Positions 1 through 57,283 of a stretch of 57,283 nucleotides of DNA are shown piece after piece. Each line of letters opens with the position of its first letter. The stretch's first letter is position 1. Position numbers and translations under genes: made by a program. Origin of the DNA: a virus (Duplodnaviria > Caudoviricetes); the IMG/VR virus record IMGVR_UViG_3300017914_001352, positions 1 through 57,283 of that record; one strand, 5' to 3'. Below the pieces are notes generated by a model, which was not told where the DNA came from, ran no database searches, and saw nothing but the letters and a program-made list of their open reading frames with translations.

Positions 1-144
1 CCTTTATCGCCTCCTGTTACGGAACCGCCATCTTCATACTTTGCGAGTTCTGCTTTCATAGCATCACGCATCTCTTTGTTTTTAGCAAGACCTGTGATCA
101 GCGCACCTGCTTCGGCATACATCCCATCAGACGATCCGCCTTTC
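1..144. repeat. Imperfect terminal repeat / circular overlap, left copy (matches 57140-57283)
   Basis: Direct alignment of cctttatcgcctcctgttacggaaccgcc...gacgatccgcctttc with the last 144 nt: ungapped, about 16 mismatches by eye. Confidence 0.9.
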
Positions 145-605
145 CCATACTTTACTTTCATAGTTACTCCTCCGTTTTCAAATCTTTTATTACGTTTTCC
201 TTTTTTCTTTTCTCTTGCCGCAGCCTCTTCTCTCATGCGTTGGATATCCGGGTCATCGTCAAATGGATCAGAATCACCAAATGGACTAGAGCCAAACTCA
301 CTTCCAAATGAATCCATTAGACTTGGTGCTTTTACTTCCGCTAACGATGGGTCTACCGAATAAGAATCCATAGCCTCGTTACTCTTATGAGCATCTGCTT
401 TTAAAAACTTCTCAACTTGCTCTGCTCTTTGAAATAAGTCTAGGTTTGGAAACTGCTTTTCTAAATACTCATCGAAGGCAATTAAGCGATCAGCCTCTTC
501 ACCTACGAAATACATATTACCTATGTTATATTTAGACTTACTATCTGGTGAAGTCTGTGGTGGATCGACTGGGCTTTTACCTCCCTTATTGTACTTAACT
601 TTCAT
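1..605 (-). CDS. 5' part of a junction-spanning late protein (MKVKYNKGG...), continuing at 57139-56650; carries several Y/F-x-x-GG motifs; probable virion cargo protein
   Basis: Translated by hand: open from ATG at 605 to the window edge; ends ...KEMRDAMKAELAKYEDGGSVTGGDK, matching the start of ORF 56650..57210. Not in the ORF track because it lacks a stop in the window. Confidence 0.8.
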   Translation of the reverse strand, partial: MKVKYNKGGKSPVDPPQTSPDSKSKYNIGNMYFVGEEADRLIAFDEYLEKQFPNLDLFQRAEQVEKFLKADAHKSNEAMDSYSVDPSLAEVKAPSLMDSFGSEFGSSPFGDSDPFDDDPDIQRMREEAAAREKKKGKRNKRFENGGVTMKVKYGKGGSSDGMYAEAGALITGLAKNKEMRDAMKAELAKYEDGGSVTGGDK

Positions 606-625
606 TCTGTAAAAATAAGACTTTT

Positions 626-1015
626 CTACTTACGATATCGAGCGGTCTTTTTTGCTATGGATTTAGGTTGCTTCACAAACTGCTTACCTTTTTTATTGCC
701 TCTTGCTTTGGCTGCGTTCGTAGCTCGTTTTTCACTTGCCGTAAGATTTCTCCATGCTTTAGCAGGTAGGTATCTCTTTTTACCTTTACTTGGCTTACCA
801 TCGCTTGTTGTCCATTTTTGCTTTGTCCACTTTGCAAGTTTATTTTTACTTGACTTCTTACCCTTATATCCACCCCCGGCTTTCTTGTATGCAGCGACAG
901 CGAGTTGAGCTTTACGAGCCGACCATTGTCCCGATCTTCCACCTTTGCTTCCCGCCTTGATACGAGCAACAATTCTCTTCCAAAGTTTAGGGTTTTTCTT
1001 TTTTGAGGTAGCCAT
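626..1015 (-). CDS. Small highly basic protein, DUF5872-like
   Basis: LWKRIVARIKAGSKGG...GQWSARKAQL...KWTKQKW...RYLPAKAW motifs typical of this phage family; promoter immediately upstream. Confidence 0.7.
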   Translation of the reverse strand: MATSKKKNPKLWKRIVARIKAGSKGGRSGQWSARKAQLAVAAYKKAGGGYKGKKSSKNKLAKWTKQKWTTSDGKPSKGKKRYLPAKAWRNLTASEKRATNAAKARGNKKGKQFVKQPKSIAKKTARYRK

Positions 1016-1019
1016 AGCA

Positions 1020-1027
1020 CAAAGATA
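1020..1027 (-). promoter_or_regulatory. Bacteroidota -7 promoter element TATCTTTG, 4 nt before the ATG
   Basis: Matches the TAnnTTTG consensus. Confidence 0.7.
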
Positions 1028-1056
1028 AAAAATAAAACCGCCCCTAATGGAGCGGT
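1026..1056 (-). terminator. Intrinsic terminator
   Basis: ACCGCTCC-ATTA-GGGGCGGT hairpin followed by a T-tract on the minus strand. Confidence 0.65.
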
Positions 1057-1062
1057 CTATTT

Positions 1063-1236
1063 CTACGAGTGTTTTGTAATTACTTTGAAAGGCATTTCTA
1101 AAGATGCCCCTTCATGAGGTGTGAATTTACCTTCATGAGGCATAAGGTAGTAGCGACCTCTCTGATCCATCCAATGGTAACCACTTGGGGCTTTTACCAT
1201 TACTTCCTTTTTTCCTTTTTTTCTTTTTACTTTCAT
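1063..1236 (-). CDS. Small basic hypothetical protein (likely start MKVKRKKGKK)
   Basis: ORF track 1063..1254; internal ATG preferred; KAPSGYHWM motif. Confidence 0.6.
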   Translation of the reverse strand: MKVKRKKGKKEVMVKAPSGYHWMDQRGRYYLMPHEGKFTPHEGASLEMPFKVITKHS

Positions 1237-1287
1237 AGCACTTACAGTTTCCACAAGGGCATTCGACAGGTTCTACTTCACACCATG

Positions 1288-1395
1288 TCATGAGCCACAC
1301 GCTTCACATTCCTCTGGGTTTGAAATGTTGCATGTTGGCTGATCCGCCGTTTCTAATTCGTTTACCCAAGAGGCAAAAGAGTCTTGTCCTTGCAT
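1288..1395 (-). CDS. 35-aa peptide MQGQDSFASWVNELETADQPTCNISNPEECEACGS, resembling the C-terminal redox tail of class I ribonucleotide reductase alpha
   Basis: Hand translation; own TATCTTTG promoter at 1398-1405; C-x7-CxxC-GS end. Confidence 0.65.
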   Translation of the reverse strand: MQGQDSFASWVNELETADQPTCNISNPEECEACGS

Positions 1396-1435
1396 TACAA
1401 AGATAGTTTAAATGGTTAAAAAAATGTTGAGGTAA

Positions 1436-1618
1436 CTACTTGCCCTTCAAGGCATCTATAACATCATCGGCTTCATCCACAGCCTTCTTTACACGAGACT
1501 GCGCTTCATTCATTGCTGCTATAACTTTTTCATCGGCTTCGGTGTAGCCAAACCAATAAGCCCAAAATCTTTTATGTGTCTCCTTAATCCAGAGCCAAAA
1601 TACTTTTAAGTGTTTCAT
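1436..1618 (-). CDS. Small hypothetical protein with aromatic amphipathic N-terminus
   Basis: ORF track; tightly packed after 1621..2730. Confidence 0.6.
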   Translation of the reverse strand: MKHLKVFWLWIKETHKRFWAYWFGYTEADEKVIAAMNEAQSRVKKAVDEADDVIDALKGK

Positions 1619-1620
1619 TG

Positions 1621-2730
1621 TTATCTAAATTGATAATTAAGTCCGCATTTTATTGAGTATAGTTCTCTATCCCAATACTTCATGTATTCACCTTCTACAA
1701 AGACTCCCCAATGTAGTCCTACCTTATATCCTAAAACAGCACCTGCGCTATAATCAATCCACTGCCCATCAATCCAATGGTTAGTTTCTTCTAGATTATC
1801 CGCAAACTGCTCATAAGAAAACATGTGGTCTCCATAAACATGTTTGTGGTAAGGCAACACATTGGTCCAGGAATGAATCCAAAAGTCTTCTGTGTAGTGG
1901 TAATAATCCACGCCAAAGATAGCAGATAATGAGGCAAGAAAACCGACCTCATCAAGACGGGCTTTGTTATAGTCATTAACAATGTCTCCGTAGATGTATC
2001 GTCTAAAATCAGCATCGGTGTCGGCAACTTTTTCTCCGTACATATCACACCAAAACCAATCATATCTATCCATCTCACCATCTAAATCGACATCAATAGA
2101 ATATGCAATATCATCGTATCCGTATTCGTATGCTAAATCCCACCACGCTTTATCTTGGAGATACTCGGCGATCGGGTTGTATCCGTATGGGCGGTGTTGA
2201 CGTACGGCAGCACCTGCACTAAAATCAAGTTCTCCAATGTGGATTCTTAAACGAGTGTCTACTTGAGTGTAGTCTAGGTTGACAAGACCTTGGTTGTAAA
2301 ACTCTCCTTTTACCATCCAATGCTTGGAAAGGTATCTTAAGAAGTATCGTTGATTAATATACTCTCTACCTTGTTGACGACCCTCATCATATTGGGCTAA
2401 ATACTCAAATCCATTGACCGATCCGACTGTTGAGCTAGTAGAGGTGTTGGATTGATTGTGACCATCGTAAAATCTATTTTGACGATTCTCGTAATCAAAT
2501 CTCGCTACCCTGCGGATACCAATAGTCGCACGATAATCAAAAGGGTTGTCTATGGTTACATCTTGTAACTCCCCTAGTTGCGTTACAAAGTATTCCGTTT
2601 GTGCTTCCATAGGAGAAGCAGCCATAGCACTAGTATATACTGTACTATACTTAAAGAAGTCCTTGACTATGTTTTGACTAAAAACAGGAAAGGATATAAT
2701 GAAAAATGTAAGTAGTAAAGTTCTTTTCAT
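1621..2730 (-). CDS. Secreted protein, probable outer-membrane beta-barrel
   Basis: N-terminal signal peptide (MKRTLLLTFFIISFPVFSQ), alternating aromatic strands, C-terminal beta-signal-like GLNYQFR. Confidence 0.65.
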   Translation of the reverse strand: MKRTLLLTFFIISFPVFSQNIVKDFFKYSTVYTSAMAASPMEAQTEYFVTQLGELQDVTIDNPFDYRATIGIRRVARFDYENRQNRFYDGHNQSNTSTSSTVGSVNGFEYLAQYDEGRQQGREYINQRYFLRYLSKHWMVKGEFYNQGLVNLDYTQVDTRLRIHIGELDFSAGAAVRQHRPYGYNPIAEYLQDKAWWDLAYEYGYDDIAYSIDVDLDGEMDRYDWFWCDMYGEKVADTDADFRRYIYGDIVNDYNKARLDEVGFLASLSAIFGVDYYHYTEDFWIHSWTNVLPYHKHVYGDHMFSYEQFADNLEETNHWIDGQWIDYSAGAVLGYKVGLHWGVFVEGEYMKYWDRELYSIKCGLNYQFR

Positions 2731-2731
2731 G

Positions 2732-3088
2732 TTACCATTTATTTGCCCCGGTCAACTTATCTACTTCTTCTTGTAGTTCCGAGTAGTGCATATCTAACTT
2801 CATTTTAAGTCCTGCCTCCCAACGCTTAAACTCTTTACCATTGTTATAAAGAATAATCGTAGGCACTGATCTAATGCCTTGAGCTTGTTTTAATTCAGGC
2901 TCTTTGTCTATCCAAGCAGTAAATACCTTGCAGTCTTTTACTCGTGCTACATCAACATAATTATTGGTAGCGTTGAACTCGGCATTGTAATGTACCATCA
3001 CAACTCCTTTTACTTTGATGCTCTCTTCTTTAGTATTAGCCGAAGAGGGTATTAGGAGCAGTATTGTGGCTAGGACTAGGTGTTTCAT
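2732..3088 (-). CDS. Secreted thioredoxin-fold protein lacking CxxC
   Basis: Signal peptide; VMVHYNAEFN in place of WCxxC; cis-Pro loop IRSVPTIILYNNGKEFKR. Confidence 0.7.
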   Translation of the reverse strand: MKHLVLATILLLIPSSANTKEESIKVKGVVMVHYNAEFNATNNYVDVARVKDCKVFTAWIDKEPELKQAQGIRSVPTIILYNNGKEFKRWEAGLKMKLDMHYSELQEEVDKLTGANKW

Positions 3089-3363
3089 TTCATTTCAAAT
3101 AAGCGTTCTTCTATTTTGTCTAATTGCTTTTTGATATCTTCAACATCCTCTTGAGTATTCATGATGGTCTCACGAACAAGCTCATCTTTTAGGTCGTATT
3201 CTGTTCGGCTAATCACAGGTTCTGGCAAGGCTTTTGCCTCTTCGATTCCTGCTTGAAGATCGAAGTAGCCAATAGTAACAGCCCCAACCACTGCCGCAAA
3301 TGCGCCAATAGTTTTTAGGGATAGACCTACTACTGTGTTTTCTGATATCTCTTTTGGTGTCAT
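3085..3363 (-). CDS. Single-pass membrane protein with C-terminal coiled coil
   Basis: Hydrophobic segment aa ~12-34, heptad C-terminus; ATGA overlap with the next gene. Confidence 0.65.
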   Translation of the reverse strand: MTPKEISENTVVGLSLKTIGAFAAVVGAVTIGYFDLQAGIEEAKALPEPVISRTEYDLKDELVRETIMNTQEDVEDIKKQLDKIEERLFEMK

Positions 3364-3368
3364 TCCAA

Positions 3369-4259
3369 TTAGTTTTGTTTTGTTAGTTTTTTATCATAAA
3401 CATCCATTCGAGCATCCCAATTTTTCTTACGGGCTTCTATATCAGATTCTTTGCCTGCCCAATGGTATTTTGCCCAATAGTCAAACAATGACATATCGCC
3501 TTGTAGATACTTGCCTAGATCAGCCTTTGGATGCGCTAGTTGATTCATAAGGAACAAATACTTTTGTTGCTCCATGTCTACCTTACTAGCATCAAATGAC
3601 TTTTGAGGATACGCCTCTTTAATCCAAGAGGGGGTGTCGTACTCGGCAAGTTCGGGGAAAGATGTTTGTTTACCCTCCGTTATATTATAGGCACGATTTA
3701 CGGCAATGATTCCACCACCGCCTTGTTGAGATTCAAATTGAAATGCACCGCTACCCGGTCCACCACCTACTTGTTTTTTCTTGGGGTCACCACCGCTCTC
3801 GTGATAGATGATTCTATTCATCATGTCTTCGAGTTGCTCCGTAGTACCTCCCTTTTTCATTGCTACATATTCGAGCAGTTCTTGGTAGGTCAACTCTTTC
3901 CCTGGAGGCGGAACCGCTCCACCCTCTTCGTACTTCTTAACCTTTTGTGATTTTGGTGGTTTTTTCTTGCTACCACTAGGTCCAGCCCAAAAGAGTTTGT
4001 TTGCCCAATAGGCAGCACTCATTTTGCCTTTCTTGATATTCTTACCATGGCGAGCTTTGAAAGATTTACGAGCCGCAGCGGAATAATTGTGACCCATCTT
4101 CTGATCACCAAATCGTATGATACGAATCTTGTTACCTTCTTTAGCCAACACCATACCCTTCTTTGTAGGGTGGTTCGGTGTACGCTTTGGCTTGTTTACT
4201 CCTTTAAGACCATGCTTTTTTAGGAGTCTCTTGATTCTTTCTCTCAACTTACTGTCCAT
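3369..4259 (-). CDS. Basic N-terminal domain fused to a lysozyme/lytic transglycosylase-like domain
   Basis: N-half IRFGDQKMG...SFKARH...SAAYWA basic phage domain; C-half IIYHESGG...GSGAFQF SLT-like catalytic motif; KYEEGG at the junction. Confidence 0.6.
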   Translation of the reverse strand: MDSKLRERIKRLLKKHGLKGVNKPKRTPNHPTKKGMVLAKEGNKIRIIRFGDQKMGHNYSAAARKSFKARHGKNIKKGKMSAAYWANKLFWAGPSGSKKKPPKSQKVKKYEEGGAVPPPGKELTYQELLEYVAMKKGGTTEQLEDMMNRIIYHESGGDPKKKQVGGGPGSGAFQFESQQGGGGIIAVNRAYNITEGKQTSFPELAEYDTPSWIKEAYPQKSFDASKVDMEQQKYLFLMNQLAHPKADLGKYLQGDMSLFDYWAKYHWAGKESDIEARKKNWDARMDVYDKKLTKQN

Positions 4260-4270
4260 TCAACAAAGAT

Positions 4271-4300
4271 AAAAAGAAAGGGGTCACAAAATGCGACCCC
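4271..4300 (-). terminator. Intrinsic terminator abutting TATCTTTG promoter (4264-4271)
   Basis: GGGGTCGC-ATTTT-GTGACCCC hairpin plus T-tract. Confidence 0.7.
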
Positions 4301-4336
4301 TCACTAACCAACTAAATCCTCATTGTCATGAGAATG

Positions 4337-4588
4337 CTACTCTTCCACAATGTTCCCATTTGAAAGATCGACCTTTACATTGTCTCCGTATTTCTCTTGA
4401 AGTTTATTACGAAGAGTAGTAATCTTGCCGTTTATTTTTTCCATCTCATCCATTGCTTTGTACAAAGACTTTTGATATGTAGCAATGTTGATTGAGACTT
4501 GCGTTATGTTTTTTTCTATTTCTGCTTTTTGAGAAAACGACTTCTGTAGGTTTTCTAAAAGGCTCTTGGTGATTTTCTTGGTCGCCAT
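4337..4588 (-). CDS. Small coiled-coil protein (possible tail/fibre chaperone)
   Basis: Heptads, C-terminal LQEKYGDNVKVDLSNGNI; TATATTTG promoter at 4606-4613. Confidence 0.6.
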   Translation of the reverse strand: MATKKITKSLLENLQKSFSQKAEIEKNITQVSINIATYQKSLYKAMDEMEKINGKITTLRNKLQEKYGDNVKVDLSNGNIVEE

Positions 4589-4616
4589 AATTTAATTTAA
4601 TTAGTCAAATATAATA

Positions 4617-6854
4617 TTATCTAGGGAACCTACAAAAGGAAACGATTATATATCGCTCCCCTTTGTGGACAGGTCTTCCCCCATGTTTGTGGCTAATAGC
4701 ACCTGGGTGTAGCGAGATGTGTCCTGTGATTCCTTTGTGTAATGCTTTTTGTCGTAAAAAATATGTACCCCCACCAGTATATTCTTCGTTTAACGCTAAC
4801 ACATACGAGAGATCAGAATAGTCATGGTGGAGGCTTAAGTGTCCTTGCTTTTCTTCGGTGTACTTAATCATGAAGTTTTCACTCTCAAGGCTTCTCCAAT
4901 TCTTACCTTCAAGCCCCCACATATGTATAGCACACTCATCTGCGTACTCCTTTAACACCCTGGCATACAGTTCATTAAGCCCTATCTTTTCAAGTAATAC
5001 ATCAATAGTAGGATAGTAGTCGTGACGATCCGTTTCCCACTGATCCATTTCATTTGCGTATTCTATAACACGCTTACAAAAGTCTTCATTGAATAATGGG
5101 AATGTAAATACATTAATGATGGGTTCATCAACGATTAAGTCCCATTCTTTGGTTAAGGCTTCATAAGAAAGCCATCTTTGTTTCCACGCATCCCAATCAC
5201 TACCATCCAAAAGGTAGTCTATGGGTTCTCCAACAAATGGTGTGTTCTCCGTTTTAGAAGATACTTGAGTGCTTGTTTGAGTTACAATATCTTGTTTGTA
5301 GGCAAGAGCATTAATATCTCTCCATATAAAGTTTAGGTCTTTTCTTGGATGATTAGAATAGGTTGCTGCAAGGTATTCGTCCCAAGGCATGATATAATTT
5401 TCGGGTTGCCCTTGCAATATCTTTTCTATTCCCGATCTACGATATAGAATTGCATGAGTACAATATCCGTATCCAGGAACAACAAACTGCTCATTAACAA
5501 CTTCTTGGTCATCCGTCATGGGATTTCTTCCTAGGAATAAAATATCCCAAGGGTGATCGGGCAGTTGCTCTAGTTGTAGAGGATTGATAGGCTTAAAGTC
5601 CTCTTCTAAAATCAACACATAATCTTCACCATAATCATAGGCTTGTTTTAGCACAGAGATATGAGACAACATACAACCTACCTCTCCTTCCTTGAGTGGT
5701 CTATTGTACCATGTGTTTTCACTGTCGATCTTCCAGTCAAACAACTTGTAATCAAAGGTTGGCTTTTCTTCTTTATTGTCTATGGCTCTAACTAGGGAAG
5801 TTTCACAATCTATAATCTCTTTAGCCTTGTTGGAAAAATCAGGCATGTAATCAAGACTAATTACATAAGAACTAACCCTTGGTATGGTATAATCTAAAAC
5901 CTTGTTCCACTCACTTTTTACTATAGACCAATCTCTTGACGAGACATATTTCATCGCCTCTTCTTCATTCCACCAATACGCACCAGTTTCATATTCTTCA
6001 CGAGTAATGTAAAAGGATTGTAGTGTTTCCTTAAGACCCGCTATTGGATTGTCAATAATAGGAATGACACCATGACCCAACATCTCTAGAGCGGTTATAC
6101 AATATGTTTCGTTGTATTGTGTTGGATAGTACCAATAACGAGCTTTAGACATCTCGTAGTACAATTGAGATTGTGGTAGGCTTCCTAGGTACTCAAACTT
6201 ATTTCTATCAAAGTTTTTCTCTAGATATTCTACTCCGTATTGAGGTGTAGCAACTCGGAGAGGATAGCCTGTAGAATCTACAAGCCCATCTTCTAACACA
6301 GTCTTAAGACCACGCTCGGCATGTGAGGTGTATATAAAAGCATTTTCTTTATCCTCCGATGGGTAGAAGTTTTTAGTCCTTACCCCATTACCAATAACGT
6401 ATTTACTTTGATCGGGACGAATCTTATATCTAGAGCAGAAGTCATCGTGATGCCAGTTGGTTAAGAAGACAAAGCCATCGATACGATTAAGTATAGACTT
6501 GGGCAGTTCTTCTCCCCTCCACCACCAATGTGGTTCGGTATTGTGCGCCCAGTAAACATATTTATTTACTCGACAACCTTCAAAGTCAACAAGGAAGTTT
6601 ACATAACTAACTCCGATTAGTACATCTATGTCCATAGCCTTGACATCATTGTACATCTCGTGGTTCATGTTTATGTACTCTACTGATCCGTAGACACCAT
6701 TTTCTACATCACCAACTACATATACATTATGTAAGAAAGAGAGTTCTTGGGCGAGGTACATAACGCACTGCTCCGTTCCGCCAAGACCTGTAAGATCGAT
6801 TGATTTTGGACTCCAATCACTTTTGGAGTATCCAACATGGAAGACAATATTCAA
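4617..6854 (-). CDS. Trifunctional GT4-like glycosyltransferase / GT25 glycosyltransferase / PLOD-like 2OG-Fe(II) lysyl hydroxylase
   Basis: GT-B motifs GLGGTE, YTSHAERGL, ETYCITALEM; GT25 motif GEVGCMLSH...VLILEEDF; 2OG oxygenase HHD...GGGTYF...LHPG..SHKHGG...RYIIVSF; TTG start. Confidence 0.85.
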   Translation of the reverse strand: MNIVFHVGYSKSDWSPKSIDLTGLGGTEQCVMYLAQELSFLHNVYVVGDVENGVYGSVEYINMNHEMYNDVKAMDIDVLIGVSYVNFLVDFEGCRVNKYVYWAHNTEPHWWWRGEELPKSILNRIDGFVFLTNWHHDDFCSRYKIRPDQSKYVIGNGVRTKNFYPSEDKENAFIYTSHAERGLKTVLEDGLVDSTGYPLRVATPQYGVEYLEKNFDRNKFEYLGSLPQSQLYYEMSKARYWYYPTQYNETYCITALEMLGHGVIPIIDNPIAGLKETLQSFYITREEYETGAYWWNEEEAMKYVSSRDWSIVKSEWNKVLDYTIPRVSSYVISLDYMPDFSNKAKEIIDCETSLVRAIDNKEEKPTFDYKLFDWKIDSENTWYNRPLKEGEVGCMLSHISVLKQAYDYGEDYVLILEEDFKPINPLQLEQLPDHPWDILFLGRNPMTDDQEVVNEQFVVPGYGYCTHAILYRRSGIEKILQGQPENYIMPWDEYLAATYSNHPRKDLNFIWRDINALAYKQDIVTQTSTQVSSKTENTPFVGEPIDYLLDGSDWDAWKQRWLSYEALTKEWDLIVDEPIINVFTFPLFNEDFCKRVIEYANEMDQWETDRHDYYPTIDVLLEKIGLNELYARVLKEYADECAIHMWGLEGKNWRSLESENFMIKYTEEKQGHLSLHHDYSDLSYVLALNEEYTGGGTYFLRQKALHKGITGHISLHPGAISHKHGGRPVHKGERYIIVSFCRFPR

Positions 6855-6889
6855 ATGACAATAAATTTAATTGTCACTAATTTAGAATA

Positions 6890-7021
6890 TTATTGTGAAT
6901 TTTCCTCTATAAACTGATCACATTCCTCTTCCGTTCCAAAGAAAACGGGTATAGCATAACGATACCAAACCTCCCAAACTACACCTTGTTCGTCATATCT
7001 ATCTTTAGTCCAATCACTCAT
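6890..7021 (-). CDS. 43-aa hypothetical protein MSDWTKDRYDEQGVVWEVWY...EEECDQFIEENSQ
   Basis: Hand translation; fills the gap between 7023 and 6854 in operon orientation. Confidence 0.55.
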   Translation of the reverse strand: MSDWTKDRYDEQGVVWEVWYRYAIPVFFGTEEECDQFIEENSQ

Positions 7022-7022
7022 G

Positions 7023-7922
7023 CTACAAATTTGTTAGGGTTCCACTCGAAGCATATCTTGTCCAATTTCCTTGAGAGTCTACGGGTGTTGATGCCTCTGC
7101 TCGATCTTCTAATAGTAGACTACTTGTGACTCCGTCTTTAAAACTATTTACAGGTGTACCTGAATTATATATCGAAGAAACTTCGGAAGAAGACAAAACC
7201 TTTCCATAAAGTCTCATATGGTCATAGCCCGAGTCATCACCCGTACCATTATTAAAATCATTTCCCCAAGTGATTTCAGTGTAGTTAAAATTAGAACGAC
7301 TCCCATTGTTATTGTTTGCTTGTGTAGTTAACTCTGATCCATTCCAATACATCTTAAACGCAGAAGTTGCAGTAGATTGAGAACCATCGTAAGTAATCAC
7401 TATATGACAAAAATTGTCTGAATTGACGTTTCCTCGCTGGGATGTCACAAGACCTGTTGAGGAGTTGGTTATGCCCGTAATAGAACTATTGTCGTGTAAC
7501 GCCCAGTGTCTATCAAAATTAATAGAGCTTGAACGATACCTTGCTATAAATCGATTGATATTAGCAGAGTAAACCAAGAACAAACGATTAGCATTGGTAG
7601 TCGCACCTTGAGGATATAGGTCAAAAAACAATAGATTGTCTTTTGAACTTCGGTCTATTCTAAACCAAAAACTAAAAGATATATCGGCAGAAGAACCGCT
7701 GATGCCCGGAGAACTATCACGCCAAACAATACGATCGTTTGACCCAGCGTAATCCCAAAATTTCTCACTAGACGAAGAGTATCCATAGAATTCTGAAACA
7801 CCATGTGGTTCAGTGAAGTCTACGAGATCAGAAAGAGTTCTTAAAGATATATCTTCATCTGCTTGACCTAATTCTTGAGATATCTGCTGAAGACTAATAC
7901 TTCCGCTTTTTTGTAAAGCCAT
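7023..7922 (-). CDS. Tail fibre tip / receptor-binding protein with LamG (ConA-like lectin) domain
   Basis: N-terminal MALQKSGSISLQQISQELG fibre-adaptor motif; SFSFWFR, HIVITYDGS, KMYWNG, LYGKVLSSSEVSSIYNSG LamG signatures. Confidence 0.75.
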   Translation of the reverse strand: MALQKSGSISLQQISQELGQADEDISLRTLSDLVDFTEPHGVSEFYGYSSSSEKFWDYAGSNDRIVWRDSSPGISGSSADISFSFWFRIDRSSKDNLLFFDLYPQGATTNANRLFLVYSANINRFIARYRSSSINFDRHWALHDNSSITGITNSSTGLVTSQRGNVNSDNFCHIVITYDGSQSTATSAFKMYWNGSELTTQANNNNGSRSNFNYTEITWGNDFNNGTGDDSGYDHMRLYGKVLSSSEVSSIYNSGTPVNSFKDGVTSSLLLEDRAEASTPVDSQGNWTRYASSGTLTNL

Positions 7923-9660
7923 CGCAAGTTTCTAATTTATTGTTTAGTTCTTTTATGGCTTCAATCAATAACGCAATTACTTTATCGTATCGAACTGCAT
8001 AATAGCCATTGTCTCTTTGGGTAACAACCTCTGGCAATACTTTTAAGATTTGTTGTGCAATCACACCGACATCGTGACCTTTGTTTGGGTGCAACTTTTC
8101 ATTCTCTATCCAATCAAATTCAACACCACTTACTTGGAGCAGTTTTTCTAGTGCTGATCCTATAGGTGTAATGTTTTCTTTAAGCCTTTCATCCGAAGAG
8201 TAAAATGCTACAATATCATTTGTGGCTCTAATATGACCAGTTGTACCCGAGGCTGAAGTACCAACGCCAAGACTATTTACTTGTGCATTTGAGTCGGTGG
8301 TAAAACCTCCCGGCGCACCTTTATCACCTTTATCTCCGTTAGTCCCGTTAGAACCATTCGTCCCATTAGACCCCGGCGCACCCTTGTCTCCCTTGTCTCC
8401 GTTGGTTCCATTCGTTCCATTACTACCATTTGAACCCGGCTCACCTTTATCGCCATTAGTCCCATTAGAGCCATTAGTCCCGTTCGTTCCCGGCTCACCC
8501 TTTGCCCCTTTGTCTCCGTTAGTCCCGTTAGTTCCGTTCGAGCCATTCGCTCCAGGTTCGCCCTTATCTCCGTTAGTTCCGTTACTTCCGTTACTCCCTG
8601 GGGCACCTTTCTGCCCCTTACTTCCACTTGCACCTTGCGGAATTTGAAAGTCAAATTGAGCATCTTGACTATTTCCACTATTGGATACTGTAGCGGATTC
8701 ATCTGATCCTACAGTTTCAACAGTGCCTATCGTAATTGTTGCAGCACTTCCGTTTGAACCATTACTTCCGTTACTCCCTGGAGCTCCTTTCTGCCCCTTG
8801 TTGCCCTTGTCCCCATTGGTTCCATTGCTTCCGTTTGAACCTGGCTCTCCCTTATCTCCATTGGTTCCGTTAGAACCATTAGAACCGGGTGCCCCTTTAT
8901 CTCCTTTGTCTCCGTTCGTCCCATTCGATCCATTAGAACCGGGTGCTCCTTTAGCTCCTTTAGCTCCGTCTGATCCACGAGGAATGGTAAAATCAAATTG
9001 AGCATCTTGACTATTTCCACTATTGGATACACTAGCATCACTACCTGCATCTCCTGTAGAAACTGTTCCTATAGTAATAGTAGCAGCTGATCCATTCGTA
9101 CCATTAGACCCATTAGACCCAGGCGCACCTTTCTGTCCTTTATCCCCATTGGTTCCGTTGGAGCCGTTAGACCCCGGCTCTCCCTTATCCCCATTGGTTC
9201 CGTTAGAGCCGTTAGACCCCGGCGCACCCTTTTCCCCTTTGTCTCCATTGGTTCCGTTAGAACCATTACTTCCGTTGGTTCCCGGTGCACCTTTCTGTCC
9301 CTTGGCTCCGTCTGATCCACGAGGAATAGTAAAATCAAATATTGCTGCACTATCTGTACCGCTATTTGAAACTGAAGCATCGGAACCACCTTCACCTGTA
9401 CTAGTTGTACCAACGCTAATAGTAGCAGAAGTTCCATTACTTCCATTGGTTCCGCCCTGCCCCTTCTGACCTTTCTGCCCCTTGTCCCCATTTGTACCAT
9501 TGGTTCCGTTAGTACCATTGGAACCATTGGAACCCGGCTCTCCCTTAAGACCGCTATTGCTTCCTACCCATGCACCTGTCTCATCAATAACCTCGGTGCT
9601 ACCGATGTAAATCGATCCGTCAACTTCAATGTCCGATAAATGCTTAATAGCCATATTCAA
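7894..9660 (-). CDS. Collagen-like tail fibre with C-terminal peptidase S74 intramolecular chaperone
   Basis: Four Gly-X-Y blocks separated by three ~37-aa knob repeats; SSDERLKENI...GVIAQ...VRYDKVIALLIEAIKEL chaperone domain. Confidence 0.9.
   Translation of the reverse strand: MNMAIKHLSDIEVDGSIYIGSTEVIDETGAWVGSNSGLKGEPGSNGSNGTNGTNGTNGDKGQKGQKGQGGTNGSNGTSATISVGTTSTGEGGSDASVSNSGTDSAAIFDFTIPRGSDGAKGQKGAPGTNGSNGSNGTNGDKGEKGAPGSNGSNGTNGDKGEPGSNGSNGTNGDKGQKGAPGSNGSNGTNGSAATITIGTVSTGDAGSDASVSNSGNSQDAQFDFTIPRGSDGAKGAKGAPGSNGSNGTNGDKGDKGAPGSNGSNGTNGDKGEPGSNGSNGTNGDKGNKGQKGAPGSNGSNGSNGSAATITIGTVETVGSDESATVSNSGNSQDAQFDFQIPQGASGSKGQKGAPGSNGSNGTNGDKGEPGANGSNGTNGTNGDKGAKGEPGTNGTNGSNGTNGDKGEPGSNGSNGTNGTNGDKGDKGAPGSNGTNGSNGTNGDKGDKGAPGGFTTDSNAQVNSLGVGTSASGTTGHIRATNDIVAFYSSDERLKENITPIGSALEKLLQVSGVEFDWIENEKLHPNKGHDVGVIAQQILKVLPEVVTQRDNGYYAVRYDKVIALLIEAIKELNNKLETCDGFTKKRKY
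8310..9552 (-). repeat. Collagen (Gly-X-Y)n coding repeats with three ATI(T/S)(I/V)GT...FDFTIPRG-type spacers
   Basis: GSNGSNGTNGDKGxKGAP units visible in both protein and DNA. Confidence 0.9.
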
Positions 9661-9665
9661 TTATT

Positions 9666-9696
9666 AAAAAAGGGGAGAGGTTTTAACCTCCCCCCT
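9666..9696 (-). terminator. Intrinsic terminator between fibre genes
   Basis: GGGGGAGGTT-AA-AACCTCTCCCC hairpin plus T6. Confidence 0.65.
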
Positions 9697-9727
9697 CCTA
9701 GTTTATTTATAAGATTCAATATAATAA

Positions 9728-11485
9728 TTATCCAACAACTCTACTAATGAAGACTACATAGTTGCTATCTCCAGGGTTGGTGGTAAATCTTAAAATTGTA
9801 TTATTAGTATCCTTGCTTTCCGAATCAACAAACACTTGCTTGTAAGGACTACCTGCTTGACGAAGGGTAACATGTACATCACGGCTCCCAAGGTTGTGAC
9901 GAAGAGTCCAAGTCTTATTAGTATCCGCTACAGTAATGTTTGCATCACCACTAGAAACAAGCGTAGCAGAGTACATTGTATCCGCAATACCTTTTGGCGT
10001 TACCGCACGAGCAGTGTCCGTACCTGTGGTTACCTCACCAGAGGTAGCAATTTCGATAATACCCTTGTTAGAAGTAGAGGCATCTTCTCCCGCTACAGTA
10101 AACACACCACTTGAAACACTTACATCGATACCCTCACCTGCATCGACACGAGCAACACCAAGCGCACTTGAAGTAGCCGTTGCAACAGAGAAGTCTATAC
10201 CATTACCTGCATCGTCATCCGTAATAGTAATATTGGTATGAGAACCATTAGTAACAATTTGTGCTGTGGTGACATCACGAACGGACTCATCTGATCTTTG
10301 AGTGTTTGTATCTGCTAAAACAAAGTCTACATATGTAGAGCCATCGTTTGTGAACTGCCATCTATCGGTTGATTCGTTCCAACGAATTGCGGTGTCCGTA
10401 CCTGATCCACGATTGACAATGATACTTGCATTTTCGGTAGGACCAGTATCTCCAGGGAGGTCGCTATTAAGAGTAATTTCATTATCAGCAATATCAAGTG
10501 TAGCAGAGTTTACTGTAGTCGTAGTACCATCTACTTGTAAATTACCACGAATAACAACAGTAGTATCGTCACCAGAGTCACCAATGTTTACAGTGTCCTC
10601 ACTAGTAAATGATGCAAGAGCAGTAATTAAGTTTGCCTTACTTACATCATCGTTAGCAGTACCAGCGATAGTAACTGCACCAGCCGATTCAGTAATTGTG
10701 ATATTGCTACCTGCTGTGAATGCTAGTGTTTCTGAAGCTCCTAATGTATTACCACCAGCCGTAACTGTACGGAATGTGTTGGTAGTAAAAGTAAGTTCGT
10801 CTTGCATGTAGTTTGCAAGATTCTTAACAGTACCCTCTTTTAATGCAGTCGCCGAGGCATCATATACAAGTAACGTATCAGCATCAGCAAACGCACTACC
10901 AAGATCAGTTTGACCTGTAATTGCAGTTACATCAAGGTGTTCGTCAGAGATAGCATTATCTGCTATTTTTGCTGATGTCACTGCATCACCTGTAATTTGA
11001 TTGGTGTCTACAGAATCTAAATCCGCAAGTGCCCCATTGTTGGCTGTTGCACCATTTGCAACATTAATCATTGTACGAACATTCGCAGCAGTAAGAGCGG
11101 AAGGCGCAGCGGCAGAACCGCTCACATTACCGAGGATTGTATCGTCTGCAATGTTGGCGATTTTTGCTAGTGTTACACCACTATTCTTTACGGAGATGAC
11201 ACTATTTGAAATGCCGATTGTCGAGTCATCGATCTTAACACCACCAAGGGTAGTAGTGGTTGCAGTTGGAAGCGTGTATGTTGTACCTACATCTTGATAA
11301 TTAGTACCATCGAAGTAACGAATCTTATCAGTGTCGGTACGATAAATCATACGACCCTCGAAGTTGTTTGTTGAAGGATCAGCGGTTACTTGCTGGAATG
11401 ATGCGTTTATAAGTTGCAGCGAACCATTCGCCGTAAACGTAATATTACCATCAACTTCTAAACTACTTAAAAACTTAATAGCCAT
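9728..11485 (-). CDS. Tail fibre protein
   Basis: Thr/Ser/Gly/Asp-rich; ATTTTLGGVKI, VTSAKIAD, GNLQVDGTTTTVNS, ASTSNKGIIEIAT and HNLGSRDV fibre motifs. Confidence 0.8.
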   Translation of the reverse strand: MAIKFLSSLEVDGNITFTANGSLQLINASFQQVTADPSTNNFEGRMIYRTDTDKIRYFDGTNYQDVGTTYTLPTATTTTLGGVKIDDSTIGISNSVISVKNSGVTLAKIANIADDTILGNVSGSAAAPSALTAANVRTMINVANGATANNGALADLDSVDTNQITGDAVTSAKIADNAISDEHLDVTAITGQTDLGSAFADADTLLVYDASATALKEGTVKNLANYMQDELTFTTNTFRTVTAGGNTLGASETLAFTAGSNITITESAGAVTIAGTANDDVSKANLITALASFTSEDTVNIGDSGDDTTVVIRGNLQVDGTTTTVNSATLDIADNEITLNSDLPGDTGPTENASIIVNRGSGTDTAIRWNESTDRWQFTNDGSTYVDFVLADTNTQRSDESVRDVTTAQIVTNGSHTNITITDDDAGNGIDFSVATATSSALGVARVDAGEGIDVSVSSGVFTVAGEDASTSNKGIIEIATSGEVTTGTDTARAVTPKGIADTMYSATLVSSGDANITVADTNKTWTLRHNLGSRDVHVTLRQAGSPYKQVFVDSESKDTNNTILRFTTNPGDSNYVVFISRVVG

Positions 11486-11513
11486 TATGGTCTTTTTTTA
11501 TTGTTTTACAAAT

Positions 11514-11840
11514 TTAGTTTAAATATGCCTTACCCGAGGTAGGGGCAGATAGTGTAACAACTAGAGAATTGTCGTCCGTATAACTTACCTCTGCAAATAT
11601 CACTGTGTCTGCTGTGTCTACCACAGTAACGCTAGGCTTTTTACCTAGGTTATGAGTTATGCTCCAAGAGTCACTTGAACCAACCTGATCGTGTTCATAA
11701 GAAGATGTAGCGGGTTTACTAGCAATCACGCCTTTTATCGCAACCCTTGTGGATGGCTACGATATTTTTGTGGCGTTAACTGTAGCGTTTGCTAATTTTA
11801 CAGATACCTGATCACCGCTCTTTACTTCTAAATTACTCAC
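11514..11840 (-). CDS. Small tail-associated protein (THNLGKKPSVTVVD); likely full length from GTG 11840 with an in-frame TAG at 11757-11759
   Basis: ORF track gives 11514..11729; hand extension gives one internal amber and a start overlapping the upstream stop. Confidence 0.55.
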
Positions 11841-12192
11841 TTATGTCTTCGTTAATCTTGAACACTCCGTAAATCCATGTCTTAATGGTACCCCCGTTGT
11901 CTGATTGTAAATCATAAACAAACACACCTGAAGTGGCTGCTGCCATTGTTGCAGCGGTAGCACCTACTGTAAGTTTTCCCTGCTCATTACCCGTATAGGT
12001 AAAGCTCGAGTCACCAATGATATCTCCGCTTGAAGTAGCCGTCTCTTTAACATCCATCTTCCAACTGTAAGAAGATAGGTCAATAGCATCTCCATCATCA
12101 TCGGTAAAGGTGAGTTCTATTTTAAAAGTGTCCCCTTTACGACATGTGATGTCAACTCTTTGAGCGTTATCAAGATTTATAACTGTAGCCAT
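11833..12192 (-). CDS. Ig-like/BppU-type tail adaptor protein
   Basis: DITCRKGDTF...IDLSSY...VYDLQ...G.F.INEDIS pattern; promoter at 12197-12204. Confidence 0.6.
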   Translation of the reverse strand: MATVINLDNAQRVDITCRKGDTFKIELTFTDDDGDAIDLSSYSWKMDVKETATSSGDIIGDSSFTYTGNEQGKLTVGATAATMAAATSGVFVYDLQSDNGGTIKTWIYGVFKINEDISE

Positions 12193-12209
12193 ATTGCAAA
12201 GATACTAAC

Positions 12210-14648
12210 TTATTGGTTGTTAAAAATTTGTGCTAAATCGTCTCCGTCTTCGAGTTCTTCTCGCTTCCCTTGTCGTTGTGAGATCAGTTTAGATTGCTCG
12301 ACCGCTTGTTTTTCAATGCGCTCATCTTTACGATCTTCCTTCATAAATTCAAGGTTTTGACGGAAAGAATTACCACCCTGTGTTTGAGCCAATACGATTT
12401 GAGATTTCATTGCTTGAATCTCTTTGTCATATTGATGTTGCAACTGCATCATTTGAGCCTTAATCTTGGCTTCCATTTGAATCTTCTGCATTTCAAGTTG
12501 TGCTTCAGCCTGCTTCTTCTGCAACTCTAATTGTGTAGATTGTTGTTGCGTTTGTGCATTGGCTTGAGCTTGAGCTTGAATGTTTTGCATTTGAGCCTCT
12601 TGCTTTTGCTTGATTCTCTTCTTTCTACGGAGGATGAGCAGTCGTTCAGCCTGATCCACATCACGAAGATTGCGAATAGCGATAGCATCCTCTAGGTCAA
12701 TTTCTTGTTGACCTAATGCGATTTGAATGTTTTGCTCCATGTATTGTCTATCCATGTCGTCCATGGCTGCAACAACACGAACACCGAAGTTGTACATAGG
12801 CAGGTCTTTGAAACTACTCAAAATACCCATGTTGGTTTCTCCGATTGCATTCGAATATATACGATAGAGAACGCTTCCTTCCGGGATGATTTGCAAACAT
12901 TTAATGACATCTTCGGCTACACGCTTGTAGAGAACTTGTGCCGAATGGGTGATGTCATATATTGCGTTATTACCCGCTGCAAGTTGTTGTTGACGAACAC
13001 CAACCAACTGATCCCCTTTAGGAGATGTACCATCCATCACTTCATTGATACCTGTAGCATCACGAATCATCCGAAGGTTGTGGTTGTAAATACCGATAAG
13101 TTCGTTGATGTTTCTTATCTGATTGTCAATTGCACGAACAGGTGGGTTTTGGAATCCTCCTTCTGGGTTTTTACTTCTATAGTAGAACACACCCGTTTGT
13201 TCGTAAATGTCCTGGAGTTCAAGTGGTTCAAGGCTTCCGCTTCTACCTAATTGTACATTCTCAAGACCTTCGATATCAATGATTAGACCATCGGGTTTTG
13301 CTTTAGCGATTGCTTGTTGTAGTTTCAAATGAGACAACTGCAACTGATCGGCAAAACTAATAATCCCAGAAACCAAAGACTTCGGCATCATACGGCGAAG
13401 GTTGGTAGAGATTACATGATACGATAGTTTAGTCTTGGTGATATCGTGTATGTTCTTTGGTATATTTTTTTGTAGACCATAATTGAACACATACTTTGTA
13501 CCAATAATAAAAGAACCACCATACAATGTTGTGTTAGTCATGCAGTGTGGTTGTCTTTCGTATACGCTTTCCGTTGGTGCTTTGTATTCGTGTCCCTTGT
13601 AATAGAACCCTGTGTGTCCATGTCGAGTCTCCTTCTCTTCAAAGTACATCTTATCAATAGACAAGAATTCAAAGTCTAGAACCTCAACAAAATACTCATC
13701 ATAACCATAAGTCGCTCTTTGCAAGTTCTTATCGTAATAAGAATGTGTCAATCGGCTAGGGTTGTTTTGGAATCGGTTGCGAACAGTCTTTGCTATTTTC
13801 TCGTAGGTCTCTTCATCGAATTGCTCACCTGCAAGTCGCTTCAACTCTTGGATTGTAATACGCTTGATGTGACCCGCATATACCATGTCATCGAAGTTGT
13901 GGTCTTCGGTGTAACTATGAATAAAATACGATGGGTCTACATACTCCTCGGTGATTCCGTGGTTTGGATCGTTGTTTCTTTTGACCACCGCCATACCATT
14001 GGTAACAAGATCAGATACCGCTCTACGATATGTGGTGTCATGGAAGTTGTTCCAGTTAAGTGTCATTTGCGTTGCAAGTTGTGCAGCGACCTCTGCCTCC
14101 GTCTTCACATTTGTGTCCATGAAGATTTCGGCTTCTTCCAAACTTTCTGGAATGGATTCCGGGTCAACATCAGTGGCTATACCTAACTCCTTGGCTTTCA
14201 TCAAGAAGTCTCTAGTCATGATTTGACCTTTGAGTTTATTTTTTCTTTTGTCCTTTTCGGTTTGAGACAACGGATCAACTGCCTCCACATTTGGATATGG
14301 ATCAGCGGACAAAATCTTGTTGACTACAATTTTTACGAATTTAGGAATGATAGGTACGGGTGACCAATCAAGGTTAAGCAATGAGCCGTCCCCATTGTTT
14401 GGGTCAAGACTGTTTAGAATCTGCTTGTAACGAGATGTGTCTTGAGTACCATTCGCATAATCACGATTGGTCTCAAATTCTTTTTTTCTTCGGTAATACA
14501 AAGAACCCTCGTCATCCGAGCTACCCCATTGACCTTCAATTGCTTTAGCATATTTTAATCCATAAGATTTACTCGCCTTTATTTCAGGTGATGCTAGTGG
14601 ATCAGGGAAGTTGCCGTACCTTTCGTTTTCTTGTTGATTATCAAACAT
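12210..14648 (-). CDS. Portal protein (crAss-like)
   Basis: 812 aa directly downstream of TerL; LDWSPVPIIPKFVKIVVN, RDATGINE motifs; Q-rich coiled-coil C-terminal barrel. Confidence 0.85.
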   Translation of the reverse strand: MFDNQQENERYGNFPDPLASPEIKASKSYGLKYAKAIEGQWGSSDDEGSLYYRRKKEFETNRDYANGTQDTSRYKQILNSLDPNNGDGSLLNLDWSPVPIIPKFVKIVVNKILSADPYPNVEAVDPLSQTEKDKRKNKLKGQIMTRDFLMKAKELGIATDVDPESIPESLEEAEIFMDTNVKTEAEVAAQLATQMTLNWNNFHDTTYRRAVSDLVTNGMAVVKRNNDPNHGITEEYVDPSYFIHSYTEDHNFDDMVYAGHIKRITIQELKRLAGEQFDEETYEKIAKTVRNRFQNNPSRLTHSYYDKNLQRATYGYDEYFVEVLDFEFLSIDKMYFEEKETRHGHTGFYYKGHEYKAPTESVYERQPHCMTNTTLYGGSFIIGTKYVFNYGLQKNIPKNIHDITKTKLSYHVISTNLRRMMPKSLVSGIISFADQLQLSHLKLQQAIAKAKPDGLIIDIEGLENVQLGRSGSLEPLELQDIYEQTGVFYYRSKNPEGGFQNPPVRAIDNQIRNINELIGIYNHNLRMIRDATGINEVMDGTSPKGDQLVGVRQQQLAAGNNAIYDITHSAQVLYKRVAEDVIKCLQIIPEGSVLYRIYSNAIGETNMGILSSFKDLPMYNFGVRVVAAMDDMDRQYMEQNIQIALGQQEIDLEDAIAIRNLRDVDQAERLLILRRKKRIKQKQEAQMQNIQAQAQANAQTQQQSTQLELQKKQAEAQLEMQKIQMEAKIKAQMMQLQHQYDKEIQAMKSQIVLAQTQGGNSFRQNLEFMKEDRKDERIEKQAVEQSKLISQRQGKREELEDGDDLAQIFNNQ

Positions 14649-14708
14649 TTCGTGAGATATCTATTCATGCAAATATACCAATTAATACAAGGTGTTGAGC
14701 CTAGGGTA

Positions 14709-16826
14709 CTAGAGCTTATACCTCCTAAAGAATTTTTTCTCACTAAAGTCAGACTGCTTTTTTTCTTGTTTGACTTTTTGCGCCCCTAATAAGGCAAGAC
14801 CGCTTGAAATTGTTAAATCGTATTTTGTACGATTATCAATCTTAAACCCGATCCAATCTTCTAGGGTTCGAGAAAAATACATGTTACCCATCGAGCCATC
14901 GTTGTCGTTAGTACCTACATAGTTATGTATATACTCTTCAACCGCTTGTGCATGTGATTGGATAACATCAGCAGAGTTAGATGGTATACCTTTTGTCTTG
15001 ACATTCACTCTTGAAGAAGAAGATGTCAAGTGTTGAGGTCTATCCATTATATATCCATCGTATCCTCTTTGTTCAAAGTATCTTACGATTCCATACTTGT
15101 TATTTTCTATGAGTAGTGGATATCCATAGAATACCGCACACATCAATACATCTTCATAAAATATTTTGGCTAGTGGTGGTCTTGAAGCGTATTCGACCAC
15201 GAACATATTAGAAGGGCAGGCAAGGTTGAATTTATTATAAAGATGCAATGCGCCTTTAGAACCTCTACCATCAAGCGTAGCATCGAGGTCGTAACTATCG
15301 ACCCCACCAACACCGATATGAGCATTTCCAGGTTTCTTGATACCTCGCTCTATAACCATGTTGTTTCGTATATCGGCTGGGGGAAGCCAAGATATATGAA
15401 ACCGCCCATTAATATCTGGATGGAATACAACCTTCGAATCTTGTATAGCATCCTTCCAAGCAAAGTTACCCCTTACAACTGGATTAGGGAAGAGATTATC
15501 GTTATATGTCGTTTGTTCATATATCTTCGTTAGGTTAAAAAGAGACCCTTGTATACTATCACGAAAGGCTTCGTCTTCCGTAAAAGGGAACTGTCGTATC
15601 ACCTCGTTGAGCTCCGAGTGGTCATTCTTTAAAGACTCTCTTTCGTTTTTTAAAAATGTTTTTGCACCGATATCGATCACCTCTCCGTCAATACCTTTTA
15701 TAGGTTGGTCCGGGTCTTCTATAACGGGATTTCCGTAGATGTCAAAAAATCCTTCGAGTGCTTCGTATGAAGGAATGAATATTCTATATAGACCCGATCT
15801 TGTTCTTCCGTTTTTGTTTCGTTGGTACGGACTACTATCTTGCCAGAGTTCCTTGTATTCTTTCCCCCCTTTGCTCATAGGGTTTACAGTCGAACCCATC
15901 AAACACTTCCCGATCACTCTACGACCTACGATAAGACATGTTCTTTGAATACGCCATGCTTCACGAATGTCGGTAGGCTTTTCCCACTTACCTGCCTCGT
16001 CCAAGTACAGCATATGTAGTTTCTCACCATCGTATGCATTATTGGTTGTGTTCTTCCAATTGATTATTGTATTTAGGGCTTCGCCTTGTTGAGCAGTTTT
16101 ATTCTTCTTGGTGATTCTCTTTGCAGGTTCTCGGAATGCAAGTTCCATACGAGGGTTGGTAGTACCATCTTGTATGGGCTTGAAAAAGAATGGGTAGGAT
16201 TTAAATATTGAAACAATCTTCTTCATGAAGATATTCTCTTGAGCATCCTTACCCGTCTTGGATTGTAGACCAAGTAATTTTTCCTTTACCTGTGTGCCTT
16301 CATCAACTAGGGTACAAGCACTCATGTTTGTGTATCCGCTACGGCGACACTTGGTGTATACTTGACCTAGTGATCGGGGGTCGATCTCACACGCTTTTTG
16401 GTGGACGAAAAGTCTTTGTTGAAACTCTAAATAGTACGGATATCCAATATCAATTTTTGACCATTGGAGCATCATGTAGTGTCTCCCGGTAATGTAAGTG
16501 GCTACACCATTATTCATAAACCAAACGCCATTATTTCTTCTTTCAAACTCTTGCTTGATGTAGGCGAGGTGTCTGTTTCTAAATTCTTTAGGCATCTCCA
16601 ACCACTCATCCATGGAGCGTATACGAGACATCTCTTGGGGCATGGGTATCCTCCTCCAATACTGATCCTTTTTAGGTAGGTCGGAAAACAAAATAGTTCC
16701 CTTTTGGGGAACTTTAGGTAATTGTATGTAGAGACCTGACAACTCTATAACTTCCCCTTCTGTATCATTCATACAGATGTTTATTACCGAATCATCAAAG
16801 TCTTCGAGCTCTTTTATACCAGCCAT
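14709..16826 (-). CDS. terL: Terminase large subunit
   Basis: Walker A-like KCRRSGYT, Walker B LYLDEAGKW, GSTVN coupling motif, RNase H-like GGVDSYD, IENNK, YDLTISSGLAL. Confidence 0.92.
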   Translation of the reverse strand: MAGIKELEDFDDSVINICMNDTEGEVIELSGLYIQLPKVPQKGTILFSDLPKKDQYWRRIPMPQEMSRIRSMDEWLEMPKEFRNRHLAYIKQEFERRNNGVWFMNNGVATYITGRHYMMLQWSKIDIGYPYYLEFQQRLFVHQKACEIDPRSLGQVYTKCRRSGYTNMSACTLVDEGTQVKEKLLGLQSKTGKDAQENIFMKKIVSIFKSYPFFFKPIQDGTTNPRMELAFREPAKRITKKNKTAQQGEALNTIINWKNTTNNAYDGEKLHMLYLDEAGKWEKPTDIREAWRIQRTCLIVGRRVIGKCLMGSTVNPMSKGGKEYKELWQDSSPYQRNKNGRTRSGLYRIFIPSYEALEGFFDIYGNPVIEDPDQPIKGIDGEVIDIGAKTFLKNERESLKNDHSELNEVIRQFPFTEDEAFRDSIQGSLFNLTKIYEQTTYNDNLFPNPVVRGNFAWKDAIQDSKVVFHPDINGRFHISWLPPADIRNNMVIERGIKKPGNAHIGVGGVDSYDLDATLDGRGSKGALHLYNKFNLACPSNMFVVEYASRPPLAKIFYEDVLMCAVFYGYPLLIENNKYGIVRYFEQRGYDGYIMDRPQHLTSSSSRVNVKTKGIPSNSADVIQSHAQAVEEYIHNYVGTNDNDGSMGNMYFSRTLEDWIGFKIDNRTKYDLTISSGLALLGAQKVKQEKKQSDFSEKKFFRRYKL

Positions 16827-16866
16827 TTATTTTATTTTTCTTACTTTACATTAAATTAACATTGAT

Positions 16867-16995
16867 ATGAGAAAGATAATTATACTAATTGCTAGTGTTT
16901 TACTTTGTGCATGTGCCTCATCTGATGCGTATGTGGTGCAAAATTGCACCGAGCCTAAATGTGAGATTACCGCTATACACCACCATATGTGGTAG
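16867..16995 (+). CDS. 42-aa predicted lipoprotein MRKIIILIASVLLCAC...CTEPKC...HHHMW
   Basis: Hand translation; lipobox LCAC; AT-rich translation initiation region upstream. Confidence 0.55.
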   Translation: MRKIIILIASVLLCACASSDAYVVQNCTEPKCEITAIHHHMW

Positions 16996-17155
16996 AATTT
17001 TCTAGGTACTGTAAAATTAATTCATATTGAATCACCTTCTTTTGATAGGTATTCGGCGTTTGCATATAAATAATTTGTTTGCATTGCTTTATAGCACCTT
17101 GTAAACTACCACTGCTCTTTATTAATCGAATAGCCTGTTGTTCTACTGATCTCAT
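16973..17155 (-). CDS. Hypothetical protein
   Basis: ORF track; overlaps upstream stop. Confidence 0.5.
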   Translation of the reverse strand: MRSVEQQAIRLIKSSGSLQGAIKQCKQIIYMQTPNTYQKKVIQYELILQYLENSTTYGGV

Positions 17156-17346
17156 TCGACTAGCATTCTATCGATTTTTTCTGGATCGAATTTTCTCACC
17201 TTCTGCAACCGCTCGTTTTCTATCCTTCGAGCGTTATCATACTCTTCTTTTGTGCTATCCGTACCAAGTTCGGTAAACATCTTTGCGTTACGGCGTAACA
17301 CACAATCGATTACTTGTTTTGCAATTGGGTCTGTAACATAACTCAT
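17152..17346 (-). CDS. Hypothetical protein
   Basis: ORF track; NAKMFTELGTDST. Confidence 0.6.
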   Translation of the reverse strand: MSYVTDPIAKQVIDCVLRRNAKMFTELGTDSTKEEYDNARRIENERLQKVRKFDPEKIDRMLVE

Positions 17347-17410
17347 AATGCCTAATCTTTTTCTATTCCATATTCTTCTAAATCTCTATAGCAAAGGTCA
17401 ATGATATCCA

Positions 17411-17818
17411 TCATATAAATATTAAGAGTACTCTTCTATTCCCGGTATGTGGGTCTACCTTGTGTTGTATGTCCGATGAATGTGAGATCAGTTCGTATAT
17501 TTCCCGGTCAACCTTTCCCCACTTGTAATGGGTATCTCCTCCTTCAAAGTCATTAGATAGTAAAACACTAGCACCCACTTGACACCAAGCCATATGACCT
17601 CTATTGCCTTTATCTACATGCCAGTCATGTCCCTTTGGTTCTATCTCTACTCTCCAAAAAGACTTGTCACAAATCTCAACTTCATAATAATCACACAAGA
17701 GCTTTACTATCCTCGACACAACATCGGGGGTGTCTCTTCTCTTTAGAAACGCATTGGACATTTCTTTATCCAAGGCACTAGCCTCTTCAGGTGTAATTAT
17801 GTTTTTGAAGTTTTTCAC
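17411..17818 (-). CDS. 2OG-Fe(II) oxygenase (prolyl-hydroxylase-like fold)
   Basis: WHVD facial-triad start, SVLLSNDFEGGD, HKVDP..GNRRVLLIF. Confidence 0.8.
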   Translation of the reverse strand: MKNFKNIITPEEASALDKEMSNAFLKRRDTPDVVSRIVKLLCDYYEVEICDKSFWRVEIEPKGHDWHVDKGNRGHMAWCQVGASVLLSNDFEGGDTHYKWGKVDREIYELISHSSDIQHKVDPHTGNRRVLLIFI

Positions 17819-17898
17819 TTTTTCTTATTCGTCATTAAGGCGAAAAAAACAGACACTCCAAAAAGGAGTATCAATACTAATACTTGAAAATCTATCAT
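17815..17898 (-). CDS. 27-aa membrane peptide MIDFQVLVLILLFGVSVFFALMTNKKK
   Basis: Hand translation; GTGA coupling with the oxygenase start. Confidence 0.45.
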   Translation of the reverse strand: MIDFQVLVLILLFGVSVFFALMTNKKK

Positions 17899-17967
17899 CT
17901 CTCTTTGGTGTTAAAGGTTTCGTAAGGTTATAGCCTTACCGAAATCAAATCTCGTGAGGTTATACCC

Positions 17968-18294
17968 TTACTTTTTAGTTTCCACTTCTTCTCTATGTTC
18001 TTCTATTGTCCACTTCAATTGAGCCAACTCAACAGTGGTCAAAGAGTTAATCATCTCTATCCGTTCTTGTAGAGCCGTGAACAGTTCACTTGTCTTTGGA
18101 TCAGCATCAACTGTCCCCAAGGGCTTTCTGATCATAAACTCGATCTTCTTTTCGAGGGTGTTCATCATCTTCTTAACATCGTGCTTGTAAAGGGATGTGC
18201 CCTTGAAATCATCCATAGCATCGAGTGATGCCTGGTAAAGGACTAGTAGTTTTACTGCGTCCTGGAATACTTTAAATTCTTTTTCTCTTGACAT
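17968..18294 (-). CDS. Hypothetical helical protein (likely start MSREKEFK)
   Basis: ORF track 17968..18321. Confidence 0.6.
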   Translation of the reverse strand: MSREKEFKVFQDAVKLLVLYQASLDAMDDFKGTSLYKHDVKKMMNTLEKKIEFMIRKPLGTVDADPKTSELFTALQERIEMINSLTTVELAQLKWTIEEHREEVETKK

Positions 18295-18304
18295 AATTAA
18301 TTGG

Positions 18305-18454
18305 TTAGCATTCATTAGCACAAGCCTCTATACACGCTTCGCAGCAATCGCACAAAGTCTCTATATCTTGCTCGTGTTTTTCTCTATATGGGCATGTGTG
18401 TTTGAAGTCCAAAGAACCACAACTACACATCCCGGTTGTTATCTTGTAAGTCAT
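18305..18454 (-). CDS. 49-aa Cys-rich metal-binding protein (9 Cys)
   Basis: Hand translation MTYKITTGMCSCGSLDFKHTCPYREKHEQDIETLCDCCEACIEACANEC. Confidence 0.55.
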   Translation of the reverse strand: MTYKITTGMCSCGSLDFKHTCPYREKHEQDIETLCDCCEACIEACANEC

Positions 18455-18489
18455 AATCGTCCCAATATAGGAAGATGTATCGAGGGTCT

Positions 18490-18780
18490 CTATTTAGAGA
18501 ACCTTTCTGCGAATCCTCCTCCGTAATCTTTTTCTTCCGAGATTTCTCCACTGTTCTTCAAATCTTTTACCATCTGCTCTAGGCGTTGTCTTTCAATGAT
18601 TAGTTCCTTACAATCCACCGCCGTTTGCTTTATAGATTGTAATTCGGCTTTTCTTTGTGTACCACCAATCTCTGGGTCAATTGGTTTTCTGATCTCGCCA
18701 ATCATATTTTCGATAGCCACCTCCATACTCTTCATGAGTTTCTCGGAAGCCCCGATCGTGGTAAATTCCTTTTTAGCCAT
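18490..18780 (-). CDS. Conserved helical protein, possible terminase small subunit
   Basis: Coiled-coil, C-terminal GGFAERFSK, upstream of TerL; function is inference only. Confidence 0.45.
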   Translation of the reverse strand: MAKKEFTTIGASEKLMKSMEVAIENMIGEIRKPIDPEIGGTQRKAELQSIKQTAVDCKELIIERQRLEQMVKDLKNSGEISEEKDYGGGFAERFSK

Positions 18781-19354
18781 AGATCAGTTCTAGATCAGAC
18801 ATCTTCATTCGCCAATACTTCTTTCCCTCGATCTCGATCTCGTAGTCCGAGTTTTTAGAAAAGCGCACCCGATCCCCCTTGCGGAGTCCGTTAACCTTCA
18901 TCTCATCCGTTAGCATCGTAATGATACCATCGGTGTTTTGCTCCTCTTCAAAAGTTATAATCTCTAATACATCACTCTTGAGTTTTGACTCGGCAACGAT
19001 TGGCTCAAGTAAAACCCAATTGCTCATAGGACGAATCTCTCCATCCTTATCCTTGTAAGCAAATGCTTGGGACTGATATGGGTCTTCCGGGTGGTAACGC
19101 ACCTGGTAGATATCATCCCCCTCATAAGAAAACCTTTGACTTTTCTCCATCACGACATGATGATGGAAGTAGATAGTATCACCCTCCTCACATGGACAGT
19201 CATACTTTAGTGGAGTCTTTACAACTTCGCCCTCCATGACTCGGTTACCAAACTCATCAAACTTGGTGATCAGTTTAAGCTCCTCGCCGTTCAATTTGAA
19301 TGTATCCTTGAATCGCTTGGGTAAACGAATAAGGATAGTGGTCATCGTTCTCAC
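18773..19354 (-). CDS. GroES-like co-chaperonin (two tandem Cpn10-like domains)
   Basis: GEVVKTP...GDTIYFHH and IRPMSNWVLLEP...GDRVRF...EIEIEGKKYWRM. Confidence 0.75.
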   Translation of the reverse strand: MRTMTTILIRLPKRFKDTFKLNGEELKLITKFDEFGNRVMEGEVVKTPLKYDCPCEEGDTIYFHHHVVMEKSQRFSYEGDDIYQVRYHPEDPYQSQAFAYKDKDGEIRPMSNWVLLEPIVAESKLKSDVLEIITFEEEQNTDGIITMLTDEMKVNGLRKGDRVRFSKNSDYEIEIEGKKYWRMKMSDLELIYG

Positions 19355-19581
19355 TAGAAATTTAAATTATATTCAACTACGACGGGAAGTCCTTCTATGT
19401 TTTTCCATAACATAACTCCCTCATCTCCTGTTAAATATATTAAATATCTTCTAATATTATGTCTAACTAAATATTTTTCATCAACAATGATGCTGTCGAT
19501 TTTCATTTTGCCTACTTTCATTCCTACATAGTAAGCCATAGCATCTTTTGGATTGATGCCTACAATAATCTTTCTGATCAT
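19354..19581 (-). CDS. Conserved hypothetical phage protein
   Basis: MIRKIIVGINPKDAMAYYVG; operon packing. Confidence 0.65.
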   Translation of the reverse strand: MIRKIIVGINPKDAMAYYVGMKVGKMKIDSIIVDEKYLVRHNIRRYLIYLTGDEGVMLWKNIEGLPVVVEYNLNF

Positions 19582-19586
19582 ACAAT

Positions 19587-19886
19587 TTAATTTACCCTAT
19601 TGATCCACCAATCAATAGTTCCCTCTTCGGGGTTTTCGTTTTCTTCGATCTCTTGACAAATCATCGTATCAAGAAAATCTAGTCCATTAATTAAAACTTC
19701 TTCACTAGGTGCTTGAGTATCATATATCGCTTCAACACGATTGGTTACTTCATTATAAAGACCAGCCATAGCAATAAAGACGACCTCGTCATCAAGCTCA
19801 AGTTCTTCCGCAACTACCCGTAATGTTCCCAAGACATCGTTGCATAGTGATAAAAATTCCTCTCGCCTACTTTGATGGTCGTGCAT
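19587..19886 (-). CDS. Acidic hypothetical protein; first gene of the minus-strand arm
   Basis: ORF track; TATATTTG promoter at 19911-19918. Confidence 0.6.
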   Translation of the reverse strand: MHDHQSRREEFLSLCNDVLGTLRVVAEELELDDEVVFIAMAGLYNEVTNRVEAIYDTQAPSEEVLINGLDFLDTMICQEIEENENPEEGTIDWWINRVN

Positions 19887-19926
19887 TTTCCCGTAGTTTA
19901 GTACCTAAAGCAAATATAATTTATTT

Positions 19927-20334
19927 ATGAATAAATCTCTAGAGGTTGCTTACGACTGGACCCTATATAAAGCAAAATATAAAATCACTAAAACTAGGGA
20001 GCGCAAGAACATTGTGTACAAGTATGCGTACATAAATGCACTCAAGCCTTTCCTAGGATGTAGTGAAGTTGGAAGGATTATAGATTGCAACCACGCAACT
20101 GTTCTTCATGCTTGGCGTGTCCACGACACCAACCTAAAATGGTCGCAAGACCGAAACCTTTACGAGGACATGTACGATATATGTGTCGCTCGAATAAGTG
20201 AAGCGATCGGGGAACATTGTGACCCACTTCTTTTTCGTACTAAAGGAGAACTGATCAAGATGATACGGGGTCTCCAACTTCAATTAAGCCTATATGCCGA
20301 AGAGCCATGTTTCACCCTCGAAGAAGTTTCGTGA
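19927..20334 (+). CDS. DnaA C-terminal-like HTH DNA-binding protein
   Basis: TRERKNI...SEVGRIIDCNHATVLHA matches the DnaA domain IV pattern. Confidence 0.65.
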   Translation: MNKSLEVAYDWTLYKAKYKITKTRERKNIVYKYAYINALKPFLGCSEVGRIIDCNHATVLHAWRVHDTNLKWSQDRNLYEDMYDICVARISEAIGEHCDPLLFRTKGELIKMIRGLQLQLSLYAEEPCFTLEEVS

Positions 20335-20710
20335 CTTTAGTCACCAACCAGAGAGGTACATAAAGCAGAACCACCTGAAATCTATTTCCATAGTCTATCG
20401 GAAGTTTAAGGAGCAGTTTAAGTTATCTCGACCAGAGATTGATTTCATGCTCTTCATATACGACCTAGAGTTTTTCACCATCGATTGGGTATGCGATCAG
20501 TACGATCAATCCAAAAAGCAACTACCCGGAAAAATACTCTACCCACTTCTTAAAAAAGAATACATATACAAACACTTCGACAAGCTCACTCCGAAGAAGG
20601 ATGTCCTTGGACAAATGTTTAGATCAGAGACGAAGTACAACTATCGTGTCCGTTATGCCCTTTCACAAAAAGGTAGACTAATGGTGCAAAGATTCTATAA
20701 CGAGTTATGA
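20294..20710 (+). CDS. Winged-helix (MarR-like) protein
   Basis: LSRPEIDFMLFIY...LLKKEYI...RYALSQKGR. Confidence 0.6.
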   Translation: MPKSHVSPSKKFRDFSHQPERYIKQNHLKSISIVYRKFKEQFKLSRPEIDFMLFIYDLEFFTIDWVCDQYDQSKKQLPGKILYPLLKKEYIYKHFDKLTPKKDVLGQMFRSETKYNYRVRYALSQKGRLMVQRFYNEL

Positions 20711-21255
20711 CATCCCTAGAAATACCACAGTCCCTAAAAGACTTTTGTTGGGACATACTAAAAGAACACAACCTCGGAGAAAGACATTCTTTCAATGGGA
20801 GCAAAGAAGATCAGTACCTCGGTCTGCTAGGGGAATATATGACCGCTCTGATCCTACAACTACCCGTGGAATTTAAACCTGGGTTTGACGGGGGTTACGA
20901 CCTTCTATATAATGGGTACAAGATCGATGTCAAAACAATGGGGAGAACAGTAGACCCTAAACCACATTATGTAAACAACTTCCTAGGATATCAAGAAAAG
21001 CTCGAATGCGACCTCTTAATGTTTTGTTCTATAAATAAGAAGACTAGCGTGTACACACTATGTGGTTGGATATTTAAAACCGAGTTCCTAGAAGTAGCCG
21101 ATTACTTCCCCATAGGAGAAAAAAGAAAAAGGGATGATGGATCAGTATTAACTATCCAAGCCCCCCTTTACGAAATCAAGAACTCTCAATTAAGAACAGT
21201 TCATACAAACAAGATCAAGTCTCCTGACTCGACATCGTCCCAGAAGTCACAATAA
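20707..21255 (+). CDS. PD-(D/E)XK restriction-endonuclease-fold protein
   Basis: GLLGE...DGGYD...IDVKT catalytic signature. Confidence 0.65.
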   Translation: MTSLEIPQSLKDFCWDILKEHNLGERHSFNGSKEDQYLGLLGEYMTALILQLPVEFKPGFDGGYDLLYNGYKIDVKTMGRTVDPKPHYVNNFLGYQEKLECDLLMFCSINKKTSVYTLCGWIFKTEFLEVADYFPIGEKRKRDDGSVLTIQAPLYEIKNSQLRTVHTNKIKSPDSTSSQKSQ

Positions 21256-21942
21256 CATTGACCTCCTTCTTGTCCACACTCGCACATATTTCCCCCATTA
21301 AAAATTAGACATACTATCCCCTAATACAACTTCCTATACCAGGGTTCAACCTACATACTTGATTTTGTCGGTGGCTCCCAAAAGCCATCCGCCATGCTTG
21401 TATAATTGAGTAAAACAAAGTTACAACTTATTTTTGATAAAGTCAAGTCCCAAATGAGACAAATGATACTTCTTGTCTGGCTTAACTGCCCTTAAAAAAA
21501 ATACCCGATCACAGCCGATCAATTATTTGCCAGAGTCCTAAAGACCGGGGGGATTATACGCTACATGACGGCGTTCGGTCGTAGAACCCAAAACGATTAT
21601 CCGAACCCACCCCCCAAGTGTGAGATTCCGAATCCGAAAAACATTTGGCGTTTTACCATCTAATGCGTTGTGGATCAGGCGTTTGTACCTCTTCACCTAC
21701 ACGATTACTTGAACTCATGTATGGTATCGTATTGCACCCAAGGACATTGCGAATCTAGGGCGCACACCCCTCCTTGGTTGACAATCACACCCCCCTCCCT
21801 AACTACTTCAAGAATATATCTTATTGGGTATCACATGCTTACCCCCCTTGTAGTAAATTATTGGTATAGGTGATTGGTGCTAACTACCTATAAAACAGTT
21901 TGTTCGAGACCAGGAATAAATTATCGGCGCGTACTATGATTT

Positions 21943-22060
21943 ATATCCTACATGAACTATATTGTGGGTGTACCAATCGGTACGATGTTCTTTGACATAT
22001 GGGCATTTTTCTAACCACCTATGGAGGGTTCTCCTTCATGGGCTAAATCTTTATTTTATT
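21943..22060 (+). promoter_or_regulatory. Early leader 1: ATATCCTAC box, TATATTG -7-like element, hairpin, GTTCTTTGACAT boxA-like element, second hairpin
   Basis: Most of the architecture (not the ATATCCTAC box) is repeated at 23220-23314. Confidence 0.65.
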
Positions 22061-22717
22061 ATGAGACATTTCAATTTGTCATCGATGATTAATTCATCAC
22101 TCGAAACCTACCAACAAGTCGTTGGTGAAATCGCAAAAGAGATTGTAAAAACTAGGAAGTTATCCGACAAAGAATTTGTCACCATTGATGACCTTGTGAC
22201 CAAGGATTTTGGTAATGAATTCTATGTGGATTTAAACGAGCTTCAACGAGCGGAAAACATGTTGAATGAATTCCTGGTCGAAGCAAAAGGTCTTGATGAA
22301 GACCAAGTGCAAGGAGCAATTTCCGATAACGCAACCTTCTTTTGTGAGTTGGGTGAAAAATCAAATTACTTGATAAGAGTCTTTAAGAGATTGGAACATG
22401 CAATGCGACACAACCAATTGTTAGATATTGAGAATGCACCAACGATTATTGACTACGGATTACATCCATTAGATGCAAGGGAATTGCGTGAAGGAGGATT
22501 GGAACATGATGACCTTCATGACTTTCAATTATTCCAAGCCTTCATCAACTCGATTGAGTTGGGTAAGAATGTACATGACCTTGAAATCATGTTTGATGTA
22601 CGACCAATGTCGGAGAAATTCGATGCGCTAGGCAATAGAGTTGAGTTCGACATGGAGACCATGGGCATAGCCAATGACAAACTCACAAAAGAACTTAAAA
22701 TGGGCATGGATTTATGA
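22061..22717 (+). CDS. Acidic early hypothetical protein (likely start MRHFNLSS)
   Basis: ORF track 21962..22717; ATG 22061 follows an AT-rich TIR, and the upstream part is the regulatory leader. Confidence 0.65.
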   Translation: MRHFNLSSMINSSLETYQQVVGEIAKEIVKTRKLSDKEFVTIDDLVTKDFGNEFYVDLNELQRAENMLNEFLVEAKGLDEDQVQGAISDNATFFCELGEKSNYLIRVFKRLEHAMRHNQLLDIENAPTIIDYGLHPLDARELREGGLEHDDLHDFQLFQAFINSIELGKNVHDLEIMFDVRPMSEKFDALGNRVEFDMETMGIANDKLTKELKMGMDL

Positions 22718-22797
22718 TGTGCTTGGTTCTGATCGTTATCCTCGTACCAATCCTCATGGAATTGGGCGATGCAATCCAAATCTTTAAAAGAAAATAA
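22714..22797 (+). CDS. 27-aa hydrophobic peptide MMCLVLIVILVPILMELGDAIQIFKRK
   Basis: Hand translation; ATGA coupling; exactly fills the gap to 22800. Confidence 0.45.
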   Translation: MMCLVLIVILVPILMELGDAIQIFKRK

Positions 22798-22799
22798 TC

Positions 22800-23066
22800 A
22801 TGACACAAGAAGAAAAAAATGCAATGTGGAGGTTCATTATGGTGAACCTTGATGAAGTGCTAGAAGATATTCTTCACGAGAAAGCAATAAGGTACATGGA
22901 TGACCTTGATGAAATCATCAAAGACAAACATCGAGTCGATGGACAATACGAATGTGATTTAAGTCTAGATGAATTCTTGAGTGAATACCATGAGAAACTC
23001 ACATTATCTCAATACAACGAAGGAATGGCTATCCTTGATGCCTTCGGAGTTGTACGGAGATACTAG
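22800..23066 (+). CDS. Acidic early hypothetical protein
   Basis: ORF track; followed by a terminator. Confidence 0.65.
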   Translation: MTQEEKNAMWRFIMVNLDEVLEDILHEKAIRYMDDLDEIIKDKHRVDGQYECDLSLDEFLSEYHEKLTLSQYNEGMAILDAFGVVRRY

Positions 23067-23071
23067 GAACT

Positions 23072-23099
23072 AACCCTCACCATCGGTGGGGGTTTTTTT
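23072..23099 (+). terminator. Intrinsic terminator (CCCTCACC-ATC-GGTGGGGG-T7)
   Basis: Hairpin plus T-tract. Confidence 0.8.
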
Positions 23100-23219
23100 A
23101 TGTCCTAAACCTTGGAATCAAACGATCATGTGCTTCACCCTCAAACCCCCATAAACACTAGATTTTATTCCGAGCTTTGCTCCTCTGGGCGGTCTTGTTG
23201 CATAATTCAATAGAAGGTG

Positions 23220-23314
23220 CTATATTGGGGTATCGCCACGGCGGTGATGTTCTTTGACATGTGGGCAACTAAATCTAACCGCTCCTCCTAGGAGGGGCAT
23301 AAATCTTTATTGTT
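23220..23314 (+). promoter_or_regulatory. Early leader 2: TATATTG, hairpin, GATGTTCTTTGACAT, TCTAACC, hairpin, TAAATCTTTATT
   Basis: Sequence repeat of leader 1. Confidence 0.65.
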
Positions 23315-23998
23315 ATGAAAACGATTAATGAATTGTTCACCTACTTGAAGGTGATGAACGCACAAGGCTTCAATGGTAAGAAAACAACCATGAAGATGAT
23401 TGCAATCTTGAACGGCAAGAATGAAGAGAAGAAGGCGGTGTTGAAATTAAAGATGCTTGAAAGCGGTGCGGACAAGTACACTGTAAATTTCCTTGACCAT
23501 GATATCGCTAGACATGTGGCTTCATTAGAGGTAAAAGGGTTACTACCTAAACTACCATCTAACATGAGCGGTCACTACGATACCAACTTCAAATCTTACA
23601 AGGATAGAGGACTCATCACTTACAATCGAGAAGGTGTGAAAATCACAAAACTTGGTCTCCAATATTTGGATGAACCAAAGGAGTACAAGAAGGCAAGAAA
23701 GGAGCAACTTGCTATTCAAAAAGCAAGGCGAGAAGGTTACGAAATTGGGAAAAGAAATGTGTACCAAACATATTCTACCAACTACAATTTCATCTTCGGA
23801 AGATTGCTAGAACGAATGGTTGAATTGGAAGAAAAGCACCGATTATATTCTTGTGATATGGTGCGTGACCAAGATGCACTATTTGAGATTCAAGAGGAAC
23901 TTTTAGATATCATGATTGCAATGAGCAATTACACAAATAGAGTTCAACTTCATCGAGATTTACCTTACTTATTTACACGACAAAAGGTGCTTAAGTAA
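23315..23998 (+). CDS. Early protein with internal winged-helix (Mrr-N-like) domain
   Basis: GHYDTNFKSYKDRGLI...KITKLGLQYLD; similar to 26125..26496. Confidence 0.6.
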   Translation: MKTINELFTYLKVMNAQGFNGKKTTMKMIAILNGKNEEKKAVLKLKMLESGADKYTVNFLDHDIARHVASLEVKGLLPKLPSNMSGHYDTNFKSYKDRGLITYNREGVKITKLGLQYLDEPKEYKKARKEQLAIQKARREGYEIGKRNVYQTYSTNYNFIFGRLLERMVELEEKHRLYSCDMVRDQDALFEIQEELLDIMIAMSNYTNRVQLHRDLPYLFTRQKVLK

Positions 23999-24012
23999 GA
24001 GTTCAAAACTAG

Positions 24013-24044
24013 ACCCTCATCGAGAAATCGGTGGGGGTTTTTTT
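24013..24044 (+). terminator. Intrinsic terminator (CCCTCATCGA-GAAA-TCGGTGGGGG-T7)
   Basis: Hairpin with GNRA loop plus T-tract. Confidence 0.8.
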
Positions 24045-24270
24045 GTGCCCAAGGTCGTGCGCCTGATCGGTGGATGCCGACCAATATTTGATGTTTTTGG
24101 ATGAGTTGGAGCGGTTCGTTGGCTTCATGTTGGCTTGGATTTTTCCGCCTCGAATTGATGGACTTTTGGAGGAGGATTTTCCGACCGCCAAGGCGACCTC
24201 TGGACTGTACTTTTTCAAGATCGTGAGCTTGGACAAAATCGCCCCATGAAATAGCCCCCATATTATTTAA

Positions 24271-24310
24271 AGTGAGAGAGAGTGAGAGTGAGAGAGAGAG
24301 AGAGAGTGAG
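24271..24310. repeat. (GA)n/GAGT microsatellite, ~40 nt; shorter copy at 24911-24922
   Basis: agtgagagagagtgagagtgagagagagagagagagtgag. Confidence 0.9.
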
Positions 24311-24314
24311 GAGC

Positions 24315-24344
24315 AAAAAAAAGCCCCACCGATTGGTGAGGCTT
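24315..24344 (-). terminator. Intrinsic terminator of the inverted gene (GCCTCACC-AATC-GGTGGGGC-T8)
   Basis: Hairpin plus T-tract on the minus strand. Confidence 0.8.
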
Positions 24345-24348
24345 ATCT

Positions 24349-24696
24349 TTAGTCTTCATCTTCTTCCATTAACTCGGTTATGAGTTTTATGGATTCATAA
24401 AGAATACCACCTTGTACATCTACTATGAATACGGATTGAACATATGGGGGCATGAGGGCATCCATCACTGCATTGGTGGATTCTTCCGTAAGTCCTCCAA
24501 ACTCATTGAAGTCGTAGAAGTCATCTATTATCTCTTTTAATTGCTCGATGGTTAAGCCATTATTCCTTTCGTAGAAATTGGCTACACTATGGAAGAAGTG
24601 TTTATTGTCGAACATGGAAAACATTACATCACTTACTCCTCTAGTGACTACCGCATCTTGAAGTATACGGATGTTGATACTGCTGATCTTACTCAT
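24349..24696 (-). CDS. Acidic hypothetical protein in a stand-alone inverted transcription unit
   Basis: ORF track; own promoter (TTG..TATGTTTA, ~24721-24750) and terminator. Confidence 0.65.
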   Translation of the reverse strand: MSKISSINIRILQDAVVTRGVSDVMFSMFDNKHFFHSVANFYERNNGLTIEQLKEIIDDFYDFNEFGGLTEESTNAVMDALMPPYVQSVFIVDVQGGILYESIKLITELMEEDED

Positions 24697-24945
24697 AATA
24701 AAGAATTTTAGTTAGTGGTATAAACATAAATAAAATATCCTACACCACAATGGAGTAAGCCGAAAAAAAATATTAATCGACTCATGGGCGAACACGCTTT
24801 ACCTCAACTAACACTTTAACCAGAGAGGGTTAAAAGCCTGGTCTTCAGGTGTTTTAGGCAACCCTAATTATAGGTTAAACGATGTACCAATATGGTACAC
24901 ACATATATATAGAGAGAGAGTGGGAGGATATTTTTATCCCAAGTG

Positions 24946-24976
24946 TTGCATATTAAATATATCCTACTTACATTTA
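24946..24976 (+). promoter_or_regulatory. Promoter of the early/replication operon: TTG(-33)...ATATCCTAC...TACATTTA(-7)
   Basis: Bacteroidota-type spacing; followed by CACTAACTAAAATT leader. Confidence 0.55.
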
Positions 24977-25001
24977 CCTCACTAACTAAAATTTATTTGT
25001 C

Positions 25002-25769
25002 ATGTGTAATTCAAACCAGCCGATAGAAGTCGGCACAGTTGTCAAGTTCAAGATTTGGGACACCGAGAAAGATGGTCAAGGGATCGGGGTAATTCTAGAA
25101 AGCAAACCTAGATTAGGTTACGAAACAATCTACCGAGTTCACTTCAAAAGGTTCCCGGAACTAGTGTACCAAAAAGGTGACCCTACCGAACTCACCATTT
25201 CTCAAAGCGATATCAAGGAAGTCCTAGAGACTGGACCTCGCCTATGTAGTGTAACACACAAGCCTATGATTGGAGGCTATGTGTGGGACAATGGTATACA
25301 CTACTGTTGTGATGATGATGACATCATGATCAGAGAGATAACCGAAGACTTAAATGTCCAAGACTCTTTTTGGAGTGAGGAAGATAAGAAGCGCATCCTA
25401 GGTGCGGAAAATATCATTCACGAATACTTTGATGTGTGTGAAGAGAATGACCTTGATTTCTACTACACGGAATGGGATTTAGAAAGTGAGGTGCGTGATG
25501 GTCAAGGATGGTTCTTGATGAATAATGAAGATGATGATAAAGATATCTTTAAAGTGTTTGATAGAGAGCTTATAGAAAAAGCCTTTGAGGACATTGATAA
25601 TGATTCTGATCCTATAGGATACGATGATGAACTCACTTCGGAGCGCATGGAGGAAATCTCCAACACCGAAGGAGCGGAAGATATCGAGTGTGAGGACTGT
25701 GGTCATATCAATACCCACGATACCGATAAGTCTGGATTTTGTGTAGAATGTTTAAACCACATAGTATGA
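25002..25769 (+). CDS. Very acidic early protein with SH3-like N-terminus and C-terminal Zn ribbon
   Basis: IEVGTVVKF..G.GVI; CEDC...CVEC; D/E-rich. Confidence 0.6.
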   Translation: MCNSNQPIEVGTVVKFKIWDTEKDGQGIGVILESKPRLGYETIYRVHFKRFPELVYQKGDPTELTISQSDIKEVLETGPRLCSVTHKPMIGGYVWDNGIHYCCDDDDIMIREITEDLNVQDSFWSEEDKKRILGAENIIHEYFDVCEENDLDFYYTEWDLESEVRDGQGWFLMNNEDDDKDIFKVFDRELIEKAFEDIDNDSDPIGYDDELTSERMEEISNTEGAEDIECEDCGHINTHDTDKSGFCVECLNHIV

Positions 25770-25975
25770 GTAGAGAGTATAGAGAAATAAGAACCGCTCA
25801 CGCACATGTAGAAGCGGTCGTAAAGATTAAGGTGAAGGGTCGTGTCGACCTAGACCTTTTTGAAGCCGAGGAATTCCTCATTGATATGATGAGCATCGGC
25901 GAGTTTGAAGTGTTGGAATACGGCGATGAGTTCGTTGAATTAACGGACGAGGATGTCGAAATTGATGAGTTTTGA
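25766..25975 (+). CDS. Small acidic hypothetical protein (likely start MSREYRE)
   Basis: ORF track 25739..25975. Confidence 0.55.
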   Translation: MSREYREIRTAHAHVEAVVKIKVKGRVDLDLFEAEEFLIDMMSIGEFEVLEYGDEFVELTDEDVEIDEF

Positions 25976-25976
25976 T

Positions 25977-26135
25977 ATGACTGATCAAGAGCGTAAGGAA
26001 TTGGAACAAGCGTTAGCCTATTTGGATGATGCTTGTTTCATGTTTTCTATGAGAGAGAATGCCCTTTACATCGATAAGATGAAAGCGGTGAAGCGAGTAT
26101 TAATTAACTTAAAAGAGAGAGCGTATGGCGAGTAA
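25977..26135 (+). CDS. Small hypothetical protein (likely start MTDQERKE)
   Basis: ORF track 25953..26135. Confidence 0.5.
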   Translation: MTDQERKELEQALAYLDDACFMFSMRENALYIDKMKAVKRVLINLKERAYGE

Positions 26136-26496
26136 AAACCTCACCCAAAAGATTCTTGAGTTTATCAAAACCGAGAAGCCTGAACAACTAATTCAAATAC
26201 AATCCTATATACGAGCGGTCAATGGTTCAGGCGTGACCAAGCTCAAGGGATATTACTCCTCCAACATCTCAAGGCTGGTGGACAACGGACTGTTAGAGAA
26301 GAGGTCTCGTGGTATATACGAGGTGACTGATCTAGGAGAACTATACATCGATGATAGAAGAAAGGCTCAAAAGATTATTCGAGGTAATCGTGATTCAATT
26401 AGAATTCAAAGAGCCATTCAAAAGATTGATGAGATAAGAGAAGGTATTCTTCTTGGTGAGTTTCAAGAAGGAGATGAGATAACCATAAAGATGTAG
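26125..26496 (+). CDS. Winged-helix (Mrr-N-like) protein
   Basis: GYYSSNISRLVDNGLLEKRSRGIYEVTDLG. Confidence 0.65.
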   Translation: MASKNLTQKILEFIKTEKPEQLIQIQSYIRAVNGSGVTKLKGYYSSNISRLVDNGLLEKRSRGIYEVTDLGELYIDDRRKAQKIIRGNRDSIRIQRAIQKIDEIREGILLGEFQEGDEITIKM

Positions 26497-26498
26497 TC

Positions 26499-26660
26499 AT
26501 GGATTTAAACGAGATCAATAGACATCGTGAGAAGGTCGAAAAGGAACTTCACGCTAAACTAGTGAGAGCCGGGGATGAACAACTAAACTATTTGGTTTAT
26601 AGTCTATCGGCTATCTCTAGGGAACTACAAAGACTTGCACAAGAGTCTGGATTAAAGTAA
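26499..26660 (+). CDS. 53-aa hypothetical protein MDLNEINRHREK...
   Basis: Hand translation; fills the operon gap. Confidence 0.5.
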   Translation: MDLNEINRHREKVEKELHAKLVRAGDEQLNYLVYSLSAISRELQRLAQESGLK

Positions 26661-26687
26661 ATTGCATAATAATTAAATTTAATAACT

Positions 26688-27218
26688 ATGGTAAAGCACC
26701 AATTCAAAACCACGAACATTCGTGGTAAGGAGTATGTTGAAGTAAATCAGCGTATCCTTTATTTCCGCACCGCTCAAGAGTACAAAGGGTGGGCATTAGA
26801 AACCGAGATGGTTCACTTGGACAACGATTCTTGTGTGATCAGAGCGGTTATCCGAAACGAGAACGGAGAGGCAGTCGCCACAGGCTTCGCTCAAGAAGAC
26901 CGAACAAGTTCTCATATCAACAAGACTTCTTATGTAGAAAACTGCGAGACCTCGGCATGGGGTCGTGCCTTGGCTAACCTAGGCATCGGTATTGAGTCTT
27001 CTATTGCATCAAGTAATGAGGTGTCAATGGCTATTGCAAAACAAGAGAAATCCCCTAATAGTGAGAGCGCAACTCCAAAAAAGAATGTCTTCAAGGATGC
27101 CGTTGAGTACATCAAGAAATCTAAAGACAAGAGCGGAGCGTACGATCGGGTAATCGGTAAGTACGGAGAACAGTTTACTGAAAAGCAGGTTCAAGCCCTA
27201 CAAAAATTCGTAGGCTAA
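26688..27218 (+). CDS. Rad52/Sak-like single-strand annealing protein
   Basis: IRGKEYVEVNQRI...ATGFAQE...ENCETSAWGRALANLGIG; next to an exonuclease. Confidence 0.7.
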   Translation: MVKHQFKTTNIRGKEYVEVNQRILYFRTAQEYKGWALETEMVHLDNDSCVIRAVIRNENGEAVATGFAQEDRTSSHINKTSYVENCETSAWGRALANLGIGIESSIASSNEVSMAIAKQEKSPNSESATPKKNVFKDAVEYIKKSKDKSGAYDRVIGKYGEQFTEKQVQALQKFVG

Positions 27219-27985
27219 TGGAGTTCGCTAATCAACTAGTAGATAAAGTGGGGAAGGAATACCTTTCCTACTCATCAATAAAGTATGCCCTCCAAGACAT
27301 GCGCCTATGGGAGATGTATATGGCGGGTCAACTTAAGAAAGAGTCTCAAGCACTTTATTTTGGATCAGTGTATGATTGTCTTTTGTTTGAGCCTGAAAAG
27401 TACGAGGAGCGGTTCGCTACTTTTGATGACCATGAAATCGTAGCCGAGATCGGAGGAGCCAAGCCACGCACTACCCTAAAGTATAAGAAGTGGAAGAAGG
27501 ATATGGAGACTTTTGCCGATACCAATAACTTACAACTCGTAAGTGAAGAGGACTTTGCTATGGCTATCGATATGATAAATAGGTTGGATGAGACTGGTCT
27601 CAAGGACTCGTATCTTACGGGTGAGGTACAAGTTGAATTCAACTCTTTTATTGGTGAGATACCCGTTCGTGGTTTCTTGGATGTAAAGGGTGATGGATTC
27701 ATAACGGATAGTAAAAGTTGTAGATCAGTCAAGAGCTTTGGTCGAGACATATTCTCTTTTGGGTACGACATCCAAGCCTACATCTACACCTCGGTGTTTC
27801 CTGGTAATGATTACTATTGGGTTGCACAAGAGAAAAGTTATCCATATCTTCCAGCGTTAGTTAAGGCAACGCCTGAAACTCTAGAGAGAGGAAAAGGTAA
27901 GTTTGAACTTGCTATCAATAGAATTATGAGTTACCTTGATAGTGATGTTTCAACCGAAACTTTCTTCGCAGAATTTGAAGTTTAA
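27218..27985 (+). CDS. PD-(D/E)XK exonuclease (RecE/ExoVIII, DUF3799-like)
   Basis: LSYSSIK, FGSVYD, RGFLD...ITDSKS, YDIQAYIY, AQEKSYPY. Confidence 0.8.
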   Translation: MEFANQLVDKVGKEYLSYSSIKYALQDMRLWEMYMAGQLKKESQALYFGSVYDCLLFEPEKYEERFATFDDHEIVAEIGGAKPRTTLKYKKWKKDMETFADTNNLQLVSEEDFAMAIDMINRLDETGLKDSYLTGEVQVEFNSFIGEIPVRGFLDVKGDGFITDSKSCRSVKSFGRDIFSFGYDIQAYIYTSVFPGNDYYWVAQEKSYPYLPALVKATPETLERGKGKFELAINRIMSYLDSDVSTETFFAEFEV

Positions 27986-28002
27986 TTTAAATCTATATTG
28001 TC

Positions 28003-28281
28003 ATGTCAGAGAAAAAGTATGATTCAGACTTGATCGGGTTTGTTGACGAACCCAAGCGTACCGAGAACGGCGACATTCGTTCTTGGCGTATTTCCTTAAG
28101 TGCAACCCACCTTGAAGACTTGCAAAAGTACAAGACCGAGAAGGGTTATGTTTACCTAACACTATTCTTTAGTCGTGCGGGTAAGCCAATGGCTAGTGTA
28201 TACAATCCTCATAGCGAGGCTACGAAAGAGTATACTAGCAACAACAAAAAAGAAGCGGTGGCGGATGACCTACCATTCTGA
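28003..28281 (+). CDS. Probable single-stranded DNA-binding protein
   Basis: Small beta protein with SSB-type acidic tail DDLPF; follows the recombination pair. Confidence 0.6.
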   Translation: MSEKKYDSDLIGFVDEPKRTENGDIRSWRISLSATHLEDLQKYKTEKGYVYLTLFFSRAGKPMASVYNPHSEATKEYTSNNKKEAVADDLPF

Positions 28282-28615
28282 TCTTAAGGAAAAGATTTTC
28301 CTTGTGATTGCTATGAGTTGGGGGTTGAGGGTCGATGATTCTTCGACCCCCTTTTTTCATACTACCAAGGATAATAAGAAGAACAGTTTTTGGATAGAGA
28401 TACAAAATCATAGGGATTCGGAACTCGATCTTGAGATACCCCAAGCGGATGTAGACTTTGGGATTGTAGTGATACCGAATAAAAGGGGAGACAATCTTAT
28501 CCTCTTTAAATATCAGGAGTTAATCGACTTGCCTGATCACACCTTTGAAACTCTCGCATCCAAGTTAATTTACAAAGAGAGGATTGATATTACCCATGAA
28601 GATAAATCAACTTGA
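28262..28615 (+). CDS. Hypothetical protein (start uncertain)
   Basis: ORF track 28175..28615. Confidence 0.5.
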   Translation, partial: RMTYHSDLKEKIFLVIAMSWGLRVDDSSTPFFHTTKDNKKNSFWIEIQNHRDSELDLEIPQADVDFGIVVIPNKRGDNLILFKYQELIDLPDHTFETLASKLIYKERIDITHEDKST

Positions 28616-29657
28616 CTTGTTTAGTGGTATCGGTGGCTTCCATAAAGGATTTGAGAAAGCCGGGTACGAAGTGACAAGTTACTTTTCAGAGATAGATAAG
28701 TATGCCGTAGCGGTATACCAACACCAATTTAAATCATCAACTTATGTCGGATCAGTTACAGATGTTCGAGGAGAAGACCTCCCACGAATCGACCTCATCA
28801 CTTTTGGAAGTCCATGCCAGGACTTCAGCCTTGCTGGGAAGCGGAAAGGAATGGATGGGGAACGCTCAAGCCTTATACTTGAAGCAATACGGCTTATCAA
28901 ACAATGCAGACCACGAGTTTTTATTTGGGAGAATGTTAAAGGAACTTTCTCCTCAAATGCTGGGGCAGATTTTGCGGGAATCCTCCAAGAGTTTGCCGAC
29001 CTTGGGATATATGACTGCGAATGGAAATTGTGCAATAGCTCGTGGTTTTTACCCCAAAATCGTGAGAGACTGTACCTTGTCGGATATCTTGCAGAAACCC
29101 GAAGAGATTGGCGAGGAGTATTTCCTCTCGGAGAAACAAGTGGAGAGCATGTCGAGGTGGAATGCACAGGAAGACCCGTTAGCAAAACGCTTACGGCAAG
29201 AGGTCAAGCCACCCTCCACTCCGGGATGCAACTCGTAGAAATGGTAACGCCAAAGGTTAGTAATTACGCTCCAAGAGAAATAAGTTTTAAGGACGAGTCC
29301 CCAACACTACTCGCTCGTGATTACAAAGACCCAAAGGTAGTGAGTTATAGTCGTGATCAGAAGGGAGAGATTGTAAATCGCAGCCTCAAGGACGAAGCCA
29401 ATACTATTCACGGAAGTACCGGGAGCGGTGGTAACACTGATCAATACATTAAGTACGGAAAAATCCGTAGGCTTACTCCAATAGAGTGTGAAAGACTTCA
29501 AGGATTTCCAGACAACCATACCCAATACGGAGTCTTTGATGGTGAGGTAAAGGAGATAAGCAAGACACAACGATATAAACAGTGCGGTAATGCGGTGACT
29601 GTGGATGTAGTCCAAGCCATTGCAGAAAAACTTAAACCTTTATTCAATGGAATATAA
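28596..29657 (+). CDS. dcm: DNA cytosine-C5 methyltransferase (alpha chain)
   Basis: Motifs I FSGIGG, IV GSPCQDFS, VI ENV, VIII QNRER, IX RRLTPIECERLQGF, X YKQCGNAV. Confidence 0.93.
   Translation: MKINQLDLFSGIGGFHKGFEKAGYEVTSYFSEIDKYAVAVYQHQFKSSTYVGSVTDVRGEDLPRIDLITFGSPCQDFSLAGKRKGMDGERSSLILEAIRLIKQCRPRVFIWENVKGTFSSNAGADFAGILQEFADLGIYDCEWKLCNSSWFLPQNRERLYLVGYLAETRRDWRGVFPLGETSGEHVEVECTGRPVSKTLTARGQATLHSGMQLVEMVTPKVSNYAPREISFKDESPTLLARDYKDPKVVSYSRDQKGEIVNRSLKDEANTIHGSTGSGGNTDQYIKYGKIRRLTPIECERLQGFPDNHTQYGVFDGEVKEISKTQRYKQCGNAVTVDVVQAIAEKLKPLFNGI
28744..29238 (+). CDS. Overprinted +1-frame ORF, M.EcoHK31I beta-subunit-like
   Basis: 164-aa ORF wholly inside dcm: MSDQLQMF...STSSLLEVHARTSAL...TLSDILQ...EYFLSEKQ. 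Confidence 0.65.
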   Translation: MSDQLQMFEEKTSHESTSSLLEVHARTSALLGSGKEWMGNAQALYLKQYGLSNNADHEFLFGRMLKELSPQMLGQILRESSKSLPTLGYMTANGNCAIARGFYPKIVRDCTLSDILQKPEEIGEEYFLSEKQVESMSRWNAQEDPLAKRLRQEVKPPSTPGCNS

Positions 29658-29997
29658 TTTAGAAGATGTGCCTTCATACTATATAGGGAAGCACAAGAAG
29701 ATCGAAGCCATGGATGTTGTTCTAGACTTTCAACACGACAACTATAACCTTGGAACCGCTCTCACATATATCATGAGGGCAGGGAAAAAGGATGGGAATC
29801 CAATGAGCCAAGACATCACCAAGGCAATAGTACACCTGAAGAAAGAATTAAAACACCAACTATCTCTAGAACACAATGAAAGAAGTAACGATATATCAAA
29901 ACATATACCAGAAGGATCAGCCATTCCACAAAGATATTTCAGTAGCACTACAGCGAATACAAGAGGGGAAGAGCAAGGAACTAATCGAGAAGATTAG
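29647..29997 (+). CDS. DUF3310-like protein
   Basis: PSYY...IEAMDVV...YNLGTALTYIMRAGKK...QDITKAIVHL. Confidence 0.75.
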   Translation: MEYNLEDVPSYYIGKHKKIEAMDVVLDFQHDNYNLGTALTYIMRAGKKDGNPMSQDITKAIVHLKKELKHQLSLEHNERSNDISKHIPEGSAIPQRYFSSTTANTRGEEQGTNRED

Positions 29998-31729
29998 GGA
30001 CACGAAGGATAGCAAGAAAAAGTCCGAGCTTAAAAACCAACTTCCATGTGTGTTGTGGAGCGGTGTATTTACTATACGAAAAGACAACGGATTGGTAGAC
30101 CATAGTGGTTTTATATGTTTAGACTTTGACCATATTGACATTCAAAAAAACAAGGGAGTTATTGCTACCGATCAGCATGTATATGCATGTTGGGTGTCTC
30201 CAAGTGGAGACGGAATCAAAGCCTTGGTAAGAGTCACTAACCCCGAAAGACATCGTGACCACTTCAATGCACTCGAAAAGTATTTCGACAAAACCTATGG
30301 GCTAGAGGTAGACCCAACAGGTAAGAATGAATCACGAGCTTGTTATGAAAGTTATGACCCGGACCTGATCATCAATACCGATTGCGTGAAGTTTGGTTCG
30401 TTCTATAGTGAGGAAGCCCTCAAAGAAAAGAAGAACGAGAAGCCTGTAGAAAGAAAACCTATAACGGACTATGTAAAGTTCAACCTCGTAGCAACAATGA
30501 TTGCAAATGCTCTCGATGGCGAGAAGCATAATGTACTGCTTCGTGCATCACGATTGTGTGGTGGATACATCGCAGCAGGTCGGATGGAAGAGGATGAAGC
30601 AATACATGTTCTTGAAAGAGAGATTAGCAAAAGAGATATCAATTCAATCGAGTCGGCAAGAGAGACCATCCGCACCGGGATTGAATACGGAAAGGGGCTA
30701 CCCATCAACGAGGTGATAGCCCTGGAGAAGATGTCCAAGCGCAAGTCTAATGTAGATGACGGCGACTATTCTTTTATCTCTTCGGATAGCGATGACTTTA
30801 AATGGATTAACTCTTACGCCGAAGGAAACATTGAGATTGGGTTATCTCTTGGTGATGACTACCTTGATGAATACTTTAGATACAAGAAAGAGTTTGTTAT
30901 TCTAAATGGGCATAGCAATGTAGGGAAGACAACCTTTTGTTTGTTCCTCATGGTGAACAGTAGTATCCACCACGGATGGAAGTGGTGTGTGTATAGTTCC
31001 GAGAACACTACGGCTTCGGTTAAGATGAAGCTCATGGAATTCGCTATCGATAGACCTATCGGTGACATGAGTTATGCACAACGCAAACATGCATACGAGT
31101 GGGTCAAAGACCACTTCATTATCTATGGTAACCGAGACATGTACTCTTACACCGACATACTTATATTCACCGAGAAGTGTATGAAGCAAGGGAGAGTTGA
31201 TGCTTTGTTTATTGACCCTTACAATAGTCTTAAGATTCAAATAGGATCAGAGAACAAGATCGGTATACATGAGTACCACTACGAGGCAGCAAGTGAACTG
31301 CTCAACTTTGCAAACAACAATGAGATTGCGGTATGGTTGAACACTCACGCTGTAACCGAAGCCCAAAGGAGAAAGGATGCTATGGGTCTACCTATCGCTC
31401 CGTATGCAGAAGACAGTGAGCATGGTGGTAAGTGGGTGAATCGTTGTTCAGGATTCTTGACAATACATAGAAAGGTACAAGCAGAAGACCCTATCACTCG
31501 GAGGACTACCGAACTACATGTTCGAAAGATTCGGGTGACGGAGACGGGGGGTCAGCCCACCCCCCTCTCTTCTCCTATTGAATTCGAAATCAACTCACAA
31601 AAAACTGGTTTCTATATTGTGCAAGGTGCGGAGCGAAGAAGAATGTTTGAACCAATATCACAACAATTCAAGGAATACAAGAAGTATGATGTTCCAAAGA
31701 TGAATCTTGAAGATGGATTTGCATTATGA
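29876..31729 (+). CDS. Primase-helicase (BT4734/VirE N-terminal primase + SF4 helicase)
   Basis: KNQLP...SGFICLDFDH...SPSGDGIK...RACYESYDP; Walker A GHSNVGKT, Walker B FIDPYN. Confidence 0.85.
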   Translation: MKEVTIYQNIYQKDQPFHKDISVALQRIQEGKSKELIEKIRDTKDSKKKSELKNQLPCVLWSGVFTIRKDNGLVDHSGFICLDFDHIDIQKNKGVIATDQHVYACWVSPSGDGIKALVRVTNPERHRDHFNALEKYFDKTYGLEVDPTGKNESRACYESYDPDLIINTDCVKFGSFYSEEALKEKKNEKPVERKPITDYVKFNLVATMIANALDGEKHNVLLRASRLCGGYIAAGRMEEDEAIHVLEREISKRDINSIESARETIRTGIEYGKGLPINEVIALEKMSKRKSNVDDGDYSFISSDSDDFKWINSYAEGNIEIGLSLGDDYLDEYFRYKKEFVILNGHSNVGKTTFCLFLMVNSSIHHGWKWCVYSSENTTASVKMKLMEFAIDRPIGDMSYAQRKHAYEWVKDHFIIYGNRDMYSYTDILIFTEKCMKQGRVDALFIDPYNSLKIQIGSENKIGIHEYHYEAASELLNFANNNEIAVWLNTHAVTEAQRRKDAMGLPIAPYAEDSEHGGKWVNRCSGFLTIHRKVQAEDPITRRTTELHVRKIRVTETGGQPTPLSSPIEFEINSQKTGFYIVQGAERRRMFEPISQQFKEYKKYDVPKMNLEDGFAL

Positions 31730-32166
31730 GAAAGAAGAAAAGAGGAGCAGTCAATAGTAAGAAGAGTGTATACAATGGTATCACCTTCCAATCAAAACTA
31801 GAGTTGTACTGCTACAAGAAACTCAAAGAAGCAGGCATAGACTTTCAATATGAAGAGAACACCTACGAGATATTCCCTGGCTTCAAACATAAGGGGAGGT
31901 ATGGTAAGAAGGCTTCACGAGGATTTGGTATCAAAGAGAACCGAGTGATCAGAGCGGTAACATACACTCCCGATTTTGTGAGCGACACCCATAAGTTTAT
32001 TATTGAAACCAAGGGGTATGTGCCTAGCCAACATAGTTTCCCTTTAAGGTTTAAGATGTTCCTGCACTATTGTCAACAAAATGGGATGAGCGATTACGCC
32101 ATCTACATACCTAGTAATCAAGCACAAGTAGACCAAGTCGTTCAAGATATTGTTAATAACTCCTAG
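31726..32166 (+). CDS. Endonuclease I-like / DUF1064 PD-(D/E)XK nuclease (possible resolvase)
   Basis: FQSKLE...YE...YTPDF...IIETKG. Confidence 0.75.
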   Translation: MRKKKRGAVNSKKSVYNGITFQSKLELYCYKKLKEAGIDFQYEENTYEIFPGFKHKGRYGKKASRGFGIKENRVIRAVTYTPDFVSDTHKFIIETKGYVPSQHSFPLRFKMFLHYCQQNGMSDYAIYIPSNQAQVDQVVQDIVNNS

Positions 32167-32220
32167 TCTACACAATTTAGATTGTCATAGTAGTTGACTA
32201 TTTTTTATATATCAACTGCC

Positions 32221-32436
32221 ATGGATTCTAAAGAACTAGGAAAATACTACCATCTTGCTTGTGAGAATGCTCACCAAGAACTTGATGCGCTATATGAAAA
32301 GCTCTTTGATAACAACGGCAATCCAGTTGAGAGTCAAGAGAAGATAGTGTCGATATTGCAATCGACCACTCAAAGGATAAGGCTCGAACTGGAGATAATC
32401 AAATCTTCTCTTCAAGAGTTTAATGAGTCTTCATAG
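32221..32436 (+). CDS. Hypothetical protein (likely start MDSKELG)
   Basis: ORF track 32194..32436. Confidence 0.55.
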   Translation: MDSKELGKYYHLACENAHQELDALYEKLFDNNGNPVESQEKIVSILQSTTQRIRLELEIIKSSLQEFNESS

Positions 32437-32755
32437 ATGTAGTAAATGCACCAAGAATAAACCTGCCGATCAGTTTCATAGAAGCAACACACGACCGCAA
32501 GGTGTACAAAGATATTGTAAGGAGTGTAAGAAGAAGATCGACACCACTCGTAAGAAACTGTATTATGTATACTACCTACCTAGAGAACGCTATGTAGGTA
32601 TGACCAAGCATGTTACCAAGCGGATGCAAAGACATCGTGAGCGTGGTAAAGATACTAGAGGATATCGAATTATGCTGTCGACAAAGAATGTGAAGGCAGC
32701 CCATTTGTTTGAAAGCCTCCTCCACTTATTCGGATTTAAGGGGTTTAGATACTAA
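32423..32755 (+). CDS. Zn-finger + GIY-YIG-like nuclease
   Basis: CSKC...CKEC; YYVYYL...YVGMT...RMQRH. Confidence 0.7.
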   Translation: MSLHRCSKCTKNKPADQFHRSNTRPQGVQRYCKECKKKIDTTRKKLYYVYYLPRERYVGMTKHVTKRMQRHRERGKDTRGYRIMLSTKNVKAAHLFESLLHLFGFKGFRY

Positions 32756-33865
32756 CTACTTATTGAGTTTATGTAGCAACTCTTGTGTCCACATCCGATA
32801 GTATTGACCATCTTCCCCAAGTCGATACATATTGAAGTTCGACAAGTCATTGTATTCAGGTTTTAGAACACCTGTGTTTCCTTGACTAAAATTGGGACGA
32901 TACTGGTCACGATACCTTGGTATCAAAGCATCATCTGCTATCTTATTCTTACTCACAAACAAATAGTCTACTCCCGATTTAGCAGTTTTACCTGATCCCT
33001 TGGTAAAAGTGGTTGGGAAAAAAGTTTTATCTCTATTAAAGAACGGAGCGGTTACAGGTTTAGTTAGGTTAAATCCTTTTTCAGGTTTACCTAGTAGTTG
33101 TTTTGCTGCATCATCGGCGTAACTAAAGTCAGGGTTGTTTAGCAAGAATTCTTTTTGACCTTTACTAAAAATCTTACCCTCTTTTAGAGCGTGTTCAAAT
33201 CCTTCTGGACCTACTTGTCTATAAACCTTACCAAGTTCCGCACCTCTATATCTCAACAAACTCTTTACGCCTCTAGCGGACAAATTAAATGCACGACCTA
33301 TTAAAGGAGCGATTTCTGAAAGTACCACAACAGTATCACCAAATTGTTGCGCTTCTTTCTCGGTAATATCCACATTCACGAAACTACTCGCCATAGGGTT
33401 AGTACCAAGCAAGGCTTTCTCAACTGTTCTACCTGCACCCGCTAGAGTTTTGCCGGGGCGAGTTCCAAACCTACGGACACTGTCCATTCCTGTGATTGCT
33501 TCTAGTTCTCTCAAGGTATACCTTGCAGCCTGATCAAATTCACCCATCATATCCGCAGCCTTCTCCTTACCTAGACGGGCTTTCCTTCTCACACCTTCAC
33601 CGATTACACTAGCATCTGTAAAGAACTCTTGTTCTTCGGAAGTGAGTTCACTATAGAAAGGATACTGATCTCTAAACTTTTGACTTGTATTACTTACAGC
33701 AACGGGTTTGTTTGCACCTTGATCGACCACCTCTATAGTATCAAGCATACCATAGTAAAGAGGTTCTTCATTGCCCTTGACCTTATCTGTTTTGCCCCCG
33801 CCTTTATAGCGGACACTCATGCCTTTCTTTTTTTTCTTGCTAGTCTTCATGGTCAAAGTCAACAT
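32756..33865 (-). CDS. Late protein with basic N-terminus and YKGGG tag; probable virion cargo protein
   Basis: ORF track; last gene of the late operon. Confidence 0.6.
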   Translation of the reverse strand: MLTLTMKTSKKKKKGMSVRYKGGGKTDKVKGNEEPLYYGMLDTIEVVDQGANKPVAVSNTSQKFRDQYPFYSELTSEEQEFFTDASVIGEGVRRKARLGKEKAADMMGEFDQAARYTLRELEAITGMDSVRRFGTRPGKTLAGAGRTVEKALLGTNPMASSFVNVDITEKEAQQFGDTVVVLSEIAPLIGRAFNLSARGVKSLLRYRGAELGKVYRQVGPEGFEHALKEGKIFSKGQKEFLLNNPDFSYADDAAKQLLGKPEKGFNLTKPVTAPFFNRDKTFFPTTFTKGSGKTAKSGVDYLFVSKNKIADDALIPRYRDQYRPNFSQGNTGVLKPEYNDLSNFNMYRLGEDGQYYRMWTQELLHKLNK

Positions 33866-34316
33866 ATGTGATGGTCACCTCTTCCCCATCCTCAAGAGCT
33901 TTAGCAATCGGAGGGTAGATTCTTTTATACGCCGCAGTAGAAGAGCCAACGAATCCATCACTATCACCAAAGTTGATTTTTTGAGTATCACCAACAAGGA
34001 GACACCCAGCAGTATGTTCATCAGTATTACCAGTGTGAATAAGAATCCACTTAAAGTTAGGTACTTCACGAACCCATAACATTCCTTTGTGCATCTCCCC
34101 ATACCTCTTTGTGTATTTAGCATGATGCCCACCTGTGGTTCGTAGAGTAATCTTGTAGGTTCCCGCCGGGACTCTTGTCTCGGACATCACCTTTACATCT
34201 CTATGCTCGTCCTCTAAAGTATAGCAAAGAAATTTGCGTTGACCATCGGTAACATCAAACAATAATCCGTTAGTGCTATCCGCTTCACTACTAAATCGTA
34301 ATACTTCTAATTCCAT
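33840..34316 (-). CDS. DUF5675-family putative endolysin
   Basis: STNGLL...CYTLED...VPAGTY...VPNFKWILIHTGNTDEHTAGCLLVG; adjacent to the holin. Confidence 0.8.
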   Translation of the reverse strand: MELEVLRFSSEADSTNGLLFDVTDGQRKFLCYTLEDEHRDVKVMSETRVPAGTYKITLRTTGGHHAKYTKRYGEMHKGMLWVREVPNFKWILIHTGNTDEHTAGCLLVGDTQKINFGDSDGFVGSSTAAYKRIYPPIAKALEDGEEVTITYVDFDHED

Positions 34317-34765
34317 TATTTCTCTTCTCTAATTGCTGATCCAAAATAATATCCGAAGATAGACAAGGCTACACCTTCAACGATACCTATAAGGTGAATG
34401 AATATCTCCTTGTTCTCTTCAGGTACATGTAAAAATACGATAGAACAAACAAGAAAAGAGAAGGCTCCTAGACCCACCAAACCTGTAACATTGAATAACC
34501 AATCTTTAGCACCCGCCTTAACCATCTCGGCTTGACGAGTTCGTGCGCTATCACGATCAGCAACTTCGAGTTTGTACATGTCCATTACTTGAGTGTTGAG
34601 TTCCTTCTTCTCATCCGCACTCATGGGTACGGCTGGGTCATCGATCAATCGTTTAACTACACCCAACGCACCTTGATCCGGGAGAAGGTCTCCTACAATA
34701 TCTAAAACTTGAGGTGCTTTTTCCTTAAGCAACTTCCCAATCTTTGTGTCTTTTATCTTTTTCAT
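34316..34765 (-). CDS. Holin (3TM-holin-like)
   Basis: DRDSARTRQ followed by two TM helices ending FGYYFGS. Confidence 0.75.
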   Translation of the reverse strand: MKKIKDTKIGKLLKEKAPQVLDIVGDLLPDQGALGVVKRLIDDPAVPMSADEKKELNTQVMDMYKLEVADRDSARTRQAEMVKAGAKDWLFNVTGLVGLGAFSFLVCSIVFLHVPEENKEIFIHLIGIVEGVALSIFGYYFGSAIREEK

Positions 34766-37700
34766 TCTAATCTTAACACTTTAACAGATTCTCTATTATT
34801 AATAATCTCTTGTCTCATACGATACCAATCAAATATTTGACGAGTACCATCCTCACGAGTCATATAACCTTTTGAATATCTATTGTTTATCTTTTTAACA
34901 ATATTTATTTTGGCTTCATCCGTCAACCTATCCCAAGAGGCAGCACCCACTACAGTTCTTAATTGGGCAGTTCTTTGTTGACCCAACAACATTAGCATCT
35001 CGTTTACTTCGTTGGTAGTAAACTCTACCTTCTCTGATCCACGATTAATTTTATATTCCTTATTAAGTATGAGGCTTGGTATAGAAGGCAATGCATTCTC
35101 ATCGCCAGTTCTACGATATAGGCTATATAGTTCTACCTTAAGAGGGTCATCCGTAGCGAGGCGTGTACCTGTAGGGTCTAGGAATTCATAGAACACAGGG
35201 TCGGTTCCAGGAGGAGTCTGATTAATCTTCTCACCCCAAACATTTATTCGAGCAGGTGCTGGGTTGTCACCTCTACCAAATGCTCCAAAGGTTCTATCAT
35301 AGATTACATTCTTGAATCTATTGGTAAACCCTTCATCACGATAGTCTAACAAGAACTCACGCTCCGCTCTAAAGAATGAGGTGTATATGTTTGGTAACGG
35401 AACCGATACCATAGCACGACTTAACTGCTCGAAGTATTTTGAAACCACATCCATGTCCTCGGTGTTTTGCAACATCTTGGTTAAGTTCTCCATACCTGTC
35501 AAGAACGACTGATCCATCAATGCGCCCAATGTACCGAGGGTGATACCGAAGGAACGCTCAAGGAAAGTACTTACCGCATCCTGCTCTTCAAGACCATATA
35601 CTTTAAGCTCTTCCTCTTTTGAGAAGTTTTGGTCTCTATCAATAACTTGGAATGCTTTAATATACGCTGCCATCACCGCACCCGGTAAACCTAGTTTAGA
35701 GAAACCTACTCTGCGATCAGACGGAAGGAATGGTTCGCCTTGCTCACGACCCATAGCCGATACATTGATAGTAAATGGTGGCTCTACTTCATAGGCTACA
35801 CTACGAGCTTTCGGACTCAACTCATCAACTGCCCCACTAGCAACTCCTTGGTCGTAAAGTCTACGAGCAAATAAGAATAGCATGTACCCCATAAGAGCGG
35901 TTGCTAGTTTCTCTGATCTATCTCGTGCCTTCATCCCCGGTACAAATGCTTGAGCAAATGTAAGTGGGAACAATGTCAACTCTAGTGATTGTGATAGGAT
36001 GTTAAATGGAGTCTTAACAAAAGGGAAGTTAGACTTCACCATAAACTTCATAGCGTTACCAAAGACTCTTGTCAAAGCACTATCACTTGCAGCACCAATG
36101 CTTCCCGCTTTGTTGAACCATGACTGTACCTTTTCGGTAGTTAAAAGTCCTAGCAATACTGTCGAGTCGTTTTCTTGGAAGGTTAACTTAAGACCCTTTT
36201 GACGAGCAATATTCATATGCTCTTCGGTAGGATACTTTAAGAATTGTTTTAGCGACTCTCCTTCAAGACCTAGTTTCTTACCCTGTTGATACAACTCGTA
36301 TCCTTCCATACCTCTATAGAATGGTCGGTCACCAAGCACAAGAAGTTTGAAGTTACCAGCAGCGGTCAAACCAAAGATACCCTCGAATAACTTTTTAGTC
36401 TTGTAGTTCATAAAGTCTAGTTGACCATGGAACTCTTGCGGTAGGTTTTCTTTTCCTCTACCAAAGACTGTGGCTAGTGCTACTAGTGGTCGGAGTTGAT
36501 ATCCTGCGGTGTATTCAAAATCCCCTGGAGCCTTGCCCGTCTTGATGCTCTTGTATGCTTCCTTCAATCCGTACCACGATCTTTGCGCTCCATAAATCAT
36601 AGCCCCAAACGAAGGACGAATTTCACGACCTTTAGGGTCTAGCATAAAGTTGATAGGTGCTGCAATAAGTTGCTCCCCTAATCGTAGTGGTAAGGTAAAT
36701 GCGTTCGCAATGACGTTCGTTGTAATAGAACGAAGAGTAAGAAGGTTACCTTGCATGATGGTAGACAATAGTGTCCCCCATGATGGAGCATTGAACTTTT
36801 GGAATTCGTTGATACCACCTATTGCTTTCTCCAATCTATCTTGCGCCTCTTGAACTTTTTTATCAAGGGTGTCAAAGTTATTAGGATCAGTTTCTAATAC
36901 CTCGGATACAACCTTGTCGTACTCGTTCTTTGCGGACATGTACTCGTCAACAATTTGAGTAAGTTCTTGTAGTGATTCATCTTTTAGTGGAGTGCCTTTT
37001 TGCTCGTACTCATTCGCAATAATCGAAACCATACCATCAACAGTCTTGCCTTTGATTTCTCCAAACTGACGGAGCAGTTGACCAAAGGTTGTACCCATCT
37101 TGGTAAGTTTCGCAAGTTCCACCTTGTACGCATTCATGTTGCCTTGCTTTCTCAAACGCTCTAGGTACTCGACTTGTGCAAGTACTAGTATGTTACCATC
37201 GGTTGAGAAGTCCGTTCCTCTAGAATCATCGGATATCATTCGCAAGATGTCCGTATCTAATAAGGATACAATCTCCGCCGTAGTCATCCCCATCAACTGC
37301 TCTCTTGAAGCATTGATACTTTGAGGCTTGTAGAAGAAGTCCGCTCCCTCATCTTTAGAACGAAGCGTTCCTTTGGCTGCTCTTCTCTTTGCTTTAAGAA
37401 TAGTTTCGGAAAACGCAATCTCTTGAGGTGTTCCTGTCTTAAGCATGTCCACGAACTTCCTCGTGGCTTGGCGCATTTTTAGGTTAGCTCGCCCGGTATC
37501 GTTGCTAGTATTTCCGGGTGTACTTCCTGGGGTACTTGTTCCGCTAGGTAAATCTCCTCCAGCCAAGTCTCCTTCGTTAGTGGTTTCCCCTTGCGTAGTA
37601 TTTCCTTCGCTACTAGAAGGTCGGTGCCAGAAAGGGTGCTTAATATTTGTTCCCCTTGGAGTTTCTGTGTCTGTGTCTTTTTCATCGAAGTATTTTTTAA

Positions 37701-40700
37701 TTTCATTTTGTACATCTTCAATCGCCTCTCCTTGATAGTCCTTGTAGATTTGAGCAATGTCTGATCTACTAGATTCATCACGAAGAGTTGACGGCATTAA
37801 TAATCGAATTACCTCCCATGTGATAGACTGCATTTCACGAGGTAGTATTCCTCGTTGATTTGCTGCCTCGGTATATGCATCAAGGTATGCCCAATAGTTT
37901 CCAGATAATCCATTCACCTTTTGGTTCATGATACCTGATCCAAAGTTCTCGTTTACCGCTGCACTCTTTTGACCATAAGGCATAAGTTCAGCCGCAGCAA
38001 CCGCATGGGTATCCATAGTCACATCACCATCGGTAGCATCTGGGTTAGCGATGTTGTTGTAGAAGTGTCTGATCTTGTGACTACCACCGAGCAGTTCGCT
38101 AATCATTGCAACGTCATTGTTCTCAAACATCGTGATTGCTTTAGCCATATTGCTAAAACTTTGAGTCACAACCTTTCTAGCATTACCATCCTTTGTTGTA
38201 TAGATACCAAGATCGTCCCCAACAGGATTGTACGCTTGAATAGTAGAAGGCATGTATACCTCTCTAAAGTATCTTACAAACTTCGCTTTCTCTAGAGCAT
38301 CCATACTAGAAAGTGTTCTTCCTCGTAGGTTGTCCATAGACTCTTTGAATGAGTTGAAACTATCTCTATCCTTCTTCAATAGTTTCGATGCAGTCATCTT
38401 CTTGCCTTTGGCTTTCTTCTTGTATGTGCTACTATTGACACCCGTTTGTCTATACGACTCGAGCTTTCTTTCAATAGCGGTGTTGTACATCACATCATCA
38501 AAAGTAGAGTTTTGTTGATTGTATAAAACCTCAACAATGTTATATGCATTTTGAATATTGATAAACCAATCCGCACCTGGTGACAATGCAGCGAGGATAC
38601 CCGCCGACTGCTCAACGCTTATATCGTACTTACCCGACATGTCCTTCGCAATCTTGTTAGCACCATCGTACCATCTACGCATGTACTCACGAATCTCTGG
38701 ATCAGCGAGGTCATGTAGGTATAGAAGGTTAGAAACAACACGCTCTTTAAATGTAGCGTATATTCCATCTGCCCATTCTTTTTGGCTTTGTAGTTTCATA
38801 GAGCCATTGTCGATTGCTGATTTTGGATTTAAGACAACCATGTTCTCTACAGTGCGTGGGCTTTTAGTTTGGTCTGCCTGCTGATCTACAAAAGACACCG
38901 CATCAAAACCCGCCGACTCAAGAGCAGCAAAATATTTCTTACGCTCTCTAGGATTAAGTATAAATGGAATATCCTCTAAAGAAAAATTTCTAGCCTCCAT
39001 ACCCTCTATGTCTATTAACATAAAGAACATAGCATCTCCAGTCGCATCATACTGCGCCATCTTTGAAGGGAACAGTTGTCTTGCTATCTCTAGTGCTTGG
39101 TCTTGAGAAGCAACCTTTGATTCCAATACATAAACAGGGTTGACTAGTTTAGGATTAGATTTTTCCTCGGCATCTTGAAGGCGTTGGTAATCTGCGGCTT
39201 CACTTTCTTCGGGAGATATGTATAGTGGTCTATCGTTAGAGATTTCTTCTAGACCGAAACCACCATGATATAGAGTGACCATACCTTCTCTAGAGTAGTC
39301 CTCTTTCGGCATGTTATCAATAAAAGGTGGAACCTCTTGATCGACCATTAGCGGATGGCGTTCCGTACTTGTCAACGCTATTGCGTGTTCTACATAGATA
39401 GGTTTCTTGTTTTTATTTGGAGCAGCCAATGAGCGTACAGTTGCCGCAGTCATGTCCATGATATCGGTTGACTTGCCTTTGCTTACCGCAATACCTTGAC
39501 CAACTCTTTGCGCTGCAACGATGCCTTCTTTTAGTGCCTTAATAGATTCGGCATTCAATGCAGCACGACCTCCAAGGATTTCGTTTCTTGCTTTATCAAC
39601 CTTGTCCTTAACCTTTTGTTGGAAGCCTAGAGTGTATGCTTTAGTATAGTCACCATCTTCCATCATGATGGTATGGTTCTCCATCCATGATAAGTATTCA
39701 AGGCGTTTGTATGGGTCGCTAATATTATCGGCATCGTTAACCAACTGATCCATCGTACCCGGAACTTGATCAGGGCTAGTCAAATACCATGACACATCAC
39801 CCATCTTGCTAGTGTAGAAACTATACTCTTTTTGGCGTGTCTCTTCTAGTTTACCCTCACCTACCATATCTTCATGGAAACGCTTCATTCTCTCGTAGTT
39901 AGGCGTATTGATAGGACGGATTTGTTGAAGCACAGGGTTTGGGAAGTCGTTGGTAGTACCTGCTTCAAAGGCAAGAGAATATGAACTTATGTCCGTACTT
40001 GGGGCTCCAAGGTCTACAAGTTCTATCAACATATTTTTCATGCCTCGTGTGAACACACCAAAGCCCTCGACATCAATCATGTCAAATACGCTGTAGTTCT
40101 TTTCGAACATATCGTTGAACCCTGCCTTGAATGCTAACCTTGTATCGGTAAACTCTCGACCTTCCGCATAGACTCTATTAAACATGTTATTAATAAAGCC
40201 ATCCATGTCGGCAATAGTCACATCGATATATGCCTTTGCAGTTTCTTTTGCTTTTTCTTCTATCTCAATTCTTTCCGAAGGTGGTGTATTATCAAAAGCA
40301 CTACCTAGAACATAGTCATGAAGTTTTTTAGCGTTGCCGTATATGTTTGCGTAGAAGTTTTTACTTGGGTCAAAGGCAAGTTTTCCCATCACTCTTTCTA
40401 CCTCATCACGATAGAACTCTGGATTATCTTCCATTGTCCCAAAATCCTTTTCATTGATTTTGACCGCCGACATAGAAAGCATGGCTTGTTGCATTGGTCC
40501 AGCAGCAATCATATTGTACATGTCCTCCATAAGTTCTGAAACTTCTGGGTACAACATGCTCATATCATATGGTTGACCATTAATAGCGAGCTTTGTCTTT
40601 TCTCCCGGTAGCGGAGACAACTTAAATAGTCTTGGACGAAGTCGGCTTCCAGGGTCAAGGGCAGTCATTTTTTTATCTCGTGCCTCAAACCCAAATCCAA

Positions 40701-43700
40701 ACTGCTCTTCAAATTGCTCTCTTGTTTCTGGTAAGAAGAAGTTACCTGCTACGATTGGGACACGAACATTTCTTGGCTTGACCAATAGACCCTTGGTAGA
40801 TACGTCAATGTCGTTTTTGTATTGATAGAAATCTAAATAGAATTCCAACATATAGTCTTTAGCACCATCAAGGCTTTGAGAAGCAAGATCGAACACCTCG
40901 GTCATAAACGCCGGGGTAAATGTACTTGGGTCATCAATATCCATAGAAGCAATATCGCCTTCGGTAGGTTCAATCACAGGTCTATTCATGAAAGACTCGG
41001 CTTGTACAATAAATGCTTCTTGACGAGCTCCTGCAACTTGCTTGATGGTTTTTGCATTTAGACCTAATGCTTTTGTAAGCATGTTGATATTAGCACGACC
41101 ACCATCAGGAACAGGCTTGGTTCTAAATGGTGTTGATACATCTTGCTTAATTGCTCTACCTTGTCGAGAAGCGAATGCAAATGTTTCGGCTAGTCTATCT
41201 AAAGAAGTATCATCGGTAATCGTTAGGTCTTTAAATCCAATAGCAGATAAAGCACGATTAATAATTCTTCTGATCTTGGCTTTTATTGAAGAATCAATTT
41301 GATTCATGTTCTCGCTATAAGAAGTAAGTACACGAATAACCGCTTCTTCTTGAACCATAGCCTCAATACCTTCAGGGGTCATTCCTAGTCGCTTACCCTC
41401 TGCTTGATATGCGCTAATAAACGCATCCATATCAGGAGCAAGTGCTGGGTTCTTTTTAACAAGGTCTAATACTTCTTGATATAATCGAGTACGAACCTTG
41501 TCGTCCGACATAATACCACCAAGACCCGCGTGTGCAAACTCTTCTCGAATTACCGCATCGCTAGAGTCGACAGTAATGTTGATGGTATTGTTATTGAAGT
41601 TGTAATACGCATCATAACCTTGAGTGTTGTTTGCTCTATTCAAGTCTTCGGTATTATTCCAAATAACTATACGAACATCACTACCAATATTTTCTCGTAA
41701 GGCTTTTACAAGGTTGTTTACTGTTTGGGCTACACGCTCACTAACACCACCTCTTGGAGTAATGGTATTTATTCCGCTTGTTAGAGCAGGTTTTGGAGCA
41801 GGTGCTTCAGGTTCACTAGGTGCTTCTTCTACAGGCTCTTCTGGAAGTGGGGGAGTTTCCTCGCTAGGAATAACAACCTGATCACCTTCCTCTGTCTCTT
41901 CTGTAGTAGGTTCCGTACTAGTCTCGGTCTCTTCTACTGGACCACCCATTTCCGCTTCAATAAAGTCGCCAATAACATCGTTTAAAGAACGAGTATCCTT
42001 GTTGTTGGTTTGTGGTTGGCTAAAGTAATATGCAATCTCTTGCGCCACCTCTCCTCGGAAAGTTCTATTGCGCCCCTTGGAATCTTTTAAGGTTACACTT
42101 ACAACCTCACCATCTTCATTTAAATTAATAGACCTCTTACCACGAGGAGCAGTATACTCTTTACCTCTAATAGTAAACGATCCGTCTTCGTTTAGGTTAG
42201 AAACAAAAGAACCAAACCCTGCCTCTTCAATAGTCTGTCCTTCTAGTTCAGAGATGTTGCCTAGTTCAACAACGCCACCATCGGCTTCTGTCACAGAAAC
42301 CTTACCGCCTTCGTCAATCGTTAATAATCCACGAGCGATTTGACCCGTAGGCAACTTAACTACAGTTTGTTCGCCATTAAGTTGTTCAATGGTAGGTGTC
42401 GGCTCTTCTTGTACAATAGGCGCACCTGGTGCAGGTTCAACACTTGATTCAACACCTGGAATAATCTCTGCTTGTACAGTCCCCGGTCTTGCCTCTTGAG
42501 GGTTTATAATGTTTTGTATATCACCATATAGTTTACCAATCTCACGAATAACCGCTTTACGACCCGGATCAGATTTCTTAAAACGCTTAAGTTCAACCAT
42601 CATATCGTTCATCTGTCTCGTCTTTTCGCCTACGGCTTTACGATCAGCGACCGATAGATTTTGTAGTGTTTCTATGTTTCTATTTAGCGTTTCATACTTT
42701 TGATTCTGTAGGGTTCTTACATTCTGTCTATGCGTTGCACGAGCCTCCTTGCTTTTCGCTTTACGAGCAGCCTGTCTTTCTTCTTTGATACGCTGATCAA
42801 TAGAACGAACTTCATTGTAATTCATTGCGGAAGCCACAGTCGTAAGTTCATGTGAGTCGTTATTGAGAATAGCAAATCGCATGTACTGCTTTTCTGCGGC
42901 ACTCATCTCTTTACCCTTGACTGCATTGAAGGCTTTCATTGGAGCAGTTTGTACTGTTTGACCGATGAACTCTAATGCAATACCCTTCACATCGTAAATC
43001 TCTCCTGTCTCAACAACTTGACCTAGAGCCTCACCCGCTGCCCCCATAGTGGCTTCGGTCAACTCTCGATATGCGGCAGATTTCAAGAAAGAAGCACCGC
43101 CCTTCATAAGGCGTTTGTATATAGCACTTGCCGTACCATAACTCATCATATCGACAATAGCAATAGGAATACCTTTAGCCAAACCTCTAGTACGAGCTTC
43201 ACTCATCGCCTCTGGATTTTCAAAGGCTTTTGCTAACTCTTGTGGATTGGTAGTGTCGTAACCAAGTTCTTGGAAAACCTCTAGTACTTTAGAAGAATAC
43301 TCAAGGGCAAGACCTTCCTTACCATATAGCATTTTGATTGCGGTAGAAATCCCCGCCCCTTCAGTTACAGCACCAACACCCGCGATAAAAGAAAGGTTAT
43401 AAGCATCCGCAAAAACACCTGTCGTCAAGGCAACGGCAGATTCAAAAATAGGAGAAATAACACTAGATATTACAGTGTCAAGACCAGTGAGGAAAGCATT
43501 ATCTGTGTCCCAACCTACTTGCTGGTTATCACGCATCAACTTTTGATAGTATGCTAAACGCTCATAATCGATCTCATGCAAAAAACTAGAGATTGGGTCA
43601 AGCATATCTGACTGCATTCTACTAATGATAGCACGATTGTAAAAGCGCACTAAATCTTTGCCGACCCCTGTCTCATCGCCGGGAGCGTTCTCTTCGTCAA

Positions 43701-44673
43701 TAAGCCAAAAAGAAAAGTAGTCCTCACCTGGTGTAAGGAAGTCCTCGTGAAACGCATTATGACTATGTAGTTTTACTCCGAGTTCTTCGGCTGCACTATA
43801 CATCTCGTCTTCAGTTAAACCTTTGTCTAACCAATTTGCAACAAAAAGACCTTCTTGCTTGGCTGCTTGAAATGACATAGGAGAAGTATAAAACCTCTCT
43901 CTATTTTCTATCGTCATATTATCACCAAACTGTGCAACCCGATCTCTATCAAAACCCTGAATAAACAAGTTGTCGGTGTAGGCATTGATAGTCATGCCTT
44001 TTTCTCTAGCATCTTTTATAATACTACCCGCTGCGTTTTGAGATGCCTCTTCTGAATACCCGTAATATTGATAAAGGTCAACTAATTGTTTGGCAGATAT
44101 ATCCTCAACACTTTCATAAACACCAAGTTCATCCATTCGCTGATTTTCAGCAAATGCTTCCGCTTCTCTGTCTTCTGCGTATATAGTTTCGGGGAACGGA
44201 TTGTCCGCCGTTAGTTGTTCAAAAAGTAATGGGTTGCTTCTTTGAAGTTCTAGTGGGTTGGCTCGATACTTACTATTCCAATCGTCAAACCATTGTTGTT
44301 GAGCATTAGAGGTTGCTTCTTCATCGATAACCCCTGGACTATACTGCCCACTATAGTTAAACCCTAGACCTCCAGCATATGGTGAGTCTTCCGAGTTTGA
44401 ATTGGAAAAATCTAGAGGTTGAAAGTTCCCGTCCGCATCCGTGTAACCCCGACCCCTTGCAGCAATGGCAGATGCTTCCTCGTCTTTTTTTTTTTGGATC
44501 AGTTCATTACGAATTTCGCCCATTGCACTTCTTAATTGTACAAGGTCGAATCCTTGGCTTAAACCACCACGAAGGATATTGTTTTCATATTCTTGAAGTT
44601 GACCTTGGTCTTCAAGGTCGAAGTAGTCATCACCAAATTGACTTCTTAAATATTCTAGAATTTCTTCGTCCAT
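34762..44673 (-). CDS. 3303-aa polyvalent ejection/internal virion protein (metallopeptidase-like, ART-like and glycosylase-like domains)
   Basis: Size and position after ejection genes; REEFAHAG; TLYHGG...LYIS...GFDAV; WYDGAN...LAALSP...VTMDTHA...MQSITW. Confidence 0.7.
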   Translation of the reverse strand: MDEEILEYLRSQFGDDYFDLEDQGQLQEYENNILRGGLSQGFDLVQLRSAMGEIRNELIQKKKDEEASAIAARGRGYTDADGNFQPLDFSNSNSEDSPYAGGLGFNYSGQYSPGVIDEEATSNAQQQWFDDWNSKYRANPLELQRSNPLLFEQLTADNPFPETIYAEDREAEAFAENQRMDELGVYESVEDISAKQLVDLYQYYGYSEEASQNAAGSIIKDAREKGMTINAYTDNLFIQGFDRDRVAQFGDNMTIENRERFYTSPMSFQAAKQEGLFVANWLDKGLTEDEMYSAAEELGVKLHSHNAFHEDFLTPGEDYFSFWLIDEENAPGDETGVGKDLVRFYNRAIISRMQSDMLDPISSFLHEIDYERLAYYQKLMRDNQQVGWDTDNAFLTGLDTVISSVISPIFESAVALTTGVFADAYNLSFIAGVGAVTEGAGISTAIKMLYGKEGLALEYSSKVLEVFQELGYDTTNPQELAKAFENPEAMSEARTRGLAKGIPIAIVDMMSYGTASAIYKRLMKGGASFLKSAAYRELTEATMGAAGEALGQVVETGEIYDVKGIALEFIGQTVQTAPMKAFNAVKGKEMSAAEKQYMRFAILNNDSHELTTVASAMNYNEVRSIDQRIKEERQAARKAKSKEARATHRQNVRTLQNQKYETLNRNIETLQNLSVADRKAVGEKTRQMNDMMVELKRFKKSDPGRKAVIREIGKLYGDIQNIINPQEARPGTVQAEIIPGVESSVEPAPGAPIVQEEPTPTIEQLNGEQTVVKLPTGQIARGLLTIDEGGKVSVTEADGGVVELGNISELEGQTIEEAGFGSFVSNLNEDGSFTIRGKEYTAPRGKRSINLNEDGEVVSVTLKDSKGRNRTFRGEVAQEIAYYFSQPQTNNKDTRSLNDVIGDFIEAEMGGPVEETETSTEPTTEETEEGDQVVIPSEETPPLPEEPVEEAPSEPEAPAPKPALTSGINTITPRGGVSERVAQTVNNLVKALRENIGSDVRIVIWNNTEDLNRANNTQGYDAYYNFNNNTINITVDSSDAVIREEFAHAGLGGIMSDDKVRTRLYQEVLDLVKKNPALAPDMDAFISAYQAEGKRLGMTPEGIEAMVQEEAVIRVLTSYSENMNQIDSSIKAKIRRIINRALSAIGFKDLTITDDTSLDRLAETFAFASRQGRAIKQDVSTPFRTKPVPDGGRANINMLTKALGLNAKTIKQVAGARQEAFIVQAESFMNRPVIEPTEGDIASMDIDDPSTFTPAFMTEVFDLASQSLDGAKDYMLEFYLDFYQYKNDIDVSTKGLLVKPRNVRVPIVAGNFFLPETREQFEEQFGFGFEARDKKMTALDPGSRLRPRLFKLSPLPGEKTKLAINGQPYDMSMLYPEVSELMEDMYNMIAAGPMQQAMLSMSAVKINEKDFGTMEDNPEFYRDEVERVMGKLAFDPSKNFYANIYGNAKKLHDYVLGSAFDNTPPSERIEIEEKAKETAKAYIDVTIADMDGFINNMFNRVYAEGREFTDTRLAFKAGFNDMFEKNYSVFDMIDVEGFGVFTRGMKNMLIELVDLGAPSTDISSYSLAFEAGTTNDFPNPVLQQIRPINTPNYERMKRFHEDMVGEGKLEETRQKEYSFYTSKMGDVSWYLTSPDQVPGTMDQLVNDADNISDPYKRLEYLSWMENHTIMMEDGDYTKAYTLGFQQKVKDKVDKARNEILGGRAALNAESIKALKEGIVAAQRVGQGIAVSKGKSTDIMDMTAATVRSLAAPNKNKKPIYVEHAIALTSTERHPLMVDQEVPPFIDNMPKEDYSREGMVTLYHGGFGLEEISNDRPLYISPEESEAADYQRLQDAEEKSNPKLVNPVYVLESKVASQDQALEIARQLFPSKMAQYDATGDAMFFMLIDIEGMEARNFSLEDIPFILNPRERKKYFAALESAGFDAVSFVDQQADQTKSPRTVENMVVLNPKSAIDNGSMKLQSQKEWADGIYATFKERVVSNLLYLHDLADPEIREYMRRWYDGANKIAKDMSGKYDISVEQSAGILAALSPGADWFINIQNAYNIVEVLYNQQNSTFDDVMYNTAIERKLESYRQTGVNSSTYKKKAKGKKMTASKLLKKDRDSFNSFKESMDNLRGRTLSSMDALEKAKFVRYFREVYMPSTIQAYNPVGDDLGIYTTKDGNARKVVTQSFSNMAKAITMFENNDVAMISELLGGSHKIRHFYNNIANPDATDGDVTMDTHAVAAAELMPYGQKSAAVNENFGSGIMNQKVNGLSGNYWAYLDAYTEAANQRGILPREMQSITWEVIRLLMPSTLRDESSRSDIAQIYKDYQGEAIEDVQNEIKKYFDEKDTDTETPRGTNIKHPFWHRPSSSEGNTTQGETTNEGDLAGGDLPSGTSTPGSTPGNTSNDTGRANLKMRQATRKFVDMLKTGTPQEIAFSETILKAKRRAAKGTLRSKDEGADFFYKPQSINASREQLMGMTTAEIVSLLDTDILRMISDDSRGTDFSTDGNILVLAQVEYLERLRKQGNMNAYKVELAKLTKMGTTFGQLLRQFGEIKGKTVDGMVSIIANEYEQKGTPLKDESLQELTQIVDEYMSAKNEYDKVVSEVLETDPNNFDTLDKKVQEAQDRLEKAIGGINEFQKFNAPSWGTLLSTIMQGNLLTLRSITTNVIANAFTLPLRLGEQLIAAPINFMLDPKGREIRPSFGAMIYGAQRSWYGLKEAYKSIKTGKAPGDFEYTAGYQLRPLVALATVFGRGKENLPQEFHGQLDFMNYKTKKLFEGIFGLTAAGNFKLLVLGDRPFYRGMEGYELYQQGKKLGLEGESLKQFLKYPTEEHMNIARQKGLKLTFQENDSTVLLGLLTTEKVQSWFNKAGSIGAASDSALTRVFGNAMKFMVKSNFPFVKTPFNILSQSLELTLFPLTFAQAFVPGMKARDRSEKLATALMGYMLFLFARRLYDQGVASGAVDELSPKARSVAYEVEPPFTINVSAMGREQGEPFLPSDRRVGFSKLGLPGAVMAAYIKAFQVIDRDQNFSKEEELKVYGLEEQDAVSTFLERSFGITLGTLGALMDQSFLTGMENLTKMLQNTEDMDVVSKYFEQLSRAMVSVPLPNIYTSFFRAEREFLLDYRDEGFTNRFKNVIYDRTFGAFGRGDNPAPARINVWGEKINQTPPGTDPVFYEFLDPTGTRLATDDPLKVELYSLYRRTGDENALPSIPSLILNKEYKINRGSEKVEFTTNEVNEMLMLLGQQRTAQLRTVVGAASWDRLTDEAKINIVKKINNRYSKGYMTREDGTRQIFDWYRMRQEIINNRESVKVLRLE

Positions 44674-44677
44674 GCCT

Positions 44678-45976
44678 TTACTTTACTAGGTTTCCAAGTT
44701 GTCTGATGTAAGAATCAAATTCATCTACATCAGTAATTTGTTTTGTAACTCCACGCTCCTCGGTCTTAACTTGATAACTAATACCTCTATTGTTGGAATT
44801 ATTTGTTTGAATGTCTTGTATTGCTTCTTTATACTCTTCGCTGTTAGGAGATAAAGGCATACCACTCATGTCTGTAATTTGAGTTGTTTTTTCTTGAAGG
44901 TCAACCACTAGTGTTCCTGCCTTATGATAAAAACCCGTAACCCTTACAGTCTCTATTGGTCTTGAACCATTTACTTCCGCACCCTCTATCTTGAGTGTCA
45001 TAGGTGAAGCAAGTTGTTTCATTTCATAGTTTGTCCCATCAAGAGTCTGGGTGTATGTACCTGAAAATTTATTGGTTCTACTTCTAGAAACAGCCTCTGC
45101 TCGTCTTCTGTCATCTTCTGCTTTCATACCTACCATTGTCCCATTAGAAACTTCTAGGTATTCTTGTTTAGCAAGTTCCAAAAGTTTTGGGTTAGACCTT
45201 ACTTCCTCTGGTGACATTTCATGGTTTGCAGCGTAAGACTCAACAACACTTCTTCCAAGACCCTTTGGATCAGCCTGTACTTGTAAGTCAAAGAAGTCTC
45301 CAAACTCGCTCATCTTACCCGCGCTAATAAATGCACGACCCGTTCTTGCGCCAAAAGCTTGAGGTGTTTCAAAACGATAAGAGTCTACTGGGCTAAATAC
45401 TAGAGCAGTTTCTTGGCTCGGTTTATATCTTCCACTAAACACCGAAGAGTAGTTGCTAACTCCGTTTTGAGAGTCGATTATCTCAACCTGCATGGTTTCC
45501 TCGTTGTAACGAACATCGTCTAATGTACCCCACTTGTTATCAAAGCGTTCTTGCATTTGATCAGGGGTTTCTTGAAAGTTGTTTGAGTTGGCTTGACTTC
45601 TAATCAATGTTTGGTTATCAGAGGTGTATCCTCCACGAGCCACATCAAGGAACTGTTTACCTTGAGCAACAATAACATTTAGTCGATTGAGATTGTCTTG
45701 ACTCGGATCGTTTGACCAATTTTCTAGCTCTGTTTCATAGGCTTTCATAAAACCCTCTTGGAAGACACGCTTACTTTCGTCATCAAGGTTCATCATGTTA
45801 CCTTGCATAGAAGCAAACTGCCCCTCAATACGAGACACAATCTGATCACGGCGTTTCTGCTCTTGTTGTAGCAACGCTATATTTTGTTGTTGTGCTTGAA
45901 TATTACCACGAATACCCTCTATAGTGGCTTTAGAGGTAGCAGAAGAATAATCAAGTGGTTTTGTAACTAAACTCAT
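44678..45976 (-). CDS. Probable ejection (internal virion) protein
   Basis: Helical, Q-rich N-terminus; sits between the pilot-like gene and the giant gene. Confidence 0.55.
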   Translation of the reverse strand: MSLVTKPLDYSSATSKATIEGIRGNIQAQQQNIALLQQEQKRRDQIVSRIEGQFASMQGNMMNLDDESKRVFQEGFMKAYETELENWSNDPSQDNLNRLNVIVAQGKQFLDVARGGYTSDNQTLIRSQANSNNFQETPDQMQERFDNKWGTLDDVRYNEETMQVEIIDSQNGVSNYSSVFSGRYKPSQETALVFSPVDSYRFETPQAFGARTGRAFISAGKMSEFGDFFDLQVQADPKGLGRSVVESYAANHEMSPEEVRSNPKLLELAKQEYLEVSNGTMVGMKAEDDRRRAEAVSRSRTNKFSGTYTQTLDGTNYEMKQLASPMTLKIEGAEVNGSRPIETVRVTGFYHKAGTLVVDLQEKTTQITDMSGMPLSPNSEEYKEAIQDIQTNNSNNRGISYQVKTEERGVTKQITDVDEFDSYIRQLGNLVK

Positions 45977-46845
45977 CTGCGTCTTGCTTCTTTATCAAAT
46001 CGGTTGAGCAGTCCTATTACATATCTAGAAAGTGGAGACTTTTCTTTTTCGGCTAGTTCTCTAATCTTATCCGATTGCTCTGGGTTAAAAATATATTCAC
46101 CGCCTGTAGCCTCACCAACTTTCTTGCCGTCTTGAACTAGGTCTATAGGATTTGTGTCGTGGTCAAACTCACCCGGGGTCTTCATTCCTTCTTTAGCAAT
46201 TTTACCGCCATTTTCCTTTTTAAGTTTAGCAATCTCTAGAGCGTTTTTCATTTGCGCCTCTGCTAAAAGCCCTTGAGCAGCGGTTGCGCCAAAATTACTA
46301 ATCGCACCTGCTTGCATTTGTTTGCCTGCGTTGAAGGAAGCATCCGCTTGAGCAAGGTCGTTAAAGAACAAGTTGGCTTCGTTACCCACATTAAACTGTT
46401 CGGTACGGGCTTCGGCATCGGCTAGTGTTTTAAGAGCGTTTTGTATGTTCTTGCCCTTTTGTGCTTCAAGCCCATAGATGTCGGCAGTGTTTTGTCTTGC
46501 GGAAGTATTAAGACCACCTATAAGACCACGAGAACCACCGCCTTGTGACAATGTATCTACTGTTGTAGCAAAGTTGCTTTTAGCATTTTCAATAGCGAGG
46601 TTTTCCGCTTGATTTTCTTTGGCTAATTCAAATAGGTCAAAGTACGCCTCTGGGGTTTCCATTTTTGGAATACCCTGATTTCTTAATTCTTCTGATCTTT
46701 TTTCTGCATCTTTAGCAATACCCCTACCTTGAACATATTGTGCTATAGATGTTCCCGCTGATATTCCTAGTGCAGCAAGTGTAAATGGATCCATACCTAT
46801 TCCTGTTTTACTTGTTGATGTTGTATTTGGTGTGGGCGCAAACAT
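45973..46845 (-). CDS. Probable pilot/ejection protein
   Basis: MDPFTLAALGISAG hydrophobic segment, Ala/Gly/Gln-rich helices, ENGG tag, TPGEFDH..NPID...GEATGGEYI domain. Confidence 0.6.
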   Translation of the reverse strand: MFAPTPNTTSTSKTGIGMDPFTLAALGISAGTSIAQYVQGRGIAKDAEKRSEELRNQGIPKMETPEAYFDLFELAKENQAENLAIENAKSNFATTVDTLSQGGGSRGLIGGLNTSARQNTADIYGLEAQKGKNIQNALKTLADAEARTEQFNVGNEANLFFNDLAQADASFNAGKQMQAGAISNFGATAAQGLLAEAQMKNALEIAKLKKENGGKIAKEGMKTPGEFDHDTNPIDLVQDGKKVGEATGGEYIFNPEQSDKIRELAEKEKSPLSRYVIGLLNRFDKEARRR

Positions 46846-46869
46846 AATCTTCCTAATTTACAAAGTTAA

Positions 46870-49800
46870 TTATTTCTTTGCAACACTTGGTCGCCCTAAA
46901 CTGCTGTGAAGACTTTCATTATTAAAGTGCATATTCACGGCAAATAATTCTACTTTTGAGGAGTAGTGATCAGATTCAAAATCCATCTTACAGAAGTTGT
47001 CTCTCAACTGATCGCCCTCATCTTTAGCGGTGAGCTTAAGCACTACCACATCATCTTCCGAAAGTGCAGAAACATTCCCACTAGCAGTGAGTTTTTTTGA
47101 GGAGTCTACACTTGATAATGTTTGCGATAGGCTTGTAAGTGTACCGCTATTGTCATAATACAAATCCGCACCGATCGGGAGCGGTTGTGTATTGATTTTA
47201 TTCTTAAATGTTACACCCGTATTCGCCGAGTCAACAGAGTCTACTGTACCAACTACAATATAGTTAGCCGTAGAGTTTTGCGTATCTCTAGGCACGAATG
47301 CTACAAACTCTCGCTCACGCTCATCATAGTCCGCAGTAGCAATGGTGGTTTGCTGATCCGTAGTAGACAAGATAGCCGACCAAGACTTGTTACCCTCTAG
47401 GCTAATAGCATCATATGATTTTACAGAACTAGGGTCAATGTTAGCAACTACCGACAACTTTGCCGGGAAGTTTGTCCCATAGAACTTACCATAACTAGAG
47501 TTAGTACCATGTTCCCACAATACCTCTTGGTATGCACCACTTGTACCTCCACCATTAAACGACAAGAACTTATCGTTGATGTTTGCATATAGATCAGGCT
47601 TGAAGGAATAGAACGATGTCCACACCCCTCTTTTATGGTCATATGCTATGGTAAACGAAGTGAACGACCCACGGCTTTTTATTGTAAGAATGTACTCGTC
47701 ATTATCGGGGTCATACCCTGCAACGATGTCGTATTCCGTCTTACCTGTTTGTGCAAGATAAGAGGACAGTTCTTTATCAAAGAAGGCATCCATGCTCTTG
47801 TCACTAATCGGAGTAATACCATCACGAGATATGCGAATTACCTTTTGTGCCTTTACATCTACATAGTACATGACACCGAACCGCTCAACGATTCCACCAG
47901 GGTATCCACTCGAACCAAAGTTGCCTGCGTAATAAGATGCCGAACCTAATACATTATTACTAACAACAACATTGTTGTCTGAAAGGGTTTGTAAGAGGTT
48001 TCTATTGATAGGCGCAAATCCCACCTTGTGTTCTTGGAAGATGTACAGTCTATCGGTCTGATCAATTAGTTTATCGATCTTCCCATGACGAACATCATAA
48101 TCCATAAAGTTTGCCGTAGAAGGATTGAAAGACGAAAGGGTAAGCACACTACTATCCATTACATATGGATCAGAGTAAGTAATACTTGACCTACGGCGTA
48201 CTTCACGAGCATCCTCTAATATAGCATGAGGTCTACCTTTGCTCGTATAATCCGAGTCTAGGAAGTCGCTATATGAATCTGACTCTACATAGAGAGTGTC
48301 ATACTCAAAGTTAGCGTAGTCGTCTTCATCGTACTCGGAGTTTGCGGTGTCATATGGTGCTAGAAGTATTTCTCTAGGTTTAAAGTAAACATCACCTTGA
48401 ATTAGTTCTACCACAGGATATCCTCCATCGGTACTATCTCCTACATGCGCCCCACTTGTAATATCATACGATTCACCTATCTCGTAGTATACAGTATCAT
48501 TCTCAACTGTTTTTGGCGACACTATTTCTACAATAACTCGTTGACCCCAAATGTCATTACCCGTCTTTACATCGTCAAGGTTGAAGTCGTCAAGAGATTT
48601 TGTACCATAGTCCTCGTCTCGTATGACTACAAAGGTTGATGCTCGGTTTGGATTAACATCGGTATCGGTAGTAACAACTTCTTTTCTAATAACACCAAAG
48701 GTATATCCGTCTACATATTGTCGGTTTTGGCTACTATCATAATAAGAGATAACACGAAGGACATCTCCTTCTTTAAAGGTGTATTCTAAATCACTCTTTT
48801 TTTCTTTGTTATAGCTCTTATCTTTTCCTTCAAGAGGGAATAAATCAAGGTATATAAGATTGCCTTTGTAATGCGCCCCGGCTACACTATACTGTATAAA
48901 GTCTGAATACGTTTGATTACCTCCGTATACAACTTGATACTTCTTCGCCCACGATGGTGGGTTGTGTTTAATCTTAAGATTTACTTGTACAGCACCCTTG
49001 TTACTACCACGAGCAGTCTCTCCGTACCCAGCGACATACACGCCATCAATCTTTTGTACAAATGAAGACCTTCCCTTTTCATCGTAGTATACAATACCAA
49101 AGTTATGTATTGCACTTGATTTAAAAGAGGTAACACCCGCCTCGTATGCATAATTAAATGTAGCAGGTAAAGTAAATCCTGTTTTGCTAACATGATAAAT
49201 ATTGGCTACTGCAATAGATTGTGCTTGTGGCGTTCTCGTATCATGTCCCGAAGCGTTACCTCCGTTATATTGAATAACTCTTCTACTTTGAGCATCTACA
49301 CTAACCTTGGCTTGAAGTGTTGTTATGTCTAGGTCGATCTTTCTTTTCCCACTTACACTATAAGAAGTGTCTTCGTCAAACTCAATTACTACGCTAGGGA
49401 AGTCTAATCCAATTTCAATTGCATCGCCAACGGCAATTGAAGAAGGACTAGTGTCGGTTGTGACAGCGGTGATTACTGCATCTCTCCCAACAATTGATTC
49501 CGTATGAGAATAGGTGATGTCATCGGTAGATTCAAATTGACTTGCAATGTCATCTAAAATTTCATCCTTTGTCATCGTACTACCTAGAAGTATAGATGCA
49601 TCTAGAGTAATAGACTTACTAGCAAAAGGAACATCTATTGGGTAGTTAGTATCATTGTACTTACCGATACCAAAATCAAAGTTTAGATTAGAGTTTACGA
49701 AGTCATCGGTAAATAGATGTCCCGAAGAATTTTTACGCACCTTGATAATACCACCCGCTGTTGAAGTCAACACAACACGAATAGCAATAACTGCTCCTGC

Positions 49801-50991
49801 ATCATACGAGCTTTCCATTGATGTACCATCAAGCAAGATGTGTACTGGACCACCTGAAGAAGGGTTCTCAATACTAGCAGTAATAACCCCTGGGTCTTCT
49901 ACATCCCTGTATACTACCGAAGATTCTACATCGACCGATATATTGTCAAACCCCTCAATGTAGTCGCCATACATAAGGCGGTTGCCTGATATAGATTGGG
50001 CGTGTGCCTTGAGTGGAACATTGTCATATATTTTATCGACTTGAAGGTTTGATACGGCAGGGTAGGAACCATCGTTTCTAAATACAAATGTACCTGTAGA
50101 TGTAGACGGGTTATCTACCTCTCCAAGTTTATAGAATGTAACTGATCCCCCTTGTCGTGCAAGTATACGCACCTTCTCAACCTCCGAGTCCCCACTCGTA
50201 AAAGTCAAGGTAATCTTATTGTTGAAGATTACGAAGTTAGAATTGACAATCCCTTCCCCATATGTGTTGGGGTTGATTGCTAGTTTAGAATAAGTGGATA
50301 TAGCACTTACCTCTCCGTCTTTATAAATGTATTGATAAGCAAATTGGAAAGACTTCTTATCAACATTGTTTTGCTTGTAATTCGAGTCCGTAGAGTAATC
50401 GAATGTAATTGGTACGAGCGGTGGTGATTTGCATACCTCTAGGAACTCCTTACGCTCGTCATCGGTGTAATAGTCAACACCATCCGCATCACTCCATATA
50501 TCGCTCTTGTTAGCGACAACCCGATCTATATTTATTTTTCGTGGTGGATTGTGACCATCCGTAAAATATACAAGGGTTTCGTCTTGGTCATTAAATGTAA
50601 CATCCGCTTCGATCAGCGTGTCCGCTTGAAAGTTAAGTACACTACTTCTAAAGAGCAGTTCGTAGTCTGCGCTTTCGATATTATAACGATAAATACTATC
50701 GATACCTCCGTTTGTGTTTGGAGTCTTTGCACGAACAAAGTAGATAACCTCTTGCTTTTTAGGGATTGCTACTTGACCAACCACAGAGTATATTCCTTGC
50801 TCAACAACGAATTGATCCGCCCCGGCTTTTGCTCTAATATTAGAGTTCCCTTTAATAGTCTTGACAATACCAGCATCCCCATCATCATCTGCCGAGATGC
50901 GGATATTTTCTGCGTTTGTCATCTCAACTTGTTTGACGAGTTTTTCATCGTCCGACTTATTGAGATATTGTGGTACAATCTTGTTTATCAT
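46870..50991 (-). CDS. Tail nozzle / DNA stabilization protein (crAss muzzle-like)
   Basis: 1373 aa beta-rich; YFTDGHNPPRKINI, FQFAYQYIYKDGE, GNRLMYGDY, WTSFYSFKP. Confidence 0.75.
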   Translation of the reverse strand: MINKIVPQYLNKSDDEKLVKQVEMTNAENIRISADDDGDAGIVKTIKGNSNIRAKAGADQFVVEQGIYSVVGQVAIPKKQEVIYFVRAKTPNTNGGIDSIYRYNIESADYELLFRSSVLNFQADTLIEADVTFNDQDETLVYFTDGHNPPRKINIDRVVANKSDIWSDADGVDYYTDDERKEFLEVCKSPPLVPITFDYSTDSNYKQNNVDKKSFQFAYQYIYKDGEVSAISTYSKLAINPNTYGEGIVNSNFVIFNNKITLTFTSGDSEVEKVRILARQGGSVTFYKLGEVDNPSTSTGTFVFRNDGSYPAVSNLQVDKIYDNVPLKAHAQSISGNRLMYGDYIEGFDNISVDVESSVVYRDVEDPGVITASIENPSSGGPVHILLDGTSMESSYDAGAVIAIRVVLTSTAGGIIKVRKNSSGHLFTDDFVNSNLNFDFGIGKYNDTNYPIDVPFASKSITLDASILLGSTMTKDEILDDIASQFESTDDITYSHTESIVGRDAVITAVTTDTSPSSIAVGDAIEIGLDFPSVVIEFDEDTSYSVSGKRKIDLDITTLQAKVSVDAQSRRVIQYNGGNASGHDTRTPQAQSIAVANIYHVSKTGFTLPATFNYAYEAGVTSFKSSAIHNFGIVYYDEKGRSSFVQKIDGVYVAGYGETARGSNKGAVQVNLKIKHNPPSWAKKYQVVYGGNQTYSDFIQYSVAGAHYKGNLIYLDLFPLEGKDKSYNKEKKSDLEYTFKEGDVLRVISYYDSSQNRQYVDGYTFGVIRKEVVTTDTDVNPNRASTFVVIRDEDYGTKSLDDFNLDDVKTGNDIWGQRVIVEIVSPKTVENDTVYYEIGESYDITSGAHVGDSTDGGYPVVELIQGDVYFKPREILLAPYDTANSEYDEDDYANFEYDTLYVESDSYSDFLDSDYTSKGRPHAILEDAREVRRRSSITYSDPYVMDSSVLTLSSFNPSTANFMDYDVRHGKIDKLIDQTDRLYIFQEHKVGFAPINRNLLQTLSDNNVVVSNNVLGSASYYAGNFGSSGYPGGIVERFGVMYYVDVKAQKVIRISRDGITPISDKSMDAFFDKELSSYLAQTGKTEYDIVAGYDPDNDEYILTIKSRGSFTSFTIAYDHKRGVWTSFYSFKPDLYANINDKFLSFNGGGTSGAYQEVLWEHGTNSSYGKFYGTNFPAKLSVVANIDPSSVKSYDAISLEGNKSWSAILSTTDQQTTIATADYDEREREFVAFVPRDTQNSTANYIVVGTVDSVDSANTGVTFKNKINTQPLPIGADLYYDNSGTLTSLSQTLSSVDSSKKLTASGNVSALSEDDVVVLKLTAKDEGDQLRDNFCKMDFESDHYSSKVELFAVNMHFNNESLHSSLGRPSVAKK

Positions 50992-51818
50992 TAGAATTTA
51001 GGCGACTGCTTAAAGTTCTTACGAATAGTTTTAAGTGCTTCGTCTTTACCGAAGGCTTTCATTCTAGAATTAGCAAGTCTTCTTTCGTTGTAGTATTCTT
51101 GTCTTGCACGAGCTTTCTCTCCAAGAGGCACAGAAGATTTCTTCTCTATACTCTTTAAGTAGATGTACGACCTCAACGCCGACTCCATGAAAACATGAAC
51201 ACTAGGGTTTTTACTACGAGCTTCATCACAAACATATTCCATAACAACCTCGCTTACCTCATCCATAGCACTTAATTCAATGCGATTCTGATCAAGGTTA
51301 ATTCGGTACTCACCCGTATAAACACCACCACCTAGACCATATAGTCCACCCATGGTGTTTTCATACAAATAGTTTCTAAACACATAAGAGTCATAGCCAC
51401 GAAGACCATCATACTCTACACTAGGGCTATCGACATCTACCCGATCGTAGACCCCATCGCTATCACTATCGGTTGCATTGGCTGCGAGAAGGTCGCTACC
51501 AGAGGCAACATCATACTTTTGAGCAATATGTAAGTTTCTATTTTCACCATATACATATACGAGACCATCAGCACCGATAACACCGATTTTGATAAGGTCT
51601 ACATAATCATCGGGGAGTTCTACAGTCTCGTTGGTTTTATTGACCGATAGTTTCAATGAGCGGATACGCTTTGACATATCGAAGCCCATCTCTCGAATAC
51701 CACGCTTTGCATATGTGCGAATCAATGTGTCGGAAACATTGTTAGCATAGTCGTCACCTTCCATGGTAATAATGTAGTCCGAAACAATCTGATCTAGTGT
51801 TGTATAATTACGAGCCAT
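50991..51818 (-). CDS. Tail ring/adaptor (tail tubular) protein
   Basis: ELPDDYVDLIKIG motif; position. Confidence 0.7.
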   Translation of the reverse strand: MARNYTTLDQIVSDYIITMEGDDYANNVSDTLIRTYAKRGIREMGFDMSKRIRSLKLSVNKTNETVELPDDYVDLIKIGVIGADGLVYVYGENRNLHIAQKYDVASGSDLLAANATDSDSDGVYDRVDVDSPSVEYDGLRGYDSYVFRNYLYENTMGGLYGLGGGVYTGEYRINLDQNRIELSAMDEVSEVVMEYVCDEARSKNPSVHVFMESALRSYIYLKSIEKKSSVPLGEKARARQEYYNERRLANSRMKAFGKDEALKTIRKNFKQSPKF

Positions 51819-52558
51819 TATTTAGCCTTTTTTTGAAGTGTTTCTGCCTGACCATATCCATAGACATCCTTATCTCTTAAGTTGATACCTATTAGTTTAG
51901 CCAACTCATTCACTAGTTCTGGTACATAGTGATCGGGCAGTTCGAAGTCAATACTATTTGCAGCATCAAATACATGAACACCACTTGAAGTATTGTATTG
52001 GTAGTTAGGTAATGACGCAGATTTAGCCCCGGTGTTTGGAACAACACCTTGAGGGAACTTGTAATACGACAACCTAATTTTATTTATAGTTGAAGGGAAG
52101 ACCTCTATGTCGCTAGACACCAATGCAATAGGATGGTTATCACTAGGAGCCGACAAGTCGCTTTTGAGGATATGATCGATTTTCGATTCGTCATAAAGTA
52201 TCTCTACATTAGTACGAGTGCTTTGACCAAACAAAACTGCTCCACTAGTACTTACCCCAATAATATATAGCATATCATCGGGCTTTGAGAATACTCCGTT
52301 AGATTTTGAAATAGTTGATGTTTTAGAAAAAACCGATAGGTCTTCCTTTACATTGTTTATCTTGGAAAGATTCCGTGATGGGTCTATACGCCTTACCCTA
52401 TCCACAAGCCCCTTGCTTGAAGAAGCGTAGATATCTTTGAAGACATTGACCTGTGCGATTGCTGCAAAGTTGTTGAACACACTAGGTGTTACAAATCCCT
52501 TTTGCTCTTTATTCGCTAAATCTTTTAATGTATTATAAACGACATTGACACTAGCCAT
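51818..52558 (-). CDS. Tail ring/adaptor protein (likely start MASVNVVYNTL)
   Basis: ANKEQKGFVTPSVFN...AQ, DFELPD motifs; promoter at 52579-52586. Confidence 0.7.
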   Translation of the reverse strand: MASVNVVYNTLKDLANKEQKGFVTPSVFNNFAAIAQVNVFKDIYASSSKGLVDRVRRIDPSRNLSKINNVKEDLSVFSKTSTISKSNGVFSKPDDMLYIIGVSTSGAVLFGQSTRTNVEILYDESKIDHILKSDLSAPSDNHPIALVSSDIEVFPSTINKIRLSYYKFPQGVVPNTGAKSASLPNYQYNTSSGVHVFDAANSIDFELPDHYVPELVNELAKLIGINLRDKDVYGYGQAETLQKKAK

Positions 52559-52588
52559 ACCTGTGATATATTGTTTTACAAATATACC

Positions 52589-52619
52589 AAAAAGAAAGGG
52601 GCGGTATTGACCGCCCCCC
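52589..52619 (-). terminator. Intrinsic terminator abutting a TATATTTG promoter
   Basis: GGGGCGGT-CAAT-ACCGCCCC plus T-tract. Confidence 0.75.
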
Positions 52620-52675
52620 ATATAGCAGAAAGGTAATGCTAAAGTCTTTAAATGCTTTGTGTGAAATTATCTCTA

Positions 52676-53497
52676 CTATAATCTAGATACCTTTTGTTCA
52701 AGCTCACCAAAAACTATTGAGCCTTTGTCCGTAAGACAGAATTTAGACATCACATCGATACTATCTTGACCAACAGGTGTAGACACGATTAAGCGACCGC
52801 TATCAAACCAGTATGTACCATTCTCATCACACTTGATGATTTGATACATCTCGGCAGTTTTAACCACTGATCGTGTGCGTACCATTGGATTGTCAAATGA
52901 CCTAACAAAGTCTGATGGGTTCGATCGGGCTTGTTGTAACAAGTCAAAACGAATTTCACTAGAAGGACGATTGATTCCAATATTATAGAACAACGCTATC
53001 GGGAGTAGGTCTTCTATGTTTTTATCTCTAACTAATTGAATAGCATCGAGCAGTTGGAACTCGTTAGTCAACTCTTCTTGAGCAGACTTTTCGTTGTCAA
53101 TAACCGCAAAGCGACTTCCTCCGTTGGCTTCGTTGCCGGGATGACGCTCAAGGAATTCCATAAGGTTAGGCTTTGTGTAAGAGACATAAAGAAGTCCATC
53201 ATAGAACATGATGTGTTCTCTCTTTGCATATTCGCTTTGTTCGTCTCGCCAAATAGATTGCTCGTTTGGACAATAACGCATCTCACGAACTGTGTTTGTC
53301 TCTTCGTCAAAGATAGTCACACCATCTTGGGGTAGTGAGTATACTATACCACCGCCTTGTAGAACACGAAAAACTTTGTCTTTTTTCTCCCACTCCTTAT
53401 GAGGAATGCTTACAGATGGAGTTGATGTTTCAGTCAGATCGACTGTTGTATTTTTTTTAGGTCGCCCTGGACCTTTCTTTTGAGCAGTTGCTGCCAT
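52676..53497 (-). CDS. Conserved protein downstream of the major capsid gene
   Basis: REMRYCPNEQSIW, FLERHPGN; position typical of crAss-like genomes. Confidence 0.6.
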   Translation of the reverse strand: MAATAQKKGPGRPKKNTTVDLTETSTPSVSIPHKEWEKKDKVFRVLQGGGIVYSLPQDGVTIFDEETNTVREMRYCPNEQSIWRDEQSEYAKREHIMFYDGLLYVSYTKPNLMEFLERHPGNEANGGSRFAVIDNEKSAQEELTNEFQLLDAIQLVRDKNIEDLLPIALFYNIGINRPSSEIRFDLLQQARSNPSDFVRSFDNPMVRTRSVVKTAEMYQIIKCDENGTYWFDSGRLIVSTPVGQDSIDVMSKFCLTDKGSIVFGELEQKVSRL

Positions 53498-53528
53498 GAT
53501 TAAATAGAATTAAATTATACCAATAAAT

Positions 53529-53561
53529 AAAAAGATCAGGGAAGGTTGCCCTTCCCCGATC
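53529..53561 (-). terminator. Terminator after the major capsid gene
   Basis: ATCGGGGAAGG-GCAA-CCTTCCCTGAT plus T-tract. Confidence 0.75.
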
Positions 53562-53573
53562 CTATAGAGTTGA

Positions 53574-54959
53574 TTATGCAGTAATCAATGCGTGGCGGTT
53601 AGCACCACGAGTTACCAAACATACTTCAGAGCGGTAGTTGAACTGTGCAAAGTCATTTCCATCAGTACTAGCACCTAAAACAGAACCTGTAATCCAGTGT
53701 TCCATTTCACGAGAGTATCCGTTAGAAGCCTTGTAGTTCATCTCCAAAGATGGGTTGCGGTCACCAGTTTGTGGGTCAACCACAGTCGCTAGTGGAATAG
53801 CAGCACCTACATAGTGTTGTGAGCTATCTTCACCTGATAGGCTACCCAACAATGTTGGATCGTTCAACAATTTCCAATCATGCTTGTGGAATGTGTAACC
53901 ACCACGCTGGAACGATTTGAAACCTAACTGTACAGCCATGTCCTTATCGTTGTTGAATGCTCCGTATTGAGTTGCAATACCAGAAGTCAATGAAGAAGCG
54001 TTACCTTTAGCCAACAAGTCATCGATAGCCAAGTCTTGTGTGCGGTTAACATATAGAGCGTACTCTGCGTTAGCACCTTGCTTATCGAATTCTTTAACCA
54101 AAGAGTCAAATGAAGTCAATGCAGTCATAGCACCACCAGAGATGTTGATACCACGATCAGCGATTGCTGCGAAGTAACCTTCTGATCCAGAGATACCGCT
54201 CAAAGCAGAATCTGTAGAAGTTACTTTTTGACCCAACAACATCATCATTTCACGCTTGTCCATGAAACGCTGACGAGTGTCTGCCTCATTCTTCAAGTAC
54301 CAGCGGTAGTCTCCATTACCCAAGTTAATCCAACCAATGTTAGTTGCTTGAGAACCTGAAACTTTGTAGGTATCTTTCATAATCATGTACTCATTCGTAC
54401 GAAGCGTTACATTGCTTTCGAAGAAAGTACCTGGTTGATCAGTACCTTGTGCGTACAAGTTACCAACGATTGGGAAAGAACCTGAAGATGCTGGAGTACC
54501 ATCTAATGCATCCAAGTTAGCATCCAACAACGCCTTAACTGTGAAAGTCGAGCTATCAGCAGCAACGGCAGAAACATAAGCACGTTTGTTAGAACCCATC
54601 AAAAGGATGTCACCTACACGAACAACCAAGTTGTTAGAACCACCCTTTGCGATTGTTTGCGATTTTGCCGCAGCAACATCAGAAGAGATAGAGTACTTTT
54701 GTACAGTGTGAAGACGAGTCTCTTCCCACCATTGTACTTTGTCGTTAGTACCTGCTGCCTTAACGGCACCAGTCAACTTTAGGAAACCAGTAATACCTTG
54801 GTCACCAAAAGTTTTTACCAACAAGTCACGATTATCGGGCTTGTTGATTTCATCAATAAAGTCGCCCAACGCTGAATACTTGTCAATCGTTGCACGGCGA
54901 ATAGCACCCTGTCCTGGGCTGTCTGCATCACTATATGCACCTGAAATAGAAAAAGCCAT
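53574..54959 (-). CDS. Major capsid protein
   Basis: 461 aa after an acidic scaffold; VQWWEETRLH, MKDTYKVSGS, GFKSFQRGGYTFHKHDWKLLND; strong codon bias; own terminator. Confidence 0.85.
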   Translation of the reverse strand: MAFSISGAYSDADSPGQGAIRRATIDKYSALGDFIDEINKPDNRDLLVKTFGDQGITGFLKLTGAVKAAGTNDKVQWWEETRLHTVQKYSISSDVAAAKSQTIAKGGSNNLVVRVGDILLMGSNKRAYVSAVAADSSTFTVKALLDANLDALDGTPASSGSFPIVGNLYAQGTDQPGTFFESNVTLRTNEYMIMKDTYKVSGSQATNIGWINLGNGDYRWYLKNEADTRQRFMDKREMMMLLGQKVTSTDSALSGISGSEGYFAAIADRGINISGGAMTALTSFDSLVKEFDKQGANAEYALYVNRTQDLAIDDLLAKGNASSLTSGIATQYGAFNNDKDMAVQLGFKSFQRGGYTFHKHDWKLLNDPTLLGSLSGEDSSQHYVGAAIPLATVVDPQTGDRNPSLEMNYKASNGYSREMEHWITGSVLGASTDGNDFAQFNYRSEVCLVTRGANRHALITA

Positions 54960-54984
54960 GTTATATTATTTTAGCCTTAAACAA

Positions 54985-56082
54985 TTATTTAAATCTCATC
55001 ATGCCGTCATTCTTGAAGAGGGCGTTCATGATTTGGTTCTCTAATTGATTAGTCTCTCCTTTAGTTTGTTGATTAGGTGATGTAGCATCAATGTTTGCTG
55101 CTCTCTGAACGATTTTCTTTTGTCCCTTACCTAAACCATATTGGTAGGCAGCACGAACAATGCCTTCGATATTATCGATAACCGCTCTATGAGAACTCAA
55201 CAATTCATGATTCCACTCCCCCTGATCATTTACATAAGGGTCAAAGAACTCATCAAGTCGAGAGTTTTTGTCCTTTAGTTGATTCTTGTAATCGTCTTTT
55301 AAAGTAAAGGTAAATTCATCACCCTTGCCTAATTCAAATGTCAAGCCTTCGATATTATCTACAGTGCTAGACATAGACGAAATCCACGAGTCATCTATTG
55401 GACTTTCAGCCTCTTGAGCAGTCTCTTGCTGTACGGGGAGCTTGAATCCATTTCGGACATTGTCGATCTCCTTGCGTGCAGCCTTCGCATCTAGTTTCAA
55501 TTGCAATTTAGAAAACTCAATCTCATCGTTCTCAAAACGATTTTCATCAAGTTTGTACTTCCTTGAAATCAAAAGGTCTAGTTCAGATTGATTAAGATCA
55601 GGATTCTGTTGGGCTAGACTAATACGCACTACTGTCATGTCATCCATTTCGGATGGGTTAAGTTGTTGGTAGCGGAACCAGTCTTCGGGGCTTCGACCCG
55701 TTTGCTCTACAAAATCGGCAATAACCTTAATTGCTTCTGGCAACTCATTTGGCTCTGGTTGAGGTGTACTAGATTGAATGTCTTCCCACGAACTATGTTC
55801 TACGCCGAATTTCTCATTGTAGTATTGTAGCATAAGTGAGTCAACATCTACATCTTCGTCTACCTCGTTTGTCAAAGAACTTTCCGTTTCAGCAACGGGT
55901 TGCTCAATATCTTCTTGCACAGGCTCTTGTACGCTTTCTTGTACTTCTTCCTGTACTTCATTTACTTCTTGTGGTTGCGACTCTTGAGGTTGAGCATCTG
56001 ATTCAAAGTTTGGAGTGTCACTAATCTCGACTCCCATTGCAGATGCTGCCTGCTCAAGTGAAGATTGAATTGAACTAGCCAT
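54985..56082 (-). CDS. Capsid scaffolding protein
   Basis: Very acidic, low-complexity N-terminus; immediately upstream of MCP; promoter at 56106-56113. Confidence 0.7.
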   Translation of the reverse strand: MASSIQSSLEQAASAMGVEISDTPNFESDAQPQESQPQEVNEVQEEVQESVQEPVQEDIEQPVAETESSLTNEVDEDVDVDSLMLQYYNEKFGVEHSSWEDIQSSTPQPEPNELPEAIKVIADFVEQTGRSPEDWFRYQQLNPSEMDDMTVVRISLAQQNPDLNQSELDLLISRKYKLDENRFENDEIEFSKLQLKLDAKAARKEIDNVRNGFKLPVQQETAQEAESPIDDSWISSMSSTVDNIEGLTFELGKGDEFTFTLKDDYKNQLKDKNSRLDEFFDPYVNDQGEWNHELLSSHRAVIDNIEGIVRAAYQYGLGKGQKKIVQRAANIDATSPNQQTKGETNQLENQIMNALFKNDGMMRFK

Positions 56083-56206
56083 ATGGATATATTTAAATTA
56101 TGATACAAATATACCTATTAATATAATTTTTTTGGTTGGGGGGTTGTATATGTGGAAAAGAAGTGTTAGTATTGTTAATATAATTAACCAATTAAATTCA
56201 ATAATC

Positions 56207-56566
56207 ATGAAAAGAATGATGTTGGCTGTCCTAATTTTCCTAGGAGTAACAGCAAAGGGACAAGAAGTCCCATCGAGAATCCAAGAAGTATTTGATGCTA
56301 CAAACATCGAAACCACCTTTTACAAAGAGGGCTGGTACAGATACGATGTATCTAGTGCTGATGATTTGATTAGTTTACAAAACGATCTATTTGAGTCTTG
56401 TGAAAGTTGGAGTAATGCTCCTTTATTATGGGAGGAGCTTATAGTAGCAAGAGAATTTGATTACGATGATTGGGTCGTGATTCTAGCCGTAATTGAAAAA
56501 GAGCAAGAAGGTTACTACGAAATTGTAGGCGACATCATGCAAAAGGGAATTGCGGTAAATCAATAG
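56207..56566 (+). CDS. Secreted acidic protein (signal peptide MKRMMLAVLIFLGVTAKG), counter-oriented
   Basis: ORF track 56132..56566; ATG 56207 follows an AT-rich TIR. Confidence 0.6.
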   Translation: MKRMMLAVLIFLGVTAKGQEVPSRIQEVFDATNIETTFYKEGWYRYDVSSADDLISLQNDLFESCESWSNAPLLWEELIVAREFDYDDWVVILAVIEKEQEGYYEIVGDIMQKGIAVNQ

Positions 56567-56620
56567 TTGTTTTAGGGTGGATACCGATTAATAGGTTTTT
56601 TGGTTTGACTGATCGGTATC

Positions 56621-56650
56621 AAAAAGAAGAGGGGCTAACGCCCCTCTTTT
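56621..56650. terminator. Bidirectional intrinsic terminator
   Basis: AAAAAGAAGAGGGGC-TAAC-GCCCCTCTTTT between convergent genes. Confidence 0.8.
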
Positions 56651-57210
56651 TATTTCGCCTTACCAACTGTGTATACAGCGTTTAGTCCCGGTCGATCCGT
56701 GGTGAATGTAAGACCACGCTCTTCCATAGCAGCCTTCATCTCTGGACTTACTCTATCGCGCGTTCTCGTGTTTCGATAGTCGCTTACGAGAACACCTTTG
56801 TCGTAGAGCTGGTTGCCTAAAGTACTAGAAAAGCCCTTTTTATATAGAACTTGAAGCAATTTTTTCTGTGAGGCATCTAATCCAGACTTGTCTCCTGTAA
56901 TAGCAGCATTAACAATTTTATCCATTCCTGGTTGATTACCTAACAGGCGTTGAGCAATACCTTTTCCGATTTCAAGTTGAGCATTTTCAAAGTCTTCTGC
57001 ACTTACACCATCAGCCATATATCCATGAGTCTCGTATTCGTCTTGGTCACCAAAGCCAAAACTAACAGTCTTACCAACCACTTCTGGATCCATTGGGTCT
57101 TTGCCCATGTCGGTTGAACCACCACCTGGTTTTTTCTTTCCTTTGTCGCCTCCTGTTACGGAACCGCCCTCTTCGTATTTTGCGATTTCTGCTTTCATAG
57201 CATCACGCAT
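56650..57210 (-). CDS. 3' part of the junction-spanning protein beginning at 605
   Basis: ORF track; N-terminal residues duplicate the end of the 605->1 frame. Confidence 0.75.
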   Translation of the reverse strand: MRDAMKAEIAKYEEGGSVTGGDKGKKKPGGGSTDMGKDPMDPEVVGKTVSFGFGDQDEYETHGYMADGVSAEDFENAQLEIGKGIAQRLLGNQPGMDKIVNAAITGDKSGLDASQKKLLQVLYKKGFSSTLGNQLYDKGVLVSDYRNTRTRDRVSPEMKAAMEERGLTFTTDRPGLNAVYTVGKAK

Positions 57211-57283
57211 CTCTTTCCTTTAAGCAAGACCCGTAATTACCGCACCTGCTTCGCCATCCCTCCCATCAGACGCTCCGCCTTTC
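57140..57283. repeat. Imperfect terminal repeat, right copy
   Basis: See 1-144. Confidence 0.9.

Follow-up and report, generated by a model that had tools for sequence, protein, structure and literature searches.

Organization of the locus

The window analyzed here, a stretch of 57,283 nucleotides, derives from a marine crAss-like bacteriophage and contains a collagen-like tail fibre gene close to the gene of a three-domain enzyme (Table 1). The preliminary description was correct about the existence of the 745-aa enzyme ORF, but this ORF lies on the minus strand, as the plus-strand reading is full of stops. The relative position given there, with the two genes separated by ‘two genes downstream’, was nearly right: the minus-strand order is fibre, LamG-like ORF, 43-aa ORF, and enzyme. 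In the ORF list, the enzyme starts with a TTG codon, and its N-terminus (MNIVFHVGY) agrees with the family consensus, while the true start of the fibre is probably the ATG at 9654. The enzyme is followed by an 83-aa ORF, matched in only 3 of 80 related loci (one at 99%, two at 41%), and then by a terminator-like hairpin running from 4302 to 4278. Common strand and spacing suggest that the genes from fibre to enzyme are co-transcribed, and the hairpin would likely mark the end of this transcription unit. The LamG-like ORF, with an identity of only 42–43% in the closest relatives, is a candidate fibre tip or receptor-binding partner. Upstream, the 585-aa fibre-like ORF shares with the collagen fibre an N-terminal MAIKxLSxxEVDG motif, its first ~50 aa aligning in BLASTP at E 0.001.

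Table 1. Features of the fibre–enzyme region, with positions in the window.
Feature	Position	Strand	Basis
Terminator-like hairpin (11 pairs, 6 GC, then T run)	4278..4302	-	Consensus match only
83-aa ORF, 3' of the enzyme, last gene ahead of the terminator-like site	4337..4588	-	ORF list, Pfam scan
Three-domain enzyme, GT-B + GT25 + collagen lysyl-hydroxylase-like	4617..6854	-	745-aa ORF, domain searches
2OG/Fe(II) lysyl-hydroxylase-like (LH) domain, aa 556-745	4620..5189	-	PDB sequence, profile and fold matches; residue conservation
GT25 domain, COLGALT1 GalT-C-like, aa 325-545, acidic motif E417-E418-D419	5220..5882	-	Pfam PF01755, COLGALT1 matches
GT-B glycosyltransferase domain, GT4-like retaining type, aa 1-320, E249-x7-E257	5895..6854	-	Model, fold matches, conservation
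43-aa ORF between LamG-like ORF and enzyme	6890..7021	-	Direct sequence reading
LamG/ConA-like 299-aa ORF overlapping fibre 3' end	7023..7922	-	Pfam Laminin_G_3, E 7e-10
Collagen-like tail fibre, 588 aa, proposed substrate	7894..9660	-	Pfam Collagen (7 stretches, E 1.4e-48), Peptidase_S74, tail-fibre PHROGs
Peptidase_S74 intramolecular chaperone domain of fibre, aa 489-547	8020..8196	-	Pfam PF13884, E 5.8e-17
Collagen segment 4, aa 343-453, 37 triplets	8302..8634	-	Triplet scan
Collagen segment 3, aa 229-306, 26 triplets	8743..8976	-	Triplet scan
Collagen segment 2, aa 115-192, 26 triplets	9085..9318	-	Triplet scan
Collagen segment 1, aa 37-78, 14 triplets	9427..9552	-	Triplet scan
585-aa non-collagen fibre-like ORF, upstream	9728..11485	-	BLASTP vs collagen fibre; PHROG 8309

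The fibre comprises 103 G-X-Y triplets, with 29 lysines at Y and none at X; these Gly-X-Lys sites are mostly GDK, GQK, and GAK.

Domain structure and conservation of the enzyme

The motifs quoted in the preliminary description are all found in the translated enzyme (GEVGCMLSH at aa 390-398, LILEEDF at aa 414-420, IVDEPIINVFTFPLF, LSLHHD, GGGTYFLR, and GERYIIVSF), and the three domain assignments made there hold. The C-terminal domain, annotated as ‘2OG-Fe(II) oxygenase’ by PHROG 61 (aa 586-744, E 3e-30), groups as anticipated with PLOD3/LH3 and mimivirus L230, versus generic 2OG oxygenases, by both sequence and fold. Single-sequence PDB searches matched L230 best (7e-21), followed by LH3 (3e-20), and a 31-sequence profile matched LH3 at 5e-39 and L230 at 2.4e-38; neither search found any other solved oxygenase at E ≤ 1. 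The predicted model (pLDDT 84) retrieved LH3 (2e-21) and L230 (5e-15) in Foldseek and superimposes on the L230 LH domain with a TM score of 0.86, an rmsd of 2.1 Å, and 32% identity. The next oxygenases were prolyl 4-hydroxylases at 4e-6 or weaker, and a generic 2OG oxygenase identity was rejected. In the available part of PMC6082870, the catalytic and 2OG-binding residues of LH3 are His667, Asp669, His719, Arg729, and Tyr656, which align with phage H676, D678, H724, R734, and Y665, conserved in 121, 121, 120, 120, and 121 of 121 sequences, respectively. Counting against the function proposed below, Cys691 of LH3, a lining residue of the 2OG pocket that LH isoforms conserve (same part of PMC6082870), is replaced by Thr697, found in 120 of the 121 sequences.

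The central domain scores 35.4 bits against Pfam GT25 (PF01755, aa 329-419; cut-off 24) and, on its own, matches COLGALT1 at 6e-15. The proposed kinship with COLGALT1 is borne out by profile E-values of 4.4e-30 for COLGALT1, 2.8e-8 for mimivirus R655, and 1e-5 for bacterial GT25. The metal-binding motif of COLGALT1 is E-D-D (section 5 of PMC13382579), and E417-E418-D419 aligns with COLGALT1 FEDD. Of the 121 sequences, 119 retain E417 and 117 retain D419, and at position 418 there are 98 with E and 19 with D; this predominance of E in the middle position counts against the function proposed below.

The N-terminal domain matches Pfam Glyco_transf_4 (aa 25-160) at 21.4 bits, below the cut-off of 28.5, yet its predicted fold is confidently GT-B (pLDDT 92.9, pTM 0.90). 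Its best fold matches are to enzymes of the retaining GT4 type, namely the alpha-1,2-glucosyltransferase tll1591 (5.6e-13), MshA, and PimA, and both glutamates of the E-x7-E motif (E249, E257) are kept in 121/121 sequences.

Among the matches listed, 113 of 120 relatives align over at least 97% of the enzyme, and in each of these 113, GT25 is joined to a lysyl hydroxylase of the collagen type. At least 117 of 121 sequences, which span 34–90% identity, retain the presumed catalytic residues of each of the three domains, and the two-domain and split forms of the family retain the same motifs.

Pairing of the enzyme with lysine-rich collagen

Enzyme and lysine-rich collagen are tightly coupled across genomes. 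Of the IMG/VR loci, 68 extend at least 3 kb upstream, and 60 of these have a lysine-bearing collagen ORF just upstream on the enzyme strand, in keeping with the co-occurrence with Gly-X-Lys fibres that had been predicted; 60 loci extend at least 3 kb downstream, and none of these has such an ORF on that side. These counts overstate independence, as the 80 related loci include many near-copies of few phages. In 50 distinct enzyme-linked collagen ORFs, lysine occurs 32 times at X and 5811 times at Y, making up 37% of Y residues; the numbers for 118 control ORFs of phage collagens are 101 and 515 (4% of Y), and Y in these is rich in Thr and Ser (33% and 30%). The median number of Y-position lysines per triplet is 0.35 in the former versus 0.00 in the latter (Mann–Whitney p 1.6e-20). 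A Y-position lysine also forms a known helix-stabilizing pair with an Asp or Glu that comes after it, so lysine at Y alone is no proof of a substrate.

The presence of the enzyme gene follows that of collagen fibres rather than the phage backbone. Portal relatives at 94–99% identity have both fibre and enzyme in 3/3 loci, while at 59–75% identity the g119-to-g296 slot is covered in full in nine loci, all of which have non-collagen fibres there and lack the enzyme. The pairing also occurs in T4-like phages, in three cultured cyanophages (cyanomyoviruses), and on a bacterial chromosome, where a 785-aa collagen ORF has one lysine at X and 64 at Y. It is not universal. In one T4-like subfamily, no collagen ORF was found within 10 kb of the enzyme in 8 of 8 loci. 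Of 5 records searched, only 2 proved to have collagen elsewhere, and the remaining three are 13–22% complete. Five bacterial GT-B + LH genes in housekeeping neighborhoods have no collagen ORF within 10 kb; collagen-family genes are present in 5/5 bacterial genomes with an enzyme relative versus 4/14 control genomes. For moderately lysine-rich, enzyme-free phage collagens, no hydroxylase was found in four records searched, each 18–63% complete.

Proposed function and alternative explanations

We propose, with a probability of roughly 0.8, that the 745-aa protein is an enzyme that modifies collagen lysines on its own, with the phage's own collagen-like tail fibre as its substrate. Homology and gene context indicate that the phage probably hydroxylates and glycosylates this fibre, and the enzyme would act inside the infected cell, either ahead of fibre trimerization or while it proceeds. 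The C-terminal domain, judging by its homology and conserved residues, would use Fe(II), 2-oxoglutarate, and O2 to hydroxylate Y-position lysines of Gly-X-Lys-Gly. The GT25 domain, which corresponds to the catalytic domain of COLGALT1, GalT-C, would then move a hexose from a host UDP-sugar onto the new hydroxyl group. In the least certain step, the retaining GT-B domain may add a second, alpha-linked sugar, or alternatively glycosylate hydroxylysine directly at other sites; bacterial relatives fuse GT-B straight to the hydroxylase without GT25, so GT-B might itself act on hydroxylysine. The sugars and their order, GT25 first and GT-B extending, are putative assignments. The outcome would be a virion collagen rod decorated with sugars, which might plausibly stabilize the helix, shield it from proteases, or serve host adsorption.

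It appears highly improbable that the glycosyltransferase domains instead modify the host surface (LPS/O-antigen) to block superinfection, with an unrelated role for the oxygenase. Public database entries for cluster members do carry the names ‘GR25 family glycosyltransferase involved in LPS biosynthesis’ or ‘involved in cell wall biosynthesis’, LPS enzymes occur among GT4-type folds (5n7z in the fold matches), and O-chain modification is proposed for glycosyltransferases of pelagimyophage fibre regions in the available text of PMC7029224. However, mimivirus L230 and R655 were also initially mis-annotated as LPS enzymes (PMC9546862, available part), the GT25 domain is ~25 orders of magnitude nearer to COLGALT1 than to bacterial GT25, and both its fusion to a collagen-type hydroxylase in 113/113 near-full-length relatives among the matches listed and the tracking of collagen fibres rather than phage backbone speak against this role. 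Modification of another protein, such as a host protein or a different virion protein (the 585-aa fibre-like or the LamG-like ORF), would accommodate the bacterial genes and the T4-like subfamily that are not adjacent to collagen genes, and proteins of the wider family that fuse the LH domain to C39 peptidases or TPR repeats hint at other substrates. We consider it very unlikely: among the 80 enzyme loci, the LamG-like ORF is matched in 3 and the 585-aa ORF in 2, against 60/68 for the collagen ORF, the excess of collagen-family genes in relative-bearing bacterial genomes argues the same way, and the lysine bias (32 at X versus 5811 at Y) fits the rule, given in the available text of PMC13382579, that collagen lysyl hydroxylases act on Yaa-position lysine.

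It is possible, if doubtful, that only part of the protein is catalytic, with one glycosyltransferase domain serving as a scaffold and the fibre bearing hydroxylysine or a single sugar only. Retention of the presumed catalytic residues in all three domains across 34–90% identity, and of the same motifs in two-domain and split forms, argues against this. On the other side stand the E-E-D motif in place of E-D-D, the sub-threshold Pfam GT4 match, and scaffold analogues in the inactive GalT-N of COLGALT1 and the AC domain of LH3, inactive GT-like domains being the rule in animal enzymes (section 5 of PMC13382579).

Comparison with known systems

Until now, collagen-lysine hydroxylation and glycosylation have been measured only in animals and giant viruses. 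As the preliminary description had supposed of characterized examples, our literature search found no phage report of such an enzyme. The collagen-like tail fibres that phages and prophages carry (for instance, E. coli O157 prophages) are trimeric, with G-X-Y runs and C-terminal trimerization/chaperone domains, and we know of no dedicated modifying enzyme described for them. For bacterial collagen-like and tail-collar proteins, Iyer et al. 2010 (PMC2938197, available part) noted beta-hydroxylase and sulfotransferase neighbors and predicted by comparative genomics that co-encoded 2OG oxygenases hydroxylate prokaryotic collagen-like proteins. The systems in that part of the paper lie outside phage virion modules and use Asp/Asn beta-hydroxylase as well as phytanoyl-CoA hydroxylase, then sulfation, whereas the phage has a PLOD-type lysyl hydroxylase and GT25.

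The nearest viral parallel is L230 of Acanthamoeba polyphaga mimivirus (LH-domain structures 6ax6 and 9nev), a collagen lysyl hydroxylase and hydroxylysyl glucosyltransferase (PMC9546862, available part). L230 and the phage enzyme are each a virus-encoded single polypeptide in which the LH domain is C-terminal and the sugar transferase(s) N-terminal, although L230 belongs to a giant virus of a eukaryotic host; L230 acts on mimivirus's own collagen-like proteins, as is predicted for the phage enzyme. Mimivirus R699 (galactosylhydroxylysyl glucosyltransferase) and R655 (GT25-like) are also virus-encoded enzymes of collagen hydroxylysine glycosylation, as proposed for the phage, but they are separate genes, and R699 resembles the LH3 glycosyltransferase domain, which the phage protein lacks. 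Among LH-bearing representatives of our search collection, those of ~900 aa have the order GT25 + GT_PLOD + LH and form a separate, well-supported clade in the LH-domain tree; in the phage enzyme, GT-B replaces GT_PLOD, absent by Pfam scan.

In humans, the Hyl-Gal-Glc pathway is formed by LH3/PLOD3 and COLGALT1 (GLT25D1; PDB 6fxk, 9evj, 8zgc). The phage enzyme shares with LH3 the His-x-Asp...His triad, and the equivalents of Arg729 and Tyr656, and the dimer position of Leu715 is likewise hydrophobic in it. Its GT25 domain corresponds to GalT-C, the catalytic domain of COLGALT1, and the fibre lysines lie at Yaa; the enzyme departs from the human enzymes in Thr for Cys691 (LH3) and E-E-D for E-D-D (COLGALT1). 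In animals, the activities reside on two proteins complexed in the ER, with glucose added by the GT-A ‘GT_PLOD’ domain of LH3, whereas in the phage a single cytoplasmic polypeptide would carry them all, with a GT-B domain in that place.

The Lysyl Hydroxylase-like Domain

The 745-aa enzyme joins an N-terminal GT-B domain (aa 1–320), a GT25 domain (aa 325–545), and a C-terminal domain (aa 556–745) that the preliminary description had likened to the collagen lysyl hydroxylases (LH) and to mimivirus L230. Both sequence and fold comparisons bear this out, ranking human LH3 (PLOD3) and L230 ahead of generic 2OG oxygenases. A 2OG-Fe(II) oxygenase PHROGs family matches the enzyme (E 3e-30), Pfam gives a weak OGFOD2-like match, and NCBIfam holds no family for it. 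A single-sequence search against all PDB sequences returned L230 (7e-21), LH3 (3e-20), the human collagen galactosyltransferase COLGALT1 (1.4e-13), and a few chance-level matches, while a profile built from 31 family members found LH3 at 5e-39 and L230 at 2.4e-38; in neither search did any other 2OG oxygenase appear at E ≤ 1. The structure of the enzyme was predicted as two pieces, the N-terminal GT-B domain and GT25+LH. For the latter, modelled at a mean pLDDT of 84 and containing a disordered linker, Foldseek returned LH3 (2e-21), the LH domain of L230 (5e-15), and COLGALT1 (4.5e-14), with prolyl 4-hydroxylases and other oxygenases far below LH3 and L230, at 4e-6 or weaker. L230-LH superposes on this model with a TM-score of 0.86 (on target), an rmsd of 2.1 Å, and 32% identity.

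In LH3, His667, Asp669, and His719 bind Fe, and the 2OG pocket is lined by Tyr656, Cys691, and Arg729, of which Cys691 is conserved among LH isoforms; Leu715 lies at the interface of a tail-to-tail dimer needed for activity (PMC6082870). These residues were mapped onto the enzyme by HMMER alignment, and their conservation was counted in 121 sequences, namely the query and its 120 best relatives. The Fe(II) facial triad and the 2OG residues equivalent to Arg729 and Tyr656 are all present, and the pocket cysteine of the LH isoforms is replaced by Thr697.

LH3 functional residues and their equivalents in the phage enzyme (121 sequences)
LH3 residue	Enzyme residue	Conservation
His667	H676	kept in 121/121
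Asp669	D678	kept in 121/121
His719	H724	kept in 120/121
Tyr656	Y665	kept in 121/121
Arg729	R734	kept in 120/121
Cys691	T697	Thr in 120/121
Leu715	I720	Ile 110, Val 10, Phe 1

The GT25 and GT-B Domains

The proposed GT25 domain is likewise confirmed, with PF01755 at 35.4 bits (cut-off 24). The 31-member profile finds COLGALT1 at 4.4e-30, mimivirus R655 at 2.8e-8, and bacterial GT25 at 1e-5, and by profile, alignment, and fold match its closest solved relative is GalT-C, the catalytic domain of COLGALT1. This domain binds its metal through Glu435-Asp436-Asp437 (PMC13382579), a motif that aligns with E417-E418-D419 of the enzyme; among the 121 sequences, E417 is kept in 119 and D419 in 117, and position 418 is Glu in 98 and Asp in 19.

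The GT4-like character ascribed to the N-terminal domain stands in fold and motif but not at the Pfam threshold. Its model is a confident GT-B fold of two Rossmann domains (pLDDT 92.9, pTM 0.90), and among solved structures it comes closest to retaining GT4-type enzymes, including the alpha-1,2-glucosyltransferase tll1591, MshA, PimA, tetrahydrobiopterin glucosyltransferases, and BshA; scores against tll1591, MshA, PimA, BshA, and the ‘family GT4’ protein BA1558 range from E 6e-13 to 8e-10, with TM 0.63–0.75. By profile, GT4-type GT-B enzymes in the PDB are reached at about 1e-3. The E-x7-E motif is a hallmark of family GT4, and E249-x7-E257 is kept in 121/121 sequences. However, the enzyme misses the Pfam cut-off for Glyco_transf_4/Glycos_transf_1 (PF13439, 21.4 bits vs. 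28.5), and many of the relatives listed carry PF00534, PF13439, or PF13692 in precomputed Pfam lists. Given the residue conservation across all three, the LH, GT25, and GT-B domains look catalytically competent.

The Collagen-like Fibre and Its Genomic Setting

The fibre proposed as substrate (588 aa) matches Pfam Collagen (1.4e-48), a C-terminal Peptidase_S74 (5.8e-17), and tail-fibre PHROGs. Four collagen runs of 14, 26, 26, and 37 triplets, with a 36-residue spacer repeated three times between them, precede the self-cleaving Peptidase_S74 chaperone domain. The fibre has 41 lysines, of which 29 fall within collagen runs, and all 29 occupy the Y position of G-X-Y triplets, chiefly as GDK (15), GQK (6), and GAK (4). 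Collagen lysyl hydroxylases act at Yaa-position lysines (PMC13382579), and the fibre is a co-encoded candidate substrate for Lys 5-hydroxylation at X-Lys-Gly. Translation of the fibre probably begins at the ATG at 9654 rather than at the TTG at 9660. An N-terminal motif, MAIKxLSxxEVDG, is common to the fibre and the 585-aa fibre-like ORF (BLASTP E 0.001) and may be a shared tail-attachment adaptor for two alternative fibres.

The IMG/VR record, 57,283 bp with an estimated completeness of 97%, has a GC content of about 0.41, and no tRNA genes were found along it. Every gene in the fibre–enzyme region lies on the minus strand. The portal is 28–33% identical to portals of Flavobacterium, Cellulophaga, and Tenacibaculum phages; taken together, these affinities and the muzzle protein point to a phage that is likely a marine crAss-like podovirus of Bacteroidota. 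The stretch is present in seawater metagenomes of two studies (shares of at least 0.34), one of which may be the record’s own source. Short contigs from two seawater metatranscriptome libraries, 95–99% alike, cover portions of three genes (enzyme, LamG-like ORF, and fibre); they do not count as a sign of transcription, since they are contigs only and DNA carry-over is possible.

Features of the window, with the fibre–enzyme region in minus-strand order
Feature	Position	Strand	Remark
Terminase	14709..16826	-	first in listed order
Portal	12210..14648	-	after terminase
119-aa ORF		-	between portal and 585-aa ORF
585-aa fibre-like ORF	9728..11485	-	non-collagen; before collagen fibre
Collagen-like fibre	7894..9660	-	after 585-aa ORF
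LamG-like ORF	7023..7922	-	after fibre
43-aa ORF (MSDWTKDRYDEQ...)	6890..7021	-	unlisted; between LamG-like ORF and enzyme
745-aa enzyme	4617..6854	-	after 43-aa ORF
83-aa ORF		-	after enzyme
Terminator-like hairpin	4302-4278	-	after 83-aa ORF
crAss-virus muzzle protein, 1373-aa ORF	46870-50991	-	Pfam PF25731 (6.8e-31), PF25729
3303-aa ORF	34762-44673	-	DUF7178 the sole domain
193-aa ORF, phage co-chaperonin	18773-19354	-	C-terminal Cpn10/GroES domain (PF00166 7e-7; PHROG 13932)

Pairing of the Enzyme with Lysine-Rich Collagen

A scan of IMG/VR matched 331 stretches, 299 of which encode an enzyme relative, and pairing was counted in the best 80 of these 299 loci. The co-occurrence with lysine-rich collagen fibres anticipated in the preliminary description was found in two of three groups as direct adjacency: where at least 3 kb of upstream sequence was available, a lysine-bearing collagen ORF lay just upstream on the same strand in 53/53 loci of group A (the same phage lineage, with portals about 60% identical), 7/7 of the T4-like group B, and 0/8 of group C, also T4-like, many loci being near-copies of the same phages, so that neither these nor the lysine counts are independent events. 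Collagen ORF and enzyme are 41–1947 bp apart in groups A and B, and no collagen ORF lay downstream in the 60 loci among the best 80 of 299 having at least 3 kb on that side. In group C, the enzyme is placed between PhoH and tail genes; collagen ORFs occur elsewhere in two of the five records searched, those two being the most complete, and in one record, 82% complete, lysine is abundant at Y and absent from X in two of the three collagen ORFs.

Phage collagen genes sampled by a Gly-codon DNA pattern (at least 139 stretches) served as the control. Among distinct ORFs with 20 or more triplets (50 enzyme-linked, 118 control), the median number of Y-position lysines per triplet is 0.35 vs. 0.00 (Mann–Whitney p = 1.6e-20, near-copy loci included), lysine accounts for 37% vs. 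4% of Y residues, and the ratio of lysines at X to lysines at Y is 32:5811 vs. 101:515. The control collagens are Thr/Ser-rich at Y, with 10/118 attaining 0.2 Y-position lysines per triplet. When domain HMMs were run on control loci L090–L165, an LH domain was found in L109 only, adjoining a small collagen ORF with four lysines at X and two at Y. In the converse test, the hydroxylase was found in none of four records, 18–63% complete, whose collagens have 22–26% lysine at Y.

One group B locus (L068:5888-7787(+)) encodes a P4H-type 2OG-FeII_Oxy_3 protein (201 aa) and a GT2 protein (442 aa) between a proline-rich collagen fibre and the three-domain enzyme, a gene set that looks like a larger collagen-maturation cassette.

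Joint Gain and Loss within One Lineage

Retrieval through the portal protein gave 79 loci, 17 of which were judged on fibre and enzyme content. All three portal relatives that are 94–99% identical and have enough downstream DNA carry both the lysine-collagen fibre and the enzyme, the 14 relatives that are 31–75% identical, each with at least 7.4 kb downstream, carry neither, and none of the 17 has one without the other. Nine of the 14 enzyme-less loci span the entire interval bounded by the conserved 119-aa and 296-aa genes; this slot contains non-collagen fibre ORFs of 332–1725 aa and no enzyme. Another feature of the region, the LamG-like ORF, is retained in the enzyme-less L247. Enzyme-bearing group A portals are also roughly 60% identical to the window portal, so that enzyme-bearing and enzyme-less loci occur at like portal identity; thus, fibre and enzyme are gained and lost together inside one lineage.

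A further portal relative, 59% identical, encodes a 440-aa collagen ORF of 64 triplets with zero lysine at the contig end (L242:5857-7176(+)).

Wider Distribution of the Enzyme Family

A word-indexed protein search found 171 relatives at E ≤ 1e-3; matches to 113 of the 120 best listed span 97% or more of the enzyme, and the contigs of listed relatives reach 40–65 kb. When the LH domain by itself was searched exhaustively, 1911 cluster representatives matched at E ≤ 1e-3, 78 of them at E ≤ 1e-30, with LH at the C-terminus in every case. Pfam analysis of 36 representatives revealed GT25+LH, GT-B+LH, GT_PLOD+LH, and GT25+GT_PLOD+LH (about 900 aa), as well as C39 peptidase+LH, P4H-type+LH, and stand-alone LH. 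A tree built from 47 LH domains groups GT25+GT_PLOD+LH in a clade with good support, distinct from the three-domain phage forms, which fall in at least two places on an unresolved backbone. Two proteins, P0161 and P0182, combine the LH-like domain with a Peptidase_C39 domain of the bacteriocin-processing type, with or without GT25, which suggests that some relatives hydroxylate exported peptides.

Bacterial genomes contributed 15 matched loci. Five, on alpha- and gammaproteobacterial chromosomes, hold a two-domain GT-B+LH gene of 556–581 aa without GT25 (L304:9992-11662, L305, L306, and L308 among them). We rejected a prophage origin for the bacterial relatives, as both loci inspected (L304 and L308) have housekeeping neighbours.

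The fibre–enzyme pairing also occurs in three cultured cyanomyoviruses, the Synechococcus phages S-8S55, S-PRM1, and S-CAM9. Their ‘tail fiber’ genes (1452–1830 aa) have 55–59 collagen triplets, with zero lysines at X and 22–24 at Y, and about 1.5 kb downstream lies a GT25...LH protein of 613–621 aa annotated merely as hypothetical or ‘2OG-Fe(II) oxygenase superfamily’. Since these three phages carry a related fibre–enzyme pair, the idea of fibre modification is directly testable. In S-8S55 (L329, record 28142-34101) and S-CAM9 (L331), more small ‘2OG-Fe(II) oxygenase’ genes directly follow the collagen-bearing tail-fibre genes, and one 208-aa ORF in that cluster has a weak LH-profile match (about 8e-6).

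Proposed Mechanism and Alternatives

The reading with the best support is a putative modification in three steps, all of which one polypeptide would carry out, as originally proposed. The LH domain would hydroxylate Y-position lysines on the nascent fibre; the GT25 domain, by analogy with COLGALT1, would attach a first hexose; and, in the weakest step of the scheme, the GT-B domain would add a further alpha-linked sugar. Since GT-B+LH fusions without GT25 exist, the GT-B domain may instead glycosylate hydroxylysine directly.

Glycosyltransferases in the fibre region of pelagimyophages have been read as modifiers of host LPS (PMC7029224), and the database names of the relatives imply the same role here. 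This reading fits poorly with the COLGALT1 affinity of the GT25 domain, the fusion to a hydroxylase, and the co-variation of the enzyme with collagen. As for the bacterial and C39-fused relatives, it is possible that they act on a non-collagen substrate. No collagen ORF was found within 10 kb of the bacterial GT-B+LH gene in any of the five loci; collagen-family genes occur in 5/5 searched genomes with a bacterial relative vs. 4/14 control genomes, and one GT-B+LH genome has a distant 785-aa collagen ORF with one lysine at X and 64 at Y in 158 triplets.

We hold the broader reading only tentatively, at a probability of roughly 0.3: at least two unrelated phage body plans (crAss-like podoviruses and T4-like myoviruses, including the cultured cyanophages) and some marine bacteria would make genuine hydroxylysine-linked glyco-collagen. 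Phages and bacteria would then have been where the LH+GT25 toolkit came together and was reshuffled, either ahead of the animal/giant-virus pathway or independently of it, and a sugar coat on the shaft, besides the fibre tip, would aid host adsorption or protease escape.

Significance and Comparison with Known Systems

Hydroxylysine, with its O-linked sugars, is regarded as a hallmark of animal collagens, to which mimivirus is, to our knowledge, the sole viral exception. Full-text literature searches returned no report of a bacteriophage with a lysyl hydroxylase or with hydroxylysine glycosylation, in agreement with the earlier statement that no characterized phage example was known. Prokaryotic collagens are described as mostly free of such modifications, with mimivirus as the viral case, in the reviews retrieved (PMC8968730; PMC9546862). 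If the proposed reading is true, a conserved and abundant phage enzyme family (299 IMG/VR loci; no fewer than 171 protein clusters when grouped at 90% identity), whose members are all annotated as LPS/cell-wall glycosyltransferases or hypothetical proteins, carries hydroxylysine chemistry into bacteria-infecting viruses. In the fibre regions of marine phages, the numerous genes labelled ‘2OG-Fe(II) oxygenase’ or ‘glycosyltransferase’ would acquire a new reading, and compact enzymes of the bacterial cytoplasm would become available for hydroxylated and glycosylated recombinant collagen. The window contributes a crAss-like podovirus lineage with the system and, within one lineage, a fibre and an enzyme that come and go together; its analysis adds a residue map onto LH3 and COLGALT1, predicted folds for three domains, the bacterial two-domain forms, and cultured cyanophages as test systems.

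A GT_PLOD domain (PF25342) N-terminal to LH is taken as a mark of multifunctional enzymes of the L230/PLOD type, whereas the phage enzyme has no PF25342 match in Pfam; GT_PLOD occurs in other LH-bearing proteins. L230 has a cysteine at the position of LH3 Cys691 in the alignment, unlike the phage enzyme with Thr697. The E-D-D motif of COLGALT1 corresponds to E-E-D in the phage enzyme, where the middle residue is acidic yet not identical. Both the replacement of Cys by Thr and the E-E-D motif genuinely set the phage enzyme apart from its animal counterparts.
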